A DNA stretch of 64,000 nucleotides. Source: Gammaproteobacteria bacterium. GTDB lineage: Bacteria; Pseudomonadota; Gammaproteobacteria; Steroidobacterales; Rariloculaceae. The stretch is taken from positions 20,768 through 84,767 of the forward strand of contig JAJEFE010000077.1 of assembly GCA_022820625.1 (NCBI GenBank), read 5' to 3'. Shown here piece after piece: positions 1 through 64,000 of this stretch. The notes under the pieces are model-generated. The model was not told where the DNA came from. It worked only from the letters and a program-made list of their open reading frames with translations, and did not search any database. Both the position numbers and the translations under genes were made by a program. Numbering within the stretch: the stretch's first letter is position 1; each line of letters starts with the position of its first letter.

Positions 1-170
1 CCGGGCCTGGGGCCACCGATAAGGCGCTATCAGGTTGATGCCGCACTTATCCTCCGCCCCGGAAGGATTAGCCTATGGACTGCATAAGAAAATGCTATTG
101 GGCGCTCCTCAACGCGCGCACTAAATTGGTTGTCCAATGCATTAACCGGGAAGTCGAAGAGGGACGCTTC

Positions 171-1091
171 ATGAATAGGTTGGTTCGAATCTCGCTCGTG
201 TCCGCGGTTGCACTTGTGCTTGTATCCGAGATCGCGCGGACTGAACCCTATGTCACTCTGGGACTCACGTTCGCAAGCGACGAAATAGGCGCCAGCACAA
301 GCGGTATCAACCATCCCACGCGCTGTGACCGCTTCTTGTATTCCGATCCGTCCATGGCGCCCGGTGGAGCGGAATGCCGGGATACAACGGTACGGGCATT
401 CCTGAGCGATACGTTTGATCTGGGCGCGGCGATCGCGGGCTCTGCGAGTTTCGGCTACGCCTGGGACAGGCTGAGGATTGAAGCGGAGTTTCTGAGCCGT
501 ACGCATGAGGGCGGCAGTGCGTTCCTGATCAGCGCTGTGGACAACCCCGCCTTGCAGGGCAAGGCCACGGAGTGGAGCCCGCACGATCCGCCCCACCATC
601 GGGTGTCAGATTTCAACTCAAGCCAGCTCTTCCTGAACGTGCTGTACGACTTCGGTATCGACTCCGCCTGGTCGCCCTATGTTGGAGTTGGCGCCGGTCT
701 TGCACGCGTTCGGTCGCACTACTTCGCGTCCTTTCTGCGCCGCACCCTGGCGGATGGCTATGTGGAGGCCGTGGGCGGCGATCCCGAACAGCCGGAAGAT
801 TGGCAGTTGGCGGCTGCGGGGACCTCCAGCGTGCTGGATACCCGGGTGAGCGACGATGTATTCGGCTATCAAGTTGTCGCTGGAGTGGAACGCGATCTGA
901 CCGACGGCACTTCACTGTTCCTGACCCTGCGTTGGAGTGACATCGACGACGTCAGCGACGAGGAGGTCTGGGATACGCTCCGCAGCCATGAACCCGTCCA
1001 TGCGGATGGCGTGATGCCCTTCATTGGCTACCAGGATCTCCGAGACATTGGCGGAGCATCCCTGACAGTGGGACTCAGATACGAATTCTAG
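171..1091 (+). CDS. outer-membrane beta-barrel protein (OmpA-like barrel / porin-like)
   Basis: Track ORF 75..1091. The internal ATG at 171 gives a signal peptide, MNRLVRISLVSAVALVLVSEIA. The sequence is Gly/aromatic-rich with alternating strands and ends ...GLRYEF, the aromatic C-terminus typical of OMPs. Confidence 0.6.
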   Translation: MNRLVRISLVSAVALVLVSEIARTEPYVTLGLTFASDEIGASTSGINHPTRCDRFLYSDPSMAPGGAECRDTTVRAFLSDTFDLGAAIAGSASFGYAWDRLRIEAEFLSRTHEGGSAFLISAVDNPALQGKATEWSPHDPPHHRVSDFNSSQLFLNVLYDFGIDSAWSPYVGVGAGLARVRSHYFASFLRRTLADGYVEAVGGDPEQPEDWQLAAAGTSSVLDTRVSDDVFGYQVVAGVERDLTDGTSLFLTLRWSDIDDVSDEEVWDTLRSHEPVHADGVMPFIGYQDLRDIGGASLTVGLRYEF

Positions 1092-3343
1092 CCCGCGGAC
1101 CAGGGACGAATTCGTCTGTCCCAGCCCTCGGCGTCTACGATCTCGCCAATGACGGCGGTATCCGGGTAGCCTCTCGCCTTCAATTCGCTCACACACCCCT
1201 GGACAAAGTCCCGCGGAACGCTCGCAAGCAGCCCGCCGGCGGTCTGGGGGTCGAATAACAGGGCAAACTCGCCGCGCTCGCGTAGCCTTGCGTCGGCTTC
1301 GACCTGCTCCGCGAAACGCTCGTTCTTTGGCTGAAGTGTTGAGAGAATGCCTGTCTCGACCGTGTCGATAGCCCCGGGGAGAACGGGGAGCGCGTCCAGA
1401 TCGATCAGAGCGCCGAGCGGTGCGTCGCCCAGCATCTCCAGCAGATGCCCGGCCAGTCCGAAACCTGTGATGTCGGTGCAGGCATGGGCGCCGTGCCTTC
1501 CGAGCACTTCGCCGGCGGTTCTGCACGAAAGGAGCATGGATTCGATGGCCGCCTGAAGCCACCGTCCCCGGGCCTCGCCCCGCATGTCGGCCGCGAGCAG
1601 CGTGCCGGTGCCCACCGGCTTGGTCAGCACCAGGAGGTCACCGTTCTGCAACGCCGACTTGCGAAGCGCCCGACCCGGTTCGATCAGGCCGGTGACCGTG
1701 AATCCCAGGTTCAGCTCCGCGCCTTCACCGGTGTGTCCTCCCACCAGCGAGACACCCTCCTGATCGAAGACGTACAAGGCTCCGAGCAGCATCTGCCTGA
1801 GCTCATCCACCAGTTTTTCCTCGGGCCACACCGGCAGCGTCGCCATGGTCATGGCCGCCTGGGGTTCCGCGCCCATGGCGTAAATATCGCCCAGGCAGTG
1901 ATTGGCGGTGATGCGCCCGAACAGCCAGGGGTCATCGATCATCGGCCGGAACCCATCCACCGAGAGCACCGAGAGCCTGTTCGCCGGAACGGAGATCATT
2001 GCCGCGTCGTCCGGCGCCTCCAGGCCGACGATCACGTCGTCTCTCGGAACAGTGTCGATATCCGCCAACGCGGCGGCCAGCACGTCGGCACTGACCTTCG
2101 CTCCGCAGCCTCCGCAGCGCATGTCGCCGTCAGCGGCATCTTCGATGGTGGGATCTTGAAGCGGTGCTGGAATCTGGGGGCTATTGTCCGTGGGCTCCAT
2201 TTCGGGGAGTACCTGGTATTTCTCCATGAAGCGAGAATCGATCCAGTCCTTCCATCGCCACACCCAGCGGCCCTCGGCGGACCAGGGACCACGCGAAGCC
2301 ACTGCGTAGCAATCCCCTGTGCTGACCAACTTCAGGAACCGCCGCTGGGGCCGATACTTGGTCAGGGGTCTGTTCAAAAGGTGTCGGCGCAGGTTTTCCG
2401 TCAGCGGCCGCCCCTGGCGAACCGCGAAAACGCCGGCCTTCGGGCGGGGGTTATTTGACATGGCCACCACGTCGCCGGCGCCGAACACATTGGCGTGGGA
2501 TTGCGACTGGAGGTGGTCGTTGACCAGCAAGAATCCCTGTTCGTCGACTTCGATTCCCGATTCTGCCAGCCATGGAGGGGCGCCGGCCTGGGTGACCCAG
2601 AGAATCTCGTGGAACCGAAATTCGCGCCCGGCAGCATCGACCAACATGTTCGGCGTGACCCGCGTCACCCGTGTGTCGACGTGCACCTCGATGCCCCGCT
2701 CGGCAAGAATCCTCCTGAACCGCCTCGCGACGTTTCGTGGATGCTCCAGAAGGATTCCACCGTCGGCGGTCAGGAGTTCCAGCGAGAGTCCCTCGGGCGG
2801 ATTCGACTGTGCTGTCAGCGAGTGATGAACCGCGAGACACAGTTCGACCCCGCCGGTGCCGCCGCCAACCACACCGATTCGGGCGCCGGCGCCATACTCG
2901 CCCAAGCGCTCGCGGAGGGTTTCCCAATGCCCCAGAAAGCGATTGATGGGCTTGACCGGTACCGCATGATCGCCGGCACCGTCGACCTCATGAATAGACG
3001 GCGTCGATCCGGTATTGATGGAAAGAACATCGTAGCTTACCGGCGGCCGGGTCATCAGAGACACCGTCCGCGCTTCCGGATCGATCCCGGTGACCTCATC
3101 GTGGAAAAAGCGCGCACCGGCAAACCGGGCCAGCGGTACCAGGTCGATGTGAGCCTGATCAAAGGAATAGTGACCGGCGATCAGTCCCGGCAGCATCCCG
3201 GAATAGGCTGTCTCGATGTCCCGGCTGATCAGCGTGAGCCGGACCCCTGGGATCGGCCGCATCCCGAAGGACTTCAGAACGGCAATGTGGCTGTGGCCGC
3301 CTCCCAGCAGAACCAGATCCCTGATGACTGGTACCGACTGCAT
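1088..3343 (-). CDS. selD: bifunctional FAD-dependent pyridine nucleotide-disulfide oxidoreductase / selenide, water dikinase (SelD fusion)
   Basis: 751-aa ORF. The N-terminal half has Rossmann motifs (LVLLGGGHSH, VVGGGTGGVE, FGAGD). The C-terminal half starts with the SelD signature MRCGGCGAKVS (Cys-type active site) and has a PurM-like body (GGHTGEG, TDITGFGLAGH). Confidence 0.9.
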   Translation of the reverse strand: MQSVPVIRDLVLLGGGHSHIAVLKSFGMRPIPGVRLTLISRDIETAYSGMLPGLIAGHYSFDQAHIDLVPLARFAGARFFHDEVTGIDPEARTVSLMTRPPVSYDVLSINTGSTPSIHEVDGAGDHAVPVKPINRFLGHWETLRERLGEYGAGARIGVVGGGTGGVELCLAVHHSLTAQSNPPEGLSLELLTADGGILLEHPRNVARRFRRILAERGIEVHVDTRVTRVTPNMLVDAAGREFRFHEILWVTQAGAPPWLAESGIEVDEQGFLLVNDHLQSQSHANVFGAGDVVAMSNNPRPKAGVFAVRQGRPLTENLRRHLLNRPLTKYRPQRRFLKLVSTGDCYAVASRGPWSAEGRWVWRWKDWIDSRFMEKYQVLPEMEPTDNSPQIPAPLQDPTIEDAADGDMRCGGCGAKVSADVLAAALADIDTVPRDDVIVGLEAPDDAAMISVPANRLSVLSVDGFRPMIDDPWLFGRITANHCLGDIYAMGAEPQAAMTMATLPVWPEEKLVDELRQMLLGALYVFDQEGVSLVGGHTGEGAELNLGFTVTGLIEPGRALRKSALQNGDLLVLTKPVGTGTLLAADMRGEARGRWLQAAIESMLLSCRTAGEVLGRHGAHACTDITGFGLAGHLLEMLGDAPLGALIDLDALPVLPGAIDTVETGILSTLQPKNERFAEQVEADARLRERGEFALLFDPQTAGGLLASVPRDFVQGCVSELKARGYPDTAVIGEIVDAEGWDRRIRPWSAG

Positions 3344-3462
3344 TGGTCAGGGCGCCTCATCCATAGTGAGGCGAATATACCGCTCTGGCCCGGATATCTC
3401 ACTGATATGCGGTGCCCTGAGTGAAACCTGGCCGATTTTGTTGAACGGCCGAAGCTGGTTGA

Positions 3463-4533
3463 TCAGCCCTCGTGGCGGATTTCCTCCGGCGCGCGTTGCC
3501 GGTCATTCGGCAGTACGTCGAAGTGCATCGTGAACTGGAAATCGTCCGGCGGATAGCAGATCTCGTCGTCGCACGTCTGGTAGCTGAGCACCACGTCCAC
3601 GGCGACCGACTCTTCCCGGTACGCCGGCGACAGCGACACTTCACGCGTCAGCCGAGCGGTTCCGTAATAGACCGGGACGCTCTCGTCGATGGGCTCGAGA
3701 TAGAGGATTTCGTGCTCGGGAAGCTCCAGGGCGCCTTGCAGAACGTGTTCGGTCTCGACGATGTTGAGGTCCGCGGCGACGTAGTCCGATCCCGGTGCGT
3801 AGAGGTGCATGCGTTCGGGCAGATCGATGTCCGCCACCACCAGGACCGTGTTGCCCGGTTGAATCTCATCCTGCGACGCGTAGGCGGTGAAGTCGAACTG
3901 CGGCATCTGCACTTCGATGCGGCGGCCGCCGCCGGCTCCGAACGTCTTCATGAGAACGGTCTGCGCGGTGGGCCGGATGCGGTGGCTGTCCTCGAACCAC
4001 TTGTCCGTCACGATACCGTCGGCATCGACGATGTAGGTGCCGGGAAACGCCATGCCATCGGTACGGCTGCCCGGCTCCGGGTTGGGGTTACGGATGCCGT
4101 AGGCTTCGATGATCTCGGAGTCCGGGTCGGCCAGCGTCGAGTATCGGAATCCGCCCATTCGATCTGCGAAACTCTTGAGGATTTCGACCGTGTCGTAGCT
4201 GATCGCAACCACCCCCACGCCGGCTGCCGTGTAATCGTCCAGAGAATCTTCCAACTGCACGAGTTGGGTCTTGCAGTAGGGTCACCAATCCGCCGATCGG
4301 TGGAACACCACCATGGCGCCGTTCGGGCCCATCACGTCGCCCAGACCGACCAGGTTGCCGTTCTGATCGTAGGCGGAGAAATCCGGAATGCGCTCGCCGA
4401 CTTCCGGGCCGCTGACCATGCCCCGACTGCCTGCCGGAATGTCGGTCAGGAAGTTCTGTGCAAATGCCGGAGCGATTGCCGTGGCTAAAATCATGACCAT
4501 GAGTGCGCCACGAGTGGTGAGGGAGTTGAACAT
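3463..4533 (-). CDS. candidate selenoprotein: periplasmic Prx-like/AhpC-TSA redoxin (W-U-P-Y-C) fused to a DsbD-alpha-like domain; in-frame TGA at 4282..4284
   Basis: Track ORFs 4282..4533 and 3463..4260 are in the same frame (4533-4260=273). They are separated only by TGA plus 7 sense codons. Read-through gives ...VVFHRSADW-[TGA]-PYCKTQLVQLED, the WCxxC redoxin motif with the first Cys replaced by TGA. There is an N-terminal signal peptide (MVMILATAIAPAFAQ). The C-terminal half carries SYQTCDDEICYPP (DsbD N-terminal-domain type). Confidence 0.75.
4251..4268 (-). promoter_or_regulatory. candidate bacterial SECIS hairpin downstream of TGA 4282..4284
   Basis: On the minus strand the sequence is UGA + 13 nt + CCAACU-CGUGC-AGUUGG: a 6-bp stem with a 5-nt loop containing GU. 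Confidence 0.4.
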
Positions 4534-4672
4534 GGTGTCACTTCCGCAAGGGTAGTCCGGGCAGTCTACGCGTCGGCGATAGGCTCGATCAAGGCAGCGT
4601 GCGAATTCACGGCCGGACGGCTTGACGGATTGGGCCTGCGGAGTGCGTCCGGGCTGTGCTTCGTGAGCGCCT

Positions 4673-7084
4673 TCAGACCGTATTCACCTGCAACGGCCCA
4701 TGGGACTGCGGCTGTCCGGCGGCGGCGTTGACCACCATGTCCGGGCTGACCGGCGCACGGTTGAAGTCGTAGCCGCCCAGGGCATCGGAGATCGCGCACA
4801 GCACCGCGGCGGACGCGCAGCCCTGGATTGGCTCGCCGACGCCCTTGGCGCCCACGGGGTTCTGCGGATCGGCAATATCCACGCCCGCCCACTGCATGGT
4901 GGAGGGCACATCCAGGTAGGACATGGGTTTGACCTGGTGGAAGCCGACGTTGGCCGGCAGGCCGTTCTGCGAATCGTAGACGTGGCGCTCGGTGCAGGCC
5001 ATGCCCAGGCCCATGACCGCGCCGCCCTTGACCTGGTTGGACAGGCCCTGGGGATGCAGCACCGTGCCGCAGTCGGCGACGCTCGCGTAGTCCAGGACCT
5101 CAAACCTGCCGGTCTCAAGATCGAGTTCGATCTCGATGAAGCCGCTGGCGATGGCCGGCACCACTCCTTCGTGGCGCAGGTTGTCCTTGGCGACCCCGAC
5201 CAGCCCCGTGCCCGCGAGCCCCGCCACAGCCATCCGCGTGACATCGTGGATGTCTTCCGGGGCCTCTTCGCCGGAGTAGCGCCCACCGAGTTCGATGGCG
5301 CGCTGCGCGGCGGCGGCGTAGGTCATCGACCTGGAAGGATCATCCGTGGCGAACACGGTTTCATCGCCGATATCGTAGTCCTCCGGCGCGCCGCCCAGGT
5401 CCATGGCGGCGATTTCCCTGAGTTTCTGCAGGGCATCCATGGCCGCCACGTAGTTGGTGCGCGTACAGGTGAAGGAGGTGTTGCTGCCGGTCTGGGTCGG
5501 CGCCCAGGGCAGATGCCGGCGACTGTCGCCCCGTTCGATGACGCAGTTGTCCCAGTCATACTTGAGTATCTCCGCCGCGACCCGGGAGGTGGCGGTGTGG
5601 GAGTACGTGCCGAGGTTGCCGCAGCCGGTGTGGATGTGCAGTACGCCGTCGGGCGTGATCCGCACCAGGCCGTCGTAGCTGTTGCGGCCGGCGGAGTGGT
5701 AGCACTGGCCGATCCCGATGCCGATGACCTTCGACCCGTTGCGCTGGCCGCTGCGAGCCTGTTTCTCCTCCCAGTTGAACAGTTCGGCGCCCATGACCAG
5801 CGTTTCGTCCTGGTAGGCGCTGGTGACGGGGCCCTGGCGGCCACCGATCCTGGCGTCATTTCCGGCCGAATTGATGCGCCGTATCGACAACTGGTCGATA
5901 CCCAGTTCTCGCGCGGCCTTGTCGAGGATCGGCTCGACGGCTTCGGCGATCTGGTTCTGCCCCGGGCCACGCTGGGGTCCCCGCGGCGGCGTGTTGGTCT
6001 GCACCGGAATGCCCCGGTAGCGCATCGCGAGCGGTTGGTAGAGGATGGAAACCGAGTCCGCGGCCGAATCGTTGTCGTTCCAGCCGGTGTGGGGGCCGTT
6101 CTCGTGCACGATGGACAGGTCCACGGCGAGAATGCGGCCATCCTCCCGCAGGCCCATACGAAGCCGGCCCTGGAAGCCGGCCCGAGCGATGCCGAGTCCG
6201 TATTCTTCGGCGCGGGTGATCCGCAGCATGACCGGACGGCCGGTCTGTTGGCTCAGCAGGGGGGGCACGGCCATGATCGGATACGGGCCGCCCTTGGAGC
6301 CGAATCCGCCGCCGCAGGTCTCCGCGACGTACACGAGGTCTTCCTGCTCCACGCCCAGTAACTGGCAGAGCCCGGGCACCATGGCCGTCTGGCTCTGCGA
6401 CGAGCCGTACAGGACGCACTTGCCGTTCTCCCAATACGCCATGCAGCTTCGCGGTTCCATGCAGTGGTGGGAGAGGCTGGCGGTGACGAAGCTTTCATCG
6501 ATCACCACGGCGGCCTCCTCGAAACCTCCGTCCACGTCCCCGTAGGCCCATTCGGTGATCGGCTGGCCCATGGGAAGCTGGCCCTCTTCGACGGCCGCGA
6601 AATCCCCGGCGGTCCACTTGACCGTCTGCACCGGGATGCTCCGGCCCGCCACGTTGCCGTCACTGCGGGCATTGGGCCCGCCGGGGTACAGGCTCTCCAG
6701 CGGATCGAAGGTGAAAGGCAGGGGTTCCAGGTCCAGTTCGATCAGGTCGATGGCGTCCTGGGCCGTGGTCTCGTCCACGGCGGCCACCGCGAGAATGGGT
6801 TCGCCCACGTAGCAGGGCTCGTTCGTGAGAATAGGCGTTGCCGGGGAACGGGGTGCTTGCGCGGCCGGGATGTCGTCGGCGGTCAGTACGGCATGTACGC
6901 CTTCCAGGGCCAGTGCGGCGGAGGCGTCGATGCTCCGCACCCGCGCGTGGGGCATGGGACTGGTCAGCAGCTTGCAGAACAGCATCCCCTCGGCGCGAAA
7001 ATCTTCCGCGTACTTGGCCTGCCCGGTGACCTTGCCGCGCACATCCGGCGGCACGAAATCCCTGCCAATCAGCGTGTAAGCCAT
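4673..7084 (-). CDS. xanthine dehydrogenase/aldehyde oxidase family molybdopterin-binding large subunit
   Basis: 803-aa ORF. N-terminus MAYTLIGRDFVPPDVRGKVTGQAKYAEDF... (a/b-hammerhead start). Its length and composition are typical of CoxL/XdhB-like subunits. No adjacent 2Fe-2S or FAD subunit genes. Confidence 0.85.
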   Translation of the reverse strand: MAYTLIGRDFVPPDVRGKVTGQAKYAEDFRAEGMLFCKLLTSPMPHARVRSIDASAALALEGVHAVLTADDIPAAQAPRSPATPILTNEPCYVGEPILAVAAVDETTAQDAIDLIELDLEPLPFTFDPLESLYPGGPNARSDGNVAGRSIPVQTVKWTAGDFAAVEEGQLPMGQPITEWAYGDVDGGFEEAAVVIDESFVTASLSHHCMEPRSCMAYWENGKCVLYGSSQSQTAMVPGLCQLLGVEQEDLVYVAETCGGGFGSKGGPYPIMAVPPLLSQQTGRPVMLRITRAEEYGLGIARAGFQGRLRMGLREDGRILAVDLSIVHENGPHTGWNDNDSAADSVSILYQPLAMRYRGIPVQTNTPPRGPQRGPGQNQIAEAVEPILDKAARELGIDQLSIRRINSAGNDARIGGRQGPVTSAYQDETLVMGAELFNWEEKQARSGQRNGSKVIGIGIGQCYHSAGRNSYDGLVRITPDGVLHIHTGCGNLGTYSHTATSRVAAEILKYDWDNCVIERGDSRRHLPWAPTQTGSNTSFTCTRTNYVAAMDALQKLREIAAMDLGGAPEDYDIGDETVFATDDPSRSMTYAAAAQRAIELGGRYSGEEAPEDIHDVTRMAVAGLAGTGLVGVAKDNLRHEGVVPAIASGFIEIELDLETGRFEVLDYASVADCGTVLHPQGLSNQVKGGAVMGLGMACTERHVYDSQNGLPANVGFHQVKPMSYLDVPSTMQWAGVDIADPQNPVGAKGVGEPIQGCASAAVLCAISDALGGYDFNRAPVSPDMVVNAAAGQPQSHGPLQVNTV

Positions 7085-7286
7085 GTCATTTTCCCCTTAT
7101 GAATCCGGCACAGGCGCAATGGGCCGCTTGCATGCCCCTTCAACCCCGAGATTAACACGAAAAAAGACGCACACTCATGGTGTTCCCGACCCGGTGGCGG
7201 TCCGTCCCACCCTGGTCCGGCCCTGGGTATACAATTCCGGTTGGCAGGAGTCACGATGCACGTTGATCGGTAACGCGGGAGTAGCC

Positions 7287-8495
7287 ATGTCACGGAAGTT
7301 GGAAGAGCGAGGTCATGTAGTGGAAGAACGCCGGCAAGGCGCAGCAACGCGTCGGCGGGACGTTCTCACGGGTGGCGTGGCACTTGGCGGGCTGGCCGCC
7401 ACCGCCGGCATGCCGTTCTGGTCGAAACTCGCCCTGGCCCAGGGGGAGGAAATCGTCCCGTTCACCGATGTCCCTGATACGTTCGCGGCGCCCCCCGTCG
7501 TACCCGGCGGAATCCACTTCCAGGACACGCGCTTCATCGACTCCTTCTACACGCCGGTGGGCGACTTCTACATCGTCCAGCACTACAACCAACCGGAAAT
7601 CGATGCGGAGAGTTATCGGTTACGGATCACGGGCCTTGTGGACCGCCCCATGGAACTCACCCTGGCGGATTTGCAGTCCCGGCCGAAGGTCGAAATCGAT
7701 GCCGGATTCGAGTGCGGGGGCAATCGTGCCGCGATCTTTCACGGCCTGATCGGCAATGCACGCTGGGGCGGCATCAGCCTGCGCGAACTGGTGCTTGAGG
7801 CGGGCATTCAGGACTCGGGTCTTGAGGTGGTCTTCTACGGCGCCGATGCGGGTACCGAAAGCATTCGCGAGCAGAGAGTCGAGCAGAACTTCGGCCGCAG
7901 CATGCACCGCGACGATGCGCTTCTCCCGGAGATGACGCTGGCCTGGGAAATGAACGGCGAGCCGCTGAACCTCTACCACGGAGCGCCGGTGCGGCTGATC
8001 GCTCCAGGCTGGTACGGCATATCGAACGTGAAATGGCTCACCCAGATCCACGTACAGGACCGGCGGTACATGGGCCGCTTCATGGCGCGGGACTACGTGA
8101 CACTGGCCCGCCGCGACATCGGCGGCGTGGAACGCTGGGAGGAACGCTCCGTGACCCGGATGCGGCTAAAGTCGTCCATCGTGCGCGTCACTCGCAATGC
8201 AGACGGCCACGAAATCATGGGTTTCGTGCTCAACGACGGCACACCGCTGAGTTCCGTGGAGATCCGCATTGACGATGGCGCCTGGCAGCACGCGGCCATC
8301 GACCCGGAATCCACCCAATACTCCTGGAAGCTGTTCCGCTACGCCTGGCAGGACGCCCAACCGGGCGAACATACGATCGTCTCGCGGGTCACAGACGCGA
8401 ACGGCCAGGTCCAGGCCACCGCCGACCAAATGCCCGAAAAGCCCACCCGCTGGGAGAATTACGCGCAGTTTCCCCGAACGGTGATGATCGGCTGA
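7287..8495 (+). CDS. sulfite-oxidase-family molybdopterin oxidoreductase (SorA-like), Tat-exported
   Basis: Track ORF 7083..8495. ATG at 7287 is preceded by GGGAG. Twin-arginine leader ATRRRDVLTGGVALGGLAATAG. Mo-ligand motif FECGGNRAA. C-terminal Ig-like dimerisation-type region. Confidence 0.85.
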   Translation: MSRKLEERGHVVEERRQGAATRRRDVLTGGVALGGLAATAGMPFWSKLALAQGEEIVPFTDVPDTFAAPPVVPGGIHFQDTRFIDSFYTPVGDFYIVQHYNQPEIDAESYRLRITGLVDRPMELTLADLQSRPKVEIDAGFECGGNRAAIFHGLIGNARWGGISLRELVLEAGIQDSGLEVVFYGADAGTESIREQRVEQNFGRSMHRDDALLPEMTLAWEMNGEPLNLYHGAPVRLIAPGWYGISNVKWLTQIHVQDRRYMGRFMARDYVTLARRDIGGVERWEERSVTRMRLKSSIVRVTRNADGHEIMGFVLNDGTPLSSVEIRIDDGAWQHAAIDPESTQYSWKLFRYAWQDAQPGEHTIVSRVTDANGQVQATADQMPEKPTRWENYAQFPRTVMIG

Positions 8496-8532
8496 AACGT
8501 ACGCCAGTGCCGTCCGGTATTACTGGACTCGC

Positions 8533-9732
8533 TCAGTGGCCCGAAGCCGCGGCGAGTTCCCGTTTCCGCGACAAGGTGGACTCTCTGAGCACCGGCGGCT
8601 GGATGAGTACCAGGGTGACGGCGAGGAGGGCCGTGCACAGGGTGATGACCTGGCCGTACGTGCCGCCGGTCAGGATCGAGGCGGCGACCGCGGGTCCGGC
8701 GGCGATGCCCATCATCTGCATGGCGACCGCGTAGGTCACCTGGCGGCCGCTGCGGTCGAAGCTCGCGTGGGCGCCCAGCAGGTACGGGTGCGCGGTATTC
8801 CACAGCAGGTTGAACAGGCACGCGGCAATGACAAAGCCCATGGCCGTGCGGTAGCTGCCGAGAATCAGCAGGGAGACTATGGACCCGACCAGTGCGATGG
8901 CAAGCGGCCAGGCTCTCCCGTAGCGGCTGCCGAGCACTACGGCGATCAGGGCGCCGGCGATGCCTGCGAACTGCGACAGGGTCAGGGCGTTGGCCACCTG
9001 CTGCTCGGGAATGCCGGCGTCGCGGCCGATCAGCGACATGTAGGTCCAGATGCCGAACGTGGCGACGAAGTAGAGGAACATGGCGCCCAGCGCCATGCCG
9101 CGAAGGCTCCAGGGCAGGGTGAGGCCGTCCTCGTCGACACTGGTTTGTTGTTCGCCGCGGGTGGGCACGTTGCGAACGACCGGGAGCGCAAGACCGGCAA
9201 AGGTCGCGAAGACCAGCAGGAGCCCGACGAGGCCGGCCATTGCAAAGATCGTGGGGATGGCGAAGAAGATTACGGCTGCATAGACCATGAGGGACACGAT
9301 CAGCAGTCCGAAATTCCGGTCCGCGGCGGCCGTCAGGCCGACCACCACGTAGCACAGCGGTACGATGGTGCCGTTGGCTACGCCTGTGCAGAACCGCAGC
9401 ACGCGAAACGTCTGATAGTCGTCCACCACGGTGCAAAGCAGGTTGCCGACAATGAGCACACCCAGTGCGCCGTAGAACAGATAGCGCCAGTTGACGCGGG
9501 TGACGAGAACCATCATCAGGAGGCTCTGCACGGCCTTGCCGGTGTTCTCCGCGGCCGCCACGTAGCCCCCCTGCACGGCGCTGAATCCCAGTTGGCTGAC
9601 CATGCCGTCCACGAAGGCCGGCTGCAGGATCACCGCCTGAGGGCCCACAAGGTGCAGAAACATGAGGGACAGCAGCACCGCCACGCTGTTGACGTTGACT
9701 GTCCGGTCGGGGTTTAACAGGTTCTGCAGCAA
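8533..9732 (-). CDS. MFS transporter
   Basis: 399-aa ORF, highly hydrophobic with about 12 predicted TM segments. Divergent from the P450 operon. Confidence 0.8.
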   Translation of the reverse strand: MLQNLLNPDRTVNVNSVAVLLSLMFLHLVGPQAVILQPAFVDGMVSQLGFSAVQGGYVAAAENTGKAVQSLLMMVLVTRVNWRYLFYGALGVLIVGNLLCTVVDDYQTFRVLRFCTGVANGTIVPLCYVVVGLTAAADRNFGLLIVSLMVYAAVIFFAIPTIFAMAGLVGLLLVFATFAGLALPVVRNVPTRGEQQTSVDEDGLTLPWSLRGMALGAMFLYFVATFGIWTYMSLIGRDAGIPEQQVANALTLSQFAGIAGALIAVVLGSRYGRAWPLAIALVGSIVSLLILGSYRTAMGFVIAACLFNLLWNTAHPYLLGAHASFDRSGRQVTYAVAMQMMGIAAGPAVAASILTGGTYGQVITLCTALLAVTLVLIQPPVLRESTLSRKRELAAASGH

Positions 9733-9789
9733 GTTTTCGGTCCGGTGCGAGGTGCGGGATTGCTATCGGATCCCTTTCACTTTGGTGGA

Positions 9790-9800
9790 TTGTACTACTA
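9790..9800. promoter_or_regulatory. candidate GntR/FadR-type operator TTGTACTACTA
   Basis: Near-palindrome in the divergent MFS/P450 intergenic region. It shares the 8-mer TGTACTAC with the sites at 29717, 46269 and 59064. Confidence 0.45.
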
Positions 9801-9853
9801 TAGTTCGTCCATGCGAGCGGGTTGGTCAAGACTGCGCATCATGAACCGCAATT

Positions 9854-9864
9854 TTGTTGTACAA
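9854..9864. promoter_or_regulatory. candidate GntR/FadR-type operator TTGTTGTACAA
   Basis: TTGT-N3-ACAA, 27 nt upstream of the P450 ATG. The 10-mer TTGTTGTACA is identical to the site at 46332. Confidence 0.4.
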
Positions 9865-9890
9865 AGACGAATGACATCGGGATTACCGGC

Positions 9891-11198
9891 ATGACGGTTC
9901 AGGTAGCGCAGGACCTGCCGACGCTCTCGGAGTTGGCTGATGAGCGATTCGCGCGGGATCCGGGGTTTGCCTACCGGGCCGCCCATGCGCAGCCGGGACC
10001 CGGCCTGTTCCAAATGCCCACCGGCGACGGGCTGATCGCCACGGCCCATCGGACGCTCGCGGACCTGATGCACCATCCCGCCCTGGGCGCGCAGCACCGC
10101 CGGAAACGCCGCTCGGGCGCCGGAGCCAAGGGCGCCCTGGCCCGGATGGACAGCTACAGCCCCTTCTTCATGAACGAGCCCGCGCACACGCCCATCGCGA
10201 TCGCGACCTACCGGCCCATGAGCCCCGCGCGAAACCATCCGCTGATCGAGACGATCACACACGCCGCCGAAAAGGCCCTGGACGACATGCTAGACCGCGG
10301 CGGAGTGGTCGACCTGCGGCGGGACTATGTCCAGGTCATCGTCCGCAACTTCTGGGTCCGGTTCCTGGGACTGCCGGCGGAGGCGGCGCCGCTCCTGGAG
10401 AAATGTTCCGCCGACATATTGCCCATGTTGAAGTTCGAGAATACGCCCGGGGAGGTGGAGACCGCGAACCGCGCCGCGCAGACCATGCGGGATTACGTGG
10501 AGGTGCACCATGGGACGGTCGGGGACCCGCCGGGCGGAGATTCGCCGGGCGGAGAGTCGTCAGGCGGAGATTCAACCGGCGGAGAGTCGGCGGGCGGAGA
10601 TTCAACGGGCGAGACCTTTCTCGATCACTTCGAGTCCGTGCTTGCCGACGGCGACTGGAAGGACTTGCCAAGGAACGCCGCGACGACCGCAGCGGCGATC
10701 ACCTTCGACGGCATCGACTCCGCGGCAGGAGGCGCCGCCAACGTCATCTACACGTGCCTGAGCCACCCCGACCAATGGGCGCTGCTGGTGGAGAACCCGC
10801 GACTGGTCCATGACGCGTGGCGCGAGGCGATACGCCTTGAGCCGCCGTTTTTCGGCCTTCACCGCGGGGCATATAAGGACATCGATTACGATGGAGTTCG
10901 GATCGACGCCGGCACCAATCTTCTGATGGCGTGGGGAGCGGCCAACCGCGACCCCCGGGTCTTCGAGAATCCGCACGTTTTCGATATCCGGCGGCAGAAG
11001 CGGCGCACGCTGGGGTTCGGCGGCGGCCCGCGAATCTGCAAGGGTCGCCACCTGGCCATGCTGGAGGGCGAGATTGCGCTGCGCGTGCTGCTTGAGCGGC
11101 TCGCCTCCATCGAACTGCTGGTGGACGAGCCCGACTGGGGAGGTCCGGGCATGGTTCGCGCCATCCGGTCCATTCCGGCGCGCCTGAGCCCGAAGTGA
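9891..11198 (+). CDS. cytochrome P450
   Basis: Track ORF 9822..11198; ATG at 9891. Heme-thiolate loop FGGGPRICKGRHLA. EXXR (EAIRLEPP). Contains an internal (GG[DE]Sx) repeat insert. Confidence 0.9.
   Translation: MTVQVAQDLPTLSELADERFARDPGFAYRAAHAQPGPGLFQMPTGDGLIATAHRTLADLMHHPALGAQHRRKRRSGAGAKGALARMDSYSPFFMNEPAHTPIAIATYRPMSPARNHPLIETITHAAEKALDDMLDRGGVVDLRRDYVQVIVRNFWVRFLGLPAEAAPLLEKCSADILPMLKFENTPGEVETANRAAQTMRDYVEVHHGTVGDPPGGDSPGGESSGGDSTGGESAGGDSTGETFLDHFESVLADGDWKDLPRNAATTAAAITFDGIDSAAGGAANVIYTCLSHPDQWALLVENPRLVHDAWREAIRLEPPFFGLHRGAYKDIDYDGVRIDAGTNLLMAWGAANRDPRVFENPHVFDIRRQKRRTLGFGGGPRICKGRHLAMLEGEIALRVLLERLASIELLVDEPDWGGPGMVRAIRSIPARLSPK
10530..10613 (+). repeat. in-frame 15-bp tandem repeat (about 5.6 copies) inside the P450 gene
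   Basis: ccgggcggagattcg / ccgggcggagagtcg / tcaggcggagattca / accggcggagagtcg / gcgggcggagattca / acgggcgag, encoding PGGDSPGGESSGGDSTGGESAGGDSTGE. Confidence 0.9.
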
Positions 11199-12817
11199 CA
11201 ATCGGGGACGAATCGATGCACTTCCTTGAAGAGCCCACCGTGATCCGGAATCCCAATCCTCGCGTGCCGCTGGCCGCGGTGGTCTGTTTCCGCCCCAGCG
11301 AGCCCGGCCGAACGCGAATTGACATCCGCGATCCGGACCGCCAGTGGAGCGTGGAGTTCGGCCGCGACCGGTCGCCGGCCGAGGGGCTGCCCATTCTCGG
11401 CATGCGCCCCGACCGAGACCACGAACTTCGCGTGACGCTGATCGCCGAATCCGGCGCCGAAGTGACGGCGCCCGCACCGCTGCACTACCGTACGCCCCCC
11501 TTACCGGGTGGCTACGACTTTCCCCATGGCATCCGCATCAACCGGGACGACCGCAGCCGCCGCGAGCCGGGCGTCCTGCTGCTTTCCGTGCATCGCATAC
11601 CCAGGGGGCGGTACAACGAGTGGTCGCACGAGACAGTGGACTTCGGTTTCGGGTGGGGGATCATCGTCGCCCTGGACGCCGACAACGAAGTTTGCTGGTA
11701 CTACGAGACCGACAGCTTTCTGGAAGGCATCGACCGGCTCCGGAACGGCAATCTGATCTTCCACCGCTGGGATTTCCGCACCTTCGAGATCGACATGCTC
11801 GGCAATACCGCCAACCAGTGGTATGCGGCTCGCCGGCCCCAGGGCCCGGTCTCCGGGGCCATTGCCGTGGACACCGCCGGATTGCATCACCAGCCGAAAG
11901 AGATGCCCAACGGCAATTTCCTGATCTTCACCGCGTCATCCCGGGAAATCGACGACTACTACACGGACCAGTACAACCTGGAGGCGCCCCGGCGCAGGGC
12001 CATCGTGGTCGGCGACGGCGTGGCCGAGATGGACCGCAGCTCCGGCGAGCTGCTCTGGCGCTGGTCCGCGTTCGACCGCCTCGATCCGATGCGGATCGGC
12101 TATGGAGGTACGGACGACTACTGGGCCATGCGCGGCTTTGAAGGAGCGCTGGACTGGACCCACGGCAACGGCGCCGGCTATGACGCCCGGGACGACTCGG
12201 TAGTGGTTTCGCTACGGCACCAGGATGCCATCGTCAAGGTCGACCGAGCCAGCGGCAACATCAAGTGGATACTGGGCGAGCCGACCGGTTGGGGCGAACT
12301 CGGCGACAGGGTGCTGAAGCCCGTCAACCTGGCACGCTGGCCCTATCACGGACACAACCCTCGCCTCACCCCGGAAGGCACCATCGTGTTCTTCGACAAC
12401 GGAACCTGGGGCGCCCGCCCGCCGGAGCCGCCGGTCCCGCCCGAGAAGAATTTCAGCCGCGGCGTTGAGTACCGCGTCGACGAAGACGCCATGACCGTCG
12501 AGGAGGTCTGGGCGTCGGATACGCGCCATTCCCCAACATCCCGGCATTCCCCCGACATGGGTGACGCTCACAGGCTGCCCCAGACCGGCAACATGCTCGT
12601 GATCTGGGCGCACTGCGCGGCACCCGACACCGGACAGGTCTACAGCAACAGCGACACGAGCGGCACATTCTTCAACGAGTTCCACATGCCCTCCCTGCTG
12701 CGGGAATACGCCCGAAACGGCTCATCGGAGGTCGTATTCGAACTCGAACTGTACGATCCGGACGAAACCATCAATTGGGGCATCTACGGTGGGTTGATGA
12801 TTCCGACTCTCTATTAG
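11195..12817 (+). CDS. aryl-sulfate sulfotransferase (ASST)-like beta-propeller protein, no signal peptide
   Basis: The GTG at 11195 overlaps the P450 stop (GTGA); an alternative ATG lies at 11216. Motifs LHHQPKEMPNGN, DWTHGNG and HGHNPR are shared with the paralogs at 46455 and 59125. The N-terminus starts directly at the mature-domain position of those paralogs. Confidence 0.8.
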   Translation: MTIGDESMHFLEEPTVIRNPNPRVPLAAVVCFRPSEPGRTRIDIRDPDRQWSVEFGRDRSPAEGLPILGMRPDRDHELRVTLIAESGAEVTAPAPLHYRTPPLPGGYDFPHGIRINRDDRSRREPGVLLLSVHRIPRGRYNEWSHETVDFGFGWGIIVALDADNEVCWYYETDSFLEGIDRLRNGNLIFHRWDFRTFEIDMLGNTANQWYAARRPQGPVSGAIAVDTAGLHHQPKEMPNGNFLIFTASSREIDDYYTDQYNLEAPRRRAIVVGDGVAEMDRSSGELLWRWSAFDRLDPMRIGYGGTDDYWAMRGFEGALDWTHGNGAGYDARDDSVVVSLRHQDAIVKVDRASGNIKWILGEPTGWGELGDRVLKPVNLARWPYHGHNPRLTPEGTIVFFDNGTWGARPPEPPVPPEKNFSRGVEYRVDEDAMTVEEVWASDTRHSPTSRHSPDMGDAHRLPQTGNMLVIWAHCAAPDTGQVYSNSDTSGTFFNEFHMPSLLREYARNGSSEVVFELELYDPDETINWGIYGGLMIPTLY

Positions 12818-12829
12818 TGGAGGTTTGCA

Positions 12830-14716
12830 ATGAACATCGCCAATAGTCAGATAAAGCGCCATTCCTTCGCAGCTGTATTGGTTGCAGTGCTCGGCGTGAT
12901 TTGCACGTTCCCGCTGACAGTCCGTGCGCAGGGCAACAATATTGCAGGTCTGGAAGCAGGGACAGCCTCAACGGAACCACCCGACTACGATGCGTACGAG
13001 TGGTCCCTTCCCCGCGTTCCTGTGCTGGAGGCGCTGGACCGGGACGGGGACGGGCAGTTGGATGCCCTTGAAATAGCGGCCGCTCAGGAGTCACTCATGC
13101 CTCTTGACGCCAACGGTGACCAGTTGCTGGACAGGCGTGAACTTGGCGGCCCGGGCCCGATCCCGGGCTGGCTTCGCCTGCAAACGCCCATCAAGGTCAT
13201 CGACAAGGACGGTGACGATCAAATTGACTTTGAGGAACTGGAACAAGCCACCGCTGCGCTTCGCCGCGCCGATCTGGACGGCGACTGGGTACTGAGCAAT
13301 GCGGAACTGTACGATCGACGTGCCGTGCCCCCATCTCCGGAGGGCCTGGCGAACGTCAGGCAATTGGTCGCGATGCTGGGTCGATCGGATGTAGTCTATC
13401 CGATACTGCCCGGCGAGGACCCCCGCCAGTATGAGGCCTACATGCTCTACACGGAGTCAGGATCCGCCGGCGATACCACCATTAACGCCGGAACCAAGCT
13501 GCTGGACCCGCAGGGCAACCTGGTTCATGAATGGCCATCCGAACATGGGCCGGAAGGCGTCCATTCTCATCTCCTCCCGGATGGCAATCTCCTTCGGCAA
13601 GCGGGCATTGGGGACTTCTTCGATATGCGATCCTTTCCGGTCGCGGCCCACGGAGTCCTGGAAATCGTGGCGCCGAACGGTGAGGTTCTTTGGGAGTTCA
13701 GTCACTGTATCGAGAACAACATGTGCCTGCATCATGACTTCGCTCCCATGCCAAACGGCAACGTTCTCGTAACGGAGTACAACGCGGTACCCAGAGTGGA
13801 ACTCGAATTCCACGGTCGTACGCCGCGACGGAATGAAAGGGACGTACGCTGGTTCGAACGAATTCTGGAATTGAAACCGAACCTGGAGGATGGTTCGACC
13901 GAGATCGTGTGGATGTGGTCAGATCTTGATCATATGGTCCAGGACCAATTCCCGAACCGGCCAAACTATGGCGACATACGAGAGAACCACGATCGATTCG
14001 ACATCAACTTTCCCGGTAATGCACAGAGGCACTTCCACGCGAATGGCATCGATTACGAGCCTGAGCGGGACTTGATCGTATTCAGCAGTGTCAATCACAA
14101 CGAAATCTATATCATCGACCACAGCACCACGACAGCGGAGGCAAGAACAGGCCAGGGCGGGCGTTGCGGAAAGGGCGGGAGGATACTCTTCCGATTCGGC
14201 AACCGGGCCGTGTATGGCTACGGCGACGCTGAAAGTCAGATTCTTGGCGCTCAGCATGATCCGCACTTCATAAAGGCCGACAATCTCCCCGGGCCCGGCG
14301 ACCTGACCATTCATAACAATCGGGCTGGAACCATTCCCGGGGCTGAAGCCATTGGCGCATTTGGTCTCGGTATGTCGTATTCGTCCATCGTCGAAATTGC
14401 ATTGCCGTACGACGATAACGGCTGCTTCGAACTCGCGGAGAATGGCGACCCGTACCAGACGGAAATCGTCTGGGAGTACATCGAGGAACCGCTCGGCGCC
14501 TGGCACGGCCCATTTGCCGGAGCGGCCACCCGCGTTCCAAACGGTAATACCGTCGTCATGAATTCACAGACCAAGAGAGTGTTCGAGGTCACCCCGCAAG
14601 GTGAGCGAGTTCTGGACTTTCAATTGCCCGAAACCGGTCGACCGCAAAAGCTGCAAAAGCTCAGTCTCGATTATCCGGGACTGGTGTCGTTGCTGGAAAG
14701 CCTTGAGGCGGAGTGA
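12830..14716 (+). CDS. secreted EF-hand (x4) + arylsulfotransferase-like beta-propeller fusion protein
   Basis: GGAGG RBS lies 7 nt upstream. Signal peptide AAVLVAVLGVICTFPLTVRAQ. EF-hand loops DRDGDGQLDALE, DANGDQLLDRRE, DKDGDDQIDFEE and DLDGDWVLSNAE. The C-terminal part shares HHDF, HANGIDY, PNGNT.V and FEVTP.G with 21594..23189. Confidence 0.75.
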   Translation: MNIANSQIKRHSFAAVLVAVLGVICTFPLTVRAQGNNIAGLEAGTASTEPPDYDAYEWSLPRVPVLEALDRDGDGQLDALEIAAAQESLMPLDANGDQLLDRRELGGPGPIPGWLRLQTPIKVIDKDGDDQIDFEELEQATAALRRADLDGDWVLSNAELYDRRAVPPSPEGLANVRQLVAMLGRSDVVYPILPGEDPRQYEAYMLYTESGSAGDTTINAGTKLLDPQGNLVHEWPSEHGPEGVHSHLLPDGNLLRQAGIGDFFDMRSFPVAAHGVLEIVAPNGEVLWEFSHCIENNMCLHHDFAPMPNGNVLVTEYNAVPRVELEFHGRTPRRNERDVRWFERILELKPNLEDGSTEIVWMWSDLDHMVQDQFPNRPNYGDIRENHDRFDINFPGNAQRHFHANGIDYEPERDLIVFSSVNHNEIYIIDHSTTTAEARTGQGGRCGKGGRILFRFGNRAVYGYGDAESQILGAQHDPHFIKADNLPGPGDLTIHNNRAGTIPGAEAIGAFGLGMSYSSIVEIALPYDDNGCFELAENGDPYQTEIVWEYIEEPLGAWHGPFAGAATRVPNGNTVVMNSQTKRVFEVTPQGERVLDFQLPETGRPQKLQKLSLDYPGLVSLLESLEAE

Positions 14717-14839
14717 CCGGGGAGTCCGCTACTCAGTGCGTCTTTTGATCGGTGTTGATTGAATGGCTTCCGATTCGTCTCCTCGTTCAGGTGGCCGTGG
14801 CAGTTTAGTTGCGCATCGATGGCCAGATACGGCGCGGCG

Positions 14840-15850
14840 TCAGGCCGAGTTCAGGCCGGCGCGGTCGATTCCGCCGAGCAACTGCTCGCCGGTCTCGCTG
14901 TCCACGATCAGGTCGCCCACCCGGTCGAGGCGGCCGGGATCCTCCACGGCCCTCAACCGGGCTTCCAGCCGCCGCCCGGTGTCGGCGCCGAAACGCCGCG
15001 CGGCCAGCCGCACGAGCGCTTCGCGGCGGCCCTCGGCGATCGCTTCGCGGCGGCCTTCCGCCAACAACTCCTGCCGGTGGCGCTTCAGCCAGCGCTCGTT
15101 GTTCCTCTGCAGTATCGATTGTTCGGCCATCAGTTCCTCCAATTCTCTCTCGCGCTCCGGGTTCCAATCCGGCGGACGAGACTCCGGCGCAGTCTCGTGG
15201 AACCAGTCCAGGTAGCACTGGAACAGGCGCGCTTCGTCCTCGTCCCCGAAGTCCAGCCATCCGCGCACTTCGCCGAGAAGCCGGATGGCGTCGGCATACG
15301 ACTCCGCGAACACCAGCCGCGCCAAGGCCGCCATGCGGTTGCCACGCTTGGGATATTGCGTCGCGGGGTCGCGCAAATCAAGCCGTGCGTAGCGACGACC
15401 GGTCAGCCACGGCAGCGGATGGCCGACCGGCATCCGCACCAGGCCGCTCAGGTCGTCCGGGGAACGCCACGGCCGATGTCCCGTGTACACCACGACGACC
15501 AGCGCCGGCGGGAACCGTCCATCGGCCCCGCGCGCTTCGCCGCCGAGCGATTCGTAGAGCAGCCCGATTCGCGTCGTCGCCCGAGCCGGCATGCGCCGGT
15601 CGGGCGTGGACTGGTTCTCAATCAGAATGATCGCCGAGTCACCGCCCCTGCCTTGGGCAAGCCAGCACAGATCCGCGATGCGCTTTTCGCCGCCCGCGCC
15701 GATCAACTCGGTGGGCATCTCGCGAAGGCCGGAGGCGTCCACCGCCGCGGTCCACCCCGCGGGCAGCAGCGCGAGCAGGTCCCGCACCACGCGCGGGCGG
15801 CTCAGAATGAGCTTCATGAGGCGGTCCTGATTGTCCCGCAGCGTGTCCAT
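14840..15850 (-). CDS. Rpn-family recombination-promoting nuclease / putative transposase (YhgA-like PD-(D/E)XK) with C-terminal DUF4351-like domain
   Basis: 336 aa. N-terminal DRLMKLILSRPRVVRDLL ... ADLCWL ... ILIENQSTPDRRMPAR pattern typical of the YhgA/Rpn family. C-terminal AARRFGADTGRRLEARL... Confidence 0.75.
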   Translation of the reverse strand: MDTLRDNQDRLMKLILSRPRVVRDLLALLPAGWTAAVDASGLREMPTELIGAGGEKRIADLCWLAQGRGGDSAIILIENQSTPDRRMPARATTRIGLLYESLGGEARGADGRFPPALVVVVYTGHRPWRSPDDLSGLVRMPVGHPLPWLTGRRYARLDLRDPATQYPKRGNRMAALARLVFAESYADAIRLLGEVRGWLDFGDEDEARLFQCYLDWFHETAPESRPPDWNPERERELEELMAEQSILQRNNERWLKRHRQELLAEGRREAIAEGRREALVRLAARRFGADTGRRLEARLRAVEDPGRLDRVGDLIVDSETGEQLLGGIDRAGLNSA

Positions 15851-15931
15851 CGTCGATCATCGCCCTGTCGTGCGCATCCAGGGGATACGATAAGCCCTTC
15901 CAGGAAGCCGAAAAATCGGTAAATCCGGTGA

Positions 15932-16387
15932 CTTTGCGCGGAAACTGACGAAATTCCGGCGGGGCCGGAGCACAAGAGGCTGCGGGAGGCGTTCGCGCAG
16001 TGGTTGGGGCAGTCTTGGGCCGAAGAGTACGATTCGGAGGCGGGCGCAGACGAAGCGTTGCTCGGCGAGTTGGACCGATTGGAGGCAGCGGGAGAGGTAG
16101 AAGCGATGGGGTCACTGACGGCGGAAAGGTGGAGAGAGCGCCAGCGGAAGAAAGAGGCGCAGATCCTTGCGCAGGGACGTGCGGAAGGCCTTGAATTTCA
16201 TCGTCGCCAGCTGGCGAGTCAGGCGGCACGCCGGTTCGGCGCAGACACTGGCGAACGCATGTCGGTATTGCTGGCGGGCGTATCGGAGCAGGAGCGCCTG
16301 GCGGCAGTGGGCGATGCAATTATAGATTGCGGCACAGGCGCGGAATTGCTTGCGGCAGCGCAACGCATCGTCGGCGCAGCGAATTGA
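15932..16387 (+). pseudogene. 5'-truncated Rpn-family remnant (DUF4351-like C-terminal domain only)
   Basis: The open frame begins just after a stop at 15929..15931. It encodes ...RLREAFAQWLGQSW...QAARRFGADTGERMSVLLAGVSEQERLAAVGDAIIDCGTGAELLAA. This parallels the C-terminus of the 14840..15850 product, but no nuclease domain is present. Confidence 0.55.
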
Positions 16388-16400
16388 ATCCCGCGCCAGG

Positions 16401-16673
16401 CTACCCCAACCGGCGCTCCGGTTCGCCGCGGTGGGCCGGGGCGCCCCAGGCGATCCGCATCAACGCGTCCTCGACAAGCCGGTCGCCGGCGTTGGTGCGA
16501 ATCAGATCGATAGGGCGCAGGTCGTCAAGGGTGCGGAGTTTCTTGTGGAGCCAGCCGCTTGCCTTGTCGCACTCGAGCAGTTCGGGCCCGCCCAAGAGAG
16601 CTGCTTCTTCCGCAAGGCAGTATTCCGGTTGATCCATGACGATGCCTCCACGCATCGTCTCTAAATTAGTCAT
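16401..16673 (-). CDS. DUF2384 (MbcA/ParS/Xre-type antitoxin C-terminal domain) protein, short, no adjacent RES toxin
   Basis: Motif ...WLHKKLRTLDDLRPIDLIRTNAGDRLVEDALMRIAWG matches the toxin-binding domain of the RES-partner antitoxin family. ATG at 16673; the track ORF starts at TTG 16688. Confidence 0.5.
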   Translation of the reverse strand: MTNLETMRGGIVMDQPEYCLAEEAALLGGPELLECDKASGWLHKKLRTLDDLRPIDLIRTNAGDRLVEDALMRIAWGAPAHRGEPERRLG

Positions 16674-16712
16674 GAGTAAAGTAGACAAGGGGTGAAATTA
16701 CTCATAACAAGG

Positions 16713-16730
16713 ATGTGACCCACGTCACAT
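16713..16730. promoter_or_regulatory. perfect inverted repeat ATGTGAC-N4-GTCACAT (possible operator)
   Basis: Lies between the two antitoxin-like genes, about 40 nt upstream of the DUF2384 ORF. A second inverted repeat, TGAGTAA-N18-TTACTCA (16673..16704), overlaps its start. Confidence 0.3.
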
Positions 16731-16804
16731 CGCTTTGCGGACAGTCTCGATGCCGATGAACATTCCCAGCAGGTGCCCCGGCCTGAAAATGTTGTCGCGC
16801 CGGC

Positions 16805-17116
16805 TCAACCGCCATGCGCTACGCGTTCCCGGCGTAGCGCCATGGCGTCCCGCAGTTCGTCGGTTGGTTCGGCGGGGTTGTCAAGCGCGGAGAGCACAAC
16901 GACACGGGCTTCGGCCGACAGAACTGTTCGCTCATGATTCTCGATCGTCACTCTCGCACGCTCAAGCGCCGCGCTGGTCACGAACGTTGTTTCGTCAACG
17001 CCCAAGAGCGCTGCAGCTTGCTGAAGCTGCGCCTTGACGTGCGGTTTGGTGCGCTGTTCCATTCGGGCGGTTTTCGGCTCCTCGATGTCAGCCGCCCAAT
17101 CGCGAAATTTAAACAT
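16805..17116 (-). CDS. DUF1778 / TacA-like type II antitoxin, no adjacent GNAT toxin
   Basis: These are the last 103 codons of track ORF 16805..17950; ATG at 17116. Sequence ...RTKPHVKAQLQQAAALLGVDETTFVTSAALERARVTIENHERTVLSAEARVVVLSALDNPAEP is typical of the RHH-type DUF1778 family. Confidence 0.7.
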   Translation of the reverse strand: MFKFRDWAADIEEPKTARMEQRTKPHVKAQLQQAAALLGVDETTFVTSAALERARVTIENHERTVLSAEARVVVLSALDNPAEPTDELRDAMALRRERVAHGG

Positions 17117-17199
17117 TGACCTGTCTCCATTGCTGAATTCAAACGTATCGCAGATCGCTGCACACTGTAGGGCCGAAATGGATACAGCGAACCTGATTG

Positions 17200-18630
17200 T
17201 TACCGACCAAGCGCTACACGTGTCATTGCGCGGTCTGCTGCCGCCAGTGCCTGCTCTATATCGTTCTCGGTGTGATTGGGCGAGATGAAGATCCGCCCGC
17301 CGCCGCCCATGAGTACGCCTTCCTCGCCCCAGAGCGCTCGAAAGCGCTCGAATTCGGCCGCATCGCGCTCCGCGAGATCCTCGGGGGCATAAGCAGCGGA
17401 CTTGTCGACGAAGTCGAAGTAGATGACGCCCAGGGGGCCCTGGAGCAGGCAGGGACGGTCGTGATCTGCGCAGATGGCAGCCAGTCCTTCGCTGAGTTGC
17501 CGCTGGCGTGCCTCCACGACGCGATAGCAGGCGCCGTCGTTCGCGGCCAGCGTGTCGATGGTGTGGATCGCCGCGGCGAGGCTGGGCGGGAAGGAGTTGA
17601 ATGTGCCCGGACCGAGTACGCGGTTGTCCCTGAGGAGTTGAAGAATTCCTGCCCGGCCGGCCACCGCGCTCAGGGGGAAGCCGCCTGCCAGGGCCTTGCC
17701 GAATGTGGCCAGATCGGGTGTCACTCCCAGCGCTGACTGGGCGCCGCCCAGCGCCACGCGAAATCCCGTGATGACCTCGTCGAAGCACAGCAGCACGCCA
17801 TGCTTGCTGCACAGTTCCCGGACGCCTTCGAGGTAGCCTGACCGGGGCGGGCAGCAACCGTAGTTGCATAGGATAGGCTCCATCAGGACCAACGCGATGT
17901 GGTCGCTGTGCGCTTGTAGGGTCGCTTCGAAGGCTGCCAGGTCGTTCCACGGGATCATCAGCGAGTTGCCGATCGCGCCGGGGGCGAGTCCTTCCGACAA
18001 GTAGGGGTCGGCGTCGCTTGTGACCGCCGCGGGCAGTTCGACCGGCTCGGCCCGGCCGCGGTTGCCGCCGACGCGACTGCCGTCATCGCAATCTCCGCAG
18101 GCATGGTCGCTGCGGTCGCTGCCGCCGGTCGCATCGCGGGGGGCGCCGGGAACGTTTCCAGGCACCCCGCCAAACACACCATCAAGCCAGCCATGATAAT
18201 GGCCGAAGAATCGCAGCAGGTAGGGACGCCCGGAGTACGCACGAGCCAGGCGGACGGCCAGTTGCACGGCCTCGGAACCGGAGATCCCGAACCGCACCCA
18301 CTCCGCGCAGGGGACGTGTTCGACGATCCGCTCGGCAAGTTCCACCTCCAGCACGCACTGCGACGCGCCTGAACTGATGGCCGGCAAGCGGTCCAGTTGG
18401 CGCCGGATCGCATCCTTGTAAGCGGCGTCACCGTAGCCCCAGATCGCGGGACCCATGGAGAGGATGAAGTCGATGTACCGGTTGCCGTCCGCATCGACGT
18501 AATGGAGTCCCTCCGCCCGTTCCAGGAACAGCGGTTTGGCGCCGGGCACGGCGCGAAAATTGCTCTGCCGGCCGGGCATGACACGCTCGGCCCGCTCCGC
18601 CAGGGTCCTTGTATGGGGTCCGACCGTCAT
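17200..18630 (-). CDS. class III (PLP) aminotransferase, glutamate-1-semialdehyde aminomutase-like
   Basis: 476 aa. Motifs YVDADGNRYIDF, GISGSEAVQLAVRLARAY, CFDEVITGFR and TFGKALAGG (PLP-Lys region). Confidence 0.85.
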   Translation of the reverse strand: MTVGPHTRTLAERAERVMPGRQSNFRAVPGAKPLFLERAEGLHYVDADGNRYIDFILSMGPAIWGYGDAAYKDAIRRQLDRLPAISSGASQCVLEVELAERIVEHVPCAEWVRFGISGSEAVQLAVRLARAYSGRPYLLRFFGHYHGWLDGVFGGVPGNVPGAPRDATGGSDRSDHACGDCDDGSRVGGNRGRAEPVELPAAVTSDADPYLSEGLAPGAIGNSLMIPWNDLAAFEATLQAHSDHIALVLMEPILCNYGCCPPRSGYLEGVRELCSKHGVLLCFDEVITGFRVALGGAQSALGVTPDLATFGKALAGGFPLSAVAGRAGILQLLRDNRVLGPGTFNSFPPSLAAAIHTIDTLAANDGACYRVVEARQRQLSEGLAAICADHDRPCLLQGPLGVIYFDFVDKSAAYAPEDLAERDAAEFERFRALWGEEGVLMGGGGRIFISPNHTENDIEQALAAADRAMTRVALGR

Positions 18631-18642
18631 GTGTCTACAACT

Positions 18643-20127
18643 TCAATCCCCGTAAACGAACCGCTCGATCTCGCCATGGATTCTCCTGCGGGTCTCGTCC
18701 GAGGGCGGTGCCGAGAAGCGCGACACGATGATCGTCACGACGAAGTTGACTCCAAGCGACCAGACGGCTTCATGGATGCCCAGCGGCTGGTAGATCACCA
18801 CCCGCGTGACATACAGAACAAACAGGCCGGCGATAATCCCCGCAATGACGCCGTTGCGCGTGGTGACGCGGCGGCCGGGATAGCACACGCCCAGGATGGC
18901 CGGCATGAGTTGCAGCGCGCCGGCGCCGGAGAGCGTGATCAGCGTCACCAGGAAATCGAAGGTCGACACGGAGAGCACGTAACCGACGGCCAGCAGGACG
19001 AGCACGACGCCACGGCCGAACAGTACGTAGTGCGCCTGGCTCCGTTCGGGAGCAACGAAGCGCTGGTAGATGTCACGGGTCAGCACCGTCATGTTGGAAT
19101 GCAGGATCGAGTCCAGTGTGGACATGGCCGCGGCAGTCGCGCCGGCCAGGATCAGTCCCGTAAGCCATGCGGGCGCGTATTGAAACAGAAGCTCCGGAAA
19201 GACCCGGTCCGCAATTTCCAGGTCCGGCAGCACCAGTGCGCCGCCGAGGCCCACCATTGCCGCCGGAATGTACAGCGTCATCAGGTAGATGGGCGTGGTT
19301 GCGCCCAGCAACTTGAGGGTTCTGGCCGACGCTGCGGTGTAGAAGCGGATCATCATGTGGGGCTGGAACACGATGCCGAACGAAAGCGCGATGGTCATGC
19401 CGAACCAGACGCCCGGCGTGAAGAGTCCTTCCGGCCCCGGCAGGGTCAGCAGGTCGGGGCGTTCGGTGGCGAGGCGCTGCCAGAGCTCGACGGGGCCGCC
19501 GAAGAGTTTGTAGACCAGCACGAGGCTGCCGACCCATACGGCCACGTACATCCACACGCCCTGGATCACGTCGGTCCAGTAGACGGCCCGTAACCCACCG
19601 GCGATGAGGTACGCTGCGGCGACGATCAGGAGAATCAGCGTTCCCACTTCGAACGACACCCGCCCGCCGGACGCCACCGATAGGATGTAGCCCAGCCCCT
19701 GGGACTGAACCTGGATGTAGAGGATGGTGAAAACCACCGAAACCGCGGCGGTCAGCACGCGAACCGCGTCGCTCTCGTAGAAATCCGCCAGCATGTCCGC
19801 CGGGGTGATGTAGCCGAAGCGTTTGCCCAGCGCCCAGATGCGCGTGCCCAGCGTGTAGGTGATGACGCCGACGAGAATCGTCCAGGTGCCTGCCATCCAG
19901 AAGCCGATCCCGTGGGTATAGAAAAAGCCGCCCGAACCGAGAAACGCGAACGCCGAGTGAAAAGTCGCCACCACCGTCAGGTAAAGGACGATGACCCCGG
20001 CCTGGCGGCCGTAGAGCAGGAAATCCTCCATGTTGACCGAGAGCCGCCGGTTGGCGACCGCGCCGATGACGACGGTTGCCAGCAGGTAGAGAAAGATGAG
20101 GCTGGTGGCGACGACCCAGGGTTCCAT
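18643..20127 (-). CDS. sodium:solute symporter (SSS) family transporter
   Basis: The ATG at 20127 (MEPWVVATSLIFLYLL...) overlaps the stop of the upstream small ORF by 1 nt. Polytopic and hydrophobic with an SSS-type N-terminus. The track ORF extends to 20280. Confidence 0.85.
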   Translation of the reverse strand: MEPWVVATSLIFLYLLATVVIGAVANRRLSVNMEDFLLYGRQAGVIVLYLTVVATFHSAFAFLGSGGFFYTHGIGFWMAGTWTILVGVITYTLGTRIWALGKRFGYITPADMLADFYESDAVRVLTAAVSVVFTILYIQVQSQGLGYILSVASGGRVSFEVGTLILLIVAAAYLIAGGLRAVYWTDVIQGVWMYVAVWVGSLVLVYKLFGGPVELWQRLATERPDLLTLPGPEGLFTPGVWFGMTIALSFGIVFQPHMMIRFYTAASARTLKLLGATTPIYLMTLYIPAAMVGLGGALVLPDLEIADRVFPELLFQYAPAWLTGLILAGATAAAMSTLDSILHSNMTVLTRDIYQRFVAPERSQAHYVLFGRGVVLVLLAVGYVLSVSTFDFLVTLITLSGAGALQLMPAILGVCYPGRRVTTRNGVIAGIIAGLFVLYVTRVVIYQPLGIHEAVWSLGVNFVVTIIVSRFSAPPSDETRRRIHGEIERFVYGD

Positions 20128-20351
20128 CAGACCTTCTTTCTCATTGTCCAGATCAGGACGGCGATAGTGACGACGTAGACGGCCAGGAGATACACAAACA
20201 GAAAGGGCATTCCAAAGACCCAGGGCTCGATCCGGTTGACGAGTCCGTGAACCGCGGGGGGTTGGGACAGCGCCATGCATATGACCAGCAGGACTGTGGC
20301 GATCCGGCCGGCACGTGTTCGAGGCAGATAATGTGAACGGGGTGCTTGCAC
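20127..20351 (-). CDS. small membrane protein (DUF3311-like SSS accessory subunit)
   Basis: Translationally coupled upstream of the SSS gene. Sequence ...IEPWVFGMPFLFVYLLAVYVVTIAVLIW. The real start may be the ATG at 20276. Confidence 0.5.
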   Translation of the reverse strand: MQAPRSHYLPRTRAGRIATVLLVICMALSQPPAVHGLVNRIEPWVFGMPFLFVYLLAVYVVTIAVLIWTMRKKV

Positions 20352-20412
20352 GGCGCTATCTTAACCCTCATGTATGATCGTGAAAATCGACACCCATCCG
20401 ACAGGGAATCAC

Positions 20413-21432
20413 ATGAAAACATTCGACATCCTGGCCCGGCTCGTTGTGGCGCTGTGCATCGTTATGTCCCCGGGGCTCTTCGCGCAGGACAACGGTGACG
20501 GATTGCAGATCTACTGGATCGACGTGGAGGGCGGCTCCGCGACGCTGCTTGTGACGCCGGCTGGCGAGGCGGTACTCATGGATGCGGGGTGGAATCGCGA
20601 GGACCAGCGAGACGCGCGCCGAATCGAAGCGGCCATGGCGGATGCGGGTGCCGCGGACATCGACTACTTCATTGCATCGCATTTCCACGGCGACCACGTG
20701 GGCGGCACGCCCGCCATCGCGCAACGCGTTTCGATCGGCCAGTTTCTCGATCACGGCGACAGTGTGGAGTCGGAAACCGAGCGGGGCCGGCCTGCCTGGG
20801 AGGCCTACCTGAGCGCCGCGCAGGAGAAGCGACGCACGGTCCGGCCGGGCGATACGGTGAATCTGACGGGTGTGGAATTCACCATCGTCGTGTCGGACCG
20901 TGAGATCATCGAGGGCGGCACGGGCACCAACCCGCACTGCGGCGGACCGATGGCGCCCGAGGACTTCGGCGAGAACAGCCGCAGCATCGGCTACAGGGTT
21001 ACAGTTGGCGAGTTCGAGTTCCTCGATCTCGGTGACATAACGGTGGACATCCAGCAAGCCGCGGCCTGCCCCATAAACCGTCTCGGCGTGGTGGACCTGA
21101 TTCAGGTACCGCATCACGCCCAGGGGGTTGCGGCCGAGTTGCTCTGGGCCCTGGAGCCCACGGTTGCGGTCAGCAACAATGGCGCCACCAAGGGCGGGCG
21201 AGCCGACGACCTCGCGGTGGTGCAGGGAATTCCGGGACTTGATGGGTTCTGGCAGGTTCACCACGCTACGGCTTCCTCGGCGGGCCTCAATGCGCCGCCG
21301 CAGATGACGGCCAATCTCACCGAGGACAACGATCAGGGACACTGGATCAAGGCGACCGTCGACGCAGACGGCACCAACTACACGATCATCAACGGGCGCA
21401 ATGGCTACAGCCAGACCTACGCTACCAAGTAA
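20413..21432 (+). CDS. secreted MBL-fold metallo-hydrolase
   Basis: ATG at 20413 gives signal peptide MKTFDILARLVVALCIVMSPGLFAQ. Metallo-beta-lactamase motif ASHFHGDHVGG. Confidence 0.8.
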   Translation: MKTFDILARLVVALCIVMSPGLFAQDNGDGLQIYWIDVEGGSATLLVTPAGEAVLMDAGWNREDQRDARRIEAAMADAGAADIDYFIASHFHGDHVGGTPAIAQRVSIGQFLDHGDSVESETERGRPAWEAYLSAAQEKRRTVRPGDTVNLTGVEFTIVVSDREIIEGGTGTNPHCGGPMAPEDFGENSRSIGYRVTVGEFEFLDLGDITVDIQQAAACPINRLGVVDLIQVPHHAQGVAAELLWALEPTVAVSNNGATKGGRADDLAVVQGIPGLDGFWQVHHATASSAGLNAPPQMTANLTEDNDQGHWIKATVDADGTNYTIINGRNGYSQTYATK

Positions 21433-21593
21433 CCGAACGGGCTGACTCGTCAGGTCGTCGAACTCTGTAGGGCAGGGGCCTACGCAGTCAATACGCTCGG
21501 CCCGAACAGCGTCCAACCCATGTCGTCGGCACCACGGCCGCCGGATATAAGGGTAGAATCGTCCGCAGAAAAACATTTCCAGGGGGATGCACC

Positions 21594-23189
21594 ATGAGCG
21601 TCGTTGCCCGCCAGACCCCGTACCCGGTCGGCGCGTTGCCGGTTGCCATGACGGTCGTCACGTTGGCGGGTGTCGTGAAGTTTCACAGCCCCATGGCTTA
21701 TGAGGCGTTCCAGGGTCCGACCGAACTCATCTACCACGACCCCGAGCGAGCGTACCAGGGCTATACGATGTTCACGCCCTCGCGGGGCCGGAACACGTAT
21801 CTCATCGACATGAACGGGGAGGTGGTACACACCTGGCCCATCCCCGCGAGTTGGCGCGATCCGGAGATTCGGGAGAATGCCCGGCTTCTGGACGACGGGA
21901 TGCTGGCCCGCAGCGAGACTGTCGCAGACGGCTCGACACCCGGGACCTATCAGCTCGTCGACTGGGACGGAGCGGTCGTTTGGGAGTACGTGTCCGGCCG
22001 CGAGGATCTTTCCGGTCATCACGACTTCCGGTTCATCCGCAATCCGAAGCTGGGTCAACGCACGCTCATTTATTCCGCCACCCGGGAGACGCCCCACGAG
22101 AAAATACTCGCGCTGGGCGCCGATCCCGCGTTTCGGGAGAGCTACGACTCGCGTCCCGACGGCCTGGTCGAGGTCGACATGGACGGCAATGTCGTCTGGG
22201 AGTGGAACATCAGCGACCACGTCGTGCAGGATTTCGATCCGAACCTGCCCGGCCATGGTGTCGTCAGCGAACACCCCGGCAAGCTGGACATCAACTTCGG
22301 GCCGGGCGTCAGCGGCAACTGGATTCATATGAACGGATGGGACTTCAACGAGGTTCTGGACCACGTGGCGATCAACAATTCGCGCATGAGCGAATTCTAC
22401 GTCGTCGATCACGGCGCGACGTTCGTTCCCGGCGATCCGCAGCGCAGCCGCGAACTGGCGGCAAGCGATGCCGGTGACTTCATCTACAGGTGGGGCAACC
22501 CTTGCGTATCCGATACCGGCGAATGCCCGTCGATGACCGCCGAGGGGTTTACCACCAGCAACGGCCACCAGCAGGTTTTCTTCAGCCACGATATCCAGTG
22601 GATCGACGACGGGGACTTCGGTGCGCTGGACGGGCCTGTTCCCGGTGAGGGCCACTTCCTGATCTTCAACAACGGCGCGCGGCAGCCGGGCCCCACGTTT
22701 TCGTCGGTGATCGAGATCGACCCCTATGACGGACCGATGGAAAACGGCATCTACGTCCCCGCTGCCGTCGCCGGTTACGAGCCCATGCCGGTGGGCGGCG
22801 GCATGAGCAGGCAAACCCAGAATGTTTCCAGGCAGGTGGTCTGGCGCTTCCACGGAGTCTCGCCCAACTCGTTCTACAGCCCGTACATCTCGGGAGCACA
22901 GCGGCTGCCCAACGGCAATACGCTGGTCTGTTCAGGCGCCCACGGTCACATCTTCGAGGTCACCCCGGAAGGCAACGTCGTCTGGGAGTACATCAATCCC
23001 GTGGGCGACAGGCTGGAGAACGACCGGGGCATCTATCGCACGATGACCGACAGAGCAGGCGAGGAATTCAACTCGATTTTCAAGTGTCAGCGCTATGCTC
23101 CCGATTATCCTGGCCTCAATGGCAAGGATCTGACGCCCAGGGGGAAGATCACGGAGTATTTTTCCGAAGCCGTTGAATTGAAGCCGTAG
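21594..23189 (+). CDS. arylsulfotransferase-like beta-propeller protein (second subtype)
   Basis: 531 aa. Shares HHDF, IHMNGWDF, RLPNGNTLV and FEVTPEGNVVWEY with the C-terminal part of 12830..14716. Confidence 0.65.
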   Translation: MSVVARQTPYPVGALPVAMTVVTLAGVVKFHSPMAYEAFQGPTELIYHDPERAYQGYTMFTPSRGRNTYLIDMNGEVVHTWPIPASWRDPEIRENARLLDDGMLARSETVADGSTPGTYQLVDWDGAVVWEYVSGREDLSGHHDFRFIRNPKLGQRTLIYSATRETPHEKILALGADPAFRESYDSRPDGLVEVDMDGNVVWEWNISDHVVQDFDPNLPGHGVVSEHPGKLDINFGPGVSGNWIHMNGWDFNEVLDHVAINNSRMSEFYVVDHGATFVPGDPQRSRELAASDAGDFIYRWGNPCVSDTGECPSMTAEGFTTSNGHQQVFFSHDIQWIDDGDFGALDGPVPGEGHFLIFNNGARQPGPTFSSVIEIDPYDGPMENGIYVPAAVAGYEPMPVGGGMSRQTQNVSRQVVWRFHGVSPNSFYSPYISGAQRLPNGNTLVCSGAHGHIFEVTPEGNVVWEYINPVGDRLENDRGIYRTMTDRAGEEFNSIFKCQRYAPDYPGLNGKDLTPRGKITEYFSEAVELKP

Positions 23190-23264
23190 CTGGAATGTAT
23201 CCGGTGCTCTTGCCAATTGATGCGCCATTGTCGATAGGAAAGAGCGCCAGAGTCTTGACGATGA

Positions 23265-23306
23265 CAGGATTAGCCTCATGAATAGCAGGATTAGCCTAAT
23301 GAATAG
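23265..23306 (+). repeat. 21-bp tandem duplication spanning the start codon of the next gene
   Basis: caggattagcctCatgaatag / caggattagcctAatgaatag. Each copy carries an in-frame ATG (23278 and 23299). Confidence 0.9.
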
Positions 23307-24333
23307 AAAGTGGATCTTCGCTGCCATACCCCCCTTGCTGATGCTGACCGCCCACGCGCCGTCAGCGTCCGCGCACCATTCCATGTCCGAATACGATCGA
23401 AGCGTCGTCACCGAGTTCGAGGGCGAAGTGGTCCAGCTCTCCTGGACGAACCCGCACGTGCTCCTGTGGGTGGAAACGCCGGACGAGAGCGGAGAGCCCG
23501 TGGTCTGGGAAATGGAAGGCAGCGCCGTCAGCGCACAGCGCCGCCGCGGAGTGATGGGCGGAGAGGTGAGTGTCGGCGACCATGTGCGTGTCGCTGGCTG
23601 GCCGTCGGTAGTGCGGCCCGCGCACATGCAGGTCACCAACATATTGCTCCCCGACGGCGTGGAACTCCTGGTGGGCGGCGCCAGGGAGCCTCGCTGGGCG
23701 GACTCGGCTGTCGGTGGCGAAAGAAATCTGATCGACCCCGCGAAAGCCGCGGCCGCGACCGGGGAGGGCATCTTCCGCGTATGGAGCCAGGGCTCGGGCG
23801 CCTGGTATTTCACCGGCCGTTCCGACTACGAGCTGACCGAATCCGCGGCGGCGGCCAAGGCGCAGTGGGACGACATCGAGGACAATCCCATCATGCAGTG
23901 CGTCCCGCCCGGGATGCCCGGACTCATGGGCAACCCTTATCCGATGGAATTCATCCAGCGGGACGGCTACATCGAACTGCGCTTCGAGGAGTTCGATGCA
24001 CGGCGCATCATCCACATGGAAGATGCGGGCGATCCGGCCGAAATGCCGTTCTCACACATGGGCTATTCCGTGGGCCACTGGGACGGGGACACGCTGGTGG
24101 TCAGAACGACGCGGATCAACTGGGACTACTTCGACCGGCAGGGCGCGCCGATGACGACAGACGTGGTCGTCGACGAGCGGTTCACCGCCGTGGAGAACGG
24201 CGATCGGCTCAACTACCTGATGACGGTCACCGATCCGGATATCCTGGTGCGGCCCTTCGTCTGGGACGCCTATTTCATCTGGCGCCGCGGCGAAGAAGTC
24301 AACCTCTACGATTGCACGCTGGAATACCAGTAG
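23278..24333 (+). CDS. DUF6152-like secreted protein with a long C-terminal extension
   Basis: Signal peptide, then ASAHHSMSEYDRSVVTEFEGEVVQLSWTNPHVLLWV, paralleling 63528..63920 (GHHGGAAYDGSETVEVVGKVSRFEFVNPHVLIYA). About 230 extra C-terminal residues. The start is 23278 or 23299. Confidence 0.6.
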   Translation: MNSRISLMNRKWIFAAIPPLLMLTAHAPSASAHHSMSEYDRSVVTEFEGEVVQLSWTNPHVLLWVETPDESGEPVVWEMEGSAVSAQRRRGVMGGEVSVGDHVRVAGWPSVVRPAHMQVTNILLPDGVELLVGGAREPRWADSAVGGERNLIDPAKAAAATGEGIFRVWSQGSGAWYFTGRSDYELTESAAAAKAQWDDIEDNPIMQCVPPGMPGLMGNPYPMEFIQRDGYIELRFEEFDARRIIHMEDAGDPAEMPFSHMGYSVGHWDGDTLVVRTTRINWDYFDRQGAPMTTDVVVDERFTAVENGDRLNYLMTVTDPDILVRPFVWDAYFIWRRGEEVNLYDCTLEYQ

Positions 24334-24361
24334 CCAGCAGGGGACATGCCGCATCCCTGGA

Positions 24362-26200
24362 TCAGGGGGAATACCAGATAGGGGAGGAATACGCTCGCTC
24401 CCGGATAGTCGCCTTGTAGCCTTCGAAGGGCGGCTCGCCCAGGGCGACGGCATCGAAGAGCGTATGCCTCGGCGTCGGTATTTCGATGGCTCGCGCGTAG
24501 TAGAACGCAGGCGCATCCGGGTCGAAGTCCGGGTCCTCCCAGACCGCGGACAGCTGGGTGGAACCGATGGAATTGGTGTAGGTAGCGGTTTCCAGATCCA
24601 CCGTAGTGCCTACTGGGGGCGCGTGCCCGTCGGCGTCGAGGCTGCGACCGACGGAGAGCACGACGTTGTACACCCGCTCGTGGGCGGTGCCGTCGCCGTC
24701 GAGCCAACCCTTGACGATCTGGATACGGTCCAGGTTGGCGCCGAGCGGATCCATGGCCGCATGGACCAGGAACGTAATGGTGCGGCCGGCCGGCGCCCGG
24801 GCAAGTTCGCCGCCCATGGGCACGCCGCCGCGGTAGCCCACGTCCGCGAGGTCGTTGGCTTCGGCATCTTCCGGCGCATAGTCCCACCCGCCGAAAAAGC
24901 GCAGGTGGATGCGGGGCCCGGAGGTGGCGTAGACCTCCTTGCGGCGGAACGCGTCGAATAATGCCTCGCGGGTATTTTCCCCGGCCCACACGCCGGCCAG
25001 CCCGGCGGCTTCGAAATCACGCCCGATCTTGTAGGTTCCGGGTTCGTTGCCGCCCTGCAGGGGCGCGGTCTTGGTCAACGGCGTGCCTTCGACGCCCAGC
25101 TTGCCGGAATAGGCGGCCTCGTCGGTCGTCGACAGGCCGGTGTGGATGTCGGTGGAGCCGATAAATCCGAACTTGTAGGGGTTGGCGCCCACCCGCGCCT
25201 CGATTTCCAGTCCGCGCCTGAGCGCCGCCCGGGCATATTCAGCGGCGTTGGGCGGCGGGATGTTCACGCCCGGCAGCCGGGCTCTTTCGTAGGTGCCGAA
25301 GTCCGCGAACTCGTCGTCGGGCGACAATTGCGGATGGGTTTCGGAGTCGCCCTTGGTCTGGGTGATCTCCACGATCGGCTCCCACCGGATGCGGGTTCGG
25401 GCGTACTCGCCGCTGATGGGCCGCCCGTCGGAATCCACATCCTGGAACATGCGGCCCGAACTGATATTGGAGTTGTGCGGAATCGCCAGGAAGGTTGCGC
25501 CGATGCGCTCGCCCGTCTGTTCGAGCCACCGCCAGAGGTCTTCCGGCCGTTCGCTGTGGAACGTGGAGAAGGGCAGGAATTGCCGGGCGACGTCGGCGCC
25601 TTCGCGCATGAGCACCACCCGGTGAATGGAGTTGGCGGTCGGGAAGCCGCTCCACTCCCAGCCGATCAGGCTCGTGAAAACGCCCGGTTCGTAGTGCCGG
25701 TCGGCGATTTCGATGCTGCGCTCCCAGGTGGAGCGGATGATCGGCTCCAGGTTGATTTCCTCGAAGGGTTCGTTGCGGTGCATGGAGCGGGCCATTTCCA
25801 CGAGCACCAGCCGCTCCTGGCCCGGTCTGCCGCCCATTTCCAGCAGCCGCCTGCCCGTCGCCGTATTTGCTACGCGTTCATCGCCGCTGAACAGGGCGGC
25901 CGTGATGCCCAGGTATTCGGCGTGATCGGCGACGACAAGAAAGTCCAGCGGCCGCTCCAGTTGGATTCGCCCGCCGAAACCGGGGTGGACCGCAGGCTGT
26001 CCCTTGGCAAATCGATATGCCACATCCGGATCCGCGGACCGGTTCTGCATGGTATAGGAGTCGTACGAATAGGAGCTGTGGACGTGCGTGTCGCCGAAGT
26101 ACACCTGCGTGCCTTGCCCGGATTGGGCCCAGGCAGTAACCGACAAAGTGCCGAGCAATATCCCTGTCGCGTGAACCAGGGAAAGAAGCTCGCGGCTCAT
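24362..26200 (-). CDS. DUF3604 family (PHP-like metal-dependent) secreted protein
   Basis: ATG at 26200 (MSRELLSLVHATGILLGTLSVTAWAQ). Hallmark YFGDTHVHSSYSYDS near the N-terminus. The track ORF extends to 26272. Confidence 0.75.
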   Translation of the reverse strand: MSRELLSLVHATGILLGTLSVTAWAQSGQGTQVYFGDTHVHSSYSYDSYTMQNRSADPDVAYRFAKGQPAVHPGFGGRIQLERPLDFLVVADHAEYLGITAALFSGDERVANTATGRRLLEMGGRPGQERLVLVEMARSMHRNEPFEEINLEPIIRSTWERSIEIADRHYEPGVFTSLIGWEWSGFPTANSIHRVVLMREGADVARQFLPFSTFHSERPEDLWRWLEQTGERIGATFLAIPHNSNISSGRMFQDVDSDGRPISGEYARTRIRWEPIVEITQTKGDSETHPQLSPDDEFADFGTYERARLPGVNIPPPNAAEYARAALRRGLEIEARVGANPYKFGFIGSTDIHTGLSTTDEAAYSGKLGVEGTPLTKTAPLQGGNEPGTYKIGRDFEAAGLAGVWAGENTREALFDAFRRKEVYATSGPRIHLRFFGGWDYAPEDAEANDLADVGYRGGVPMGGELARAPAGRTITFLVHAAMDPLGANLDRIQIVKGWLDGDGTAHERVYNVVLSVGRSLDADGHAPPVGTTVDLETATYTNSIGSTQLSAVWEDPDFDPDAPAFYYARAIEIPTPRHTLFDAVALGEPPFEGYKATIRERAYSSPIWYSP

Positions 26201-26315
26201 CCTCGAATATCGGCCCTTGGTGGAATGATTGCGCTTGTTCGATAAATAAGATTTAATTACGTTTGTAAGCATATGATAATAAATAGATAACAGATTGCTC
26301 CGATCGCTGTGACGC

Positions 26316-26558
26316 CTACGAGTCGGCTTCTACAACACAGACGGCCTCGCCAACCTCGGCATCCTCATCCTCTTCAACAAGAATCTCCACCAGTTTGCCG
26401 TCTCCCGGCGCTTCGACTTCCTGGACGACCTTCTCGGTTTCGATCTCGTAGAGAGGTTCGCCCCTGGAAAAGGACTCGCCGGGTTGCTTGAACCACTTGA
26501 CGATGGTGGCTTCTTCCATGTTCATCCCCACTGCGGCAAGTTTCAGTTTAACGCGCAT
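26316..26558 (-). CDS. free-standing lipoyl-attachment domain protein
   Basis: 80 aa: ...MEEATIVKWFKQPGESFSRGEPLYEIETEKVVQEVEAPGDGKLVEILV. This is a lipoyl/biotinyl-type hammerhead with the modifiable Lys in ETEK. No catalytic E2 domain. Confidence 0.75.
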   Translation of the reverse strand: MRVKLKLAAVGMNMEEATIVKWFKQPGESFSRGEPLYEIETEKVVQEVEAPGDGKLVEILVEEDEDAEVGEAVCVVEADS

Positions 26559-26673
26559 GATTGATCAGCCTCCGATGGTCGTGACAGGTCTTGGGGCTGG
26601 TTTTCGTCTGTCGTCGTTGGCCCACTCCCGGAGTCACCCCCGAACCAGCATCGCGGCGAGTTTTTGTCCGGGT

Positions 26674-27645
26674 TCATGTCTGAACCAGCGCCGCGGCGGC
26701 GGCAGTGATTCGTTCGGGATTCGGTAACAACGGTTTCTCCACGTTGGGGGCATAGGGCATCGCGATGTTCGGCACCGTGACACGCCGGACCGGCGCCTTG
26801 AGATCGTGGAAGGCCTCCTCCGCGATCACCGCGGCGATATGGCTTGCGGCGCTGCACCGGTCGCGAGCCTCGTCCACCACCACCAATCGGCCTGTCTTGG
26901 CTACCGACGCCTTGATGGTCTCGGTGTCCAGCGGCACCAGCGTGCGGCAATCGATGACTTCCGCTTCGATAGCGTCAGCCGCCAGCGCTTTGGCTGCCCG
27001 CAGCGTCGGCCGCATCATCGCACCGACGCTCACGAGCGTGACGTCGCCGCCGGACCGTCGAATGGCGGCCTGACCCAGGGGCACCAGGTGATCGCCATCC
27101 GGCACTTCGCCGCGTTGCCCGCCCCGGCCGCCTGCCTCGAGATAGAACGTCGGGTTGTTGCCCCGGATCGCCGTCTTCAACAATCCCGCCGCATCTGCCG
27201 GCGTGGACGGTACGGCGACGTTGATTCCGCCCAGGTTCATCAACGCCGGGTAGGGGGTATCGGAGTGCTGCGCCGCCGTGGAGCGCCCGCCGCCGTATCC
27301 CGCGATCACGGTGACGGGCAACATGATCTGGCCGCCGGTCATGAGCCGGATCTTCGCCATCTGGTTGGCAATGGCGTCGAATCCCGTGTAGATGAAATTG
27401 GAGAACATCATGTGCAGGATTACCCGGTATCCGGCCGCTGCCGCACCCACGGCCATGCCGGACAGCGTCGCTTCGCAGATGGGCGTGTTGCGCACCCGGT
27501 CGGGGCCGAATCGGTCCAGCAGGCCCACGGTGTCGCCGAACATGCTGATTTCCACGTCTTCACCGAAGAGGATCACGCGTTCGTCGCGCTCCATCTCTTC
27601 GGTCAGCGCATCGTTGATGGCCTGGATCAGCCGTTTCTTGGCCAT
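26674..27645 (-). CDS. 2-oxoacid/acetoin dehydrogenase E1 component beta subunit
   Basis: 323 aa. Motifs MAKKRLIQAINDALTEEMERDERVILFGEDV and RVRNTPICEATLSGMAVGAA. Confidence 0.9.
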   Translation of the reverse strand: MAKKRLIQAINDALTEEMERDERVILFGEDVEISMFGDTVGLLDRFGPDRVRNTPICEATLSGMAVGAAAAGYRVILHMMFSNFIYTGFDAIANQMAKIRLMTGGQIMLPVTVIAGYGGGRSTAAQHSDTPYPALMNLGGINVAVPSTPADAAGLLKTAIRGNNPTFYLEAGGRGGQRGEVPDGDHLVPLGQAAIRRSGGDVTLVSVGAMMRPTLRAAKALAADAIEAEVIDCRTLVPLDTETIKASVAKTGRLVVVDEARDRCSAASHIAAVIAEEAFHDLKAPVRRVTVPNIAMPYAPNVEKPLLPNPERITAAAAALVQT

Positions 27646-27653
27646 GGGACTGC

Positions 27654-28646
27654 CTATGGAGCCTGGTTGAAGAACATCAGATCCCGGACCGCGTCCGGAG
27701 CCGGTACCGCGCTGGCTTCGGCGAAAGCGCAGGCGTCCTCGACCGTGTCCAGGATGTCGCGGTCCATGGCGCCGACTTCATCCAGCGTACAGATGCCCCG
27801 CTCCACCAGCGTGCGGGTCAAACGTTCGATGGGATCGCGCCGGTTCCACTCATCGATTTCGCTGTCGTCGCGATACGTCCCGCTGAGCCAATACACCTCG
27901 CCTTCGTTATGGCCGTGGGTGCGGTAAGTCGTCGCCAGGACAAACGACGGACCGTTGCCCCGCCGTGCATGGTCCACGGCAGCGCCCGCGGCTTCCCATA
28001 CGGCGATGGCGTCGTTGCCGTCCACGCTCGTGCTGGGAATTCCGAACGCTCCGGGCCGGTCGGCGATATCGCCGGCCGTGACGGTGTCCGAAGGCGAAAA
28101 CTCGGAGAAGCCATTGTGCTCGCAGACCAGCACCAGCGGCAGCTTCCACAGTGCGCCCACATTCATCGCTTCCATGAACACGCCCTGGTTCGCCGCGCCG
28201 TCTCCGAAGAAACACACGGCCACCTGGCCCTTGTTCTCCAGTTGCGCGGCCAGCGCGGCACCCACCGTGATACCCACGCCGCCGCCGACAATGCCGTTGG
28301 CGCCGATGATTCCCCTGGAGAAATCCGCCACGTGCATGGACCCGCCCATGCCCCTGCAGATACCGGTTTCCTTGCCGTGAATCTCCGCGATCATTGCCTT
28401 CGGATCGCCGCCCTTGGCAAGAAAATGCCCGTGTCCGCGATGCGTGCTGGCGATCCAGTCGTCGTCGTTGAGGTGCGCACAGACCCCCGCCGCGACGGCC
28501 TCCTGGCCGATGTAAAGGTGAACGCCGCCGGGCAGCTTGCCGGCGTGGAAGTCGTCTCGCAGGCGTTCTTCCACGCGGCGGATCAGCAGCATGGTCCTGA
28601 GCAGGTCCAGGAATTCTTCAGTAGAAGGGGCTGATTTCGGCGTCAT
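27654..28646 (-). CDS. TPP-dependent 2-oxoacid/acetoin dehydrogenase E1 component alpha subunit
   Basis: 330 aa. Motifs STHRGHGHFLAKG and TPP motif FFGDGAANQG...LVCEHNG. Its start overlaps the upstream hydrolase stop (ATGA). Confidence 0.9.
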   Translation of the reverse strand: MTPKSAPSTEEFLDLLRTMLLIRRVEERLRDDFHAGKLPGGVHLYIGQEAVAAGVCAHLNDDDWIASTHRGHGHFLAKGGDPKAMIAEIHGKETGICRGMGGSMHVADFSRGIIGANGIVGGGVGITVGAALAAQLENKGQVAVCFFGDGAANQGVFMEAMNVGALWKLPLVLVCEHNGFSEFSPSDTVTAGDIADRPGAFGIPSTSVDGNDAIAVWEAAGAAVDHARRGNGPSFVLATTYRTHGHNEGEVYWLSGTYRDDSEIDEWNRRDPIERLTRTLVERGICTLDEVGAMDRDILDTVEDACAFAEASAVPAPDAVRDLMFFNQAP

Positions 28647-29620
28647 CGCGTGGCCCTCGAACCCGCTGCACTGCCGCCCGTATGCGCGCGAAAAAACGCC
28701 GCCGCCCGGTCGGTGACCTGATGCGCTTCAGGAATCTCCTGCGCGTTGTGAAAACCGTGCCAGAGCCCGTCCCATACGTCCAGGGTGACGTTCTCGCCGG
28801 CATCGCGCGCCCGCTGCGCCCAGATCAGGGCGTCCGACAGCAACATTTCCCTCGAGCCGGCGTCCACCAGCGTTGGAGGCAGCCCTCGCGGATCTCCGTA
28901 GATGGGTGAAATGGTGGGTTCGCGGCGGTCGGCGGTGCCGGCGTACATGCCGGCAAGCCTTTCCATGTCGGTGCTTCCCATGACGTGATCGTAGGGCGCA
29001 TTGGTCCGGTAGCTGTCGCCGCTGAGCGTGAGGTCCGCCCAGGGCGACATGCCGTAGATGGCGCCGGGCATGGGGATGCCGCGTTGCCTGGCCGCCAGCC
29101 CCATCGCCAGCACGATTCCGCCGCCCGCCGAAAGCCCCGTCCAGGCGATTCGCCCCGGCGCGTACCCCTGCTCGACGAGCCAGCAGTGAGCCGTGAGGCA
29201 GTCCTCGAACGCGGCCGGCCACGGATGCTCCGGAGCCCTGCTGTATTCCACCGAGAGCACGGGCCGTCCTGCGGCGCGTCCCATCCGCAGTGGGTGCTCG
29301 ATGACCCGCGCCGCCTCGCCGGCCACATAGCCGCCGCCGTGGGCGTAGAGGATCACGCGTTCGGAATCGTCCTGGAGCGGTGAGGTAATCCAGTACGCAC
29401 GCACACCGTTTGCGTCCACTGCGTCGACATCGAATTGCACGCCCTGTTTGCGCACCAGTTCGCAACGCTCGTCGGCAATTCGATTGATCGTCGTCCGCGC
29501 AGCGCCGTAATCGGCCAGATCGGACAAATGGTCGTCGGCGTCGCTCAGGATCGCCTGGGCTTCCCTGCTCAGGTGCGAGGGAGGCGGGAAGGGGCTGCCG
29601 CTGGTGTGTTGTGCCGTCAT
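28643..29620 (-). CDS. alpha/beta hydrolase (HSL-type esterase/lipase)
   Basis: 325 aa. Oxyanion HGGGY motif and nucleophile elbow GLSAGG. Confidence 0.85.
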   Translation of the reverse strand: MTAQHTSGSPFPPPSHLSREAQAILSDADDHLSDLADYGAARTTINRIADERCELVRKQGVQFDVDAVDANGVRAYWITSPLQDDSERVILYAHGGGYVAGEAARVIEHPLRMGRAAGRPVLSVEYSRAPEHPWPAAFEDCLTAHCWLVEQGYAPGRIAWTGLSAGGGIVLAMGLAARQRGIPMPGAIYGMSPWADLTLSGDSYRTNAPYDHVMGSTDMERLAGMYAGTADRREPTISPIYGDPRGLPPTLVDAGSREMLLSDALIWAQRARDAGENVTLDVWDGLWHGFHNAQEIPEAHQVTDRAAAFFRAHTGGSAAGSRATR

Positions 29621-29716
29621 GAATTGTCGTCCGTCGTCGCTTCGGAGTTACTTCTGCGCTGAAATGTTCTACTCTATGGTGGGTTCAAGGCTAAAATAAC
29701 CGATCAAACGGCGAAT

Positions 29717-29727
29717 TTGTACTACCA
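29717..29727. promoter_or_regulatory. candidate GntR/FadR-type operator TTGTACTACCA
   Basis: Lies in the divergent intergenic region between the hydrolase-E1 operon and the amidohydrolase operon. A weaker ATGTTCTACTC lies at 29664..29674. Confidence 0.45.
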
Positions 29728-29747
29728 TTTTGGAAAAGGAGTCCCGA

Positions 29748-31070
29748 GTGCGCGTTGACACGACAATGGCAACGATTGCGAGACTCGCCGGATTCGCCCT
29801 GCTTGTCCTGTTGTCCGGGCCGGGATTTGCTCAGGATCTCGCCATCACCAATGTACGCATCGTCGTCGGCAATGGGGAAACGTTCGATCAGGGTACGATG
29901 GTCGTTCGGGATGGACTTATCGCGTCCGTCGCCGACAGTGCCATGGAGGAGGCCGGCGTACCGGTTTTCGACGCCCGGGGCATGACCGTGATGCCCGGGT
30001 TCATCGATACCCACGTGCACACCCTGGCCTATGCCGAACAGGCGACTGATGACGATGCGCTGGCCGCATACCTGGCGGGGCCGCTGCCCGAATTGCTTCG
30101 GGAAATGCTGGCGGCCGGAGTGACGACGGCGCTGGATACCGGCGCCTATTTTCCCGCTGTGCTCGATGTACGGGAGAAACTCGAAGCGGGGGAACTTGTC
30201 GGGCCGCGTCTGCGGGTCTCCGGACCTGCCTTCGGCGCCCCGGAGGGTCACCCTGCGGCGACCATCTGCCGCAACAATCCCTATTGCCGGGAACATCTGG
30301 CCGTGCCGGTCGACGACCCCGCGCTGGCGCGCGCACGCGTCGCCGAGTTGGCCGAAGCCGGCGTAGACTTCGTCAAGGCGGTTCACCAGGCCGGCGCCCA
30401 TCTTCCCTTGATGGATGAGGAGGTCATCGCAGCCATGGCCGCCGAAGCGGATGCGCGCAATGTCCCGTTCGTCGTGCACGGCACGTTCTACTCGGGAATG
30501 GTTCGGGCGGCCGAACTCGGTGTCGACGGATTCGTTCACGTTCCCTGGCGGGATCAGGTGGATCCGGCAGAATCCAGGGCGGTGTTCGCCGACGCCGGTA
30601 TCCCGATTACGACGACCGTGTCGCTCCACGACAGTTTCGTCGATGCGCAGGGCGTCAGGAGAACCGTGATGGGAGGCACCTTTCCGCCGGCGCAGGACGG
30701 CGATCGGGCGCAGGCGGTTGCCAACGCCCGCGTGTTTTGGAACGCCGGCGTCACGCTCGCGTTCGGAACCGATCAGCAGCGGCTCAGGCCCTACGCCGAA
30801 GCGGTACTCGGCGAGGCGCGGGCACTGGCGGAAGTCCTGCCCACGGAGGAAGTGATCTCCATTTTGACGCGAAATGCGGCCGATTATCTTGGTCTGGGCG
30901 GCGAGATCGGCACACTCGAGGCAGGCAAGCGGGCCGATATGGTCATCGTTGCGGGCGACCCGCTGGACGACATAGGCGCAATCGGGGACGTTGCTGCGGT
31001 CATTCAGGCCGGACGGATCGCCTTCGATTCCGGGAACCTTGCCCGCCGGGAATCTGCACCTCGGCAATAG
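29748..31070 (+). CDS. secreted amidohydrolase-family metal hydrolase
   Basis: The GTG at 29748 lies 6 nt after AAGGAG; an alternative ATG is at 29766. Signal peptide ARLAGFALLVLLSGPGFAQ. Motif PGFIDTHVHT. Confidence 0.85.
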   Translation: MRVDTTMATIARLAGFALLVLLSGPGFAQDLAITNVRIVVGNGETFDQGTMVVRDGLIASVADSAMEEAGVPVFDARGMTVMPGFIDTHVHTLAYAEQATDDDALAAYLAGPLPELLREMLAAGVTTALDTGAYFPAVLDVREKLEAGELVGPRLRVSGPAFGAPEGHPAATICRNNPYCREHLAVPVDDPALARARVAELAEAGVDFVKAVHQAGAHLPLMDEEVIAAMAAEADARNVPFVVHGTFYSGMVRAAELGVDGFVHVPWRDQVDPAESRAVFADAGIPITTTVSLHDSFVDAQGVRRTVMGGTFPPAQDGDRAQAVANARVFWNAGVTLAFGTDQQRLRPYAEAVLGEARALAEVLPTEEVISILTRNAADYLGLGGEIGTLEAGKRADMVIVAGDPLDDIGAIGDVAAVIQAGRIAFDSGNLARRESAPRQ

Positions 31071-31081
31071 GAACGAAGCGC

Positions 31082-31996
31082 GTGTCGGGGACAAGCACCG
31101 GGGAAGCTGGCGTTGCATATGTCGACGGCCGGTTCCTGCCGCTGAGTGAGGCGACGATCCCCATCACCGACTGGGGATTTATCCGTGGCGACGCCGTATA
31201 CGACGCGGTTGTCTTTTCCGGGGGTTGCCTGTTTCGCCTTTCGGACCATGTCGAGCGTTTCGGGCACAGCATGGCCAAGTGGCGGCTGGAGATCGCGCTG
31301 TCTCCCGGCCGAATCCGGGAGATCGTTCACGAGGTGGTGCGTCGGTCGGGACTGCGCGACGGGTTGGTGTTGATCATCGCAACCCGCGGGGTGCCGCCTT
31401 CGCTCGGCATCCGCAATCCGGCGTATTTCAAGAATAGGTTCTATGCCTTTTCCCAGATCCTTCCGCCAATTGCCCCTGCCGAGAAGCTTCGGGACGGGAT
31501 GAGCGTCGTCATCAGCAAGGTCCGCAGGATTCCGGAGCAGAGCCTGGACTCGACCGCGAAGAACTTCCAGTGGGGCGACTTCACCCAGGCCCGCCTGGAA
31601 GCTCATGACCGGGGCGCGGACAACGCGCTGTTGCTCGACTACGACGGCAACGTGACAGAGGGTCCGGGATTCAATGCATTCATCGTCAGCGATGGTGTCC
31701 TGAAGACGCCTGCGCACCATCGCCTGGAAGGCATTACCCGGCGCACAGTCATCGAAATCGCCGAGCGCAGCGGTCGTCGGTGGGAAGAGGCGGATATTGC
31801 GCTGGCCGAATTGAAGCGCGCCGACGAGGTGTTCCTTTGTTCCTCAGCCGGTGGAGTTTTTCCGGTGATCCGTGTGGATGACGAGATCATAGGGGATGGC
31901 GCTTGCGGGCCGGTCACGGCATCGATCCTTGACGAGTACTGGCGGCTTCGTGTCGATCCTGAATGGGTGGAAAAGGTAGACTACGGTGACGACTAG
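31082..31996 (+). CDS. class IV aminotransferase (branched-chain / D-amino-acid aminotransferase family)
   Basis: GTG at 31082 in frame with track ORF 30737..31996. Sequence ...AYVDGRFLPLSEATIPITDWGFIRGDAVYD...TAKNFQWGDF...NVTEGPGFNAF...GITR. Confidence 0.8.
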   Translation: MSGTSTGEAGVAYVDGRFLPLSEATIPITDWGFIRGDAVYDAVVFSGGCLFRLSDHVERFGHSMAKWRLEIALSPGRIREIVHEVVRRSGLRDGLVLIIATRGVPPSLGIRNPAYFKNRFYAFSQILPPIAPAEKLRDGMSVVISKVRRIPEQSLDSTAKNFQWGDFTQARLEAHDRGADNALLLDYDGNVTEGPGFNAFIVSDGVLKTPAHHRLEGITRRTVIEIAERSGRRWEEADIALAELKRADEVFLCSSAGGVFPVIRVDDEIIGDGACGPVTASILDEYWRLRVDPEWVEKVDYGDD

Positions 31997-32085
31997 CGTG
32001 CATGTCTCGGCTGTGTTCGTTGGACGAGCGCAGATCATCCTAATGCTGATCGGCGCGCTAACCTCCATTTGAGAAAGGAACTCGC

Positions 32086-32748
32086 GTGGCCACAGCGAAA
32101 GAAATAGCCTTCGAACGGATACGGAACTCGATCTTTTCGGGCAAATTCCAGCCCGGATACCAACTCAAGGAAGAGGAGTTGGCGAATTCACTGAACGTCA
32201 GCCGCACGCCGGTGCGTGAAGCGCTGCGGATGCTGGCGGACCAGGGCTTGATCGAAATCCGCTCCAACCGGCGTTCCTACGTGGCCGACGTCACCGAGGC
32301 GCAGTTCGAGGAACTCATGGATATTCTCTCGTTCCTCGAGAGCTACAGTGCAGCCCGGGCCGCGCGGCGAATCTCGAAGGAAGCGCTGGAGGAACTCAGG
32401 CAACTGAACGCCGAGATCGAAGAGGCCGTCGATGACGATCCGCGATTCCTGCAGCTTAACTCCCGGTTTCATCGGGCCATACACCGCGCGGCGGGCAGTC
32501 ACAAGCTCTACGAACTGATCGACCGGATCATCGACTTCCACCACAATCTCTACTTCAAGTTCGGCCAGATACCGGCCAGGCACAACCCGCTCAGCGTGGT
32601 CGAGCACCGGAACATCATCGAGGCGCTGGAGGACGGGGACGAGGAATACGCGGCGCTGATGATGAAGGCACACAACGAATCGGTCAGGCGTGCATTTCGG
32701 CAATATTGGCGCGAACGCGGCGAACTTTCGGACGCGAAGAGCACTTGA
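32086..32748 (+). CDS. GntR-family transcriptional regulator, FadR subfamily (FCD domain)
   Basis: GTG at 32086 after GAAAGGAA. Winged HTH ...YQLKEEELANSLNVSRTPVREALRMLADQGLIEI. All-helical C-terminal domain with the H/H pattern (RFHRAIH, EHRNIIEAL). Confidence 0.9.
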   Translation: MATAKEIAFERIRNSIFSGKFQPGYQLKEEELANSLNVSRTPVREALRMLADQGLIEIRSNRRSYVADVTEAQFEELMDILSFLESYSAARAARRISKEALEELRQLNAEIEEAVDDDPRFLQLNSRFHRAIHRAAGSHKLYELIDRIIDFHHNLYFKFGQIPARHNPLSVVEHRNIIEALEDGDEEYAALMMKAHNESVRRAFRQYWRERGELSDAKST

Positions 32749-32750
32749 CG

Positions 32751-34385
32751 GTGACAGGCCCGCGGCGGTCCGGGGCGACTTTGTCAACGCCCAATTTTCT
32801 GTTCTTCATCACCGACCAGCAGCGCTGGGATCATGTCGGCTATGCCGGCAATGAGATCGTGCAGACCCCGAACATCGATCGTATCGCCACGGGCGGTTCG
32901 TGGCTGTCGCGATTCTACGTATCGTCGCCGACTTGCATGAGCAATCGCGCGACATTCATGACCGGGCGCATTCCACGGGTCAACGGCGTGCGTTACAACG
33001 GGATTCCGCTGGATCTGGATTCCGTCACCTTCGTCGATCTGCTCCTCGCGGCCGGCTATCGCACGGCGCTTGTCGGCAAGAGTCACCTGCAGGGCATGAC
33101 GTCGGAGTCGGCCAAGGTTCCGCGTGAAGTGTACCCGGACGGGCTCAGGCTGCCGCCCGACGCATTGGCCGAGGCGCGTCGGACACCCTACACACGCGAA
33201 GACTATGAGTGGGAGATGAGCCAGGAGTGGGTCCGCCCCGGTCACCCGGACAACATCCGCACGCCGTTCTACGGTTTCGAGGATGTAGCCTTCTGCCTTG
33301 GGCACGGCGACCTGGTCACCGGACACTACTCCGCGTGGCTCAGAAAAAAGGCGCCCGGTCTTGACTTTCAGCCGGGGCTTGCAGGTGCGCGGGCCGTCAG
33401 CGAGGTGCGGGCGGCCCAGGTCTACCAGCCGGCCGTTCCGGAAGATCTCTATCCGACCCGATTTGTCCAGGAGGAGACCGTCGCGTGGCTCGAGGGCCAC
33501 GCCGAGCGCGGAGAGGGCAGGCCCTTCTTCGTGCAATGTTCGTTCCCGGACCCGCACCACCCGTTCACACCGCCGGGCCGTTACTACGGCATGTACGACG
33601 CGGATGAGGTTGAACTTCCACCGTCGTTCCATACACCCACGCGCGATGCAACGCCGCCGCTTGCAAGGCTCTGGGACGAGTACGAGCGCGGTACCGAAAC
33701 GACACGCTGGACGTATCCCTTCGTCACCGGCGAACGGCGGGCGCGCGACATGCTGGCCAAGACCTACGGCCAGATCACGATGATCGACGATGCCGTCGGC
33801 GCGGTACTCGATACGCTGAATCGAGTGGGCCTGGCCGAAAATACCGTGATCTGTTTCCTGTCGGATCACGGCGAGTATCTCGGCGATCACGGCCTGATGC
33901 TCAAGGGGCCGATGCAGTACCAGAGCATCGTGCGCACACCCTTTGCCTGGCGCGATCCGGACCCGGCGTACAACCGCGGGCATCTCGAAGAAATGGGATC
34001 AATGCTGGATCTCGCCCGAACCGTGCTGAGCCGGGCGGGGCTCCAACCGTACAACGGCGTGCAGGGCGTCGATCTCTGCCCGCTGCTCAGGGGCGAGTCG
34101 GCGATGCGCGACGAGGTCCTGGTGGAGTACACCACCCAGTACCCTTACCTCGGGTTCGACGACCTGGTAACGGTCTCGACACTGATTGACCGTCAATGGC
34201 GGATTTCAGTCTGGCAGAACCGTGACTGGGGCGAACTTTATGACCTCTCGAACGACCCCCACGAACTGACGAACCTCTGGGACGATCCGGAGTCGGCAAC
34301 GGTCAAGGAATCGTTGTTGATCCGTCTCGTCCACTCGCTGCAGAACCACGCCGATACCTCGCCGTATCCTCTTTCGGTGTCCTGA
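32751..34385 (+). CDS. sulfatase-family protein (arylsulfatase-like), no signal peptide, variant CMSNR active-site motif
   Basis: Motifs PNFLFFITDQQRWD and SSPTCMSNRATFMTGR. Start uncertain: GTG 32751, TTG 32745 or TTG 32706. Immediately follows the GntR stop. Confidence 0.85.
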   Translation: MTGPRRSGATLSTPNFLFFITDQQRWDHVGYAGNEIVQTPNIDRIATGGSWLSRFYVSSPTCMSNRATFMTGRIPRVNGVRYNGIPLDLDSVTFVDLLLAAGYRTALVGKSHLQGMTSESAKVPREVYPDGLRLPPDALAEARRTPYTREDYEWEMSQEWVRPGHPDNIRTPFYGFEDVAFCLGHGDLVTGHYSAWLRKKAPGLDFQPGLAGARAVSEVRAAQVYQPAVPEDLYPTRFVQEETVAWLEGHAERGEGRPFFVQCSFPDPHHPFTPPGRYYGMYDADEVELPPSFHTPTRDATPPLARLWDEYERGTETTRWTYPFVTGERRARDMLAKTYGQITMIDDAVGAVLDTLNRVGLAENTVICFLSDHGEYLGDHGLMLKGPMQYQSIVRTPFAWRDPDPAYNRGHLEEMGSMLDLARTVLSRAGLQPYNGVQGVDLCPLLRGESAMRDEVLVEYTTQYPYLGFDDLVTVSTLIDRQWRISVWQNRDWGELYDLSNDPHELTNLWDDPESATVKESLLIRLVHSLQNHADTSPYPLSVS

Positions 34386-34405
34386 CCGGGCAGGGCCATT
34401 CGGGA

Positions 34406-35725
34406 ATGAAGATCAATATCACCGGCGTCATTGAAGAGAGCCGTGTCGGCCCGCTCCACGTCCTGATCATCGCGATCGGCTTTCTCATCATGGTCATGGA
34501 CGGTTACGACCTGGTCGCAATGGGGGCCACGGTACCGAGTATTTCAGGGGAGTGGGGGCTCGACCCCGCGGAGTTCGCCTGGGCGTTGTCCTCTGCCCTG
34601 ATCGGCGTGCTGTTCGGTTCCAGCGCGGCCGGCGCCATGGGGGACTGGATCGGCCGCCGCTGGACCATCGTCATCATGCTCGTGATCTCCGGTGTGTCCA
34701 TGTGCGTAACCCCGCTGGTGAACACGATGAACGAACTGATCGCGTTTCGTTTCGTGACCGGGATCGGCGTGGGTGGGTGCATTCCGGTGACGTTGGCGTA
34801 TACGCTGGAGTTCATGCCGCGCAAGGTCCGCAATGGACTGACGGCATTCATGTATTCCGGCGCTGCCATGGGCACCACGGTCGCCGGGTTCGTCGGACCG
34901 ACGCTGATCGGCCTCGGAGGCTGGCCCTATGTGTTCTACTTCGGCGGACTGATCCCGCTGATACTGGCTGTCGTCGTGGTGGCGGTGATGCCCGAATCGC
35001 TGCGATTTCTCGTCAACCGCGGCTGTGCGCCCGAAACCGCAGGCGCGCTGCTGGGCCGGGTCGACACGTCCTTTGCCCACAAGCCGGAATTCGAATACAC
35101 CCATGGCGAAGTCACGCACAAGGGCAGCCCGATTCGCGAATTGTTCGGTGGACGGCAGACCGCGATTACGCTGGTCGTCTGGCTTGCGTTCCTGGGAAAC
35201 CAGTCCCTGGTCTTCCTGTTGGGGCTGTGGATGCCGACGCTCTTCACGGCTGTCGGGATTTCCATCGATACTGCGTTGTACGTACTGGCCCTGTACGCTC
35301 TCGGCGGGGTCGTCGGCGGCACTCTTTTCGGCGTCATCGGCGACCGCATCTCGCCGGCGCAGGTACTGATCGCGACCTACCTGCTCGCCGCGGTCTGCGT
35401 CTTCGCGCTGGGGTTCTCGGTCAGTTCCACGGCGCTGTTGATCCTGGTGGCCATCTGCACCGGGTTCAGCGTCATCGGCTCATCCCTGTTGCTGGGTACG
35501 ATGACGACCGGCCTGTATCCGACGCGGGCACGTTCCACGGGAATCGGCTGGGCCCTGGCCGTCGGCCGTTTCGGTTCGATCGCCAGTCCGCTGATCGGTG
35601 GCGCCTTGCTCGCGCAAGGCTTCGGTACGCAGACCATATTTGCCATTGGCGCGATCCCGGCGCTGCTGTGCGCGGCAAGCGTTTTTGCGATTGGCCGGCT
35701 TACGAAGCCGCTCAGCACCGGTTAG
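34406..35725 (+). CDS. MFS transporter, aromatic-acid:H+ symporter-like
   Basis: 439 aa. N-terminus ...GPLHVLIIAIGFLIMVMDGYDLVAMGATVPSI and GDWIGRR loop, resembling the PcaK/BenK-type family. Confidence 0.8.
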   Translation: MKINITGVIEESRVGPLHVLIIAIGFLIMVMDGYDLVAMGATVPSISGEWGLDPAEFAWALSSALIGVLFGSSAAGAMGDWIGRRWTIVIMLVISGVSMCVTPLVNTMNELIAFRFVTGIGVGGCIPVTLAYTLEFMPRKVRNGLTAFMYSGAAMGTTVAGFVGPTLIGLGGWPYVFYFGGLIPLILAVVVVAVMPESLRFLVNRGCAPETAGALLGRVDTSFAHKPEFEYTHGEVTHKGSPIRELFGGRQTAITLVVWLAFLGNQSLVFLLGLWMPTLFTAVGISIDTALYVLALYALGGVVGGTLFGVIGDRISPAQVLIATYLLAAVCVFALGFSVSSTALLILVAICTGFSVIGSSLLLGTMTTGLYPTRARSTGIGWALAVGRFGSIASPLIGGALLAQGFGTQTIFAIGAIPALLCAASVFAIGRLTKPLSTG

Positions 35726-35938
35726 ATTTACTTATGGGGAGACCAAGTATTTCTGACTGCCCCGTGGGATCAGCGGGATTCTTCCCTATGGTATCCTGCC
35801 AATGGGTTGAGTTCGGCCATTCGAGCGACGGGAGTGCGCAGCGCGTGAGAAAAAAACAACACTGGCTGGAATCGCATCTCTGCTCCAGGAATTCATTCCG
35901 AATGTAAACATCATGCCTGCTAGGGAGGTATAGGTCTC

Positions 35939-38911
35939 ATGATGCGTTCACTGGTAATTTTCTCCGGTCTGTTCGCCGTTGCGGCGACAGCACAGGAATC
36001 CGATGCACCGCCGGCTGAAGAACTGGTTATCGAGCAGATCATCGTCACCGCAACCCGGCGCGAGGAATCGGTCACCGACGTGCCGCTGGCCGTGTCGGCG
36101 TACGACGCCCAGCGGATTGAACTCAGCCGGGTGACGGACATCATGGAGTTGATGCGCGTCGCTCCGAGCTTCCATGTCGCCTCCGGACAGGCGGAATCCG
36201 TCGGCGTTACGGCGCGAATTCGAGGCGTGGGAACCAACAGCGACAACCCGGGACTGGAATCGTCCGTCGGCATGTACGTGGACGGGGTGTACCGCAATCG
36301 GGCTACGGTGGGACTGACCGAACTGGGCGCCATCGAGCGCATCGAGGTGCTCCGGGGACCGCAGGGCACGCTGTTCGGCCGCAACAGCTCGGCCGGCGTC
36401 GTCAGCATCATTACCGCGCTGCCGGATCCCGATGGTTCGGGCTACGCCGATCTCAGTATCGGTTCCTACGGTACGAATCGGGTCGAGGCCGGTGTCAGCG
36501 GCAGCATCGGGCAGGACGCCTCGGCGCGGCTGGATGCAGTACTCTTCCAGCGCGACGGGTTTCTGGAAGACCTCAACTACGACCGAAATTTCAACAATCG
36601 CGACCGCACGTTCATTCGCGGGCAGATGGTATTCGAACCTTCCGATACGGTGCGCCTGCGCGTGATCGGCGACTACACCGACCGCGATGAAAACTGCTGT
36701 GCGGCCGTGGGCCTGATCGAAGGGCCCACGTCGGCTGCGATCCACCAGATAGCGCAGCTCCAGACTCGGAATCCGAATACCGTGGGTATCGCCTTCGATC
36801 CATTTGCCCGCGGGGCCACGGTCACGGAGACCTCCGGTTACTACCAGTCCGTCAAGGAGGGCGGCGTGTCTCTGGAGGTCGATGCGGATCTGCCGTTCGC
36901 CCGCCTGGTGAGCGTGACGGCGAAACGCGACTGGGAAACATCACGCGAAATGGACATCGACTTTTCGGCGATGGACATGGGGGAAAGGCCCCACGGCCAA
37001 TTCAACCTGGGCTTCGAGACATTTTCCCAGGAAATCCGCCTCAATGGCCAGTCCGGGCCGCTCGACTGGCTGGTAGGCGCCTACTATGCCGACGAGTATC
37101 TGCCGTACGAAGACGCGCTTGATTTCGGTTTGGGCTACAGTTTCTACGCGAACGGGATTGCCTCCCAGGCCGCGGCCGGGATCGGCGCCGGATTCGATGG
37201 ATTCCGCCAGCTTGCGCAGATTGACGCGCTGGAGGCGGGTGCGGCTGGAATCGCCCAGGGTGCCGCGCAATTGTCCGGGGGGCTGGCGGGACTGTCTGCC
37301 GGCCTGTCGCAGTTGGGCGCCGCGCTGGCGCCGTTCGCGCCGCTTCTGCCGCCCGGATTCCCGTTGCCGACGGTGCCGACAATCCCGATGGCTCCGACAC
37401 TGTCGGCCATGTTGCCGTCCTTCCCGGGCTTTGGGTTCAATCCCTGGCCGGGATACGAAGGTATAGCCGGCGCCAATCTGCACGGGCACGGCGCAAGGGA
37501 CTCGTACGAACAGGAATCCCAGTCGTGGGCGCTGTTTACGCACAACACGCTGGAATTGCAGAACGACTTCGAGCTGACGCTGGGCTTGCGCTATACCGTT
37601 GAAGACAAGTCCATGACGGCGAACCTTGTCTCCACGGATCAGGTGTGCCTGCCGTTCAGCCAGCAGTTCCTCGGTTCGCTGCAATCCACCCAGGGCTACT
37701 TCGCCGGCGTGCACGCCTATGCGGAGGCGTTGGGCGCTTATTCGGCACAACTGCAGACGCTGTCGGTGCCGACGGCGGAACTGCAGGCGTTCGCCACCCG
37801 ACTCGGTCAGTTGGCCGGCGCGTTGCCGCCGCAATTGGCAGGCATGCTGCCGCCAGGACTGAACCAGCAACTGGCAGGGCTTGCGCAGGGCGCAGCGCAG
37901 CTCGAGCAGGCTTCGCAGGGTATCCAGTCCGGGGCAGCCCAGTTGCTTCCTGGACTCCCGCAAGTGGTCGCGGGCGGCCAACAATTGCTCACGGACCCTG
38001 CCTTGGTCGAGGGTCTGGGCGCCATCGTGGCTCTGGGTTGCAACCCGTTTGCCGATCCTACCCGGGATGGAAGATACGTCGGCGACCTCGCCGAGGATGA
38101 GGCTACGGGGACTTTGCGGCTGTCCCGGAGTATCGGCGATCACCTGGTATACGGCGGCTATTCCCGGGGCTACAAGGCCGGCGGATTCAACATGGATCGA
38201 AGCGGCCTGTCCAGCCCGATTCTGTCGGGATTGGTGGGGACACCCCAATTCCCCGGCATCGACCAATGGATATTCCTCCCGGAAACGGTCGATACCTACG
38301 AGGTGGGTGCCAAGTTCAGCCTCGACGACTGGCGCGGACTGCTGGATGTCAGCCTGTTCTACGAGGATTTCGAGGGCTACCAGCTCACGGCGTTCACGGG
38401 TTTCGCGTTCGAAGCGCTAAACGTCCCGGAAGTGACATCGAAGGGCGTTGAGGTCGAGGCGCGCGGCGTGGTCAACAACAACGTCGAGATCTTCGGCGGT
38501 CTGACCTACGCGGACGTGCGATTCGGCAGCGGTCCGGAACACGGCTTCCGTGCCGGCCGGCAACTGACGCACGCTCCGAAGGTGACGGGCGTCGGTGGTT
38601 TCACCGTACGCTTCCCGCTGGGCCCCCTTGCGGGCGCTTTTCATATCGACGCGCGCTACACCGGTGATCACAACACCGGCGCCAACCTGGATCCCCTGAA
38701 GCACCAGGATGCCTACACGGTGGTCAATGCCCGGTTGATCTTCAATTCTGCGGGTGGAATGAACCCGTGGACCGTGGATTTCTGGGGACAGAACATCACC
38801 GGTACGGACTATTCCGTGACCATCTTCGACGCCCCGTTGCAGACCGGCACCTACAATTCCTTCATCGGGGATCCGCAGGTGTACGGTGTCAGTCTCCGCT
38901 ACGACTTTTAG
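35939..38911 (+). CDS. TonB-dependent receptor (990 aa) with two low-complexity heptad-like inserts
   Basis: Signal peptide. TonB-box/plug region EQIIVTATRREESVTDVPLAVS. C-terminal ...GVSLRYDF. Confidence 0.9.
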   Translation: MMRSLVIFSGLFAVAATAQESDAPPAEELVIEQIIVTATRREESVTDVPLAVSAYDAQRIELSRVTDIMELMRVAPSFHVASGQAESVGVTARIRGVGTNSDNPGLESSVGMYVDGVYRNRATVGLTELGAIERIEVLRGPQGTLFGRNSSAGVVSIITALPDPDGSGYADLSIGSYGTNRVEAGVSGSIGQDASARLDAVLFQRDGFLEDLNYDRNFNNRDRTFIRGQMVFEPSDTVRLRVIGDYTDRDENCCAAVGLIEGPTSAAIHQIAQLQTRNPNTVGIAFDPFARGATVTETSGYYQSVKEGGVSLEVDADLPFARLVSVTAKRDWETSREMDIDFSAMDMGERPHGQFNLGFETFSQEIRLNGQSGPLDWLVGAYYADEYLPYEDALDFGLGYSFYANGIASQAAAGIGAGFDGFRQLAQIDALEAGAAGIAQGAAQLSGGLAGLSAGLSQLGAALAPFAPLLPPGFPLPTVPTIPMAPTLSAMLPSFPGFGFNPWPGYEGIAGANLHGHGARDSYEQESQSWALFTHNTLELQNDFELTLGLRYTVEDKSMTANLVSTDQVCLPFSQQFLGSLQSTQGYFAGVHAYAEALGAYSAQLQTLSVPTAELQAFATRLGQLAGALPPQLAGMLPPGLNQQLAGLAQGAAQLEQASQGIQSGAAQLLPGLPQVVAGGQQLLTDPALVEGLGAIVALGCNPFADPTRDGRYVGDLAEDEATGTLRLSRSIGDHLVYGGYSRGYKAGGFNMDRSGLSSPILSGLVGTPQFPGIDQWIFLPETVDTYEVGAKFSLDDWRGLLDVSLFYEDFEGYQLTAFTGFAFEALNVPEVTSKGVEVEARGVVNNNVEIFGGLTYADVRFGSGPEHGFRAGRQLTHAPKVTGVGGFTVRFPLGPLAGAFHIDARYTGDHNTGANLDPLKHQDAYTVVNARLIFNSAGGMNPWTVDFWGQNITGTDYSVTIFDAPLQTGTYNSFIGDPQVYGVSLRYDF

Positions 38912-39003
38912 ATTGCCGTAGCCTGGCGCTCCGTGAGGCAGAACCGGGCTGGGCCGGCCCGGCCCGGTAATGCCACCTCGAGCGAATCGCCGTGGACGCA
39001 TCG

Positions 39004-39024
39004 ATAGCAATGTCCATTTGCTAT
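39004..39024. terminator. hairpin between convergent genes (ATAGCAA-N7-TTGCTAT)
   Basis: Perfect 7-bp inverted repeat between the TBDR stop (38911) and the acyl-CoA dehydrogenase stop (39035). No clear U-tract. Confidence 0.3.
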
Positions 39025-39034
39025 TGAATGGAAG

Positions 39035-40192
39035 TCAGGATGTAGTCCGAAGCAGGGATCGTGCAATGATCGATCGCTGAATTTCGCTGGTCCCTTCATA
39101 AATTGACGTTACGCGTACGTCGCGTGCGTAGCGTTCCAGCGGGCATTCCTGAACGTAGCCGTAGCCGCCAAGCATCTGGATAGCCGTATAACAGGCGCGA
39201 TTCGCCGCCTCGGACGCAAACACTTTCGCCATGGACGCCTCTCTGGCGTAGGACAGGCCGGACTCCTTGCGGTAAGCGGCGCTCATGATCAAGAGGCGCG
39301 CGGCCTCAAGTTCCGTATAGGCGTCGGCAAGCTGCCAGCGCAATCCCTGGAAATCGCTGATCGGGCGGCCGAATTGCCGGCGCTCCACGATGTAATCGCG
39401 CGCGTAATCCATCGCTGCCAGTCCGATGCCCAGCGCGAGAGAGGCTATGCCTATGCGCCCGCCAGCCAATTCTCTCATTGCAATTCGATATCCGTCATTC
39501 TCTTTGCCGAGCATTGCATCGGCCGGCAATCTACACCGATTGAACCCAACCGCGTTGGTAGCCGAGCCGCGCTGGCCCATTTTCTTCTCGGCCTTGCTGA
39601 TCGACACTCCCGGCGTGGACGGTTCCACGAGGAAGCAGGAGATTCCCTTGCCGGACGGAGCTTGCCGGTTCGTGACAGCCCAGACAACCAACACGCCGGC
39701 ATACTCCGCACTGGAAATCCACATCTTTTCGCCGGTGACGATCCACTCGTCGCCATCCCGTACCGCGGTTGTTTTCATGGATGCCGGATCGGAGCCCGCT
39801 CCGGTTTCCGACAGGCAGAAGGCCGCGGCCCTGTATTGACCGGAGCAAATCCGGGGCAGGTATCGCTCCTTTTGCGGACTGCTTCCAACGGCCTGGATGA
39901 CTTCCGCAACCATATTGGTCACCGAGGTCGTGACTGCGGTCGACGCGCACGCCCTGGCGAGTTCCGTGATGGCAAGGCTGAATGCGACCGTACCGGCTTG
40001 CGCGCCGCCAAACTCTGCGTCGACGTTCAGTCCCATGAAGCCGAGTTCGGCGAGTTCGCGGAGATTGTCAAGAAACTGGCCGGTTTCGCGATTCCGGTCC
40101 AGAGCCGCGGCGACCGGCGCCAACTCACTCGTTGCGAATCGTTCTGCCGCCTCCTGGATAATGCGTTGTTCTTCGGTCAGCGAGAAGTCCAT
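39035..40192 (-). CDS. acyl-CoA dehydrogenase
   Basis: 385 aa. Sequence MDFSLTEEQRIIQE..., SETGAGSDPASMKT, and C-terminal YEGTSEIQRSIIAR. Confidence 0.9.
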   Translation of the reverse strand: MDFSLTEEQRIIQEAAERFATSELAPVAAALDRNRETGQFLDNLRELAELGFMGLNVDAEFGGAQAGTVAFSLAITELARACASTAVTTSVTNMVAEVIQAVGSSPQKERYLPRICSGQYRAAAFCLSETGAGSDPASMKTTAVRDGDEWIVTGEKMWISSAEYAGVLVVWAVTNRQAPSGKGISCFLVEPSTPGVSISKAEKKMGQRGSATNAVGFNRCRLPADAMLGKENDGYRIAMRELAGGRIGIASLALGIGLAAMDYARDYIVERRQFGRPISDFQGLRWQLADAYTELEAARLLIMSAAYRKESGLSYAREASMAKVFASEAANRACYTAIQMLGGYGYVQECPLERYARDVRVTSIYEGTSEIQRSIIARSLLRTTS

Positions 40193-40239
40193 AAGACCCT
40201 ATTTCGACATTGTGTCCGACACCCAGGTCTGAAGCGGGG

Positions 40240-43200
40240 CTACATGTTGCGGCGGTATTCGCCGCCCACGGCATAAAGGGCATGGGAGATCTGGCCAAGT
40301 GAACTGCACCTGACCGTGTCCATGAGTTCCGCGAAGACATTGCCCCGCGCCCGCGCGACCTGCTGAAGGTTTTCCAGCGCCGTGGCCGACCCTTCCGCGT
40401 GCGCGGCCTGGAACGCCCTGACGTTGCGGATCTGTGCCCGCTTTTCTTCCACGGTGGAGCGAATGAGTTCCCTGCCGCGGGACTCGTCCTCCTGTCCGGC
40501 CTCGGGCAGGAAGGTGTTGACGCCGACAATGGGAAACGATCCGTCATGCTTGCGGCTTTCGTAGTAGAGGCTCTCGTCCTGGATCTTGCCGCGTTGGTAC
40601 ATCCTGTCCATGGCGCCGAGCACGCCTCCGCGTTCGGAGATTCGCTCGAATTCCCGGTAGACAGCTTCCTCCACCAGGTCCGTCAGTTCATCGGCGATGA
40701 ACGAACCCTGCAAGGCGTTTTCGCAGTAGTTGAGCCCCAGTTCCCTGGCGATGATCAACTGGATGGCCACGGCACGGCGCACCGAATGCTCGGTGGGCGT
40801 CGTGATGGCTTCGTCGAAGGCGTTGGTGTGCAGGCTGTTGCAGTTGTCGAGGAGCGCGTACAGCGCCTGCAGGGTCGTGCGGATGTCGTTGAAGGAGATT
40901 TCCTGGGCGTGCAGGCTGCGGCCGGACGTCTGGATGTGGTACTTGAGCATCTGGCTGCGGGCGTTGGCGCCGTATCGCTCCCGCATGGCGCGTGCCCAGA
41001 TGCGCCGTGCCACCCGGCCGATGACCGTGTATTCCGGGTCCATGCCATTGGAGAAGAAGAAGCTCAGGTTGGGCGCGAAAGCGTCGATGTCCATGCCGCG
41101 GGCCAGGTAGTACTCGACGATGGTGAAGCCGTTGGCCAGCGTGAAGGCGAGCTGGCTGATGGGATTGGCGCCTGCTTCGGCGATGTGATAGCCGCTGATG
41201 GATACGCTGTAGTAGTTGGCGACGCAATTGTCGATAAAGTACTGCTGCACGTCGCCCATCATCTTCATGGCGAATTCGGTGGAGAAGATGCAGGTGTTCT
41301 GCGCCTGGTCTTCCTTGAGGATGTCTGCCTGGACCGTTCCCCGGACCGATGCCAGCGTGGCCGCGCGTATCTTCTCGTAGGTCTCCGCGGGGACGAGCCG
41401 GTCGCCCGAGATCCCGAGCAGCGCGAGGCCGAGTCCGTCGTTGCCGGAAGGCAACTCGCCCGCATATCGCGGTCGCTCCCGGTCGGCGAACCAGGATTCG
41501 ATCTTTTTCTCCGCCTTTGTCCACGCGCCAGTTTCCCGCAGGTGTTTCTCCACCTGCTGATCGATCGCCGCGTTCATGAAGAACGCCAGGATCATTGGCG
41601 CGGGGCCGTTGATGGTCATGGACACGGAGGTCGCCGAATCGCAGAGGTCGAAACCCGAATACAGCTTCTTCATGTCATCCACGGTGGCGATGGAAACGCC
41701 CGAATTGCCGACCTTGCCGTAGATGTCCGGACGCTCGTGGGGATCCTCTCCATACAGCGTCACAGAATCGAATGCAGTGGAGAGACGCGATGCTTCGTGC
41801 CCGCGGGCCAGGTAGTGGAAGCGCCGGTTGGTCCGCTCCGGCGTCCCCTCGCCGGCAAACATCCGGGTCGGTTCCTCTGCGGCGCGCCGGTAGGGATAGA
41901 CTCCGGCTGTGTAGGGATAGGACCCGGGCAGGTTCTCCTTCATCAGGAACGTGAGCCGGTCGCCCCAGTCCCGCAGGTTCGGAACGGCGATCTTGGGTAT
42001 GTTCAGTCCGCTCAGGGATTGCCGGTAGTTGCTGCCCGTCACTTCCTTGCCGCGCACCCGGTAGCTGTAGTGCTCGTCCCGAGTTGTCTTTCTGCGTTCG
42101 GGCCAGGTTTCGAGCAGGTCGAGGGCTTCTGCGTCGAGTTCGTCGAGGGTCTCCTGGTAACGTCGCCGCAGCGCGGTTATCGAAGGATCCGACCCGCCCG
42201 AGAGCGCGGCCTGTCCAAAGCTGCCGAAAGGCTCCGGCAACTCGGAATCGCCGAGTTCCCGCAGCGCTTCATGGAGGTGCTGCAATCGACTTGCCGCTTT
42301 CGCACGGACCCGGACGGTTTCGTTGATTTCGCGTCCCTGTTCGCTGATTTCGGCGAGGTACCGAATTCGGTTTCCGGGTATGAGCGCCATCGCTCGCGGG
42401 GGGTCGGTGGGTACGTCCAACCCGGGATCCCACTGCGCGGCATCCAGCGAGAGCTTGTCGGCGACACGCCGGCAGAGTTCGATGAACATCCGTGTGAGCC
42501 CGGGATCGCCGAATTGGCTCGCAATGGTCGGGTAGACCGGGATGTCGTCGTCGGCGACATGAAACTGCAGCCGGTTTCTCTTCCACTGTTTGCGTATATC
42601 CCTCAGTGCATCCTCGGCGCTGCGCTGGTCGTACTTGTTGAGCACGACGAGGCCGGCGTAGTCGAGCATGTCGATCTTTTCGAGTTGGCTGGCCGCACCG
42701 TAATCGCCGGTCATGACGTAAAGGGAGAAGTCCACCACATCCACGATCTCGGTGTCGCTCTGACCGATGCCCGCGGTTTCCACCAGCACCAGATCGAATC
42801 CCAGCGACTGCATGAACAGTATCTGGTCGCCCAGCACGCGGCTGGTGGCCAGGTGCTGACGGCGCGTCGCGAGGGAACGCATGAAGACCCTGGGCGAGCG
42901 CAGTGAATTCAGGCGGATGCGGTCGGCCAGCAGCGCTCCGCCGGTGCGCCGGCGCGTCGGATCCACGGCGAGCACGGCCACGCGCATGGCCGGGAAGCAG
43001 GCGAGCAGGCGGTTGAGGATCTCGTCGGTGACGCTGCTCTTGCCTGCACCGCCAGTCCCGGTGATGCCGATCACGGGCACCGCAGCCGAGGCGCCACTCC
43101 AGCGTTTGCGCAGCGCTGCCATTTCGGCTGTGCCGAACAGCCCGCACTCGATGGCGGACATCGTACGTGCGACCGCCACCTCGTCTTCCAGGCCTTCCGC

Positions 43201-43767
43201 GGCCCCTGGCGCGGCCGTAGCAGAGGCCAGGGTCAATTGTGTGCCGGTCCGGGCGTCAGTCTCCGAAACAGGCGAGGCGACCGAAACACGATGGGCCCGG
43301 GTGCGCTCGATCAGGTCGCCGATCATGGCATCAAGCCCCAGGGACATGCCGTCGTTGGGGTGGTAGATGCGTTCCACCCCGTACGCCATGAGTTCGTCGA
43401 TCTCGTCCGGCGTGATCGTTCCCCCGCCGCCGCCGAAGACGCGGATGTGTCCCGCGCCAAACTCCTCGAGCCGGTCGATCATGTAACGGAAGAACTCCAT
43501 GTGGCCGCCCTGATAGGAGCTCACGGCGATGCCGTCGGCGTCCTCCTGGATCGCGGCGCGCACGATCTCGTCCACGCCGCGATTGTGGCCGAGATGGATG
43601 ACCTCGACGCCATGGTTCTGAATCAGCCGCCGCATGATGTTGATCGCCGCGTCATGCCCGTCGAACAGGGAAGCCGCAGTGATGAAGCGAAGCGGCAGGG
43701 TGGTATCGCCCCCCAGGGAATCCGGAAGTTTTCCGGTTGCGGAATCAGGTCTGGGTACCGCGATCAT
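40240..43767 (-). CDS. icmF: fused isobutyryl-CoA mutase (B12-binding domain + MeaB-like GTPase + mutase catalytic domain)
   Basis: 1175 aa. N-terminal B12 domain ([13 protein letters not shown], DxHxxG-type). P-loop [13 protein letters not shown]-terminal methylmalonyl-CoA-mutase-like barrel. Confidence 0.85.
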
Positions 43768-43814
43768 GTCGTCCAGCCGTCCTGCCTCGCACGTGCGCTC
43801 GAAGGCGGGGAATG

Positions 43815-43859
43815 GCCGGCTGTGAACCGGTCGAGCCGGCGCATTACTCTGCCGTAATG
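43815..43859 (-). terminator. two adjacent hairpins downstream of the TBDR gene
   Basis: GCCGGCT-N12-AGCCGGC (43815..43840) and CATTAC-N6-GTAATG (43842..43859), between the TBDR stop (43922) and the icmF start (43767). No U-tract. Confidence 0.25.
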
Positions 43860-43921
43860 CTTAGATTCCTGAAATGGGCAACCGTTCCCGGGCCGCTTCC
43901 CCAGTCACTACGACGGTGTGG

Positions 43922-46186
43922 TCAGAAAAACCACTGCCCCTGCAAAGCGAGCTGCCGCGGACGCTTGAGCAGGGCGAAATGTGCCTGGTTGCCGGCCAGC
44001 GGGTTTGACGCATTCCACTCCTTCACGAATACGTTGCTGAGGTTGCGTCCCACCAGCGCGACGCGCCACCGACCGTCTCCGCCTCCCACGCCGATACGTC
44101 CGTCCAGCATCGCATAGGAATCCTGGTACGTGTTCGGATCCGCATTGGAGTTGATGACGTATTCGGTGGTAAAGAACACGTCCGCGCGCCAGAAGAATTC
44201 CAGGTTGTTCTGCAGCGGGCGGTTGTAGTTCAGGCCGATCGTGCCGGAGATGTCGGGGGCGAATTGCAGCGGCGTGCCCGACTGGTCCTGGATGCGGTTG
44301 ATGCAGCCCTCTGCCTCTGTTTGAAACGGGTAGCAGGCCCCGGTAGTAAACACGTCGAAATTGGCGTCCAGCAGACTCAGGTAGGCGCTGACGGTGAGAT
44401 TCTCGGTTGCGGCCCAGTCGAAGTCCGCCTCCAGGCCCTGGGATAGCGCCGACCCGGCGTTCTGGGTGACGAACGTAAGTGCGTCGGCATCGAACGTCGC
44501 GACCTGCAGGTTGTCGATTTCGCTGCGAAACAGCGCCAGGTTGAGCCGCGCCGCGCCGTCGGCCAGCGTGCTCTTGGCGCCCAGTTCGTAAGCGACGACG
44601 TTTTCGGCATCGATCGGGCGGTCGAGCGCCGGAACGCCCGGCTGGTGGTTGTTGGCCCCGGCCTTGAAGCCTTTCTTGTAGCTGGCGTACAGCATCCTGT
44701 CGTCATCGGGAAACCATTCGGCCGTGATGGATGGCTGGAAGGCCGATTCGGTGTATTGCTGGTTGCGAGTGAACGTCATGCCCGCATTCTGGGGATTGTC
44801 CATCCACGGCCGTGTGGCAACGACCATGACCCGCCAGTCCTGCGCGTATACGTTGACCTTGTCGACCTCGGTATAACGTCCCGCCAGCTTCAGGTTGACG
44901 GAATCCCCGGCCTGAAACTCGACCTCGCCGAACGCCGCCCAGGAGTCGCCGTCCTCGTCGTTGTCCCTGATGACGAGCATCGCCATGGGGCCATTCGGGA
45001 ATATCGAGTTCCGGGTAAAGTTGATGTTGTTGTTCGAATCCATGTACACGCCGGCGAGCCAGTTCAGGGGTCCGTCGGCATTCGACGTGAAGCGCAATTC
45101 CTGACTGAACTGGTCGTATTCCTCGACGAAGTTCGCGACACCGAAGTCGGTTTCGCTGTGGGACGGATCCGCGAAAAACATGTTGGTGAAGTCGTAGTAG
45201 CCAGTGATCGAATTCACCGTGAAGGCATCGAGATCCCAGTCGATGCCGAGCATCGTCGAGGTCATCTCGAAATCGTAGAAGTTGTTGTCGCCCGCGGTGA
45301 CGAACAGTTCGCCCACGCGGATGAAGAAATTGTCCGGATGATTCGCCGGGTCGGCCCAGCTCGACCGGGTTTCGTTGAAGATGCAGTCTTCGAGATTCCG
45401 GTCGATCACCGCCTCCCATGCCGGCGAGCAGTTGACGGTCTGGGTGTTGCGGCCCTCCCAGAAGACGTTCATGGTTTCGAGCTTTGCATACACTTCCACG
45501 TTGTCGGCAGGGTTCCAGACGGCGCTGATCCGCGCCAGTTCGTCTTCCTGGGTCGGTTCCTTGCGGCCGTTGGCCATGTTGTTGACCCAGCCGTCCAGGC
45601 GGCGGACCTTGGCGGCGGCGCGGACGCCGAAGGTGTCGCTGAGGGGGCCACCGGCGGCGGCCGTGAGAACGGTTTCGTCGTGTTCGAATTCCCGATAGAG
45701 ATCGATGTAGCCTTCGAACTCATTGCCGGGGCGGCGGGAAGTGACATTGATGGCGCCGGCCGTTGCGTTCTTGCCGAGATACGTCGGCTGCGGACCCTTG
45801 AGTACTTCGAGCCGTTCGACGTCCAGGTAGGCGATGCGCGTGCCGCGCGCACGGCCCCAGTAAACGCCGTCGATGTAGAACGGCGCCGAATTCTCGAAAC
45901 CGAAGTTGCCGCTGGACTGGCCGACCCCGCGGATGAAGGCGTTGTCGTTCATGCCGCCCTGGGCAATGTTGACCCCGGGAATGTTCATGTCGTAGAAGTT
46001 GCTGATGGAGTAGTCCGTCAACAGGACGCCATCCACCGTGTTGATCGCCAGCGGGACCTCCTGCAGGGATTCCTCCCGCTTGGTCGCCGTGACGACGATT
46101 TCCTCAAGTTGCTGGCCCGCGGCGGGCAGCGCGAACACGCCGCAACCCGCGGCCAATATCAGTAAACGCGTGCATCGTGAATGCAT
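43922..46186 (-). CDS. TonB-dependent receptor
   Basis: ATG at 46186 preceded by GGGGAGAAG. Signal peptide LLILAAGCGVFALPAAGQ. Plug EEIVVTATKREESLQEVPLAIN. C-terminal ...LQGQWFF. Confidence 0.9.
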   Translation of the reverse strand: MHSRCTRLLILAAGCGVFALPAAGQQLEEIVVTATKREESLQEVPLAINTVDGVLLTDYSISNFYDMNIPGVNIAQGGMNDNAFIRGVGQSSGNFGFENSAPFYIDGVYWGRARGTRIAYLDVERLEVLKGPQPTYLGKNATAGAINVTSRRPGNEFEGYIDLYREFEHDETVLTAAAGGPLSDTFGVRAAAKVRRLDGWVNNMANGRKEPTQEDELARISAVWNPADNVEVYAKLETMNVFWEGRNTQTVNCSPAWEAVIDRNLEDCIFNETRSSWADPANHPDNFFIRVGELFVTAGDNNFYDFEMTSTMLGIDWDLDAFTVNSITGYYDFTNMFFADPSHSETDFGVANFVEEYDQFSQELRFTSNADGPLNWLAGVYMDSNNNINFTRNSIFPNGPMAMLVIRDNDEDGDSWAAFGEVEFQAGDSVNLKLAGRYTEVDKVNVYAQDWRVMVVATRPWMDNPQNAGMTFTRNQQYTESAFQPSITAEWFPDDDRMLYASYKKGFKAGANNHQPGVPALDRPIDAENVVAYELGAKSTLADGAARLNLALFRSEIDNLQVATFDADALTFVTQNAGSALSQGLEADFDWAATENLTVSAYLSLLDANFDVFTTGACYPFQTEAEGCINRIQDQSGTPLQFAPDISGTIGLNYNRPLQNNLEFFWRADVFFTTEYVINSNADPNTYQDSYAMLDGRIGVGGGDGRWRVALVGRNLSNVFVKEWNASNPLAGNQAHFALLKRPRQLALQGQWFF

Positions 46187-46268
46187 GACTTCTCCCCTGG
46201 ATTTGCGGCGGCAATTCTCTCGTACAGTGTTGGAACAAGGCAACAGAGGCTCTTGGTGAAGAAAAAAC

Positions 46269-46279
46269 TTGTACTACAA
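46269..46279. promoter_or_regulatory. candidate GntR/FadR-type operator, perfect palindrome TTGTACTACAA
   Basis: TTGTA-C-TACAA, 83 nt upstream of the TBDR ATG, in an AT-rich stretch. Confidence 0.5.
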
Positions 46280-46331
46280 AATTTAGAAAATAGCAAGGTT
46301 TTCACACCAATTATGGCGATTGACCTGCACA

Positions 46332-46342
46332 TTGTTGTACAG
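46332..46342. promoter_or_regulatory. candidate GntR/FadR-type operator TTGTTGTACAG
   Basis: Second site in the same promoter region. It shares TTGTTGTACA with 9854..9864. Confidence 0.4.
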
Positions 46343-46358
46343 GGCGCCGTCTGTGTCC

Positions 46359-46379
46359 GGCGCTACTATCTGTAGCGCC
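46359..46379 (-). terminator. hairpin GGCGCTAC-N5-GTAGCGCC downstream of the ASST gene
   Basis: Perfect 8-bp stem about 76 nt after the stop of 46455..48167. No U-tract. Confidence 0.3.
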
Positions 46380-46454
46380 GCCAAGTCCCCACCGCGCGGC
46401 CGTTGGTGCGGCGAATGCGTGCGGACTAACCTCAGACATTTCGCCGCAATTGAT

Positions 46455-48167
46455 CTAATGCGCTGCAGGCAAGTCCGGCCGGTGATAGACGTCCGGGCTC
46501 CTGAATCCGCCGTAGAGTTCCCAGTGGTTCAAATCGAAGTAGGGGACAGCCTCCATCCGGAACACCACGTCGTCACCGTCGTATTCGACGACGCGTCCGC
46601 CATAGGGGAGGTCTCCGGTTGAACGGCGGGTCTCGTCCATGCTGTCCTGCGTGATGTTCTCCAGTTGCGGCAGGCAGAAGGCGAAGATGACGAGGTAGTT
46701 GTCGGTGACCGGCAAGCGCCAGGCGTCGCTCATGGCGTTGGCGAAGCAGGCGTCCTCGTGGACGCTGTCGCCCGAGGTCCACACTTGTCGAACGGTCATG
46801 TTCTCTTCGTCCACTTCGTATTCGACGCCGCGGCTGAAGTTCTCCGGCAGCGGCAGGCGCGGCTCGAAGGGCATGGCGCCGCCGTGGGCGCGGTTGTCGA
46901 ACAGGATCACCGTGCCGGCGTGGGTCATGCGCGGGTTGTGCTGATAGCCGGGCCACAACAGGTCGCCGACCGGCGTGAGCAGTTTGTCCTGGAGGTTCTC
47001 CGGCCAGCCGTCGTGGCGTCCGAGAATCCACTTGATGTCGCGGGTCTGGTAATCCACCTTGACGATGGCATTCTGGTTTCGCAGCGATACCAGGACCGAG
47101 TCGTCCGAGGAGTCGTAGCTCAGTCCGTTGGCGTGGGTCCAGTCCATGTAGTCGGGGAAGCCGCGCACCCACCAGTAACTCCAGAAGGTGTCGTAGCCCA
47201 CCCGGAAGGGGTCCAGGGTGCCGTAGGTGTCCCAGGTCCAGACGGTTTCACCCTCGGGCGTGAACTGCACGACGGTATCGGCCATGACGATCTGGTCGGT
47301 ACGCGGTGCGTTCGGGTCGCTGTCGCTGCTGTAGTAGTCCTCGATGAGGTACCCGTTGGCGGAGAAGGCCAGGAAATCGCCGTTGGGCATCTCGTGGGGC
47401 TGGTGATGCAGGGTCTGCTGGCCGAGAATGGGAATGGCATCGGGATTCTCGGGCGGGGGGAAGGGCCTTTCCTCGGCGTAGAACTGCCGTACGACGTTGC
47501 CCAGCAGGTCGATTTCCACGGTGGAGAAGTCCGTGCGGTGCATGAGTATGTTGCCGTTGGAGAGGCGGGCGATTCCTGCCGTCCTGAAGTCCGAGTTGTA
47601 GTACCAGATGACGTCGCCGCGCGCATCGAGCGCCAGCAGCATGCCCCAATCCTCGGAAAAATCCCGCTGCCTTTCGGTCAGCCAGTGGGCGCGCCCCAGG
47701 GCCCGCCGGCGCACGCTCAGGAAGGTCACTCCGGGTTCCATGCGCTCGGGGATCGAGATCTGGATGTCCAGATCGGGGAATTCCAGCGGGTTGGCGGGCA
47801 GGTCCGGCGTGATATGGGGCCAGGTTTCCGTGTGTTGTTCGCCGTCTGCCCCGGTGATCGCGAGCGTAATCGTGTGTTCGCGCCCCGGCCGCATGCCTGC
47901 GACCGGCAACAAGTAGCGTCCATCCCGGGCGATCCCGGCGTCGAATTCCGCCTCCCAGCTGTTCGCGCCGTCGCTGATGGACAGCCGGGATTCCGCCGCC
48001 TGATCGAGACTGAACCCGATCGCCGCCGCAAGGGGCACGCGGCCGGTCGGGTTGGCGGTGAGCGTGGGCGCTTCCACGAAGCTCAGTTGCGCCCATCCGG
48101 TGCCCAGGGGCAACGCAAACAGCGCGGCCGTCGTGATGATCCGAAGCCATGATTGTCTGATGTCCAT
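46455..48167 (-). CDS. secreted aryl-sulfate sulfotransferase (ASST)-like beta-propeller protein
   Basis: 570 aa. Signal peptide ITTAALFALPLGTGWAQ. Motifs LHHQPHEMPNGD, DWTHANG and YQHNPR. Confidence 0.8.
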   Translation of the reverse strand: MDIRQSWLRIITTAALFALPLGTGWAQLSFVEAPTLTANPTGRVPLAAAIGFSLDQAAESRLSISDGANSWEAEFDAGIARDGRYLLPVAGMRPGREHTITLAITGADGEQHTETWPHITPDLPANPLEFPDLDIQISIPERMEPGVTFLSVRRRALGRAHWLTERQRDFSEDWGMLLALDARGDVIWYYNSDFRTAGIARLSNGNILMHRTDFSTVEIDLLGNVVRQFYAEERPFPPPENPDAIPILGQQTLHHQPHEMPNGDFLAFSANGYLIEDYYSSDSDPNAPRTDQIVMADTVVQFTPEGETVWTWDTYGTLDPFRVGYDTFWSYWWVRGFPDYMDWTHANGLSYDSSDDSVLVSLRNQNAIVKVDYQTRDIKWILGRHDGWPENLQDKLLTPVGDLLWPGYQHNPRMTHAGTVILFDNRAHGGAMPFEPRLPLPENFSRGVEYEVDEENMTVRQVWTSGDSVHEDACFANAMSDAWRLPVTDNYLVIFAFCLPQLENITQDSMDETRRSTGDLPYGGRVVEYDGDDVVFRMEAVPYFDLNHWELYGGFRSPDVYHRPDLPAAH

Positions 48168-48200
48168 CGATTGAACTCCTGGTCAGTTCGAAGAGAATTG

Positions 48201-49214
48201 TCAGTAAATGATCGACAGTTTCCCGATCATGCTGCGCGCCTCCAGCTTTGCATGCGCCTGGCGCAGCGTCGCGGCGGAAAGCCCGTGCAGGGTCCTGGTG
48301 AGGGTGCTGCGGATCTCGCCGGCCTCGACCCTGTCGGCAAGCTGCTCGAGAATCCGGTGCTGGCGCCGCATTGTATCGGTTGCGAAGATGGGCCGCGTCG
48401 ACATGTGCTCCCACGCAAACGTCACGCTCTTGAGCATGAGCTTGCGAAGATCCACCGGCCGTTCGGAGCCGACGATGCAGGCGATCTTGCCTTCCGGCGC
48501 AATCAGCTCGGCCATTGCGTCCCAGTGTTCGGCCGTGTCGGCGCAGTTCAGGATGTAGTCGACGTGCTCGAATCCCGCTTCCCGCACGGAGTCCACGAGG
48601 GAGTGGTGATTGGCGACCCGGTCCGCGCCCATCTCCAGGCACCAGTCACGGCTGGCAGGCCGCGATGCCGAGGCGATCACCTTCATCCCGGCCAGGCGTT
48701 TGGCCAGTTGAATCGCGATGGAACCAACGCCTCCGGCCCCGCCAATGATGAGTAAGGTGTGCGAAGTGCCCGGTGACTGCGAAATTCCGAGCCGTTCGAA
48801 GAGCGCTTCCCACGCGGTAATCGCCGTGAGCGGGAGCGCGGCGGCTTCCGCCGGTTCCAGGTTCTTCGGGCGGCGGCCCACGATGCGTTCGTCCATGACC
48901 TGGTACTCGGCATTGCTTCCCGAACGGTCGATGCTGCCGGCGTACCAGACCTTGTCGCCAGGGCCGAAAAGATGTGCTTCCGGGCCTGCCTCAGTAACGG
49001 TCCCGGCAGCGTCAAAGCCCAGAATCAGGGGTCGTTCGAGCGGCTCTTCGGTGGCGGCTCGGCGCCGCCGCAACGTGTCCACGGGATTGACCGACACGGC
49101 CTCGACCCTGATCAGGAGTTCGCGGGGACCCGGCACGGGAACCGGCGTCTCGTAGTCCATGAGGCAACGTTGATCCTCCACGGGCAGGGAGCGTGTAAAG
49201 GCCACGGCTCTCAT
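48201..49214 (-). CDS. zinc-binding alcohol dehydrogenase family / quinone-oxidoreductase-like MDR protein
   Basis: 337 aa. Motifs ...LIRVEAVSVNPVD... and IIGGAGGVGSIAIQLAK. Confidence 0.85.
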   Translation of the reverse strand: MRAVAFTRSLPVEDQRCLMDYETPVPVPGPRELLIRVEAVSVNPVDTLRRRRAATEEPLERPLILGFDAAGTVTEAGPEAHLFGPGDKVWYAGSIDRSGSNAEYQVMDERIVGRRPKNLEPAEAAALPLTAITAWEALFERLGISQSPGTSHTLLIIGGAGGVGSIAIQLAKRLAGMKVIASASRPASRDWCLEMGADRVANHHSLVDSVREAGFEHVDYILNCADTAEHWDAMAELIAPEGKIACIVGSERPVDLRKLMLKSVTFAWEHMSTRPIFATDTMRRQHRILEQLADRVEAGEIRSTLTRTLHGLSAATLRQAHAKLEARSMIGKLSIIY

Positions 49215-49480
49215 CGCACCCGATTTCCTTCCGACAGCAGTTGGTCAGCGTATATTGTCGCACGGAAACATCGGGCAAACGCTCCAAAAGTTGAACAGAC
49301 TGCAATCGGGGCCTTAGCTGCCATATGGGAAAACAATTAATTTTCAGTAAGTTAGAAAAACGCGTCTTCAGGGACGATTGAACACACGAAACAAATGTAC
49401 AACAATACGGAGTCCGGCAAAAGATTGGCCGAAAAAAGATTCGGTGCGTTCGCCGAACCATTCGGCAAGGGATCCCACGG

Positions 49481-50590
49481 ATGGCATATTTCGCAACCGC
49501 AGCGATCGTTCGCGAACCTGGCGGACAATTCTCGCTGGAGCGGGTGGAACTCGATGCCCTGCGCGAATACGAAGTTCTTGTTCGTATCGAAGCATGCGGG
49601 ATCTGTCATACCGATGCGAAGTTCCAGAGCCGCGTTCCATTGCCCGGCGTCTTCGGGCACGAAGGCGCGGGCGTCGTGGAGGAAACCGGTGGTGCCGTCA
49701 CTTCCGTGCGTGCGGGCGACCGGGTCATCATTTCCTATCCCTGGTGCGGGGCCTGCCCATACTGCGAACGGGCGGAACCGTTCAAGTGCGAGAACATCCC
49801 GGCGCTCAAGTTTGCCGGGCAACGCAGTGACGGCAGCCGCACCGTGCGGCTGAATGGGGAGGCTGTGAGCAGCGCTTTTTTCCAGCAGTCTTCATTTGCG
49901 ACGCGCGCCATTGCGCTCGAGCACGCACTTGTTCCCGCGGCCAACAGTATGGCCCCGGAAATGCTGGCCGCGCTGCCTTGCGGGGTACAGACGGGTGCCG
50001 GTGCGGTGATGAATACCTTCGCAATGGGTCCCGAGGACAGTCTGGTGGTGTTCGGGGTCGGTACGGTGGGCCTTAGCGCGATCATGGCAGCCCGGGTAGC
50101 GGGCGTTTCCACAAGAATTGCCGTGGACATCAACCTCTCGCGGCTGGCTCGTGCCAGGGACCTCGGCGCGACTCATGCTCTTGACGCCAGCGAGGACGAT
50201 GTGCCGCGCCGTGTGTGGGAATGGCTGCCTCGCGGGGCCAGTCATGCCCTGGAAAGTTCGATCACGGCATCGGCCCTTGACGATGCGGTGCGGTGCCTCG
50301 GCCAGGGCGGCAAGGTCGGAATATTCAGCGGACCACCGCCGGGCGAAGAGTTCCGTTTCTCCACCCGCGAACTGTTCCAGCGGGTCGGGAGCTTGCACGG
50401 CATCATCCAGGGGTCGGCGGTACCGGGCGAATTCCTGCCGTGGCTCATGGAATTGCAGCGTGCCGGCCGGTTTCCCTACGAGCGGCTGATCAGCACTTAC
50501 GACTTCGCGGACATCAATCGCGCATTCGCGGATCTTGAAGATGGTATCGCGATCAAGCCTGTCCTGGTGTTTCCGCAGGAACAACCATGA
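49481..50590 (+). CDS. NAD-dependent aryl/benzyl-alcohol-dehydrogenase-like Zn-ADH
   Basis: 369 aa. Motifs EACGICHTD, GHEGAGVVEE, structural-Zn CGACPYC and VFGVGTVGLSA. Confidence 0.85.
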   Translation: MAYFATAAIVREPGGQFSLERVELDALREYEVLVRIEACGICHTDAKFQSRVPLPGVFGHEGAGVVEETGGAVTSVRAGDRVIISYPWCGACPYCERAEPFKCENIPALKFAGQRSDGSRTVRLNGEAVSSAFFQQSSFATRAIALEHALVPAANSMAPEMLAALPCGVQTGAGAVMNTFAMGPEDSLVVFGVGTVGLSAIMAARVAGVSTRIAVDINLSRLARARDLGATHALDASEDDVPRRVWEWLPRGASHALESSITASALDDAVRCLGQGGKVGIFSGPPPGEEFRFSTRELFQRVGSLHGIIQGSAVPGEFLPWLMELQRAGRFPYERLISTYDFADINRAFADLEDGIAIKPVLVFPQEQP

Positions 50591-51363
50591 GCCGCTTCCG
50601 GAACAAGGCCGCGATCGTGACCGGGGCGGCATCGGGGATCGGCCTGGCGACCGCGGAACGACTCGCGGCGGAAGGGGCCAGTGTGCTGCTGACGGATCTG
50701 AGCGAACAGGCTGGATCCGAGGCGGCGTGTCGGCTCGGGGCCACGGCCAGGTTCAGGGCGCACGATGCCGCCTCCGAGTCGGATTGGGAGTCCGTGGTTG
50801 CCGACTGCGTGAATGAATTCGGGCGTCTGGACGTGCTCGTCAACAACGCAGGCGTCGCCTTTCTTGCCGGTCAGCTTCCGCCGGAGGATTTGACGCTGGA
50901 GGAATGGAACCGGGTCAATGCGGTCAATGCCGCAGGCGTGATGCTGGGCTGCAAACATGCGATCCGGACCATGAAGGCCACCGGCGGCGGCGCCATCGTC
51001 AATATCGCCTCGGTGGCCGCGACGGTGGCTTCTCCGCTGGCGGTACCGTACGGCGCCAGCAAGGCTGCCGTCGTGCAACTGACCAAGACTGTGGCGTTCG
51101 ATTGTGCGCGGCGCGGCTACGAAATCCGCTGCAATGCGGTCCTGCCCGGGACGATCGAAACCACCCTCTACAAGACCTTCAGCGAAGAACAACGCGCCGC
51201 CAATGCCAGGAGCGTGCCCGTTGGCCGCCTGGGTACGCCCGAAGACGTGGCAATGGCGGTGGCATTTCTGGCAAGCGACGACGCCCGCTACATTACGGGC
51301 GCCCAGCTTGCGGTGGATGGCGGGTTATCCGCCGTAAATCCCATGCGGGCGGACGACGGGTAG
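50587..51363 (+). CDS. SDR-family oxidoreductase
   Basis: 258 aa. Motifs TGAASGIGLA, NNAG and YGASKAA. Overlaps the ADH stop by 4 nt. Confidence 0.9.
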   Translation: MSRFRNKAAIVTGAASGIGLATAERLAAEGASVLLTDLSEQAGSEAACRLGATARFRAHDAASESDWESVVADCVNEFGRLDVLVNNAGVAFLAGQLPPEDLTLEEWNRVNAVNAAGVMLGCKHAIRTMKATGGGAIVNIASVAATVASPLAVPYGASKAAVVQLTKTVAFDCARRGYEIRCNAVLPGTIETTLYKTFSEEQRAANARSVPVGRLGTPEDVAMAVAFLASDDARYITGAQLAVDGGLSAVNPMRADDG

Positions 51364-51387
51364 CAGACTGAACCAACGGAGGACATC

Positions 51388-52830
51388 GTGACATTGGAAG
51401 GTCGTCACTGGATCGGCGGGGAGTGGGTCGGATCGGCCGGGGGCGCCGAGGCCGAGAGCGAGAACCCGAGTACCGGGGAACGGCTTGGCCGGTTCGCCGA
51501 CGCCGGGCTCGCCGACGCCGACGCCGCAATCGGCATCGCGCGCGAGACGTTCGAGACGTCTTCGTGGGCACACCAGCCCCGGGTGCGAGCCCAGGTGTTG
51601 CTGCAGTTCGCCGATCGCCTGGAAAGTCGAAAGGCCGATATCGCCCGGGCGCTGGCACGGGAAAACGGCAAGCTCATCGGCGAAGCCACGCACGAGGTAG
51701 CCGCGGGCATCTCGGAGCTACGCTACTACGCCGGGCTCGCGCGGAACATCTTCGGCCGCGTCACCGAGGTGGACCACCATCAGTATTCCATGCTGGCCCG
51801 GGAACCCATGGGCGTTGCCGGCATCATCGTGCCCTGGAACGCGCCGATCACGTTGCTGATCCGGTCGCTGGCCCCTTGCATGGCGGCAGGATGCACGGCG
51901 GTGGTCAAGGCCGCGCCGCAAACCGCCCTGGTGAACGCCGAAGTTTTCGCGATGCTGGCGGACATCGACGGACTGCCCCCAGGCGTCGTCAACATGCTGG
52001 CGGAGACGGGCAGCGACGTGGCCAGGCGGCTCGTGACCTCGCCGGAAGTAGACGTGATCTCCTATACCGGCAGCACGGAAGTAGGCAAGCGGATCATGGC
52101 GGCCGGCGCCGATACGCTCAAACGCATGAACCTGGAACTGGGCGGCAGCGCGCCCTGTGTCGTCTTTGCCGATGCCGACCTGGATGCGGCTGCCGCGGGC
52201 ATCGCCCGCACGGGAATGGCCCACGCGGGCCAGGTCTGTGTGGCCGCAAGTCGCGTGCTTGCGGAGGAGTCCGTCGCAGGGGCGCTGCAGGCGCGCCTGG
52301 CGGAGCGGCTCGGCGCCTTGCGTCTCGGCGTCGCCGACGACCCCCGCAGCGGCCTCGGGCCGCTCATCGACCGGGCCAGTCAGGCGCGTATGGAACGATT
52401 GGTGGACGAGGCACGAGGTCTTGGCGAGATGATTCTCACCGGCAGTGCTCCCGTCGGAGCGCTTTCCTCCGGATGCTTCATCGGTCCCAGCCTGGTACGA
52501 GTGGAAGACTCCGGCCACGCACTCCTGGACCAGGAAATCTTCGGTCCGCTCCTTACCGTGGATACCTTTGCAGACGAGGAGGAGGCGGTGGCGCAAGCCA
52601 ACGACACTCGCTTCGGCCTGGCCGCCAGCGTGTGGACGACTGACCAGCAGCGCGGCCTGCGCCTGGCGTCCCGGATCAAGAGCGGTACGGTCTGGATCAA
52701 CGCCCACATGAAGCTGCACGCTGAAATCGAGACCGGAGGCTACCGCGAGAGCGGAATCGGACGCTTGCACGGCGTGGAGGGGCTGGATGAATTCCTCCAG
52801 ACCAAGCACATTTCCTGGCAGACGGCGTAA
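51388..52830 (+). CDS. NAD(P)-dependent aldehyde dehydrogenase
   Basis: GTG at 51388 after ACGGAGGA. 480 aa. Motifs LELGGSAP and EEIFGP-like QEIFGP; catalytic Cys region HAGQVCVAASR. Confidence 0.9.
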   Translation: MTLEGRHWIGGEWVGSAGGAEAESENPSTGERLGRFADAGLADADAAIGIARETFETSSWAHQPRVRAQVLLQFADRLESRKADIARALARENGKLIGEATHEVAAGISELRYYAGLARNIFGRVTEVDHHQYSMLAREPMGVAGIIVPWNAPITLLIRSLAPCMAAGCTAVVKAAPQTALVNAEVFAMLADIDGLPPGVVNMLAETGSDVARRLVTSPEVDVISYTGSTEVGKRIMAAGADTLKRMNLELGGSAPCVVFADADLDAAAAGIARTGMAHAGQVCVAASRVLAEESVAGALQARLAERLGALRLGVADDPRSGLGPLIDRASQARMERLVDEARGLGEMILTGSAPVGALSSGCFIGPSLVRVEDSGHALLDQEIFGPLLTVDTFADEEEAVAQANDTRFGLAASVWTTDQQRGLRLASRIKSGTVWINAHMKLHAEIETGGYRESGIGRLHGVEGLDEFLQTKHISWQTA

Positions 52831-52958
52831 CTGCCGGGCATCCACCGTCACGGCGCCGGGGCTTGCACGGAACTGAAAGATGTTGAAACTCCACCATCAC
52901 GGTTCTTCCGTCTGCGCCGCCGCCGAAATCGAATCTTCACATCGCTGAATGCAGGAAG

Positions 52959-53933
52959 ATGACGACGCGAAGCCAGTCCATGAGACGTGAGGAGTACATC
53001 GATCTCTACCGGACCATGGTCCGGATCCGCGTTTTCGAGGAGACCGTGCGCCGCTACCATATCGCCGGCAAGGCGCCCGGCCTGGTACACCTGTGCACGG
53101 GGCAGGAGGCAGTGCCAGCCGGTTTCATTTCCGTGCTCAGGCCGGACGACTTCATCACCATCTACCATCGCGGCCACGGTCATTGCATCGCCAAGGGATC
53201 TTCGCTGGAGGCGCTTCTGGGCGAGCTGTTGCATCGCCGGGGTGGGGTGAACCTGGGGCGGGCGGGCGAACCGCACCTGTGCGATCCTGCCACCAACAAC
53301 ATCGGTTCCACCGGAATTGTCGGCGGCAGCGTGCCCCTGGCAGCCGGGGCGGCGCTGGCTGCCCAGCTTCGCGGCACTGACCAGGTGTCGGTGAGCTTCT
53401 TCGGTGACGGCGTGCTCAACCAGGGCGTGATGTTCGAGGTGCTGAACATGGCGGCCATCTGGTCCCTGCCGGTGGTCTTCGTCTGCGAGGACAACCGCTA
53501 CGGCGAGTTCACCGAAAGCGCGACGGTGACGGCAGGGGAACGCTACCAGGATCGCGGCGCCGTCTTCGGAATTCCCTCGGATACCCTGGACGGAATGGAT
53601 GTGCTGGCGGTTTGCGAGGCCGCCGAGTCGGCGGTGGGCCGGGCACGGCGCGGCGAGGGACCGAGTTTTCTGGTATTCGAAACCTACCGGTTCACCGGCC
53701 ATCACGTGAGCGACCAGCAGGAATACAAGGACAGCGAGGAGATTCGCGCCTGGAAAGCACGCGACCCGATCCCGAACTACGCCCGCTGGCTTGCGGAGAA
53801 AGGCCACATGGATGACGCGGCCATCGCCCGCATACACTCCGAAATCGACGACGAAGTGGAGGCGGCCGCCAAGGTCGCCGATTCGATGCCTCACCCCGGA
53901 CCCGAGGATCTCGGGACACATGTGTTTGCCTAG
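52959..53933 (+). CDS. TPP-dependent 2-oxoacid/acetoin dehydrogenase E1 alpha subunit (pair 1)
   Basis: 324 aa. Motifs YHRGHGHCIAKG and FFGDGVLNQG...FVCEDNRYG. Confidence 0.9.
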   Translation: MTTRSQSMRREEYIDLYRTMVRIRVFEETVRRYHIAGKAPGLVHLCTGQEAVPAGFISVLRPDDFITIYHRGHGHCIAKGSSLEALLGELLHRRGGVNLGRAGEPHLCDPATNNIGSTGIVGGSVPLAAGAALAAQLRGTDQVSVSFFGDGVLNQGVMFEVLNMAAIWSLPVVFVCEDNRYGEFTESATVTAGERYQDRGAVFGIPSDTLDGMDVLAVCEAAESAVGRARRGEGPSFLVFETYRFTGHHVSDQQEYKDSEEIRAWKARDPIPNYARWLAEKGHMDDAAIARIHSEIDDEVEAAAKVADSMPHPGPEDLGTHVFA

Positions 53934-53956
53934 GCGGCAGCCCATGCCCGTGCGCC

Positions 53957-54943
53957 ATGCAGCAGACTGAGCGGCAGATCAGCCTGAAAGCGGCGGTCAT
54001 CGAGGCCATCGCCGAGGAATTCAGGCGCGACCCCGAGACGTTCTACATCGGCGAGGACGTGGGCGTGGCCGAGGGCATCTTCAAGCAGACCCAGGGATTG
54101 CACGCAGAATTCGGCGACAGGCGCGTGATCGATACGCCCATTTCGGAAGCCGGAATGTTCGGCCTGACGGTGGGGGCTGCGGTCGCCGGCATGCGGCCCA
54201 TCGTGGAGATCATGTTCAGCGATTTCCTGACGCTGGTGATGGATCAACTGGTCAACCACGCCGCCAAGATTCATTACCTTTCAGGCGGGGGGTTCAGGGT
54301 ACCGCTGGTGCTGCGGACCGCCATCGGCGTGGGAGGCGTTCTTGGCTCCACCCACTCGCAGACTCTGTACGCCTGGCCGGCGCATGTCCCCGGCCTCAAG
54401 CTCGCGGCCCCGTCCACGCCTGCGGACGCCAAGGGCCTGATGACGGCGGCAATCCGCGACGATAACCCGGTCCTGTACTTTGAGGACCGCATGACCTACA
54501 ACCTCAAGGGGCCGGTGCCGGAGGGCGAGCACATTGTCGAACTGGGTGTGGCCGACATCAAGCGCAAGGGCAGCGACGTGACGCTGATCGCGTTTTCCCG
54601 CATGGTGCACGTGGCGCTGGAGGCGGCGGACGCGCTTGCCGCGAAGGGCATCAGCGCGGAGGTGGTGGATCCGCGATCCATCGTCCCTCTGGATACCGAA
54701 ACGCTGATTGATTCGGTGGCCAGGACCGGCCGCGCCGTGGTGATCGACGGCGGACACGAGCTCTACGGTATCGGCGCCGAGGTTGCCGCGACCGTTGCCG
54801 AGGGCGCCTTCGACTACCTCGATGCACCGGTGATGCGGATCGGCGCACCCCACAACCCGGTACCGTGCAGCAAGCCGCTGGAAGCGATGATGGTGCCGAG
54901 TGCCGATCAGGTCGTGGCGAAGGTCGAACGGATGTACGGATGA
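53957..54943 (+). CDS. E1 beta subunit (pair 1)
   Basis: 328 aa. Motifs FYIGEDVG and RVIDTPISEAGMFGLTVGAA. Confidence 0.9.
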   Translation: MQQTERQISLKAAVIEAIAEEFRRDPETFYIGEDVGVAEGIFKQTQGLHAEFGDRRVIDTPISEAGMFGLTVGAAVAGMRPIVEIMFSDFLTLVMDQLVNHAAKIHYLSGGGFRVPLVLRTAIGVGGVLGSTHSQTLYAWPAHVPGLKLAAPSTPADAKGLMTAAIRDDNPVLYFEDRMTYNLKGPVPEGEHIVELGVADIKRKGSDVTLIAFSRMVHVALEAADALAAKGISAEVVDPRSIVPLDTETLIDSVARTGRAVVIDGGHELYGIGAEVAATVAEGAFDYLDAPVMRIGAPHNPVPCSKPLEAMMVPSADQVVAKVERMYG

Positions 54944-55020
54944 GAACGAATGCGTGAAACGACTCGAGGCGGACAGGCGCGCAGGCGGACATATGCCGGC
55001 CGCTACGGAACCATTGACCA

Positions 55021-56037
55021 ATGATTGACAGCGTACAGGCACTGGCCATTTTCGAATCGATGCTGCTGATCCGCCGCTTTGAAGAGACGGTAATCGATCT
55101 CTGGGCGACCGTGGAAACCGAAAGCCACCGCCACGTCTACATCGGCCAGGAGGCGGTGGGCGCGACAATCATGGAACTGCTGCGCGAAGACGACCTGATC
55201 CTGACCACCCACCGCAACCATGGCCACGTGCTCGCCCGAGGCGCCGATCCCGGCCGCGCACTGGCCGAGATCCTCGGTCGGGCGAACGGCTTCAACAAGG
55301 GGCGCGGCGGCAGCGCCGGGCTGACGGTTCGCGAGGCGGGATTCCTGGCCACCACGGGCCAGGTGGGCGGCGGCATCGGTCTGGGCATCGGCGCCGCGCA
55401 GGCCCAGAAGATCAGGGGCAGGGGCGGGATCTGCGTGACCTTCTTCGGCGACGGCGGGCTGGAAGAAGGGATCGGCTTCGAGGCCATGAACATCGCCGCG
55501 CTGTATCGCCTGCCGGTGCTGCTGGTATGCGAGAACAACAGCGTCGGAGTCACCACGGGCCGCGCCCAGAACGAATGGTCGTCGTCCTCCATGGCGGCCG
55601 AGACCCTGGGGGACATCCCCCGAGCGCTGGGAATCGCCACGGAAGTGGTTGCCGGGGAAAGCGTGACCGACGTCCACGAGGCAGCGAGCCGGCTGATCGG
55701 CGATCTGCGCGAGGGCAGGGCGCCCGCCTTCATCGAGATGCGTACCCGGCGCTGGCCCGGGTCCCGCAGCTTCAACCCGCAACTGGTGACCGGTGTGACC
55801 AATCTCGACGATATCTGGGAGCCTGTTTCGGTGACTGGCGAATATTCCGACTGGATCAATCGGTACGATCCGGTCATCGGCTATGGCAGAGATCTGTTCC
55901 GTCAAGGCCGGGTGAGTCGCAGCGAGATCGTCGCCATGAACGAGCGAGTCGGCCGAACCGTAGAGGCGGCCCGTGAGTTTGCGCTCGCCAGTCCGCTGCC
56001 GTCGGCCGAAAGCGGACTCGCGGGTACGTTCGCATGA
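55021..56037 (+). CDS. TPP-dependent E1 alpha subunit (pair 2)
   Basis: 338 aa. Motifs THRNHGHVLARG and FFGDGGLEEG...LVCENNSVG. Confidence 0.85.
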   Translation: MIDSVQALAIFESMLLIRRFEETVIDLWATVETESHRHVYIGQEAVGATIMELLREDDLILTTHRNHGHVLARGADPGRALAEILGRANGFNKGRGGSAGLTVREAGFLATTGQVGGGIGLGIGAAQAQKIRGRGGICVTFFGDGGLEEGIGFEAMNIAALYRLPVLLVCENNSVGVTTGRAQNEWSSSSMAAETLGDIPRALGIATEVVAGESVTDVHEAASRLIGDLREGRAPAFIEMRTRRWPGSRSFNPQLVTGVTNLDDIWEPVSVTGEYSDWINRYDPVIGYGRDLFRQGRVSRSEIVAMNERVGRTVEAAREFALASPLPSAESGLAGTFA

Positions 56038-56056
56038 TGGCCGGGGGAGATTCGCG

Positions 56057-57034
56057 ATGGCGAGGATGACGTTTGCCGCGGCCATGGTGGACGCCGTCGT
56101 GGCGCGGATGCACGACGATCCGACCATGACGCTGATCGGCAGCGCTTACCTGCTGGGACCTACGGCAGAGCATCCGGAGTTGAACGCGGTACGGGAGCGC
56201 TACGCGGATCGGATCATCGACGAACCGCCCATCGCGGAGTCCGCCGTAGCGGGGCTTGCCATCGGTTCGGCCATGAGCGGTTGCCGCGCGCTGGCACACT
56301 TCGGTCTTGCGGCATTCGCCGTCGAGGCCTGGTCACAGTTCATTCACGAGGCGGGCGTGGCGCATCATCAGTCCGGCGGACAGATCACCGTCCCCGCCGT
56401 CTTCGTCATGATGCACGGCATCATGCCCATCGAGCACTCCCAGCACAGCCGCAGTCCCTACGCCATGCTGGCCAACTGTCCGGGGATCCAGATCGTGCTG
56501 GCGTCCACACCCGCCGATATCAAGGGCCTGATGACGACCGCGCTGAGAAGCGATAATCCCACTGTGGTCATGAACCACCCGTTACTGATGGCAATGGAAG
56601 GCGAAGTCCCGGACGGTGATTTCTCCATCCCGTTCGGCCAGGCGGAGGTCAGGCGGGCGGGCGACGATGTCACCATAGTGGCTACGTCGCACAAGGTGCA
56701 CGTAGCGCTGGAGGCGGCCGAGAGGCTGGCTGCCGATGGCGTTTCTGCCGAGGTCGTCGACCCGCGCACCATCGTGCCCCTGGACCGCGCTGCCATCCTG
56801 GCGTCGGTATGCAAGACCGGCCGTGTGGTGGTGGTGGACGACAGCCCTCGCACGTGCGGATTCGGCGCCGAGATCGGGGCGTTGGTCGCGGAGTCCGCCT
56901 TCGACGATCTCAAGGCGGCGGTCGTGCGGCTGTCGCCTCCGGACACCCCCATACCGAGAGGTACCGTCGCCCAGACGCCGTTCCGGACAACGCCGGAGAA
57001 GGTGGTGGGCGCCGTGCGCTCCGTTCTTTGGTGA
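56057..57034 (+). CDS. E1 beta subunit (pair 2)
   Basis: ATG at 56057 after GGGGGAGA; the track ORF starts at 55973. Motif RIIDEPPIAESAVAGLAIGSA. Confidence 0.85.
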   Translation: MARMTFAAAMVDAVVARMHDDPTMTLIGSAYLLGPTAEHPELNAVRERYADRIIDEPPIAESAVAGLAIGSAMSGCRALAHFGLAAFAVEAWSQFIHEAGVAHHQSGGQITVPAVFVMMHGIMPIEHSQHSRSPYAMLANCPGIQIVLASTPADIKGLMTTALRSDNPTVVMNHPLLMAMEGEVPDGDFSIPFGQAEVRRAGDDVTIVATSHKVHVALEAAERLAADGVSAEVVDPRTIVPLDRAAILASVCKTGRVVVVDDSPRTCGFGAEIGALVAESAFDDLKAAVVRLSPPDTPIPRGTVAQTPFRTTPEKVVGAVRSVLW

Positions 57035-57091
57035 GAGGCCCGCAATTGGATACCCTCCGTGAGATATTCGCAATGAGAGGTCCGCAATTCC

Positions 57092-58423
57092 ATGACCCGT
57101 GAAATCCTGATGCCGGCGCTGACGCCAACCATGGAGGAGGGAACACTGGCCCGCTGGCACGTGCGTCCCGGCGACTCGGTTGAGGCGGGCCAGGTGATCG
57201 CCGAGATCGAGACGGACAAGTCCGTGCTGGAACTGGAGGCGTTGGAGGATGGCGAGATCGGCGAGTTGATGGTGGAGGAGGGCGCCGAGGGCGTGCCCGT
57301 GGACCGGGTCATCGCCACCTTACTGGAGGCACACGAGTCATCTGACTCCGAGGAGGCCGACCCGGCACCGCCCGCCGAACTCGCAGACGAAGCCGTTGCA
57401 TCCGGCATCGGGCGCCCCGAGTCCGGTTCGTCGTCGAAACCGCGGTCGCAGGGGGCGGCGTCGACGCCCGTCATACCATCGTCGGGAGGGCGGCGGAACC
57501 GCGTACCCGCGAGTCCGGCGGCCCGGCGTCTTGCACGCGAGCGCGGCATCGATATTGCCGCGCTGATGGGCACAGGCCCGCGCGGCCGGATCGTCGCCGC
57601 CGATGTCGAAGCTGCATTGCCGGCGCTGTCTTCCGACGACGGATCGACGGCAGTTGCTGCCACCGGAACGCCGCCGGCCGAGTTGGAAATACCGTTTGAA
57701 GAAAGGCCGCTCTCCACCCTGGGCAAGACCATGGCACGGCGGATGGCCGAGTCCAAGGCGACCATTCCCCACTTTCATTGCAGTATCGACGTCTGTGTTG
57801 ATGCTGCATTGAGCCTGCGGGCTGAACTCAACGCATCCGGGGATGGTCCCAAATTGTCACTGAACGACCTGGTGGTGCACGCCGTGGCCCGGGCTCTGCA
57901 GGATACGCCCCGGATGAATGTCCAATACCGGGATGACCGCCTGATCCGGTTCCGGCGCGTGGATATCGCGGTTGCCGTCGCCCTGGACGAGGGTCTGGTG
58001 ACGCCGGTGTTGCGTGGTGCGGAGACATTGCCGCTGCCCAAACTGGCCTCGCGGATGCGGGACCTGAACGAGCGGGCGCGTGCAAGACAACTGGACGTCG
58101 AAGACTACCGGGGCGGTACTTTCACCGTATCCAACGTAGGAATGTTTGGCATCCGCCAGAGCTGGCCGATCATCAATCCGCCGCATGCGGGCACACTCGG
58201 CGTCGGCGCGGCCGTGCCCCGGCCGGTGGCGATCGCCGGCGACGATGGCACGCGTGTCGACGTTGCTACCATGATGAGCCTGACCCTGGCCGCCGATCAC
58301 CGCGCCGTGGACGGTGTGATTTCCGGCCAGTTTCTCCGCCGCCTGAAGGAAGCGCTCGAGCATCCCGAAGCGCTACCCGACTCGGGGGAACGTGCTCAAT
58401 CGCCGAACACGAGCGACGGGTAG
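57092..58423 (+). CDS. dihydrolipoamide acyltransferase (E2)
   Basis: 443 aa. Lipoyl domain (AEIETDKSV), Ala/Pro/Ser linker, E3/E1-binding domain (ASPAARRLARERGIDI) and catalytic domain with DHRAVDG. Confidence 0.9.
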   Translation: MTREILMPALTPTMEEGTLARWHVRPGDSVEAGQVIAEIETDKSVLELEALEDGEIGELMVEEGAEGVPVDRVIATLLEAHESSDSEEADPAPPAELADEAVASGIGRPESGSSSKPRSQGAASTPVIPSSGGRRNRVPASPAARRLARERGIDIAALMGTGPRGRIVAADVEAALPALSSDDGSTAVAATGTPPAELEIPFEERPLSTLGKTMARRMAESKATIPHFHCSIDVCVDAALSLRAELNASGDGPKLSLNDLVVHAVARALQDTPRMNVQYRDDRLIRFRRVDIAVAVALDEGLVTPVLRGAETLPLPKLASRMRDLNERARARQLDVEDYRGGTFTVSNVGMFGIRQSWPIINPPHAGTLGVGAAVPRPVAIAGDDGTRVDVATMMSLTLAADHRAVDGVISGQFLRRLKEALEHPEALPDSGERAQSPNTSDG

Positions 58424-58941
58424 CCTTTCTCCGCGACCAGTGCGGCCGCCTTGCGCATGGGATCGCGGGTGTGGTGGCGGCCGGCGCCATGACCCTCCAC
58501 GAGGCGGTTGACCATATTGAAATGCGCGCAGACGCAGATGGCGTCCGACAGCGCCTTTTCGCTCCAGCCGGCCGCGAACACGGCATCGGCGTCCTCCTGG
58601 GTCATGGCCGAGGGTGTGTACGTGAGTTTCTCCACGTAGCGCAACAGGGCCTTGAAACTCTCCTCAACAGGTGCGGTGTCCAGGTTCGCCAACGCCTGGT
58701 CGATCAGTGAATCGTCTGCTCCGGATGCTGCCGCGACCGCGGCATGCCCATGGAATCAGTGCGGGCAGTCGTTCAGGCCGGACACGTACGAGCCGATGAA
58801 CTCCCGCTGCGCCGGAGTCAGCTCGGATGGATCGCGCAGGATGCGCTGGGACTGCTTCGGAAGCCCCCGCAACCGGTCGGCGCGGGCGCGAACGATGTCG
58901 GGCTGGCCGGCGTCTTCATGCAGGAATTTTACGAATGGCAT
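58396..58941 (-). CDS. candidate selenoprotein: AhpD/carboxymuconolactone-decarboxylase-family peroxidase-related protein (C-P-H-U); in-frame TGA at 58756..58758
   Basis: Track ORFs 58756..58941 and 58396..58692 are in the same frame (58941-58692=249). Read-through gives ...FIGSYVSGLNDCPH-[TGA]-FHGHAAVAAA..., the AhpD-type CxxC with the second Cys replaced by TGA. The combined length of 181 aa is typical of the family. Confidence 0.7.
58730..58743 (-). promoter_or_regulatory. candidate bacterial SECIS hairpin downstream of TGA 58756..58758
   Basis: On the minus strand the sequence is UGA + 12 nt + GCCGC-GGUC-GCGGC: a 5-bp GC stem with a GGUC apical loop. The loop and spacing resemble the E. 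coli fdhF SECIS as I remember it. Confidence 0.45.
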
Positions 58942-59063
58942 CGCTCGGAACTCCTCTTGGTTGAACAGTATGTAACGAGACTCTTGAGATCAACGCTAAA
59001 AGTACATTACTTTCAATATGTTAGGTATAAGCCCTCAAACAGGCAGTTGTGATCTCATCAAAA

Positions 59064-59074
59064 CTGTACTACAT
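59064..59074. promoter_or_regulatory. candidate GntR/FadR-type operator CTGTACTACAT
   Basis: The core TGTACTACA is a perfect palindrome. It lies 51 nt upstream of the ASST ATG at 59125. Confidence 0.45.
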
Positions 59075-59124
59075 TTCCTGCATTAAGGACAGGCGTGCCG
59101 GGAAAATGTGAACGAGGGGTATCG

Positions 59125-60879
59125 ATGGAACGCAGGCGCAGTGTGATTTGGGAATTCGGTTGGCTGTTTCTCTTTCCCTGGCTGGTAGCATCGCCCGGCG
59201 AACTGGTGGCTCAGGGCGTCGCCGAGGGACTTTCCTTTACGTCGCCGCCACGGATGGAGCAAAACCCCAATCCCGCCGTGCCGCTTGCGGCCGTGCTGTC
59301 CTTCGAGTCTCGCGACGCCGTCGCCACTCGGGTGGATTTCGACGACGGTGAGCGAACCTGGAGCATCGATTTCGACCGCGTTCCCGTTGGAGGGGAGATC
59401 CTGCCCATCCTGGGGATGCGGCCGGGTCGCCGGCACGAGATCCGCGTCACTATCTTTGACAGTGCGGAAGGCTCGAAGCAGTGGGACGGTGAACTCGGAT
59501 ACACGACGCCGCCATTGCCGGTGGACCGTTACCTCATGCCGGACTACGACGTCCGCGTGGCGCAGCCGGAACGCATGGAGCCCGGGGTGACCATCCTGAG
59601 CGTGCGCCGGTCGCTGCTGTTGCGGCCCCAGGATCGCAATCCCGCGCAACAGGCCTTCGTCACCCGCTACGGACTGCTGCTGGCGCTGGACAACGAGGGA
59701 GAGGTGGTCTGGTACTACCGGTCCGATGACCGGATCGCGGGCATCGACCGGCTCGCCAACGGCAACATCATCTTCCACATGGCATCGTTCGAGGCCGTGG
59801 AGATGGACATGCTCGGCAACCGGCTGCGAAGCTGGTATGCCGAGGAACGTCCGCGCGGTCCGTCCACCGCCCCCGGCGCGGTCCCCATACGGGGCGCGCA
59901 GACCCTGCACCATCAGCCCCACGAGGTCCGCGACGGCTCCTTCCTGTCGTTCTCGGCGAACTGGCGGGTGATCGAGAACTGGTACACCAACGAATTCGAT
60001 CCTACCCCGAGACGAGAACAGAAGGTGATGGGCGACACCATCCTGGAGTTCGACAAGGCCGGCAACATTCTCTGGAGCTGGAACGCCTTCGACTACCTCG
60101 ACACCGGTATGATCGGCTACGAAGCCTTCAACCCCTACTGGGTCACCCGCGGCTTCCCCGACACCTGGGACTGGAGTCACGGCAACGGCGTCGCCTACGA
60201 TCCGCGTGACGACTCCGTGGTGGCGAGCTTCAAGCTGCTGGACGCGATCATCAAGATCGACCGCGAAAGCAAGGAGATCAAGTGGATCTTCGGCGATCAC
60301 GTCGGCTGGGAGGGGGCGCTGCGGGAGAAACTGCTGACTCCGGTCGGCGAGGATTTTCGCTGGCCCTGGCACCAGCACAATCCGCGCTGGACCCACGCCG
60401 GCACGCTGATGGTGTTCAACAACAACCGCGGCCAGGCCAAGCCCTTCGACGGTCGGCCGCACGCCCCGTTCGAGGACACGCACAGCTATTCGGTGGAGTA
60501 CGAAATCGACGAGGCCGAAGGGACGGTGCGCCAGGTCTGGATTGCCGAGCCCGAACTGACCGGGGACGCCTGCAACAGCATGGCCATGAGCGATGCGCAT
60601 CGACTGCCGCTCACCGACAACATCCTCGAGATCAATGCGCTGTGCATACCGGCCGGCACCTCGGGCGTCACCTGGGACATCTGGGACCGTTCCCAGCGGT
60701 ATCTTGCAGAAGTGCCACACGGCGGCCGAGTGCGGGAATTTACGCGAACCGACCCCGCCGAAGTCGTTTTCGACGTTTCCTTCAGGGATCCCCACGACGC
60801 GCTGGCATGGCAGGTGTACGGCGGGTTCCGCACGCCGAGCCTTTACCCGGATGAGGGCGCAGGCGGGACGGACCGGTAG
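59125..60879 (+). CDS. secreted aryl-sulfate sulfotransferase (ASST)-like beta-propeller protein
   Basis: ATG at 59125 after GAGGGG. Signal peptide WEFGWLFLFPWLVASPGELVAQ. Motifs LHHQPHEVRDGS, DWSHGNG and HQHNPR. Confidence 0.8.
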   Translation: MERRRSVIWEFGWLFLFPWLVASPGELVAQGVAEGLSFTSPPRMEQNPNPAVPLAAVLSFESRDAVATRVDFDDGERTWSIDFDRVPVGGEILPILGMRPGRRHEIRVTIFDSAEGSKQWDGELGYTTPPLPVDRYLMPDYDVRVAQPERMEPGVTILSVRRSLLLRPQDRNPAQQAFVTRYGLLLALDNEGEVVWYYRSDDRIAGIDRLANGNIIFHMASFEAVEMDMLGNRLRSWYAEERPRGPSTAPGAVPIRGAQTLHHQPHEVRDGSFLSFSANWRVIENWYTNEFDPTPRREQKVMGDTILEFDKAGNILWSWNAFDYLDTGMIGYEAFNPYWVTRGFPDTWDWSHGNGVAYDPRDDSVVASFKLLDAIIKIDRESKEIKWIFGDHVGWEGALREKLLTPVGEDFRWPWHQHNPRWTHAGTLMVFNNNRGQAKPFDGRPHAPFEDTHSYSVEYEIDEAEGTVRQVWIAEPELTGDACNSMAMSDAHRLPLTDNILEINALCIPAGTSGVTWDIWDRSQRYLAEVPHGGRVREFTRTDPAEVVFDVSFRDPHDALAWQVYGGFRTPSLYPDEGAGGTDR

Positions 60880-60946
60880 CCGCCCGCTCGCATCTTCCTG
60901 CAGGTGGACGGCGGAGCAACTGAACTCTTGCTGTCGCCACCGGCGA

Positions 60947-61447
60947 CTAATTTTCGGCGTTGGCTCGCACCCGCGCCTCCAGACCCGCTCGCCGGCGCGC
61001 GTCGATGAGTTCGATGCGGGGGCCGCCGGGCACCTTGTGGTAGGCGAATCGCGAAATCCGGTCTTCGATCTCGTCGTAGGTCAGTTCGAGGGGAAACCCG
61101 GCGGCGCTCAGGCGAGCTGACGTGGCATCGAAGTCGTCGGCCCAGTACGCCATGTGGTGCAGGACGATGCGGTCCGGTGTGTACCAGAGCGTGCCTTCAG
61201 GGGCGCAAATGAGTTCCAGGTCGGGCGGTCCCTCGACGGTCCAGCAGGCCTGGAGTGGCACCGAGACCTGCCTGCCATCGATGCGCAGCGGCATCGCGCC
61301 GTTTCCCATGGGCGCCCAGCGGCAACCGAAGAAACTGGTGAACAGCGACTTGGCCCGCTCCATGTCCGGCACTGCGATGCCGATGTGGGCCAGCGGTCCG
61401 ATACTCCGGCCGGCATTGACGTTCAGTGGGTCAGGAATCATCTGCAA
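60947..61447 (-). CDS. VOC-family (glyoxalase/bleomycin-resistance/dioxygenase fold) protein
   Basis: 166 aa. Sequence ...LAHIGIAVPDMERAKSLF... and HHMAYWADDFDA.... Confidence 0.7.
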   Translation of the reverse strand: MQMIPDPLNVNAGRSIGPLAHIGIAVPDMERAKSLFTSFFGCRWAPMGNGAMPLRIDGRQVSVPLQACWTVEGPPDLELICAPEGTLWYTPDRIVLHHMAYWADDFDATSARLSAAGFPLELTYDEIEDRISRFAYHKVPGGPRIELIDARRRAGLEARVRANAEN

Positions 61448-61467
61448 TTGCTCTTTTGGTGCTTCAT

Positions 61468-63228
61468 CTATTGCTCCTGAGATTGTTCGTACACCGTGCG
61501 GCCCTCGAAGATCGTGGTCAACACCTGGGTCTCGGCAATGTCCCGCACGGGAATCTCGAACAGGTTCCGGTCGAGAACGATCAGGTCCGCGGACTTGCCC
61601 ACTTCGATGGAGCCGGCGATCTCTTCCACCTTTAAGGCCCTGGTGCCGTTGATGGTCACGATCTCAATCGCCGTTTCCAGGTCCACTGCCTGCTCGGGCC
61701 ACTTGGTTTCCTGTGGATTCTCCAGGTAGGGGTCCTGCCGCGTGAGCAGCGCTTCGACCCCAGGCCACGGATTCGGCGTCGGCACCACCGCCGGCCAGTC
61801 CGAACCGAAGGCCGGTGCTGCGCCGGACTCCACCAGGGAGCGAATGGGAAACGAGAATACGGCCCGTTCGCGGCCGATGGTCGCCGTCTGCGCTTCGACC
61901 ACCCCCGGAACGGGATACCAGAGGATCGGCGCCAGTTCGGGGATCGCATTGAGCTCGGCGAACCGGCCGACGTCATCGGCGTGCATGAGTCCGGCATGGC
62001 TGATCTCGTGGCGTAGCCCGGATGGCCCGTTTGCGGCCCGCGCCGCCTCGATGGCGTCCAGGCCCTGGCGCAATGCACCGTCGCCGACGGCATGCATCTT
62101 GACGGTCAGCCCCTGGGCGTCGAAGTTGATGACATCCTCCGCCAGGGTGGCCGAATCGTGCAGTGGTTCACCGCGAAAGCCGGCCGGAAATGCGTCGTGG
62201 GGCAGGTACGGCTCCAGCATGTACGCGGTTCGCGACGGAGCGATTCCGTCGAGGAAAATCTTGATGAAATCCGGGTTGACACGCTCGCTCCGGTAAGAGT
62301 CCCGCTGTTCGATGTTGAGCAGGTGATCCTCGTGGCTCTGAATCCAGGCGCGCTTCCAGATGAGGCTCGCGGCGACGCGGGCAGTGAGCCGGCCGGATTG
62401 GTCGAGCGCGTTGTATGCCCTCAGGGCACCGGCCTCGGCGATCGCGTCCTTGAAGCCGGTCACGCCGTATCGATTCAACATCGCCACTATCCACGCGAGG
62501 GCTTCCTCGTACTGTTCCGGGGAGTAGTCGGGGAGCGTCGAAATGGCATTGTAGGCCGCATCGTCGATGAGAATCCCGATGGGCATGCCTTCGCTGTCGC
62601 GAACGATGGCACCGCCCGGTGGATCGGTCGTGTCAGGACCGATGTCCAGCCGTTGCAGCGCGAGGGAATTCACCCAGGCGTTGTGGACGGTGGAATCCAT
62701 GAGGAATACCGGGTTGTCCGGCGCAACGGTGTCCAGGAGTTCAGCGTCGATCGATTGGTCGAGCGTGGCAAGCCCCACCGCCCATTGGCCCCCGCGGACC
62801 CACTCGCCGGATTCGGCCTCGGACACACAGCCGGCAACATGCTCGAGAATCTCCTCGACGGTGGAGGTGAACGGAAAGCTGCAGTCGTATAGTGCGGCCA
62901 TGGCACCGTCCACGGGATGGATGTGGATATCGAACATTCCGGGCATGGCCATTCGGCCCTGGAGATCGGTCACCTCGGTGTCCTGACCGACGAGGGCGTT
63001 CATTTCGTCGTTGGTGCCGACGGCGACGAACCTGCCATCGGCGATGGCCACTGCCTCGGCCCACGGCTGGGCGCCGTTGACCGTGTAGATCGCGCCGTTG
63101 CGCAGGACTCTGTCGGCGGGATCCACAGGCGTTGTGCCCTGGCCAGGTGGCGGTGCTTCGCCCGCCGGTCGGCAAGCGCCCAACAGCACTGCCGGGAGTA
63201 CGATGTAATGGCAACGAAACGGCTTCAC
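61468..63228 (-). CDS. amidohydrolase-3 family (YtcJ-like) metal-dependent hydrolase, lipoprotein
   Basis: 586 aa. Lipobox LLGAC. Motifs PGMFDIHIHP, VKMHAVGDGA and GSDWP. Confidence 0.85.
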   Translation of the reverse strand: MKPFRCHYIVLPAVLLGACRPAGEAPPPGQGTTPVDPADRVLRNGAIYTVNGAQPWAEAVAIADGRFVAVGTNDEMNALVGQDTEVTDLQGRMAMPGMFDIHIHPVDGAMAALYDCSFPFTSTVEEILEHVAGCVSEAESGEWVRGGQWAVGLATLDQSIDAELLDTVAPDNPVFLMDSTVHNAWVNSLALQRLDIGPDTTDPPGGAIVRDSEGMPIGILIDDAAYNAISTLPDYSPEQYEEALAWIVAMLNRYGVTGFKDAIAEAGALRAYNALDQSGRLTARVAASLIWKRAWIQSHEDHLLNIEQRDSYRSERVNPDFIKIFLDGIAPSRTAYMLEPYLPHDAFPAGFRGEPLHDSATLAEDVINFDAQGLTVKMHAVGDGALRQGLDAIEAARAANGPSGLRHEISHAGLMHADDVGRFAELNAIPELAPILWYPVPGVVEAQTATIGRERAVFSFPIRSLVESGAAPAFGSDWPAVVPTPNPWPGVEALLTRQDPYLENPQETKWPEQAVDLETAIEIVTINGTRALKVEEIAGSIEVGKSADLIVLDRNLFEIPVRDIAETQVLTTIFEGRTVYEQSQEQ

Positions 63229-63527
63229 TTCAGGTGCCCCTCCATGGATTGGGTACAGGGTATCCGCGATGACCGATCTTGATTCGACATATAGCGCATA
63301 CCGGGTGCGTCTGCAAAGTGGGCTCGCCGGAATTCTAAGTTAGACTTGCCGGGAGAGAACGAATAACGGCTATCCGCCAGGCCGAGCACATCGCCGAGAG
63401 AATGAGTCAGCGGGAGCTTTGATCGCAGAGCCGGCACAGGTCTGGAACACACTCATGACGTTCAAAGTACAATAGGCCGCTGACGGGACATCTACGTTGT
63501 ATGGAGTTCGCTCCGGAGGTCAACCAT

Positions 63528-63920
63528 ATGAACACCAGAGTCGCTGGCATTTTCCTGGCAAGTTTATTGCTGGTCGTAATGACCGGGGCATTTGGGCACC
63601 ACGGCGGTGCCGCCTATGACGGTTCGGAGACCGTCGAAGTTGTCGGCAAGGTAAGCCGATTCGAGTTCGTCAATCCCCACGTCCTGATTTATGCGAACGT
63701 CATGGACGAGGAAGGCAATACCGTCGAGTGGTCCGGCGAACTGACGAGCCCCAACCGTCTCGCCCGCAGCGAGCGCAGCGCCGTCAGGTGGCACAAGGAT
63801 ATTTTCCAGCCCGGCGACGACATCACCCTGATCGGCAACCCGGCCCGAAGCGGCGCGCCCTCATTGCGCTTGCAGGAAGTGCTGAACGGAGACGGCGTGA
63901 AGATGATCGGCGGCAGTTGA
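63528..63920 (+). CDS. DUF6152-like small secreted protein
   Basis: ATG at 63528 after GGAGG. Signal peptide, then GHHGGAAYDGSETVEVVGKVSRFEFVNPHVLIYA. Confidence 0.6.
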   Translation: MNTRVAGIFLASLLLVVMTGAFGHHGGAAYDGSETVEVVGKVSRFEFVNPHVLIYANVMDEEGNTVEWSGELTSPNRLARSERSAVRWHKDIFQPGDDITLIGNPARSGAPSLRLQEVLNGDGVKMIGGS

Positions 63921-64000
63921 TTGGAACAATCGCCGCACTTTCCCCCTTTCCGGATGTTATAACTGTGGTTATAATTTGTTCCGGGCAATCCGGGAGCGTG

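Follow-up and report, generated by a model that had tools for sequence, protein, structure and literature searches.

Gene content of the locus

The window, by which we mean the whole 64,000-nucleotide stretch of DNA analysed, comes from a sponge metagenome and has Ca. Rariloculaceae as its nearest relatives. Five of its open reading frames, A1, A2, A3, B1 and B2, were matched in a Pfam profile search by PF05935 (ASST), all above the gathering score of 24.2 bits (Table 1), which upholds the five ASST-family genes proposed from sequence in an earlier note; the propellers were not assigned to unrelated families. The motifs shared by the three A-type proteins, LHHQP, DWTH.NG and QHNPR, correspond to His252, to His356 plus Asn358, and to His436 of E. 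coli ASST, respectively. These are active-site motifs. The supposedly close paralogs are only 42–46% identical to one another, and the pattern H[GQ]HNPR previously given for all three has no exact fit in A2, which reads YQHNPR. In the alignment, equivalents of E. coli AssT His252, His356, Asn358 and His436 are present in all five proteins; the invariant residues of A2 are H254, H255, H345, N347 and H410, the last of which occupies the column of the H436N mutant of E. coli AssT (3ELQ). A1 keeps the equivalent of Arg374 in addition to the other four, while this position is Lys in A3 and is not conserved in the B-type proteins.

B1 and B2 share 27% identity and, judged from their sequences, the A and B paralogs are old rather than recent duplicates. 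B1 was aligned to the A-type profile with a probability of 89% (hhalign, E = 2e-6). B2 has more than 2600 homologs, all carrying PF05935, and the closest PDB fold to its AF2 model (pLDDT 80) is the ASST-type sulfotransferase Cpz4 (E = 5.5e-14). The density of such genes, which the earlier note held to be novel, has a precedent in the 17 ASST genes of Sutterella wadsworthensis (PMC10932419); many ASST paralogs per genome are already known.

Table 1 Features of the window (coordinates in nucleotides)
Feature	Position	Strand	Remarks
MFS_a transporter	8533–9732	−	PF07690; divergent from P450-A1-B1 operon
Operators TTGTACTACTA and TTGTTGTACAA	9790–9800; 9854–9864		Between MFS_a and P450; 64 bp spacing; PWM scores 12.9 and 25.4
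Cytochrome P450	9891–11198	+	PF00067; TIGR04515-like
ASST A1	11195–12817	+	PF05935, 202 bits
ASST-like B1	12830–14716	+	PF05935, 33.6 bits; N-terminal EF-hand pair
YhgA-like transposase gene	14840–15850		
ASST-like B2	21594–23189	+	PF05935, 47.6 bits; hydrophobic N-terminus
Esterase-E1 operon	26316–29620	−	Four genes, next four rows
Lipoyl-domain protein	26316–26558	−	
E1 beta	26674–27645	−	
E1 alpha	27654–28646	−	
Alpha/beta-hydrolase	28643–29620	−	
Operator TTGTACTACCA	29717–29727		Divergent region esterase-E1 operon/amidohydrolase; PWM score 18.0
Amidohydrolase	29730–31070	+	PF01979; signal-peptide-like N-terminus
Class IV aminotransferase	~31070–31996	+	PF01063; directly after amidohydrolase
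GntR/FadR-subfamily regulator	32086–32748	+	PF00392 (wHTH) and PF07729 (FCD)
Sulfatase	32706–34385	+	PF00884; arylsulfatase-like, below cutoff
MFS_b	34406–35725	+	Aromatic-acid:H+ symporter-like; TIGR00895, 305 bits vs cutoff 418
TBDR990	35939–38911	+	990 aa; Plug and TonB barrel domains
TBDR773	43922–46186	−	Plug and TonB barrel domains; signal peptide
Operators TTGTACTACAA (perfect palindrome) and TTGTTGTACAG	46269–46279; 46332–46342		Ahead of TBDR773; 63 bp spacing
ASST A2	46455–48167	−	PF05935, 215 bits; PF17425 N-terminal Ig-like domain
QOR (zinc-ADH/quinone-oxidoreductase family)	48201–49214	−	TIGR02817, 380 bits; upstream of A2
Operator ATGTACAACAA	49395–49405		Divergent region QOR-A2/ADH; PWM score 23.0
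ADH-SDR-ALDH-E1 alpha-E1 beta-E1 alpha-E1 beta-E2 block	49481–58423	+	Divergent from QOR-A2
CMD/AhpD-like gene	58396–58941	−	In-frame TGA in C-P-H-(TGA) motif; divergent from A3
Operator CTGTACTACAT	59064–59074		61 bp upstream of A3 start codon; PWM score 17.3
ASST A3	59125–60879 (alternative start 59095)	+	PF05935, 204 bits

As claimed earlier, A2 lies directly upstream of TBDR773 on the same strand, with a gap of 211–268 bp; the receptor's open reading frame spans 43922–46243, and an ATG at 46186 is its likely start, giving 754 aa. The order GntR-sulfatase-MFS-TBDR990 was likewise found as described, and because TBDR990 follows the sulfatase and MFS genes, not an ASST, the statement that two ASSTs adjoin TBDRs was loosely worded and holds for A2 only. 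MFS_b, previously called PcaK-like, does match the aromatic-acid:H+ symporter subfamily best, although below its cutoff; an aryl-alcohol dehydrogenase had no equivalog-level support. The sulfatase, in which no signal peptide was seen by eye, has an active-site motif C-M-S-N-R in place of CxPxR.

The P450 stop codon is overlapped by the A1 start, and the P450 itself likely begins at an ATG near 9891, given the operator position; the gene also holds a 15-nt tandem repeat in five copies (10515–10611). A stem-loop lies 3′ of the A2 stop codon, at about 46365–46390. In the CMD/AhpD-like gene, the PF02627 match of the read-through product extends across the TGA, making the gene a candidate selenoprotein or pseudogene.

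Signal peptides were judged by eye, without a predictor. Signal peptides are present in A2, A3 and B1, of the Sec type in A2 and B1; none was seen at the N-terminus of A1, which is therefore predicted to be cytoplasmic and resembles the cytoplasmic alpha-type ASSTs. Across 77 surveyed loci, Sec or lipoprotein signals were found on the ASSTs of TBDR-bearing gamma/beta-type loci, and short signal-less N-termini, as in A1, on several ASSTs of TBDR-less alpha-type loci. By this inspection, putatively exported ASSTs accompany TBDRs and putatively cytoplasmic ones accompany sulfatases only.

A shared operator

A palindromic operator, TTGTA-C-TACAA, is present at five promoters or promoter regions in the window and is often paired, at a spacing of 63–64 bp. 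These regions are predicted to drive MFS/P450-A1-B1, TBDR773, QOR-A2/ADH-SDR-ALDH-E1-E2, A3 and esterase-E1/amidohydrolase. The window holds TGTANTACA twice (0.05 expected) and 15 copies of the 11-mer with at most two mismatches (2.4 expected), and the seven intergenic sites were the top window matches of a PWM trained on distant loci only. The operator core is identical to the IR1 site of E. coli DgoR, TTGTAGTACAA (PMC11705089).

Within the window, this conserved GntR/FadR-type operator links A1/B1, A2, A3 and TBDR773, in line with the proposed co-regulation of ASSTs with a TBDR: the four ASSTs A1, B1, A2 and A3 are predicted to be co-regulated with TBDR773 and the oxidative enzymes. TBDR773 has an operator-bearing predicted promoter of its own, separate from that of A2, in which TTGTACTACAA and TTGTTGTACAG flank the promoter-like core CTTGCTATTTTC. 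A PWM scan of the window found no operator upstream of B2 or of the GntR-sulfatase-MFS-TBDR990 cluster, and both are linked to the module only by synteny elsewhere (L022, L027). The GntR/FadR protein of that cluster, whose orthologs (41–63% identity) stand beside an ASST in at least 13 loci, may be the repressor that binds the operator.

In metatranscriptomes of sponge, coral and marine samples, contigs match TBDR773 (in three runs), A2, QOR and the ADH-E2 block, as well as the upstream region and 5′ part of A3; being assembled contigs of related strains, they indicate presence only, and DNA carry-over is possible.

Conservation across other ASST loci

We compared ASST loci from Gamma-, Beta- and some Alphaproteobacteria. 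In the 36 gamma-type loci the operator was counted 88 times where 7.3 ± 3.3 sites would be expected, a twelve-fold enrichment; it is absent from the betaproteobacterial and most alphaproteobacterial loci compared. Seventy-six of the 88 sites lie at −300 to +30 of labelled gene starts, zones that make up 10.5% of the sequence, and the genes downstream of these encode a TBDR, ASST, aminotransferase, ALDH, ADH or GntR protein. Sites were found at TBDR genes 41 times, in 21 loci, and at ASST genes 21 times, in 13 loci. A TBDR lies within 10 kb of an ASST in 29/36 loci (within 500 bp in 11/36); the two kinds of gene are arranged in at least five ways, and several unrelated TBDR families take part. 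Since operator sharing and TBDR linkage both recur in many proteobacterial ASST loci, co-regulation and co-conservation with TBDRs are supported in silico.

Among individual loci, TBDR773 orthologs adjoin an ASST in four (L013, L002, L022, L024), and in L022 an MFS_b ortholog lies directly 3′ of a TBDR773-type receptor. MFS_a, a candidate inner-membrane carrier of the regulon, has orthologs (40–44% identity) within AT3-MFS-ADH or ASST-MFS operons (L007, L008, L015, L016, L019, L020, L021). Orthologs of the E1 alpha of the esterase-E1 operon (57–67% identity) adjoin an ASST in L014, L028, L029, L031, L033, L064, L071 and L074, and in L020 a class IV aminotransferase gene is divergent from ALDH-ASST-MFS. 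Both the ADH-to-E2 block and the operator ATGTACAACAA are conserved in L001–L003 and L013; L027 carries the same gene set beside ASST-MFS-GntR-TBDR-sulfatase. Gene content round A2 varies among close relatives in QOR (found only in the window and L001), A3 (78% identical ortholog in L002, absent from L003), ACAD, one E1 pair and the TBDR type, and the promoter-operator cassette of TBDR773 has been retained there in front of three different TBDR genes. Sulfatases are likewise repeated ASST neighbours, with three different subfamilies and, in L038, an FGE gene.

Predicted function and alternatives

Our leading interpretation, to which we give somewhat better than even weight, is that the window is part of a substrate-inducible, GntR/FadR-repressed catabolic regulon in a sponge-associated Ca. 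Rariloculaceae-like gammaproteobacterium. TBDR773 would import an exogenous phenolic compound, most likely an aryl sulfate ester, through the outer membrane, a role for which the established TBDR-mediated uptake of an aromatic compound by DdvT is a precedent (PMC6874591). A2, A3 and probably B1 would then remove or relocate the sulfuryl group in the periplasm by sulfo-histidine ping-pong chemistry, the product would be carried inward by the MFS carriers, and cytoplasmic processing would fall to the P450 with A1, the aminotransferases, ADH, SDR, ALDH, 2-oxoacid-dehydrogenase E1/E2 and the cytoplasmic sulfatase encoded nearby. The ASST reaction is a transfer that requires a phenolic acceptor, and net desulfation would result only with water or a recycled acceptor. 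The substrate class (aryl sulfates) is inferred, and so are the direction in which the sulfo group is transferred, the operator-binding GntR and its effector. Algal or seagrass sulfated phenolics, suggested previously as substrates, are not singled out by the evidence, and the window's source is a sponge metagenome. With no SusD-like partner present, the likeness to a polysaccharide utilisation locus goes no further than analogy.

The exported ASSTs might instead be protective, sulfating toxic periplasmic phenols such as host or algal bromophenols or quinols with any available aryl sulfates as donors, in which case donors would enter through the TBDR or export would be irrelevant. Sponges are phenol-rich hosts, which suits the origin of the window, and the P450 is coupled to A1. 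Numerous phenols are sulfated by characterised ASSTs, and a detoxifying role has been discussed (PMC12809581; PMC10932419). We nevertheless consider protection unlikely: an uptake receptor and MFS importers share the operator with many oxidative and transaminating enzymes, a pattern resembling nutrient use, and sulfatases, which reverse sulfation, are recurrent partners.

If the conserved partner enzymes, namely class III and IV aminotransferases, an aminobutyraldehyde-dehydrogenase-like ALDH and 2-oxoacid dehydrogenase E1/E2, give any hint of the substrate, it may be of phenolic amines or of side chains resembling amino acids; other loci add a flavin/NAD-binding protein and an MFS-spermidine-synthase-like fusion. 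The regulon could accordingly serve an amine or amino-acid-like compound, phenolic or not, with the propellers performing other chemistry, such as arylsulfatase hydrolysis or transfer of another group; the Arg374 equivalent is missing in A3 and the B-type proteins, and AstA, the ASST homolog of Campylobacter jejuni, has been scored as an arylsulfatase. Against this reading, which we regard as improbable, both subfamilies show no variation in the three histidines and the Asn of the sulfo-transfer site, and the sulfatases and FGE gene, because they recur as ASST neighbours, tie the module to sulfate esters.

Harvesting of organosulfate sulfate for assimilation would fit the combination of ASSTs with sulfatases and the similar clusters in freshwater Limnohabitans, Rubrivivax and Ideonella, but it is very doubtful here, where the habitat is sulfate-rich seawater or sponge, control is by a GntR/FadR-type operator and not a sulfur-starvation signal, and the co-regulated genes encode carbon-skeleton enzymes. 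Finally, the variable gene content and the YhgA-like transposase gene might suggest chance neighbours in a TBDR-rich, rearrangement-prone region, a reading scarcely credible since it is already contradicted by the enrichment and placement of the operator at gene starts, the TBDR adjacency in its several arrangements and families, and the persistence of the promoter-operator cassette when the TBDR is swapped.

The catabolic regulon favoured here, a TBDR-linked ASST regulon, appears undescribed so far. As a predicted uptake-and-processing system, it offers the poorly understood ASST-family enzymes a testable natural role.

Five paralogs of the aryl-sulfate sulfotransferase family

A gene map of the window (GC ~63%) was built from ORF lists, a GC3 screen and Pfam matches. 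An earlier note had grouped five of the encoded propellers as aryl-sulfate sulfotransferases (ASSTs), and HMM searches bore this out: all five exceed the PF05935 gathering score of 24.2 bits (family EC 2.8.2.22), both the higher-scoring paralogs A1, A2 and A3 and the divergent, low-scoring B1 and B2 (Table). Identities are 46% between A2 and A3, 42% between A2 and A1 and 27% between B1 and B2; judging from their sequences, the five are old paralogs, not recent duplicates. A2 had no exact match among the collected contigs.

In E. coli AssT, His252, His356, Asn358, Arg374 and His436 form the catalytic set, with His436 carrying the sulfuryl group (PMC10932419). When A2 was aligned to this enzyme (PDB 3ELQ) with phmmer and a 14-sequence profile, H345, N347 and R363 fell on His356, Asn358 and Arg374, and H410 on the column of His436, exactly where the H436N mutant entry 4P04 has Asn. 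Across the 14 A-type sequences H254, H255, H345, N347 and H410 are invariant. Equivalents of His252, His356 and Asn358 were found in all five paralogs, while that of Arg374 is kept in A1 and A2 and replaced by Lys in A3, its column not being conserved in B1 or B2. Aligned to the A-type profile with hhalign, B1 matched over 312 columns (probability 89%, E 2e-6), and its motifs HHDF, HANG and QHDP coincided with the three A-type histidines. The B2 family (>2600 homologs, all with PF05935) conserves H142/H143, H245, N247 and H332, the last being invariant in 24 B-type sequences and lining up with the His436 column in both hhalign and BLAST. The AlphaFold (AF2) model of B2 is an all-beta propeller (pLDDT 80, pTM 0.84) whose top PDB fold match is Cpz4 (E 5.5e-14, TM 0.52–0.60), a link from the fold search only, phmmer having returned no match for B2 among PDB sequences.

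Given the PF05935 scores, the aligned catalytic residues and the B2 fold match, the ASST assignment stands for all five proteins, and the sulfotransferase activity of the family, sulfo transfer from phenol to phenol without PAPS, is predicted for them. A rival reading, that the propellers perform a different chemistry, has to be weighed against these residues. NCBIfam offered no equivalog-level name for any ASST, nor for the ADH, ALDH, E1 or aminotransferase genes of the window.

Signal peptides, assigned by eye throughout, appear as Sec-type signals at the start of A2, A3 and B1, and the N-terminus of B2 is hydrophobic. A1 is without a signal peptide, and its start overlaps the stop codon of the upstream P450 gene. 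In other genomes, the ASSTs of gamma/beta-type loci bear Sec or lipoprotein signals, and several alpha-type ASSTs, as A1, have only 11–13 residues ahead of the domain.

Several features adjoin these genes. The N-terminus of B1 (12830–13300) carries an EF-hand pair ahead of the propeller, with a weak lanmodulin-like match, which suggests a periplasmic metal-binding module. Directly after B1 comes a YhgA-like (Transposase_31) gene, followed by ~1.3 kb without a convincing gene (15900–17200) that may be a junction of acquired DNA. In the P450 gene, five tandem 15-nt copies (10515–10611) encode a GG(D/E)Sx low-complexity insert, and the Pfam P450 match covers the C-terminal part only. Genes with DUF3604 and DUF6152 domains flank B2. 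In another genome (locus L024) an ortholog of the former, with 60% identity, adjoins an ASST and has an operator-like site at its start, and in locus L073 an ASST has DUF6152 genes nearby.

Table. Features of the window and of loci in other genomes (L numbers); operator sites are putative
Feature	Position	Strand	Description
Fusion gene, 751 aa	1088–3343	-	
MFS_a carrier	8533–9732	-	
Operator sites	9790 and 9854		between MFS_a and P450-A1-B1
P450	9891–11198		
A1	11195–12817	+	PF05935, 202 bits
B1	12830–14716	+	PF05935, 33.6 bits; EF-hands at N-terminus
YhgA-like (Transposase_31)	14840–15850	-	
B2	21594–23189	+	PF05935, 47.6 bits
DUF3604 and DUF6152 genes	23278–26272 and 63459–63920		
Operator site	29717		between esterase-E1 alpha-E1 beta-lipoyl operon and amidohydrolase/class IV aminotransferase genes
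GntR+FCD regulator	32086–32748	+	candidate repressor
Sulfatase	32706–34385	+	
MFS_b carrier	34406–35725	+	
TBDR990	35939–38911	+	PF07715 and PF00593; after GntR, sulfatase and aromatic-acid-symporter-like MFS genes
IcmF-type mutase and acyl-CoA dehydrogenase	39035–43767	-	
TBDR773	43922–46186	-	PF07715 plug and PF00593 barrel; directly downstream of A2
Operator sites	46269 (perfect) and 46332		just upstream of TBDR773
A2	46455–48167	-	PF05935, 215 bits; also PF17425 N-terminal Ig-like domain
QOR oxidoreductase	48201–49214	-	upstream of A2
Operator site	49395		between QOR-A2 and ADH-SDR-ALDH-E1 alpha-E1 beta-E1 alpha-E1 beta-E2
CMD/AhpD-like gene	58396–58941	-	divergent from A3
Operator site	59064		61 bp upstream of A3
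A3	59095/59125–60879	+	PF05935, 204 bits
L024 DUF3604 ortholog	6804–8690		
L010 sulfatase ortholog	3589–5211		
L001 receptor after A2 ortholog	11867–14452		
L003 receptor after A2 ortholog	11874–14459		
L002 receptors, both types	11712–14321 and 16979–19258		
L007 ~1100-aa protein	3938–7270		spermidine-synthase-like domain
L009 ~1100-aa protein	1679–4843		spermidine-synthase-like domain
L014 ~1100-aa protein	1896–5264		spermidine-synthase-like domain
L024 ~1100-aa protein	8521–11952		spermidine-synthase-like domain
L016 ~1100-aa protein	1340–4723		inferred from size and position only

Receptors beside the ASST genes

Both receptors of the window, TBDR773 and the 990-aa TBDR990, have the plug and barrel domains and the signal peptide of TonB-dependent receptors (TBDRs). 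Two ASSTs had been reported to lie next to such receptors; A2 does adjoin TBDR773 but, since it is the only paralog beside a TBDR, the title of the earlier note overstates the adjacency. Its comparison with polysaccharide utilisation loci (PULs) fared similarly, being usable as an analogy only: neither SusD-like nor glycoside-hydrolase domains were found among the window genes scanned and, there being no SusD-like partner, the locus is not a strict PUL.

Directly downstream of TBDR773 lie genes for an acyl-CoA dehydrogenase and for a fused isobutyryl-CoA mutase of the IcmF type, 1175 aa long, which combines B12-binding, MeaB GTPase and mutase domains. A BtuB-like (B12) reading of TBDR773, prompted by the neighbouring B12-dependent IcmF, was dropped because no cobalamin riboswitch matched Rfam at gathering thresholds anywhere in the window.

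A recurring palindrome in the promoters

Reading of the intergenic regions revealed a recurring palindrome, TTGTA-C-TACAA, together with a variant, TTGTACAACAA, which a generic direct-repeat search had missed. The sequence TGTANTACA is seen twice in the window against 0.05 expected, and the 11-mer at up to two mismatches 15 times against 2.4 expected. In two of the intergenic regions listed in the Table the putative operators are paired, 63–64 bp apart. A position weight matrix derived from distant loci alone returned the seven intergenic sites as its top window matches, and gave no site before B2, before the GntR-sulfatase-MFS_b-TBDR990 genes or before the class III aminotransferase-SSF pair. 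Since the stop codon of A2 is followed by a stem-loop, and TBDR773 has an operator-flanked promoter to itself, the two genes appear to be separate, co-controlled units rather than one operon. A scan with sigma-70 and terminator consensus sequences around the two genes was uninformative.

With TTGTA-N-TACAA-type palindromes in its promoters and a wHTH+FCD protein (the window GntR), the window has, at the sequence level, the elements of a GntR/FadR regulon. A characterised case is DgoR, the GntR/FadR-family repressor of the E. coli D-galactonate genes, whose dgo promoter carries IR1, CTAAATTGTAGTACAACAATAT, and two sites per promoter (PMC11705089). The operator core TTGTAGTACAA is identical to IR1 and also comes as two sites per promoter. 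There are differences as well: 63–64 bp separate the two sites, which in the dgo system are close together, the genes under control have no relation to dgo, and the window GntR matches the DgoR structure entry 7C7E only weakly (E 2.6e-7).

Operator and gene context recur in other genomes

A scan of genome contigs seeded with the A-type alignment returned 260 relatives, and 77 loci from the best 80 matches were kept with ±10 kb flanks; neighbouring genes were labelled by jackhmmer with the window proteins, and gene starts in these loci were estimated from alignments. The loci are phylogenetically non-independent (L001–L003 and L013 form one clade, L004–L008 another), and the nearest relatives are Ca. 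Rariloculaceae MAGs (a gammaproteobacterial family) with 92–97% amino-acid identity. The proposed linkage of ASSTs to TBDRs recurs: of 36 gamma/beta/Caulobacterales-type loci, 29 have a TBDR within 10 kb of the ASST, 20 have one within 3 kb and 11 within 500 bp. The ±10 kb flanks of the other 41 loci, which come mostly from Rhodospirillales, Rhizobiales and Rhodobacterales, yielded no TBDR, and eight of these loci have a sulfatase within 500 bp of the ASST. The TBDR-ASST layouts vary (tandem, divergent, convergent, overlapping or 1–3 kb apart) and involve several TBDR families, one of which is an orthologous group of 17 members from both gamma and beta lineages.

The operator follows the same division. 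The 36 gamma-type loci hold 88 sites against 7.3 ± 3.3 in shuffles, while the other 41 show no enrichment (7 against 4.3). As many as 76 of the 88 sites fall at -300 to +30 of labelled gene starts, a zone that makes up 10.5% of the sequence. By gene class, TBDRs account for 41 sites (21 loci), ASSTs for 21 (13 loci), ALDHs for 12 (6 loci), class III aminotransferases for 7 (6 loci), ADHs for 5 (5 loci) and GntR genes for 5 (3 loci). Chance co-location of paralogs and receptors sits poorly with this recurrence. A scan of metagenome contigs for paired operators, independent of ASSTs, yielded 70 contigs, mostly AT-rich and unrelated; in one only, L145, could a gene of the regulon be recognised, an ALDH that lies over 5 kb away from the match. 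Such a yield is what chance would give in a database of this size.

Close relatives keep the ADH-to-E2 block and the ASST-then-TBDR order, with QOR, A3, the acyl-CoA dehydrogenase (ACAD) and one E1 pair variably present. The receptor after the A2 ortholog belongs to another family in L001 and L003 (27–30% identity to TBDR773), and L002 carries both types. Both types are preceded by the same conserved promoter-operator cassette, in what looks like a cassette-like exchange of receptors downstream of A2 orthologs. Orthologs of the window GntR (41–63% identity) lie beside ASSTs in at least 13 loci. In L022 and L027, an ASST, a TBDR, an MFS_b-type carrier, a GntR regulator and a sulfatase share single clusters, to which L027 adds ADH, ALDH, two E1 alpha/beta pairs, E2 and E3; the sulfatase cluster of the window is thereby tied to the module by synteny.

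In other genomes, a ~1100-aa protein with a spermidine-synthase-like domain recurs beside ASST-associated TBDRs; the window has no copy. Its L009 copy has a weak MFS-like N-terminal match (28.9 bits, below the Pfam cutoff of 33.4). A ~700-aa NAD_binding_8 protein recurs in L016 and L020.

A divergent sulfatase and a candidate selenoprotein

The window sulfatase, a clear PF00884 match without a signal peptide, reads C-M-S-N-R where CxPxR is expected and so departs from the formylglycine motif C/S-x-P/A-x-R; its L010 ortholog reads C-M-S-S-R. Among sulfatase ORFs that neighbour ASSTs and in which a motif was found, 29 of 35 have CxPxR. The window showed neither an FGE nor an anSME gene. In other loci three different sulfatase subfamilies recur beside ASSTs, and in L038 an ASST has an FGE gene beside it.

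An in-frame TGA occurs in the CMD/AhpD-like gene that is oriented divergently to A3, giving C-P-H-[TGA] in place of the CxxC of the family. With the stop codon read through, the product has a PF02627 match (26 bits) that extends across it; statistically, the hairpin that follows the UGA does not stand out (z = -0.65). The gene may encode a selenoprotein or be a pseudogene. The window also has a selenophosphate-synthetase-like gene, which is in keeping with the candidate Sec codon; its 751-aa product fuses a pyridine-nucleotide-disulfide oxidoreductase domain to domains related to AIR synthase (SelD-like).

Origin and expression

One sponge-metagenome run contains 100% of the sampled words of 43900–49500, and further metagenomes of sponge, coral and marine origin contain related sequence. 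In four metatranscriptome runs, assembled contigs (≥88% likeness) cover TBDR773, A2, QOR and the region upstream of A3, along with parts of the ADH-E2 block, which shows that transcripts of related strains are present and has no bearing on regulation.

Discussion

The reading best supported by these sequence data is a substrate-inducible regulon under a GntR/FadR-type repressor. In such a regulon the TBDR would import an exogenous compound, the exported ASST propellers would act on it in the periplasm, the MFS carriers would take the resulting product in, and cytoplasmic enzymes would degrade the side chain. The intact ASST active site, the three recurring sulfatase subfamilies and the FGE gene beside the L038 ASST link the module to sulfate esters. 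The partner enzymes, among them class III and IV aminotransferases, an ALDH that resembles aminobutyraldehyde dehydrogenase, and components of 2-oxoacid dehydrogenase, give a hint of phenolic amines or of side chains like those of amino acids; examples would be the O-sulfates of tyrosine, tyramine or catecholamines.

With E. coli CFT073 AssT (PDB 3ELQ/3ETT; EC 2.8.2.22) all five paralogs share the Pfam family and A2 also the N-terminal Ig-like domain; A1 and A2 keep the five-residue set, and A2 and A3 are likewise predicted to be exported. However, phmmer aligns only one ~130-residue stretch (E 5e-16), A2 has a gap in place of the Cys-containing loop that precedes His436, and no DsbL/DsbI-like genes lie beside any window paralog, which sets them apart from EcASST-type enzymes. 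The window genes moreover belong to a putative TBDR/GntR-operator regulon with catabolic enzymes, and A1 is predicted to be cytoplasmic. Cpz4 (PDB 9KF4/9KF6), which acts in caprazamycin biosynthesis as an ASST-type sulfotransferase, is the best structural match of B2 and a weak sequence match for A2, but at 15–16% identity; it is a biosynthetic tailoring enzyme of an actinomycete gene cluster, whereas B1, with its signal peptide, and B2, with its hydrophobic N-terminus, lie in a proteobacterial, catabolic-looking context.

The density of ASST genes, which the earlier note took for a system not yet described, has a precedent: Sutterella wadsworthensis has 17 paralogs, mostly exported and with conserved active-site residues, in no recognisable operons and with just one asst gene near a tonB gene (PMC10932419). 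BvASST of Phocaeicola vulgatus is a further known ASST, and the physiological sulfo donors of ASSTs are stated to be unknown (PMC12809581). The window paralogs differ from these in being clustered within 50 kb, in their common operator and in a TBDR linkage that extends across many taxa.

TBDR uptake of a lignin-derived biphenyl by DdvT is established in Sphingobium SYK-6 (PMC6874591). As in PULs, CUT loci and the DdvT system, the TBDR here is co-localised and, on the operator evidence, co-regulated with periplasmic enzymes, a carrier of the inner membrane, catabolic enzymes of the cytoplasm and a repressor encoded nearby; in contrast to them, there is no SusD-like lipoprotein and no glycoside hydrolase, the periplasmic enzymes being ASST propellers. 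Bacteroidota PULs and proteobacterial CUT loci are both TBDR-centred catabolic loci. The locus thus probably represents a known type, with ASSTs as its periplasmic enzymes the new part; to our knowledge, ASST propellers have not been described in such loci. A TBDR-ASST regulon appears novel in that we found no description of it in the literature; searches on Rariloculus, and on ASSTs with sponge symbionts, found nothing, and a broader search yielded gut ASST papers only.

ASST chemistry needs an acceptor, so net desulfation would require water or a recycled acceptor phenol. It is possible, if rather doubtful, that the propellers handle the sulfuryl group in the periplasm as one step of a widespread, TBDR-dependent organosulfate utilisation. 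They would strip it from imported aryl sulfates without a formylglycine cofactor and maybe pass it on to a carrier phenol, which would enter through the aromatic-acid MFS and be regenerated by a cytoplasmic sulfatase. Protective sulfation of toxic phenols, a rival that shares the predicted sulfotransferase activity, has to be weighed against the catabolic enzymes of the conserved context, as has sulfur scavenging, which shares the link to sulfate esters. That context (TBDR, exported ASST, MFS, sulfatase, oxidative and transaminating enzymes) has a cultured carrier, Pseudomaricurvus alkylphenolicus KCTC 32386, whose locus L020 contains GntR, ALDH-ASST-MFS and six operator sites.

ASSTs have been known for decades, and together the conserved context, a defined operator, a candidate regulator and a cultured carrier open the question of their donors and role to experiment and could close this gap. 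The finding bears on the turnover of sulfated aromatics by sponge and coral symbionts and free-living marine bacteria, which is poorly charted in the marine sulfur and carbon cycles. If the organosulfate-utilisation reading were true, the regulon would give ASSTs a first physiological role and natural donors, and organosulfates would be turned over by a new route in animal holobionts and in marine Gammaproteobacteria.

Follow-up and report, generated by a model that had tools for sequence, protein, structure and literature searches.

Two open reading frames follow each other in the same frame on the minus strand of the 64-kb stretch of DNA analysed here (the window), one at 58756..58941 (61 aa) and one at 58396..58692 (98 aa). 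This raises the question of whether the TGA that closes the first is a stop codon or encodes selenocysteine (Sec). The original prediction had joined the two through this TGA into one AhpD-like selenoprotein. When the region was translated again the joined frame held, running for 181 codons from the ATG at 58941 through the in-frame TGA (58758..58756) to a TGA stop at 58398..58396. The junction reads SYVSGLNDCPH-TGA-FHGHAAVAAASG (full frame, 181 codons plus stop). We conclude that 58941..58396 is very probably a single gene for an all-helical, 181-residue oxidoreductase of the CMD fold and that the UGA at codon 62 is decoded as Sec. The features of the locus are collected in Table 1.

Table 1. 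Coordinates of the AhpD-like gene, its predicted recoding elements and the associated genes in the window.
Feature	Position	Strand	Basis or remark
Complete AhpD-like (CMD-fold) selenoprotein gene, predicted	58396..58941	minus	181 codons including Sec62; translation, profiles, homologues, model
In-frame UGA, predicted Sec62, in the second redox position of C59-P-H-U62	58756..58758	minus	Cys alignment, TGA retention
Shine-Dalgarno-like AAGAGGAG	58951..58958	minus	9 nt 5' of ATG 58941; direct sequence reading
AhpD-type proton-relay/active-site codons: E47 58803..58801, C59 58767..58765, H61 58761..58759, U62, H66 58746..58744	58744..58803	minus	Alignment
Predicted SECIS core GCCGC-GGUC-GCGGC, a stem of five G-C pairs capped by GGUC (nt 21-24, with the U of UGA as nt 1)	58730..58743	minus	Invariance, fold
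Predicted bacterial SECIS: lower helix including UGA, internal loop, 2 bp, bulged A, 6-bp upper stem	58717..58758	minus	Fold, bSECIS constraints
Lipoyl-bearing E2 acyltransferase, convergent, 28-nt overlap with the AhpD-like gene	57092..58423	plus	Pfam Biotin_lipoyl, E3_binding, 2-oxoacid_dh
Ndh-SelD fusion: selenophosphate synthetase with N-terminal pyridine-nucleotide-disulfide oxidoreductase domain	1088..3343	minus	TIGR00476, TIGR03169, Pfam
Second in-frame-TGA gene, Prx-like, UxxC motif	3463..4533		ORF split at TGA

The joined product was compared with its full-length homologues, which cover 98% of it at E values down to 4e-44 and share its N-terminus, MPF.KFL. A product of 181 aa had been called normal for the family; the Cys-containing homologues of ~184 aa are all single ORFs that span both parts. 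One Cys protein (P0003) aligns collinearly with both halves (residues 1-59, E = 1e-15; residues 64-153, E = 5e-36) and has its Cys62 opposite the TGA. Since each half is collinear with the same protein, the joining of the two exceeds chance. Upstream of the gene a scan for sigma-70 promoters found none, and the single terminator-like match near it lies within the coding sequence on the opposite strand, at chance level.

The alignment places the TGA inside the CxxC motif, at the second Cys as had been proposed. The closest homologues have Cys at this position, and among the 78 homologues it is occupied by Cys in 39, by Val, Ala, Ile, Ser or Gly in 35 and by a gap in 4. Because Val, Ala or Ile stands there in ~44% of the relatives, Sec62 could be either the attacking or the resolving residue. 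E47, C59 and H66 are nearly invariant (73-75 of 78). The residue before the second Cys is His in the clade of the window protein (C-[PA]-H-U) and Tyr or Phe in 73 of the 78 relatives. At 50% identity the Sec clade forms a single cluster, and short proteins from this cluster search might be further Sec-truncated forms; the scan of metagenome contigs gave only two distant Cys forms (37% identity).

Orthologues with the TGA were found on 19 contigs, which were drawn from different samples (JGI, Logan, TARA, ENA and GTDB MAGs) and fall into three lineages with ~62% amino-acid identity. All 19 have a 61-codon ORF, then the TGA, then the remainder in frame. On either side of the TGA dN/dS is 0.01-0.2, and the synonymous sites are saturated between lineages. 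Judged by these substitution rates, purifying selection acts on the gene both before and after the TGA.

Next to the TGA, a hairpin with a GGUC loop had been noted 12 nt downstream, and both its coordinates and its sequence were confirmed. The element GCCGCGGTCGCGGC at 58743..58730 starts 12 nt past the TGA and is the sole exact copy in the window. The minimum free energy (MFE) fold and the centroid fold are identical, with -18.1 kcal/mol over 45 nt, and the upper hairpin is present in the MFE fold of all TGA-containing orthologues. The core is identical in 18 of the 19 contigs, the exception being a 1-nt deletion in a low-coverage assembly (L011). Published limits of the bSECIS model are a loop of 3-9 nt, a stem of 4-16 bp, G at the first two loop positions, a spacing of 16-37 nt and an MFE of at most -7.5 kcal/mol (PMC13188914). 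With a loop of 4 nt starting with GG, a stem of 5-6 bp, a spacing of 17 nt and an energy of -18.1 kcal/mol or lower, the hairpin lies within every one of them.

The nucleotides of the hairpin were then considered apart from the peptide that they encode. Of the fourfold sites whose amino acid is conserved, 49 in all, only 6 agree in their third base among the three lineages. Four of these 6 belong to the hairpin codons GCC GCG GUC GCG, as compared to 2 among the 45 other such sites of the gene (hypergeometric P about 7e-5, by hand arithmetic from the counts 4, 6 and 49). A Cys form with the same AAVAA peptide uses different codons and has no such hairpin. This pattern argues that the hairpin is under nucleotide-level constraint. 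Its stability is ordinary for such G+C-rich sequence, and the folding energy did not differ significantly from that of shuffled sequences (z = -1.5 for the window, where 19 of 200 shuffles were as stable, and z from -0.4 to -1.7 overall). Covariation is thin: one pair flanking the stem (15-30) changes on both sides and is U-A, C-G or C.U depending on the lineage, and no change occurs in the five core pairs. Since five of the six pairs are invariant, covariation statistics are weak, and the case for the hairpin is therefore built on synonymous-site invariance. Rfam gave no SECIS or other credible match, neither for the whole window at the gathering threshold nor for 58300..59100 at E<=10.

The hairpin had been likened to the SECIS of E. 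coli fdhF for its GGUC loop, which fdhF indeed has, and the likeness is a fair one. The fdhF reference sequence was checked (100% match to fdhF in 5,419 genomes) and folded, which placed the GGUC loop at nt 22-25 (U of UGA as nt 1), against nt 21-24 in the window. Both elements have the GGUC apical loop, a short stem, a bulged base beneath it and the UGA within the lower helix. They differ in the upper stem, where fdhF has ~4 mixed pairs and the window hairpin 5-6 G-C-rich pairs, and in the bulged base, which we take to be U in fdhF and which is A (A14) in the window and C (C15) in lineage B. No Rfam model matches the window hairpin. By analogy to fdhF, the window hairpin is a predicted SelB-binding site.

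Sec synthesis depends on SelD for its selenium. A selD gene and a second TGA-interrupted candidate had been located ~54 kb from the AhpD-like gene, and both are there. The selD product is an Ndh-SelD fusion that scores 275.9 bits with TIGR00476 (selD, cut-off 125) and 484 bits with TIGR03169 (cut-off 310), contains the Pfam domains Pyr_redox_2, AIRS and AIRS_C and has the active site C-G-G-C-G-A-K. Such a fusion and its CxxC motif have been described before (PMC2398784). The selA, selB and tRNA-Sec genes were found neither in the 64-kb window (larger ORFs by Pfam, and Rfam) nor in the 10-kb flanks of close relatives, and a relative with an 89% identical SelD has no sel genes within 10 kb on its 1.68-Mb contig. 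In lineage B, one contig (L025) carries on one strand selA (573.7 bits), selB (389.8 bits), tRNA-Sec (73.3 bits, Rfam), a sulfatase and then the AhpD-like orthologue. Of the machinery that the proposed Sec trait calls for, selD lies within the window and selA, selB and tRNA-Sec lie next to an orthologue, but the latter three are missing from the window itself. As they are missing from the flanks as well, Sec decoding in this genome rests on selD and on conservation.

From this it could be argued that lineage A has no SelA, SelB and tRNA-Sec and that the UGA is a relic or a conditional stop, in which case translation would yield just a 61-residue fragment, with the remainder of the gene in decay. 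The three genes are indeed unseen in the window and in the relatives' 10-kb flanks, and selD by itself may also serve other selenium traits such as selenouridine or a Se-cofactor. However, downstream of the TGA the lineage-A genes show a dN/dS of 0.15-0.21 and zero frameshifts in ~12 independent assemblies, and the hairpin is invariant. The Prx-like UxxC gene is likewise kept TGA-split in a relative, a second TGA-interrupted redox gene retained in the same genomes, and one orthologue adjoins selA-selB-selC. We therefore regard a relic stop as improbable.

Somewhat less credible still is a readthrough of the UGA without Sec, either by near-cognate insertion of Trp or Cys or by a reassignment of UGA to sense, even though it would likewise preserve both halves of the ORF. 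TGA is the commonest stop in the window and terminates 13 of 25 well-supported genes, the AhpD-like gene included; a general reassignment was rejected on this count. In addition, the codon aligns specifically with the redox Cys, the conserved stem-loop stands at SECIS distance, and one orthologue has Sec machinery beside it.

Two separate small genes, of 61 aa and of 98-119 aa with a start of its own, are what the automatic callers annotate in every public contig, and the original prediction had named an independently conserved 98-aa ORF as one of the findings that would speak against it. What was observed is that amino-acid conservation crosses the TGA and persists over codons 63-83, upstream of the TTG at 58692, and that the ~184-aa homologues are single ORFs over both parts. 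The called start varies by lineage (an ATG that follows the TGA immediately, a GTG further on or the TTG), and reading of the sequence upstream of TTG 58692 revealed no motif comparable to the Shine-Dalgarno of Table 1. With two genes the C-x-x-U-x3-H active-site motif would also be divided between two products, and we hold this arrangement to be very unlikely. An error of sequencing or assembly, or a pseudogene made by a recent nonsense mutation, could in principle account for an observation in one window, and contig L011 has an indel in the region, but this reading is effectively refuted by the recurrence of the TGA in 19 contigs, which come from many samples and from three lineages with saturated synonymous sites.

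The family of the protein was determined with domain profiles and a structure model. Pfam CMD (PF02627) matched with 26 bits (cut-off 23) and TIGR00778 with 29.7 bits (cut-off 27.8). The best NCBIfam match was TIGR01926, which gave 80.6 bits when Cys replaced Sec and thus stayed 1.2 bits under its cut-off of 81.8. Two other members of the Sec clade scored 80.4 and 86.6 bits and Cys relatives 67-100 bits, and by these scores the Sec clade sits at the edge of the TIGR01926 model. The AlphaFold2 model (pLDDT 95.4) matched five AhpD-core structures, D. radiodurans AhpD (6k40), M. loti Mlr4105 (3c1l), 2pfx, 2oyo and 2prr, with a TM of 0.69-0.74 over ~150 residues. By sequence, too, they ranked first (E = 2.5e-16 to 4e-6), and in 6k40, 3c1l and 2oyo the CxxCxxxH motif is aligned. 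All five differ from the window protein in being Cys proteins, with 20-29% identity and mostly without an established physiological substrate. According to the profiles and the model, the window protein is a member of the AhpD/CMD core domain. Three further AhpD/CMD selenoprotein models share the superfamily and a CxxU-type redox motif, but the scores were far under their cut-offs: NF041238 (AhpD_rel_CFYUT) 45.9 vs 175, NF041047 (GSU3128 family) 21.1 vs 110 and NF053654 (YciW-related) 17.9 vs 310. Membership in these families is ruled out by the scores.

AhpD-like CxxU selenoproteins have been known since 2005 as an abundant marine family (PMC1088965, PMC2398784, PMC13188914), and a published list of selenoprotein families has the entry "AhpD-like protein, TIGR01926, CxxU", with MCB9421940.1 as an example (PMC13188914). 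The window protein resembles the members from the Sargasso Sea and GOS (COG2128/TIGR01926) in its fold family, in the CxxU motif with Sec second and in a SECIS directly past the UGA. Widespread Cys homologues, a marine or host-associated habitat and an Ndh-SelD fusion typical of such organisms are further points in common. It differs in its score just under the TIGR01926 cut-off and in the C-[PA]-H-U motif of its clade, where the published members were compared by description and family model only.

Among the closest known counterparts is AhpD of M. tuberculosis (PDB 1knc/1gu9), which reduces AhpC and receives its electrons from lipoyl-E2 (DlaT/SucB) and Lpd. Its relay residues are E118, C130, H132, C133 and H137 (PMC3141380), and Cys133 is the exposed Cys that attacks AhpC (PMC6626918). 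The window protein has the same E-x11-C-x-H-U-x3-H spacing, with E47, C59, H61, U62 and H66 corresponding to these residues and Sec62 in the place of Cys133, and its gene adjoins a lipoyl-E2 gene. There are differences as well. Foldseek matched 1knc, 1gu9 and 1lw1 only with E values of about 0.7-1.1, a TM of about 0.5 and an rmsd of about 8 A. The motif is in the C-terminal half of the mycobacterial protein and in the N-terminal half of the window protein, the first Cys is invariant in the window family, and the window cluster has neither ahpC nor an E3 gene.

The neighbourhood of the gene was inspected in the window and in the orthologous contigs. The convergent E2 gene overlaps the 3' end by 28 nt as had been stated, which the coordinates of the two genes confirm. 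Most of the lineage-A contigs shown repeat this arrangement, also when a different gene lies upstream (L021), and the lineage-C orthologue has E1 and lipoyl genes ~7 kb off. The neighbours of the window gene are arylsulfotransferase and E1/E2 genes, and in two lineages a sulfatase lies 9-21 nt ahead of the AhpD-like gene, in one of them preceded by selA-selB-selC. Lipoyl-E2, sulfatase and arylsulfotransferase genes are the conserved neighbours of the clade. No ahpC is linked to the window locus, and the single peroxiredoxin-like gene seen lies at a distance of 54 kb. At another locus (L024), a Cys homologue has an AhpC-TSA gene in its vicinity, together with a flavoprotein disulfide reductase.

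From these comparisons a mechanism can be proposed. As in fdhF, the mRNA 3' of the UGA would fold into a G-C stem with the GGUC loop 17 nt past the UGA and the bulge beneath, and SelB would bind this stem-loop and bring Sec-tRNA(Sec) to the ribosome, with selenophosphate supplied by the Ndh-SelD fusion of the same window. In the protein, the C59-P-H61-U62...H66 centre together with E47 would most likely cycle between the selenol/thiol and the selenenylsulfide and most likely hand reducing equivalents on to an oxidised partner, of the peroxiredoxin type or another. The neighbouring lipoyl-E2 could be the reductant, a candidate electron donor by gene adjacency, comparable to the mycobacterial AhpD-DlaT-Lpd system. 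Sec insertion in the organism of the window, recognition of the hairpin by SelB, the redox chemistry and the choice of reductant are inferred.

A different role is conceivable at long odds. Instead of an adaptor in peroxide defence, the C-x-H-U clade might be a selenol redox enzyme dedicated to catabolic islands that are rich in sulfatases and arylsulfotransferases, acting either as a lipoyl-E2-driven reductase or as a reductive dehalogenase of the Bmp8/deiodinase style, with halogenated or sulfated aromatics as its substrates. Bmp8 is a debrominase with the CMD fold, and its structure matches the window protein weakly (TM 0.68, E = 0.025).

Taken together, the AhpD-like gene leaves the current understanding of Sec decoding unchanged, and since the AhpD-like CxxU family is already listed, it is a further member and not a new family. 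The additions to this family are modest and consist of the clade-specific C-x-H-U motif, whose His has a counterpart in M. tuberculosis AhpD, and of the conserved neighbours. The SECIS hairpin, frozen at synonymous sites across lineages that are ~62% identical in protein, makes the gene a clean case, and as such a useful training case for predictors of SECIS elements and selenoproteins. In all contigs examined the public annotation splits the gene into two hypothetical ORFs (61 aa and 78-126 aa), and reading the UGA as Sec would restore a complete redox enzyme and mark these gammaproteobacterial MAGs as Sec users. The linkage of Sec machinery, sulfatase and AhpD-like gene and the adjacency of lipoyl-E2 provide a testable lead on the role of a functionally uncharacterised marine family.

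The window gene, predicted to encode an AhpD-like protein with Sec at codon 62, begins with an ATG that stands 9 nt 3' of the Shine-Dalgarno-like AAGAGGAG, and reads MPFVKFL...SYVSGLNDCPH up to the in-frame TGA. Past this codon the frame is unchanged (FHGHAAVAAASG...) and the gene terminates at a second TGA after a total of 181 codons; its last 28 nt lie over the end of the convergent E2 gene, stop codon included. The original prediction was correct on re-reading of the sequence in its frame, TGA, hairpin position and E2 overlap. The AhpD-like gene is separated from the divergent arylsulfotransferase gene by an A+T-rich intergenic stretch (~38% G+C against 63% for the window), in which no sigma-70 consensus promoter was found.

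Profile scores were computed on the joined product with a Cys put at codon 62. Pfam CMD scored 26 bits (cut-off 23), the AhpD core TIGR00778 29.7 bits (cut-off 27.8) and the 'peroxidase-related enzyme' model TIGR01926 80.6 bits (cut-off 81.8), which would place the gene at the edge of TIGR01926. A search among 5.8 billion proteins yielded 78 homologues, mostly of ~184 aa, with identities of 42-51% and a query coverage of 84-98%. The homologue P0003 matched both halves collinearly (residues 1-59 to its 1-59, E=1e-15; residues 64-153 to its 63-152, E=5e-36), and the TGA came to lie opposite its Cys62 within a C-Q-F-C motif. Among the 78 homologues, E47, C59 and H66 are nearly invariant, and the residue at position 62 is mostly Cys (39) or Val (23), with Ala (7) and Ile (3) less often. 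As proposed, the TGA thus stands in for the second Cys of the CxxC of the closest relatives. Val, Ala or Ile replaces this Cys in ~44% of the relatives; a large subgroup of the AhpD-like family keeps the first Cys alone. At the Cys-form locus L013, two tandem paralogous CMD/AhpD-like genes were seen, one with S-Q-Y-C (first Cys lost) and the other with C-Q-F-C. An alignment-based AlphaFold2 model of the window product (pLDDT 95.4, pTM 0.91) matched the AhpD-core 'peroxidase-related' structures 3c1l, 2pfx, 6k40, 2prr and 2oyo with TM 0.69-0.74, and a PDB sequence search returned the same set with CxxCxxxH aligned.

In the first protein search, P0040, P0053, P0062 and P0077 were short matches, suggesting truncated calls. 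On the contigs of P0040, P0053 and P0062, a 61-codon ORF is followed in frame by a TGA and the rest of the gene, with the motif C-A-H-TGA or C-P-H-TGA. When the 61-aa N-terminal piece was used for searching, three clusters of 61-aa 'proteins' were found, and a GTDB genome scan added three MAG contigs with genes 93-98% identical, including 'Gammaproteobacteria bacterium jk18x25bins.5'. The TGA is at the same codon in all 19 contigs, which represent three lineages with a protein identity of ~62% between them: A (window, L005-L007, L015-L022), B (L001, L002, L025) and C (L003, L004, L010-L012). Nei-Gojobori dN/dS is 0.01-0.21 both 5' and 3' of the TGA, and synonymous sites are saturated between lineages. 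With the shared codon and these values, a sequencing error, a pseudogene and a pair of unrelated genes are all ruled out. Reassignment of the code is excluded too, since TGA is the most frequent genuine stop codon of the window and ends 13 of its 25 Pfam-supported genes, the window gene included. A 98%-identical copy on L005 (CAZCZB010000180.1, 1,578 bp) was binned in an 'uncultured Dehalococcoidia' MAG; it is probably a contaminant, because the long contigs carrying the window-type gene are gammaproteobacterial.

The candidate SECIS hairpin GCCGCGGTCGCGGC begins 12 nt past the TGA and has no other exact copy in the window. GCCGC-GGUC-GCGGC is found at the same distance in all TGA forms except L011, where a 1-nt deletion in the hairpin (GCCGCGGTCGCG-CGC) is accompanied by downstream frameshifts at a contig coverage of 0.46x; this is most likely an assembly error and not a natural variant. 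The hairpin encodes Ala-Ala-Val-Ala, and third-base identity was used to see if this peptide could by itself account for the conservation. At 49 fourfold-degenerate codons with an identical amino acid in the window, L001 and L003, the third base is identical in all three at 6, and four of the six coincide with the hairpin codons GCC GCG GUC GCG (hypergeometric probability ~7e-5 from these counts). The Cys homologue of L013 also has the peptide HAAVAA, but with other codons and without the hairpin, which was absent as well from three further Cys forms examined. Next to the core stem, nt 15 and 30 form U-A in lineage A and C-G in lineage C. Lineage B has C.U here; its bulge is shifted, and the pairs formed instead are A14-U30, C13-G31 and U12-A32. 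Formal support from covariation is weak, since none of the five core pairs varies, and the fold is not unusually stable for a G+C-rich sequence (z = -1.5; 19/200 shuffles equally good). With covariation weak and folding energy ordinary, a function of the hairpin is suggested by its conservation and not by its energetics.

The bacterial SECIS model (PMC13188914) demands a loop of 3-9 nt with G at its first two positions, a stem of 4-16 bp, a UGA-loop distance of 16-37 nt and an MFE <= -7.5 kcal/mol. The window element lies within all of these limits, with a 4-nt GGUC loop, a stem of 5-6 bp plus two more pairs below the bulge, a spacing of 17 nt and an MFE of -18.1 kcal/mol. The likeness to fdhF also holds: the E. 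coli reference sequence, a 100% match to fdhF in 5,419 E. coli genomes, folds with its GGUC loop at nt 22-25, compared with nt 21-24 in the window. No Rfam model matched the hairpin.

A selD is present in the window as an Ndh-SelD fusion gene directly adjoining a second gene with an in-frame TGA (Prx-like); the fusion stays under the cut-off for 'fusion_not_SelD' (TIGR04369), and Ndh-SelD fusions with a CxxC motif have been described as typical of marine bacteria (PMC2398784). No selA, selB or tRNA gene of any kind was found in the window, and no selA, selB or tRNA-Sec in the 10-kb flanks of relatives, from which the 63-kb lineage-B contig L025 differs. There, selA, selB, tRNA-Sec, a sulfatase gene and the orthologue lie on one strand, and the 3' end of selB overlaps tRNA-Sec by ~45 nt. 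The decoding machinery is thus in direct physical linkage with an orthologue that shares both UGA and hairpin with the window gene, and the block could be an operon. For the window's own genome, we infer Sec decoding.

Positions of the genes and elements discussed
Feature	Contig	Position	Strand	Details
AhpD-like gene	window	58396..58941	-	ATG at 58941; TGA (codon 62) 58758..58756; stop 58398..58396
Hairpin	window	58743..58730	-	
Intergenic region	window	58942..59094		
Lipoyl-E2	window	57092..58423	+	
E1/E2 cluster	window	52959..58423	+	ADH, SDR, ALDH, two tandem E1-alpha/E1-beta pairs, single lipoyl-E2
Ndh-SelD fusion	window	1088..3343	-	pyridine-nucleotide-disulfide oxidoreductase domain + selenophosphate synthetase; C-G-G-C-G-A-K active site; TIGR00476 275.9 bits (cut-off 125); TIGR03169 484 bits (cut-off 310)
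Prx-like TGA gene	window	3463..4533	-	TGA 4284..4282; signal peptide, AhpC-TSA, DsbD_N; W-U-P-Y-C
Arylsulfotransferases (PF05935)	window	11195..12817, 12830..14716, 21594..23189, 46455..48167, 59095..60879		one copy with EF-hand motifs
Sulfatase	window	32706..34385		
TonB-dependent receptors	window	35939..38911, 43922..46243		
IcmF-like fusion	window	40240..43767	-	1,175 aa; B12-binding, MeaB GTPase, methylmalonyl-CoA-mutase domains
Sec block	L025	995..7587	+	co-directional; selA TIGR00474 573.7 bits (cut-off 267.9); selB TIGR00475 389.8 bits (cut-off 242.25); tRNA-Sec by ARAGORN; sulfatase 772 aa; orthologue 21 nt past it
Sec block	L001 (near-identical)	152..3381		tRNA-Sec RF01852 73.3 bits (gathering score 47)
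Prx-like gene	L026	8811..9881		in-frame 83-aa + 265-aa ORFs
Hairpin deletion	L011	6446..6500		
Tandem paralogues	L013	769..1908		

The TGA of the Prx-like gene falls opposite the Ser/Thr in the TxxC motif of peroxiredoxins (PDB 2cx3), and its motif matches the known 'Prx-like 1, UxxC' selenoprotein pattern. In the relative L026 the gene is again split and SelD is 89% identical. This second gene adds support for a Sec trait.

The proton relay of M. tuberculosis AhpD consists of E118, C130, H132, C133 and H137 (PMC3141380). The window motif E47...C59-P-H61-U62...H66 has identical spacing, with Sec62 at the position of Cys133, the exposed Cys that attacks AhpC; MtAhpD is re-reduced via lipoyl-E2 (SucB/DlaT) and Lpd (PMC6626918). 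The lipoyl-E2 gene overlapping the window gene is adjacent in most lineage-A contigs shown, also with a different upstream neighbour (L021), and in lineage C E1 and lipoyl genes lie ~7 kb from the orthologue. The Cys homologue at L024 adjoins a flavoprotein disulfide reductase and an AhpC-TSA gene. From motif and neighbourhood, we favour an AhpD-type selenol/thiol redox relay, which may be fed by lipoyl-E2. In its overall topology the model resembles the 3c1l/6k40 group and not MtAhpD (TM ~0.5); no ahpC is adjacent, and the invariant Cys of the family is the first, not the second. His61 sets the Sec clade apart, as Tyr or Phe takes this place in 73 of the 78 relatives.

No E3 (Lpd) gene was found in the E1/E2 cluster. 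The second E1-beta probably starts later than listed, since the listed ORF overlaps E1-alpha by 65 nt. The AhpD-like gene lies directly 3' of a sulfatase gene in lineages B and C and is divergent from an arylsulfotransferase gene in lineage A. With five arylsulfotransferase copies, the window has an unusually high number of such genes; they and sulfatase genes are found around the orthologues of B and C as well. The IcmF-like fusion gene adjoins an acyl-CoA dehydrogenase gene. Thiol/selenol dehalogenation is known Sec chemistry (deiodinases), and solely for this reason the model's weak match to the marine CMD-fold debrominase Bmp8 (PDB 6ohj/6ohi; TM 0.67-0.68, E = 0.025-0.04, identity 13-14%) is of interest.

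AhpD-like CxxU selenoproteins were reported from the Sargasso Sea (27 sequences; PMC1088965) and ranked with the most abundant families of GOS ('AhpD-like 1', COG2128, 299 sequences; 'AhpD-like 2', PF02627, 70 sequences; PMC2398784), and a 2026 review lists an 'AhpD-like protein, TIGR01926, CxxU' (PMC13188914). The window product scored far below the cut-offs of three other NCBIfam AhpD-related selenoprotein models and is not a member of these. Clustered at 50%, the Sec clade forms a single cluster among 1,269 detectable relatives. Taken together, the Cys/TGA alignment, the conservation of TGA and hairpin and the Sec machinery linked to an orthologue support the interpretation as an AhpD-like selenoprotein, and the gene very probably encodes Sec. 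It is a new, unannotated member of this known family, in which an fdhF-like SECIS is well preserved and some of the gene context is suggestive.
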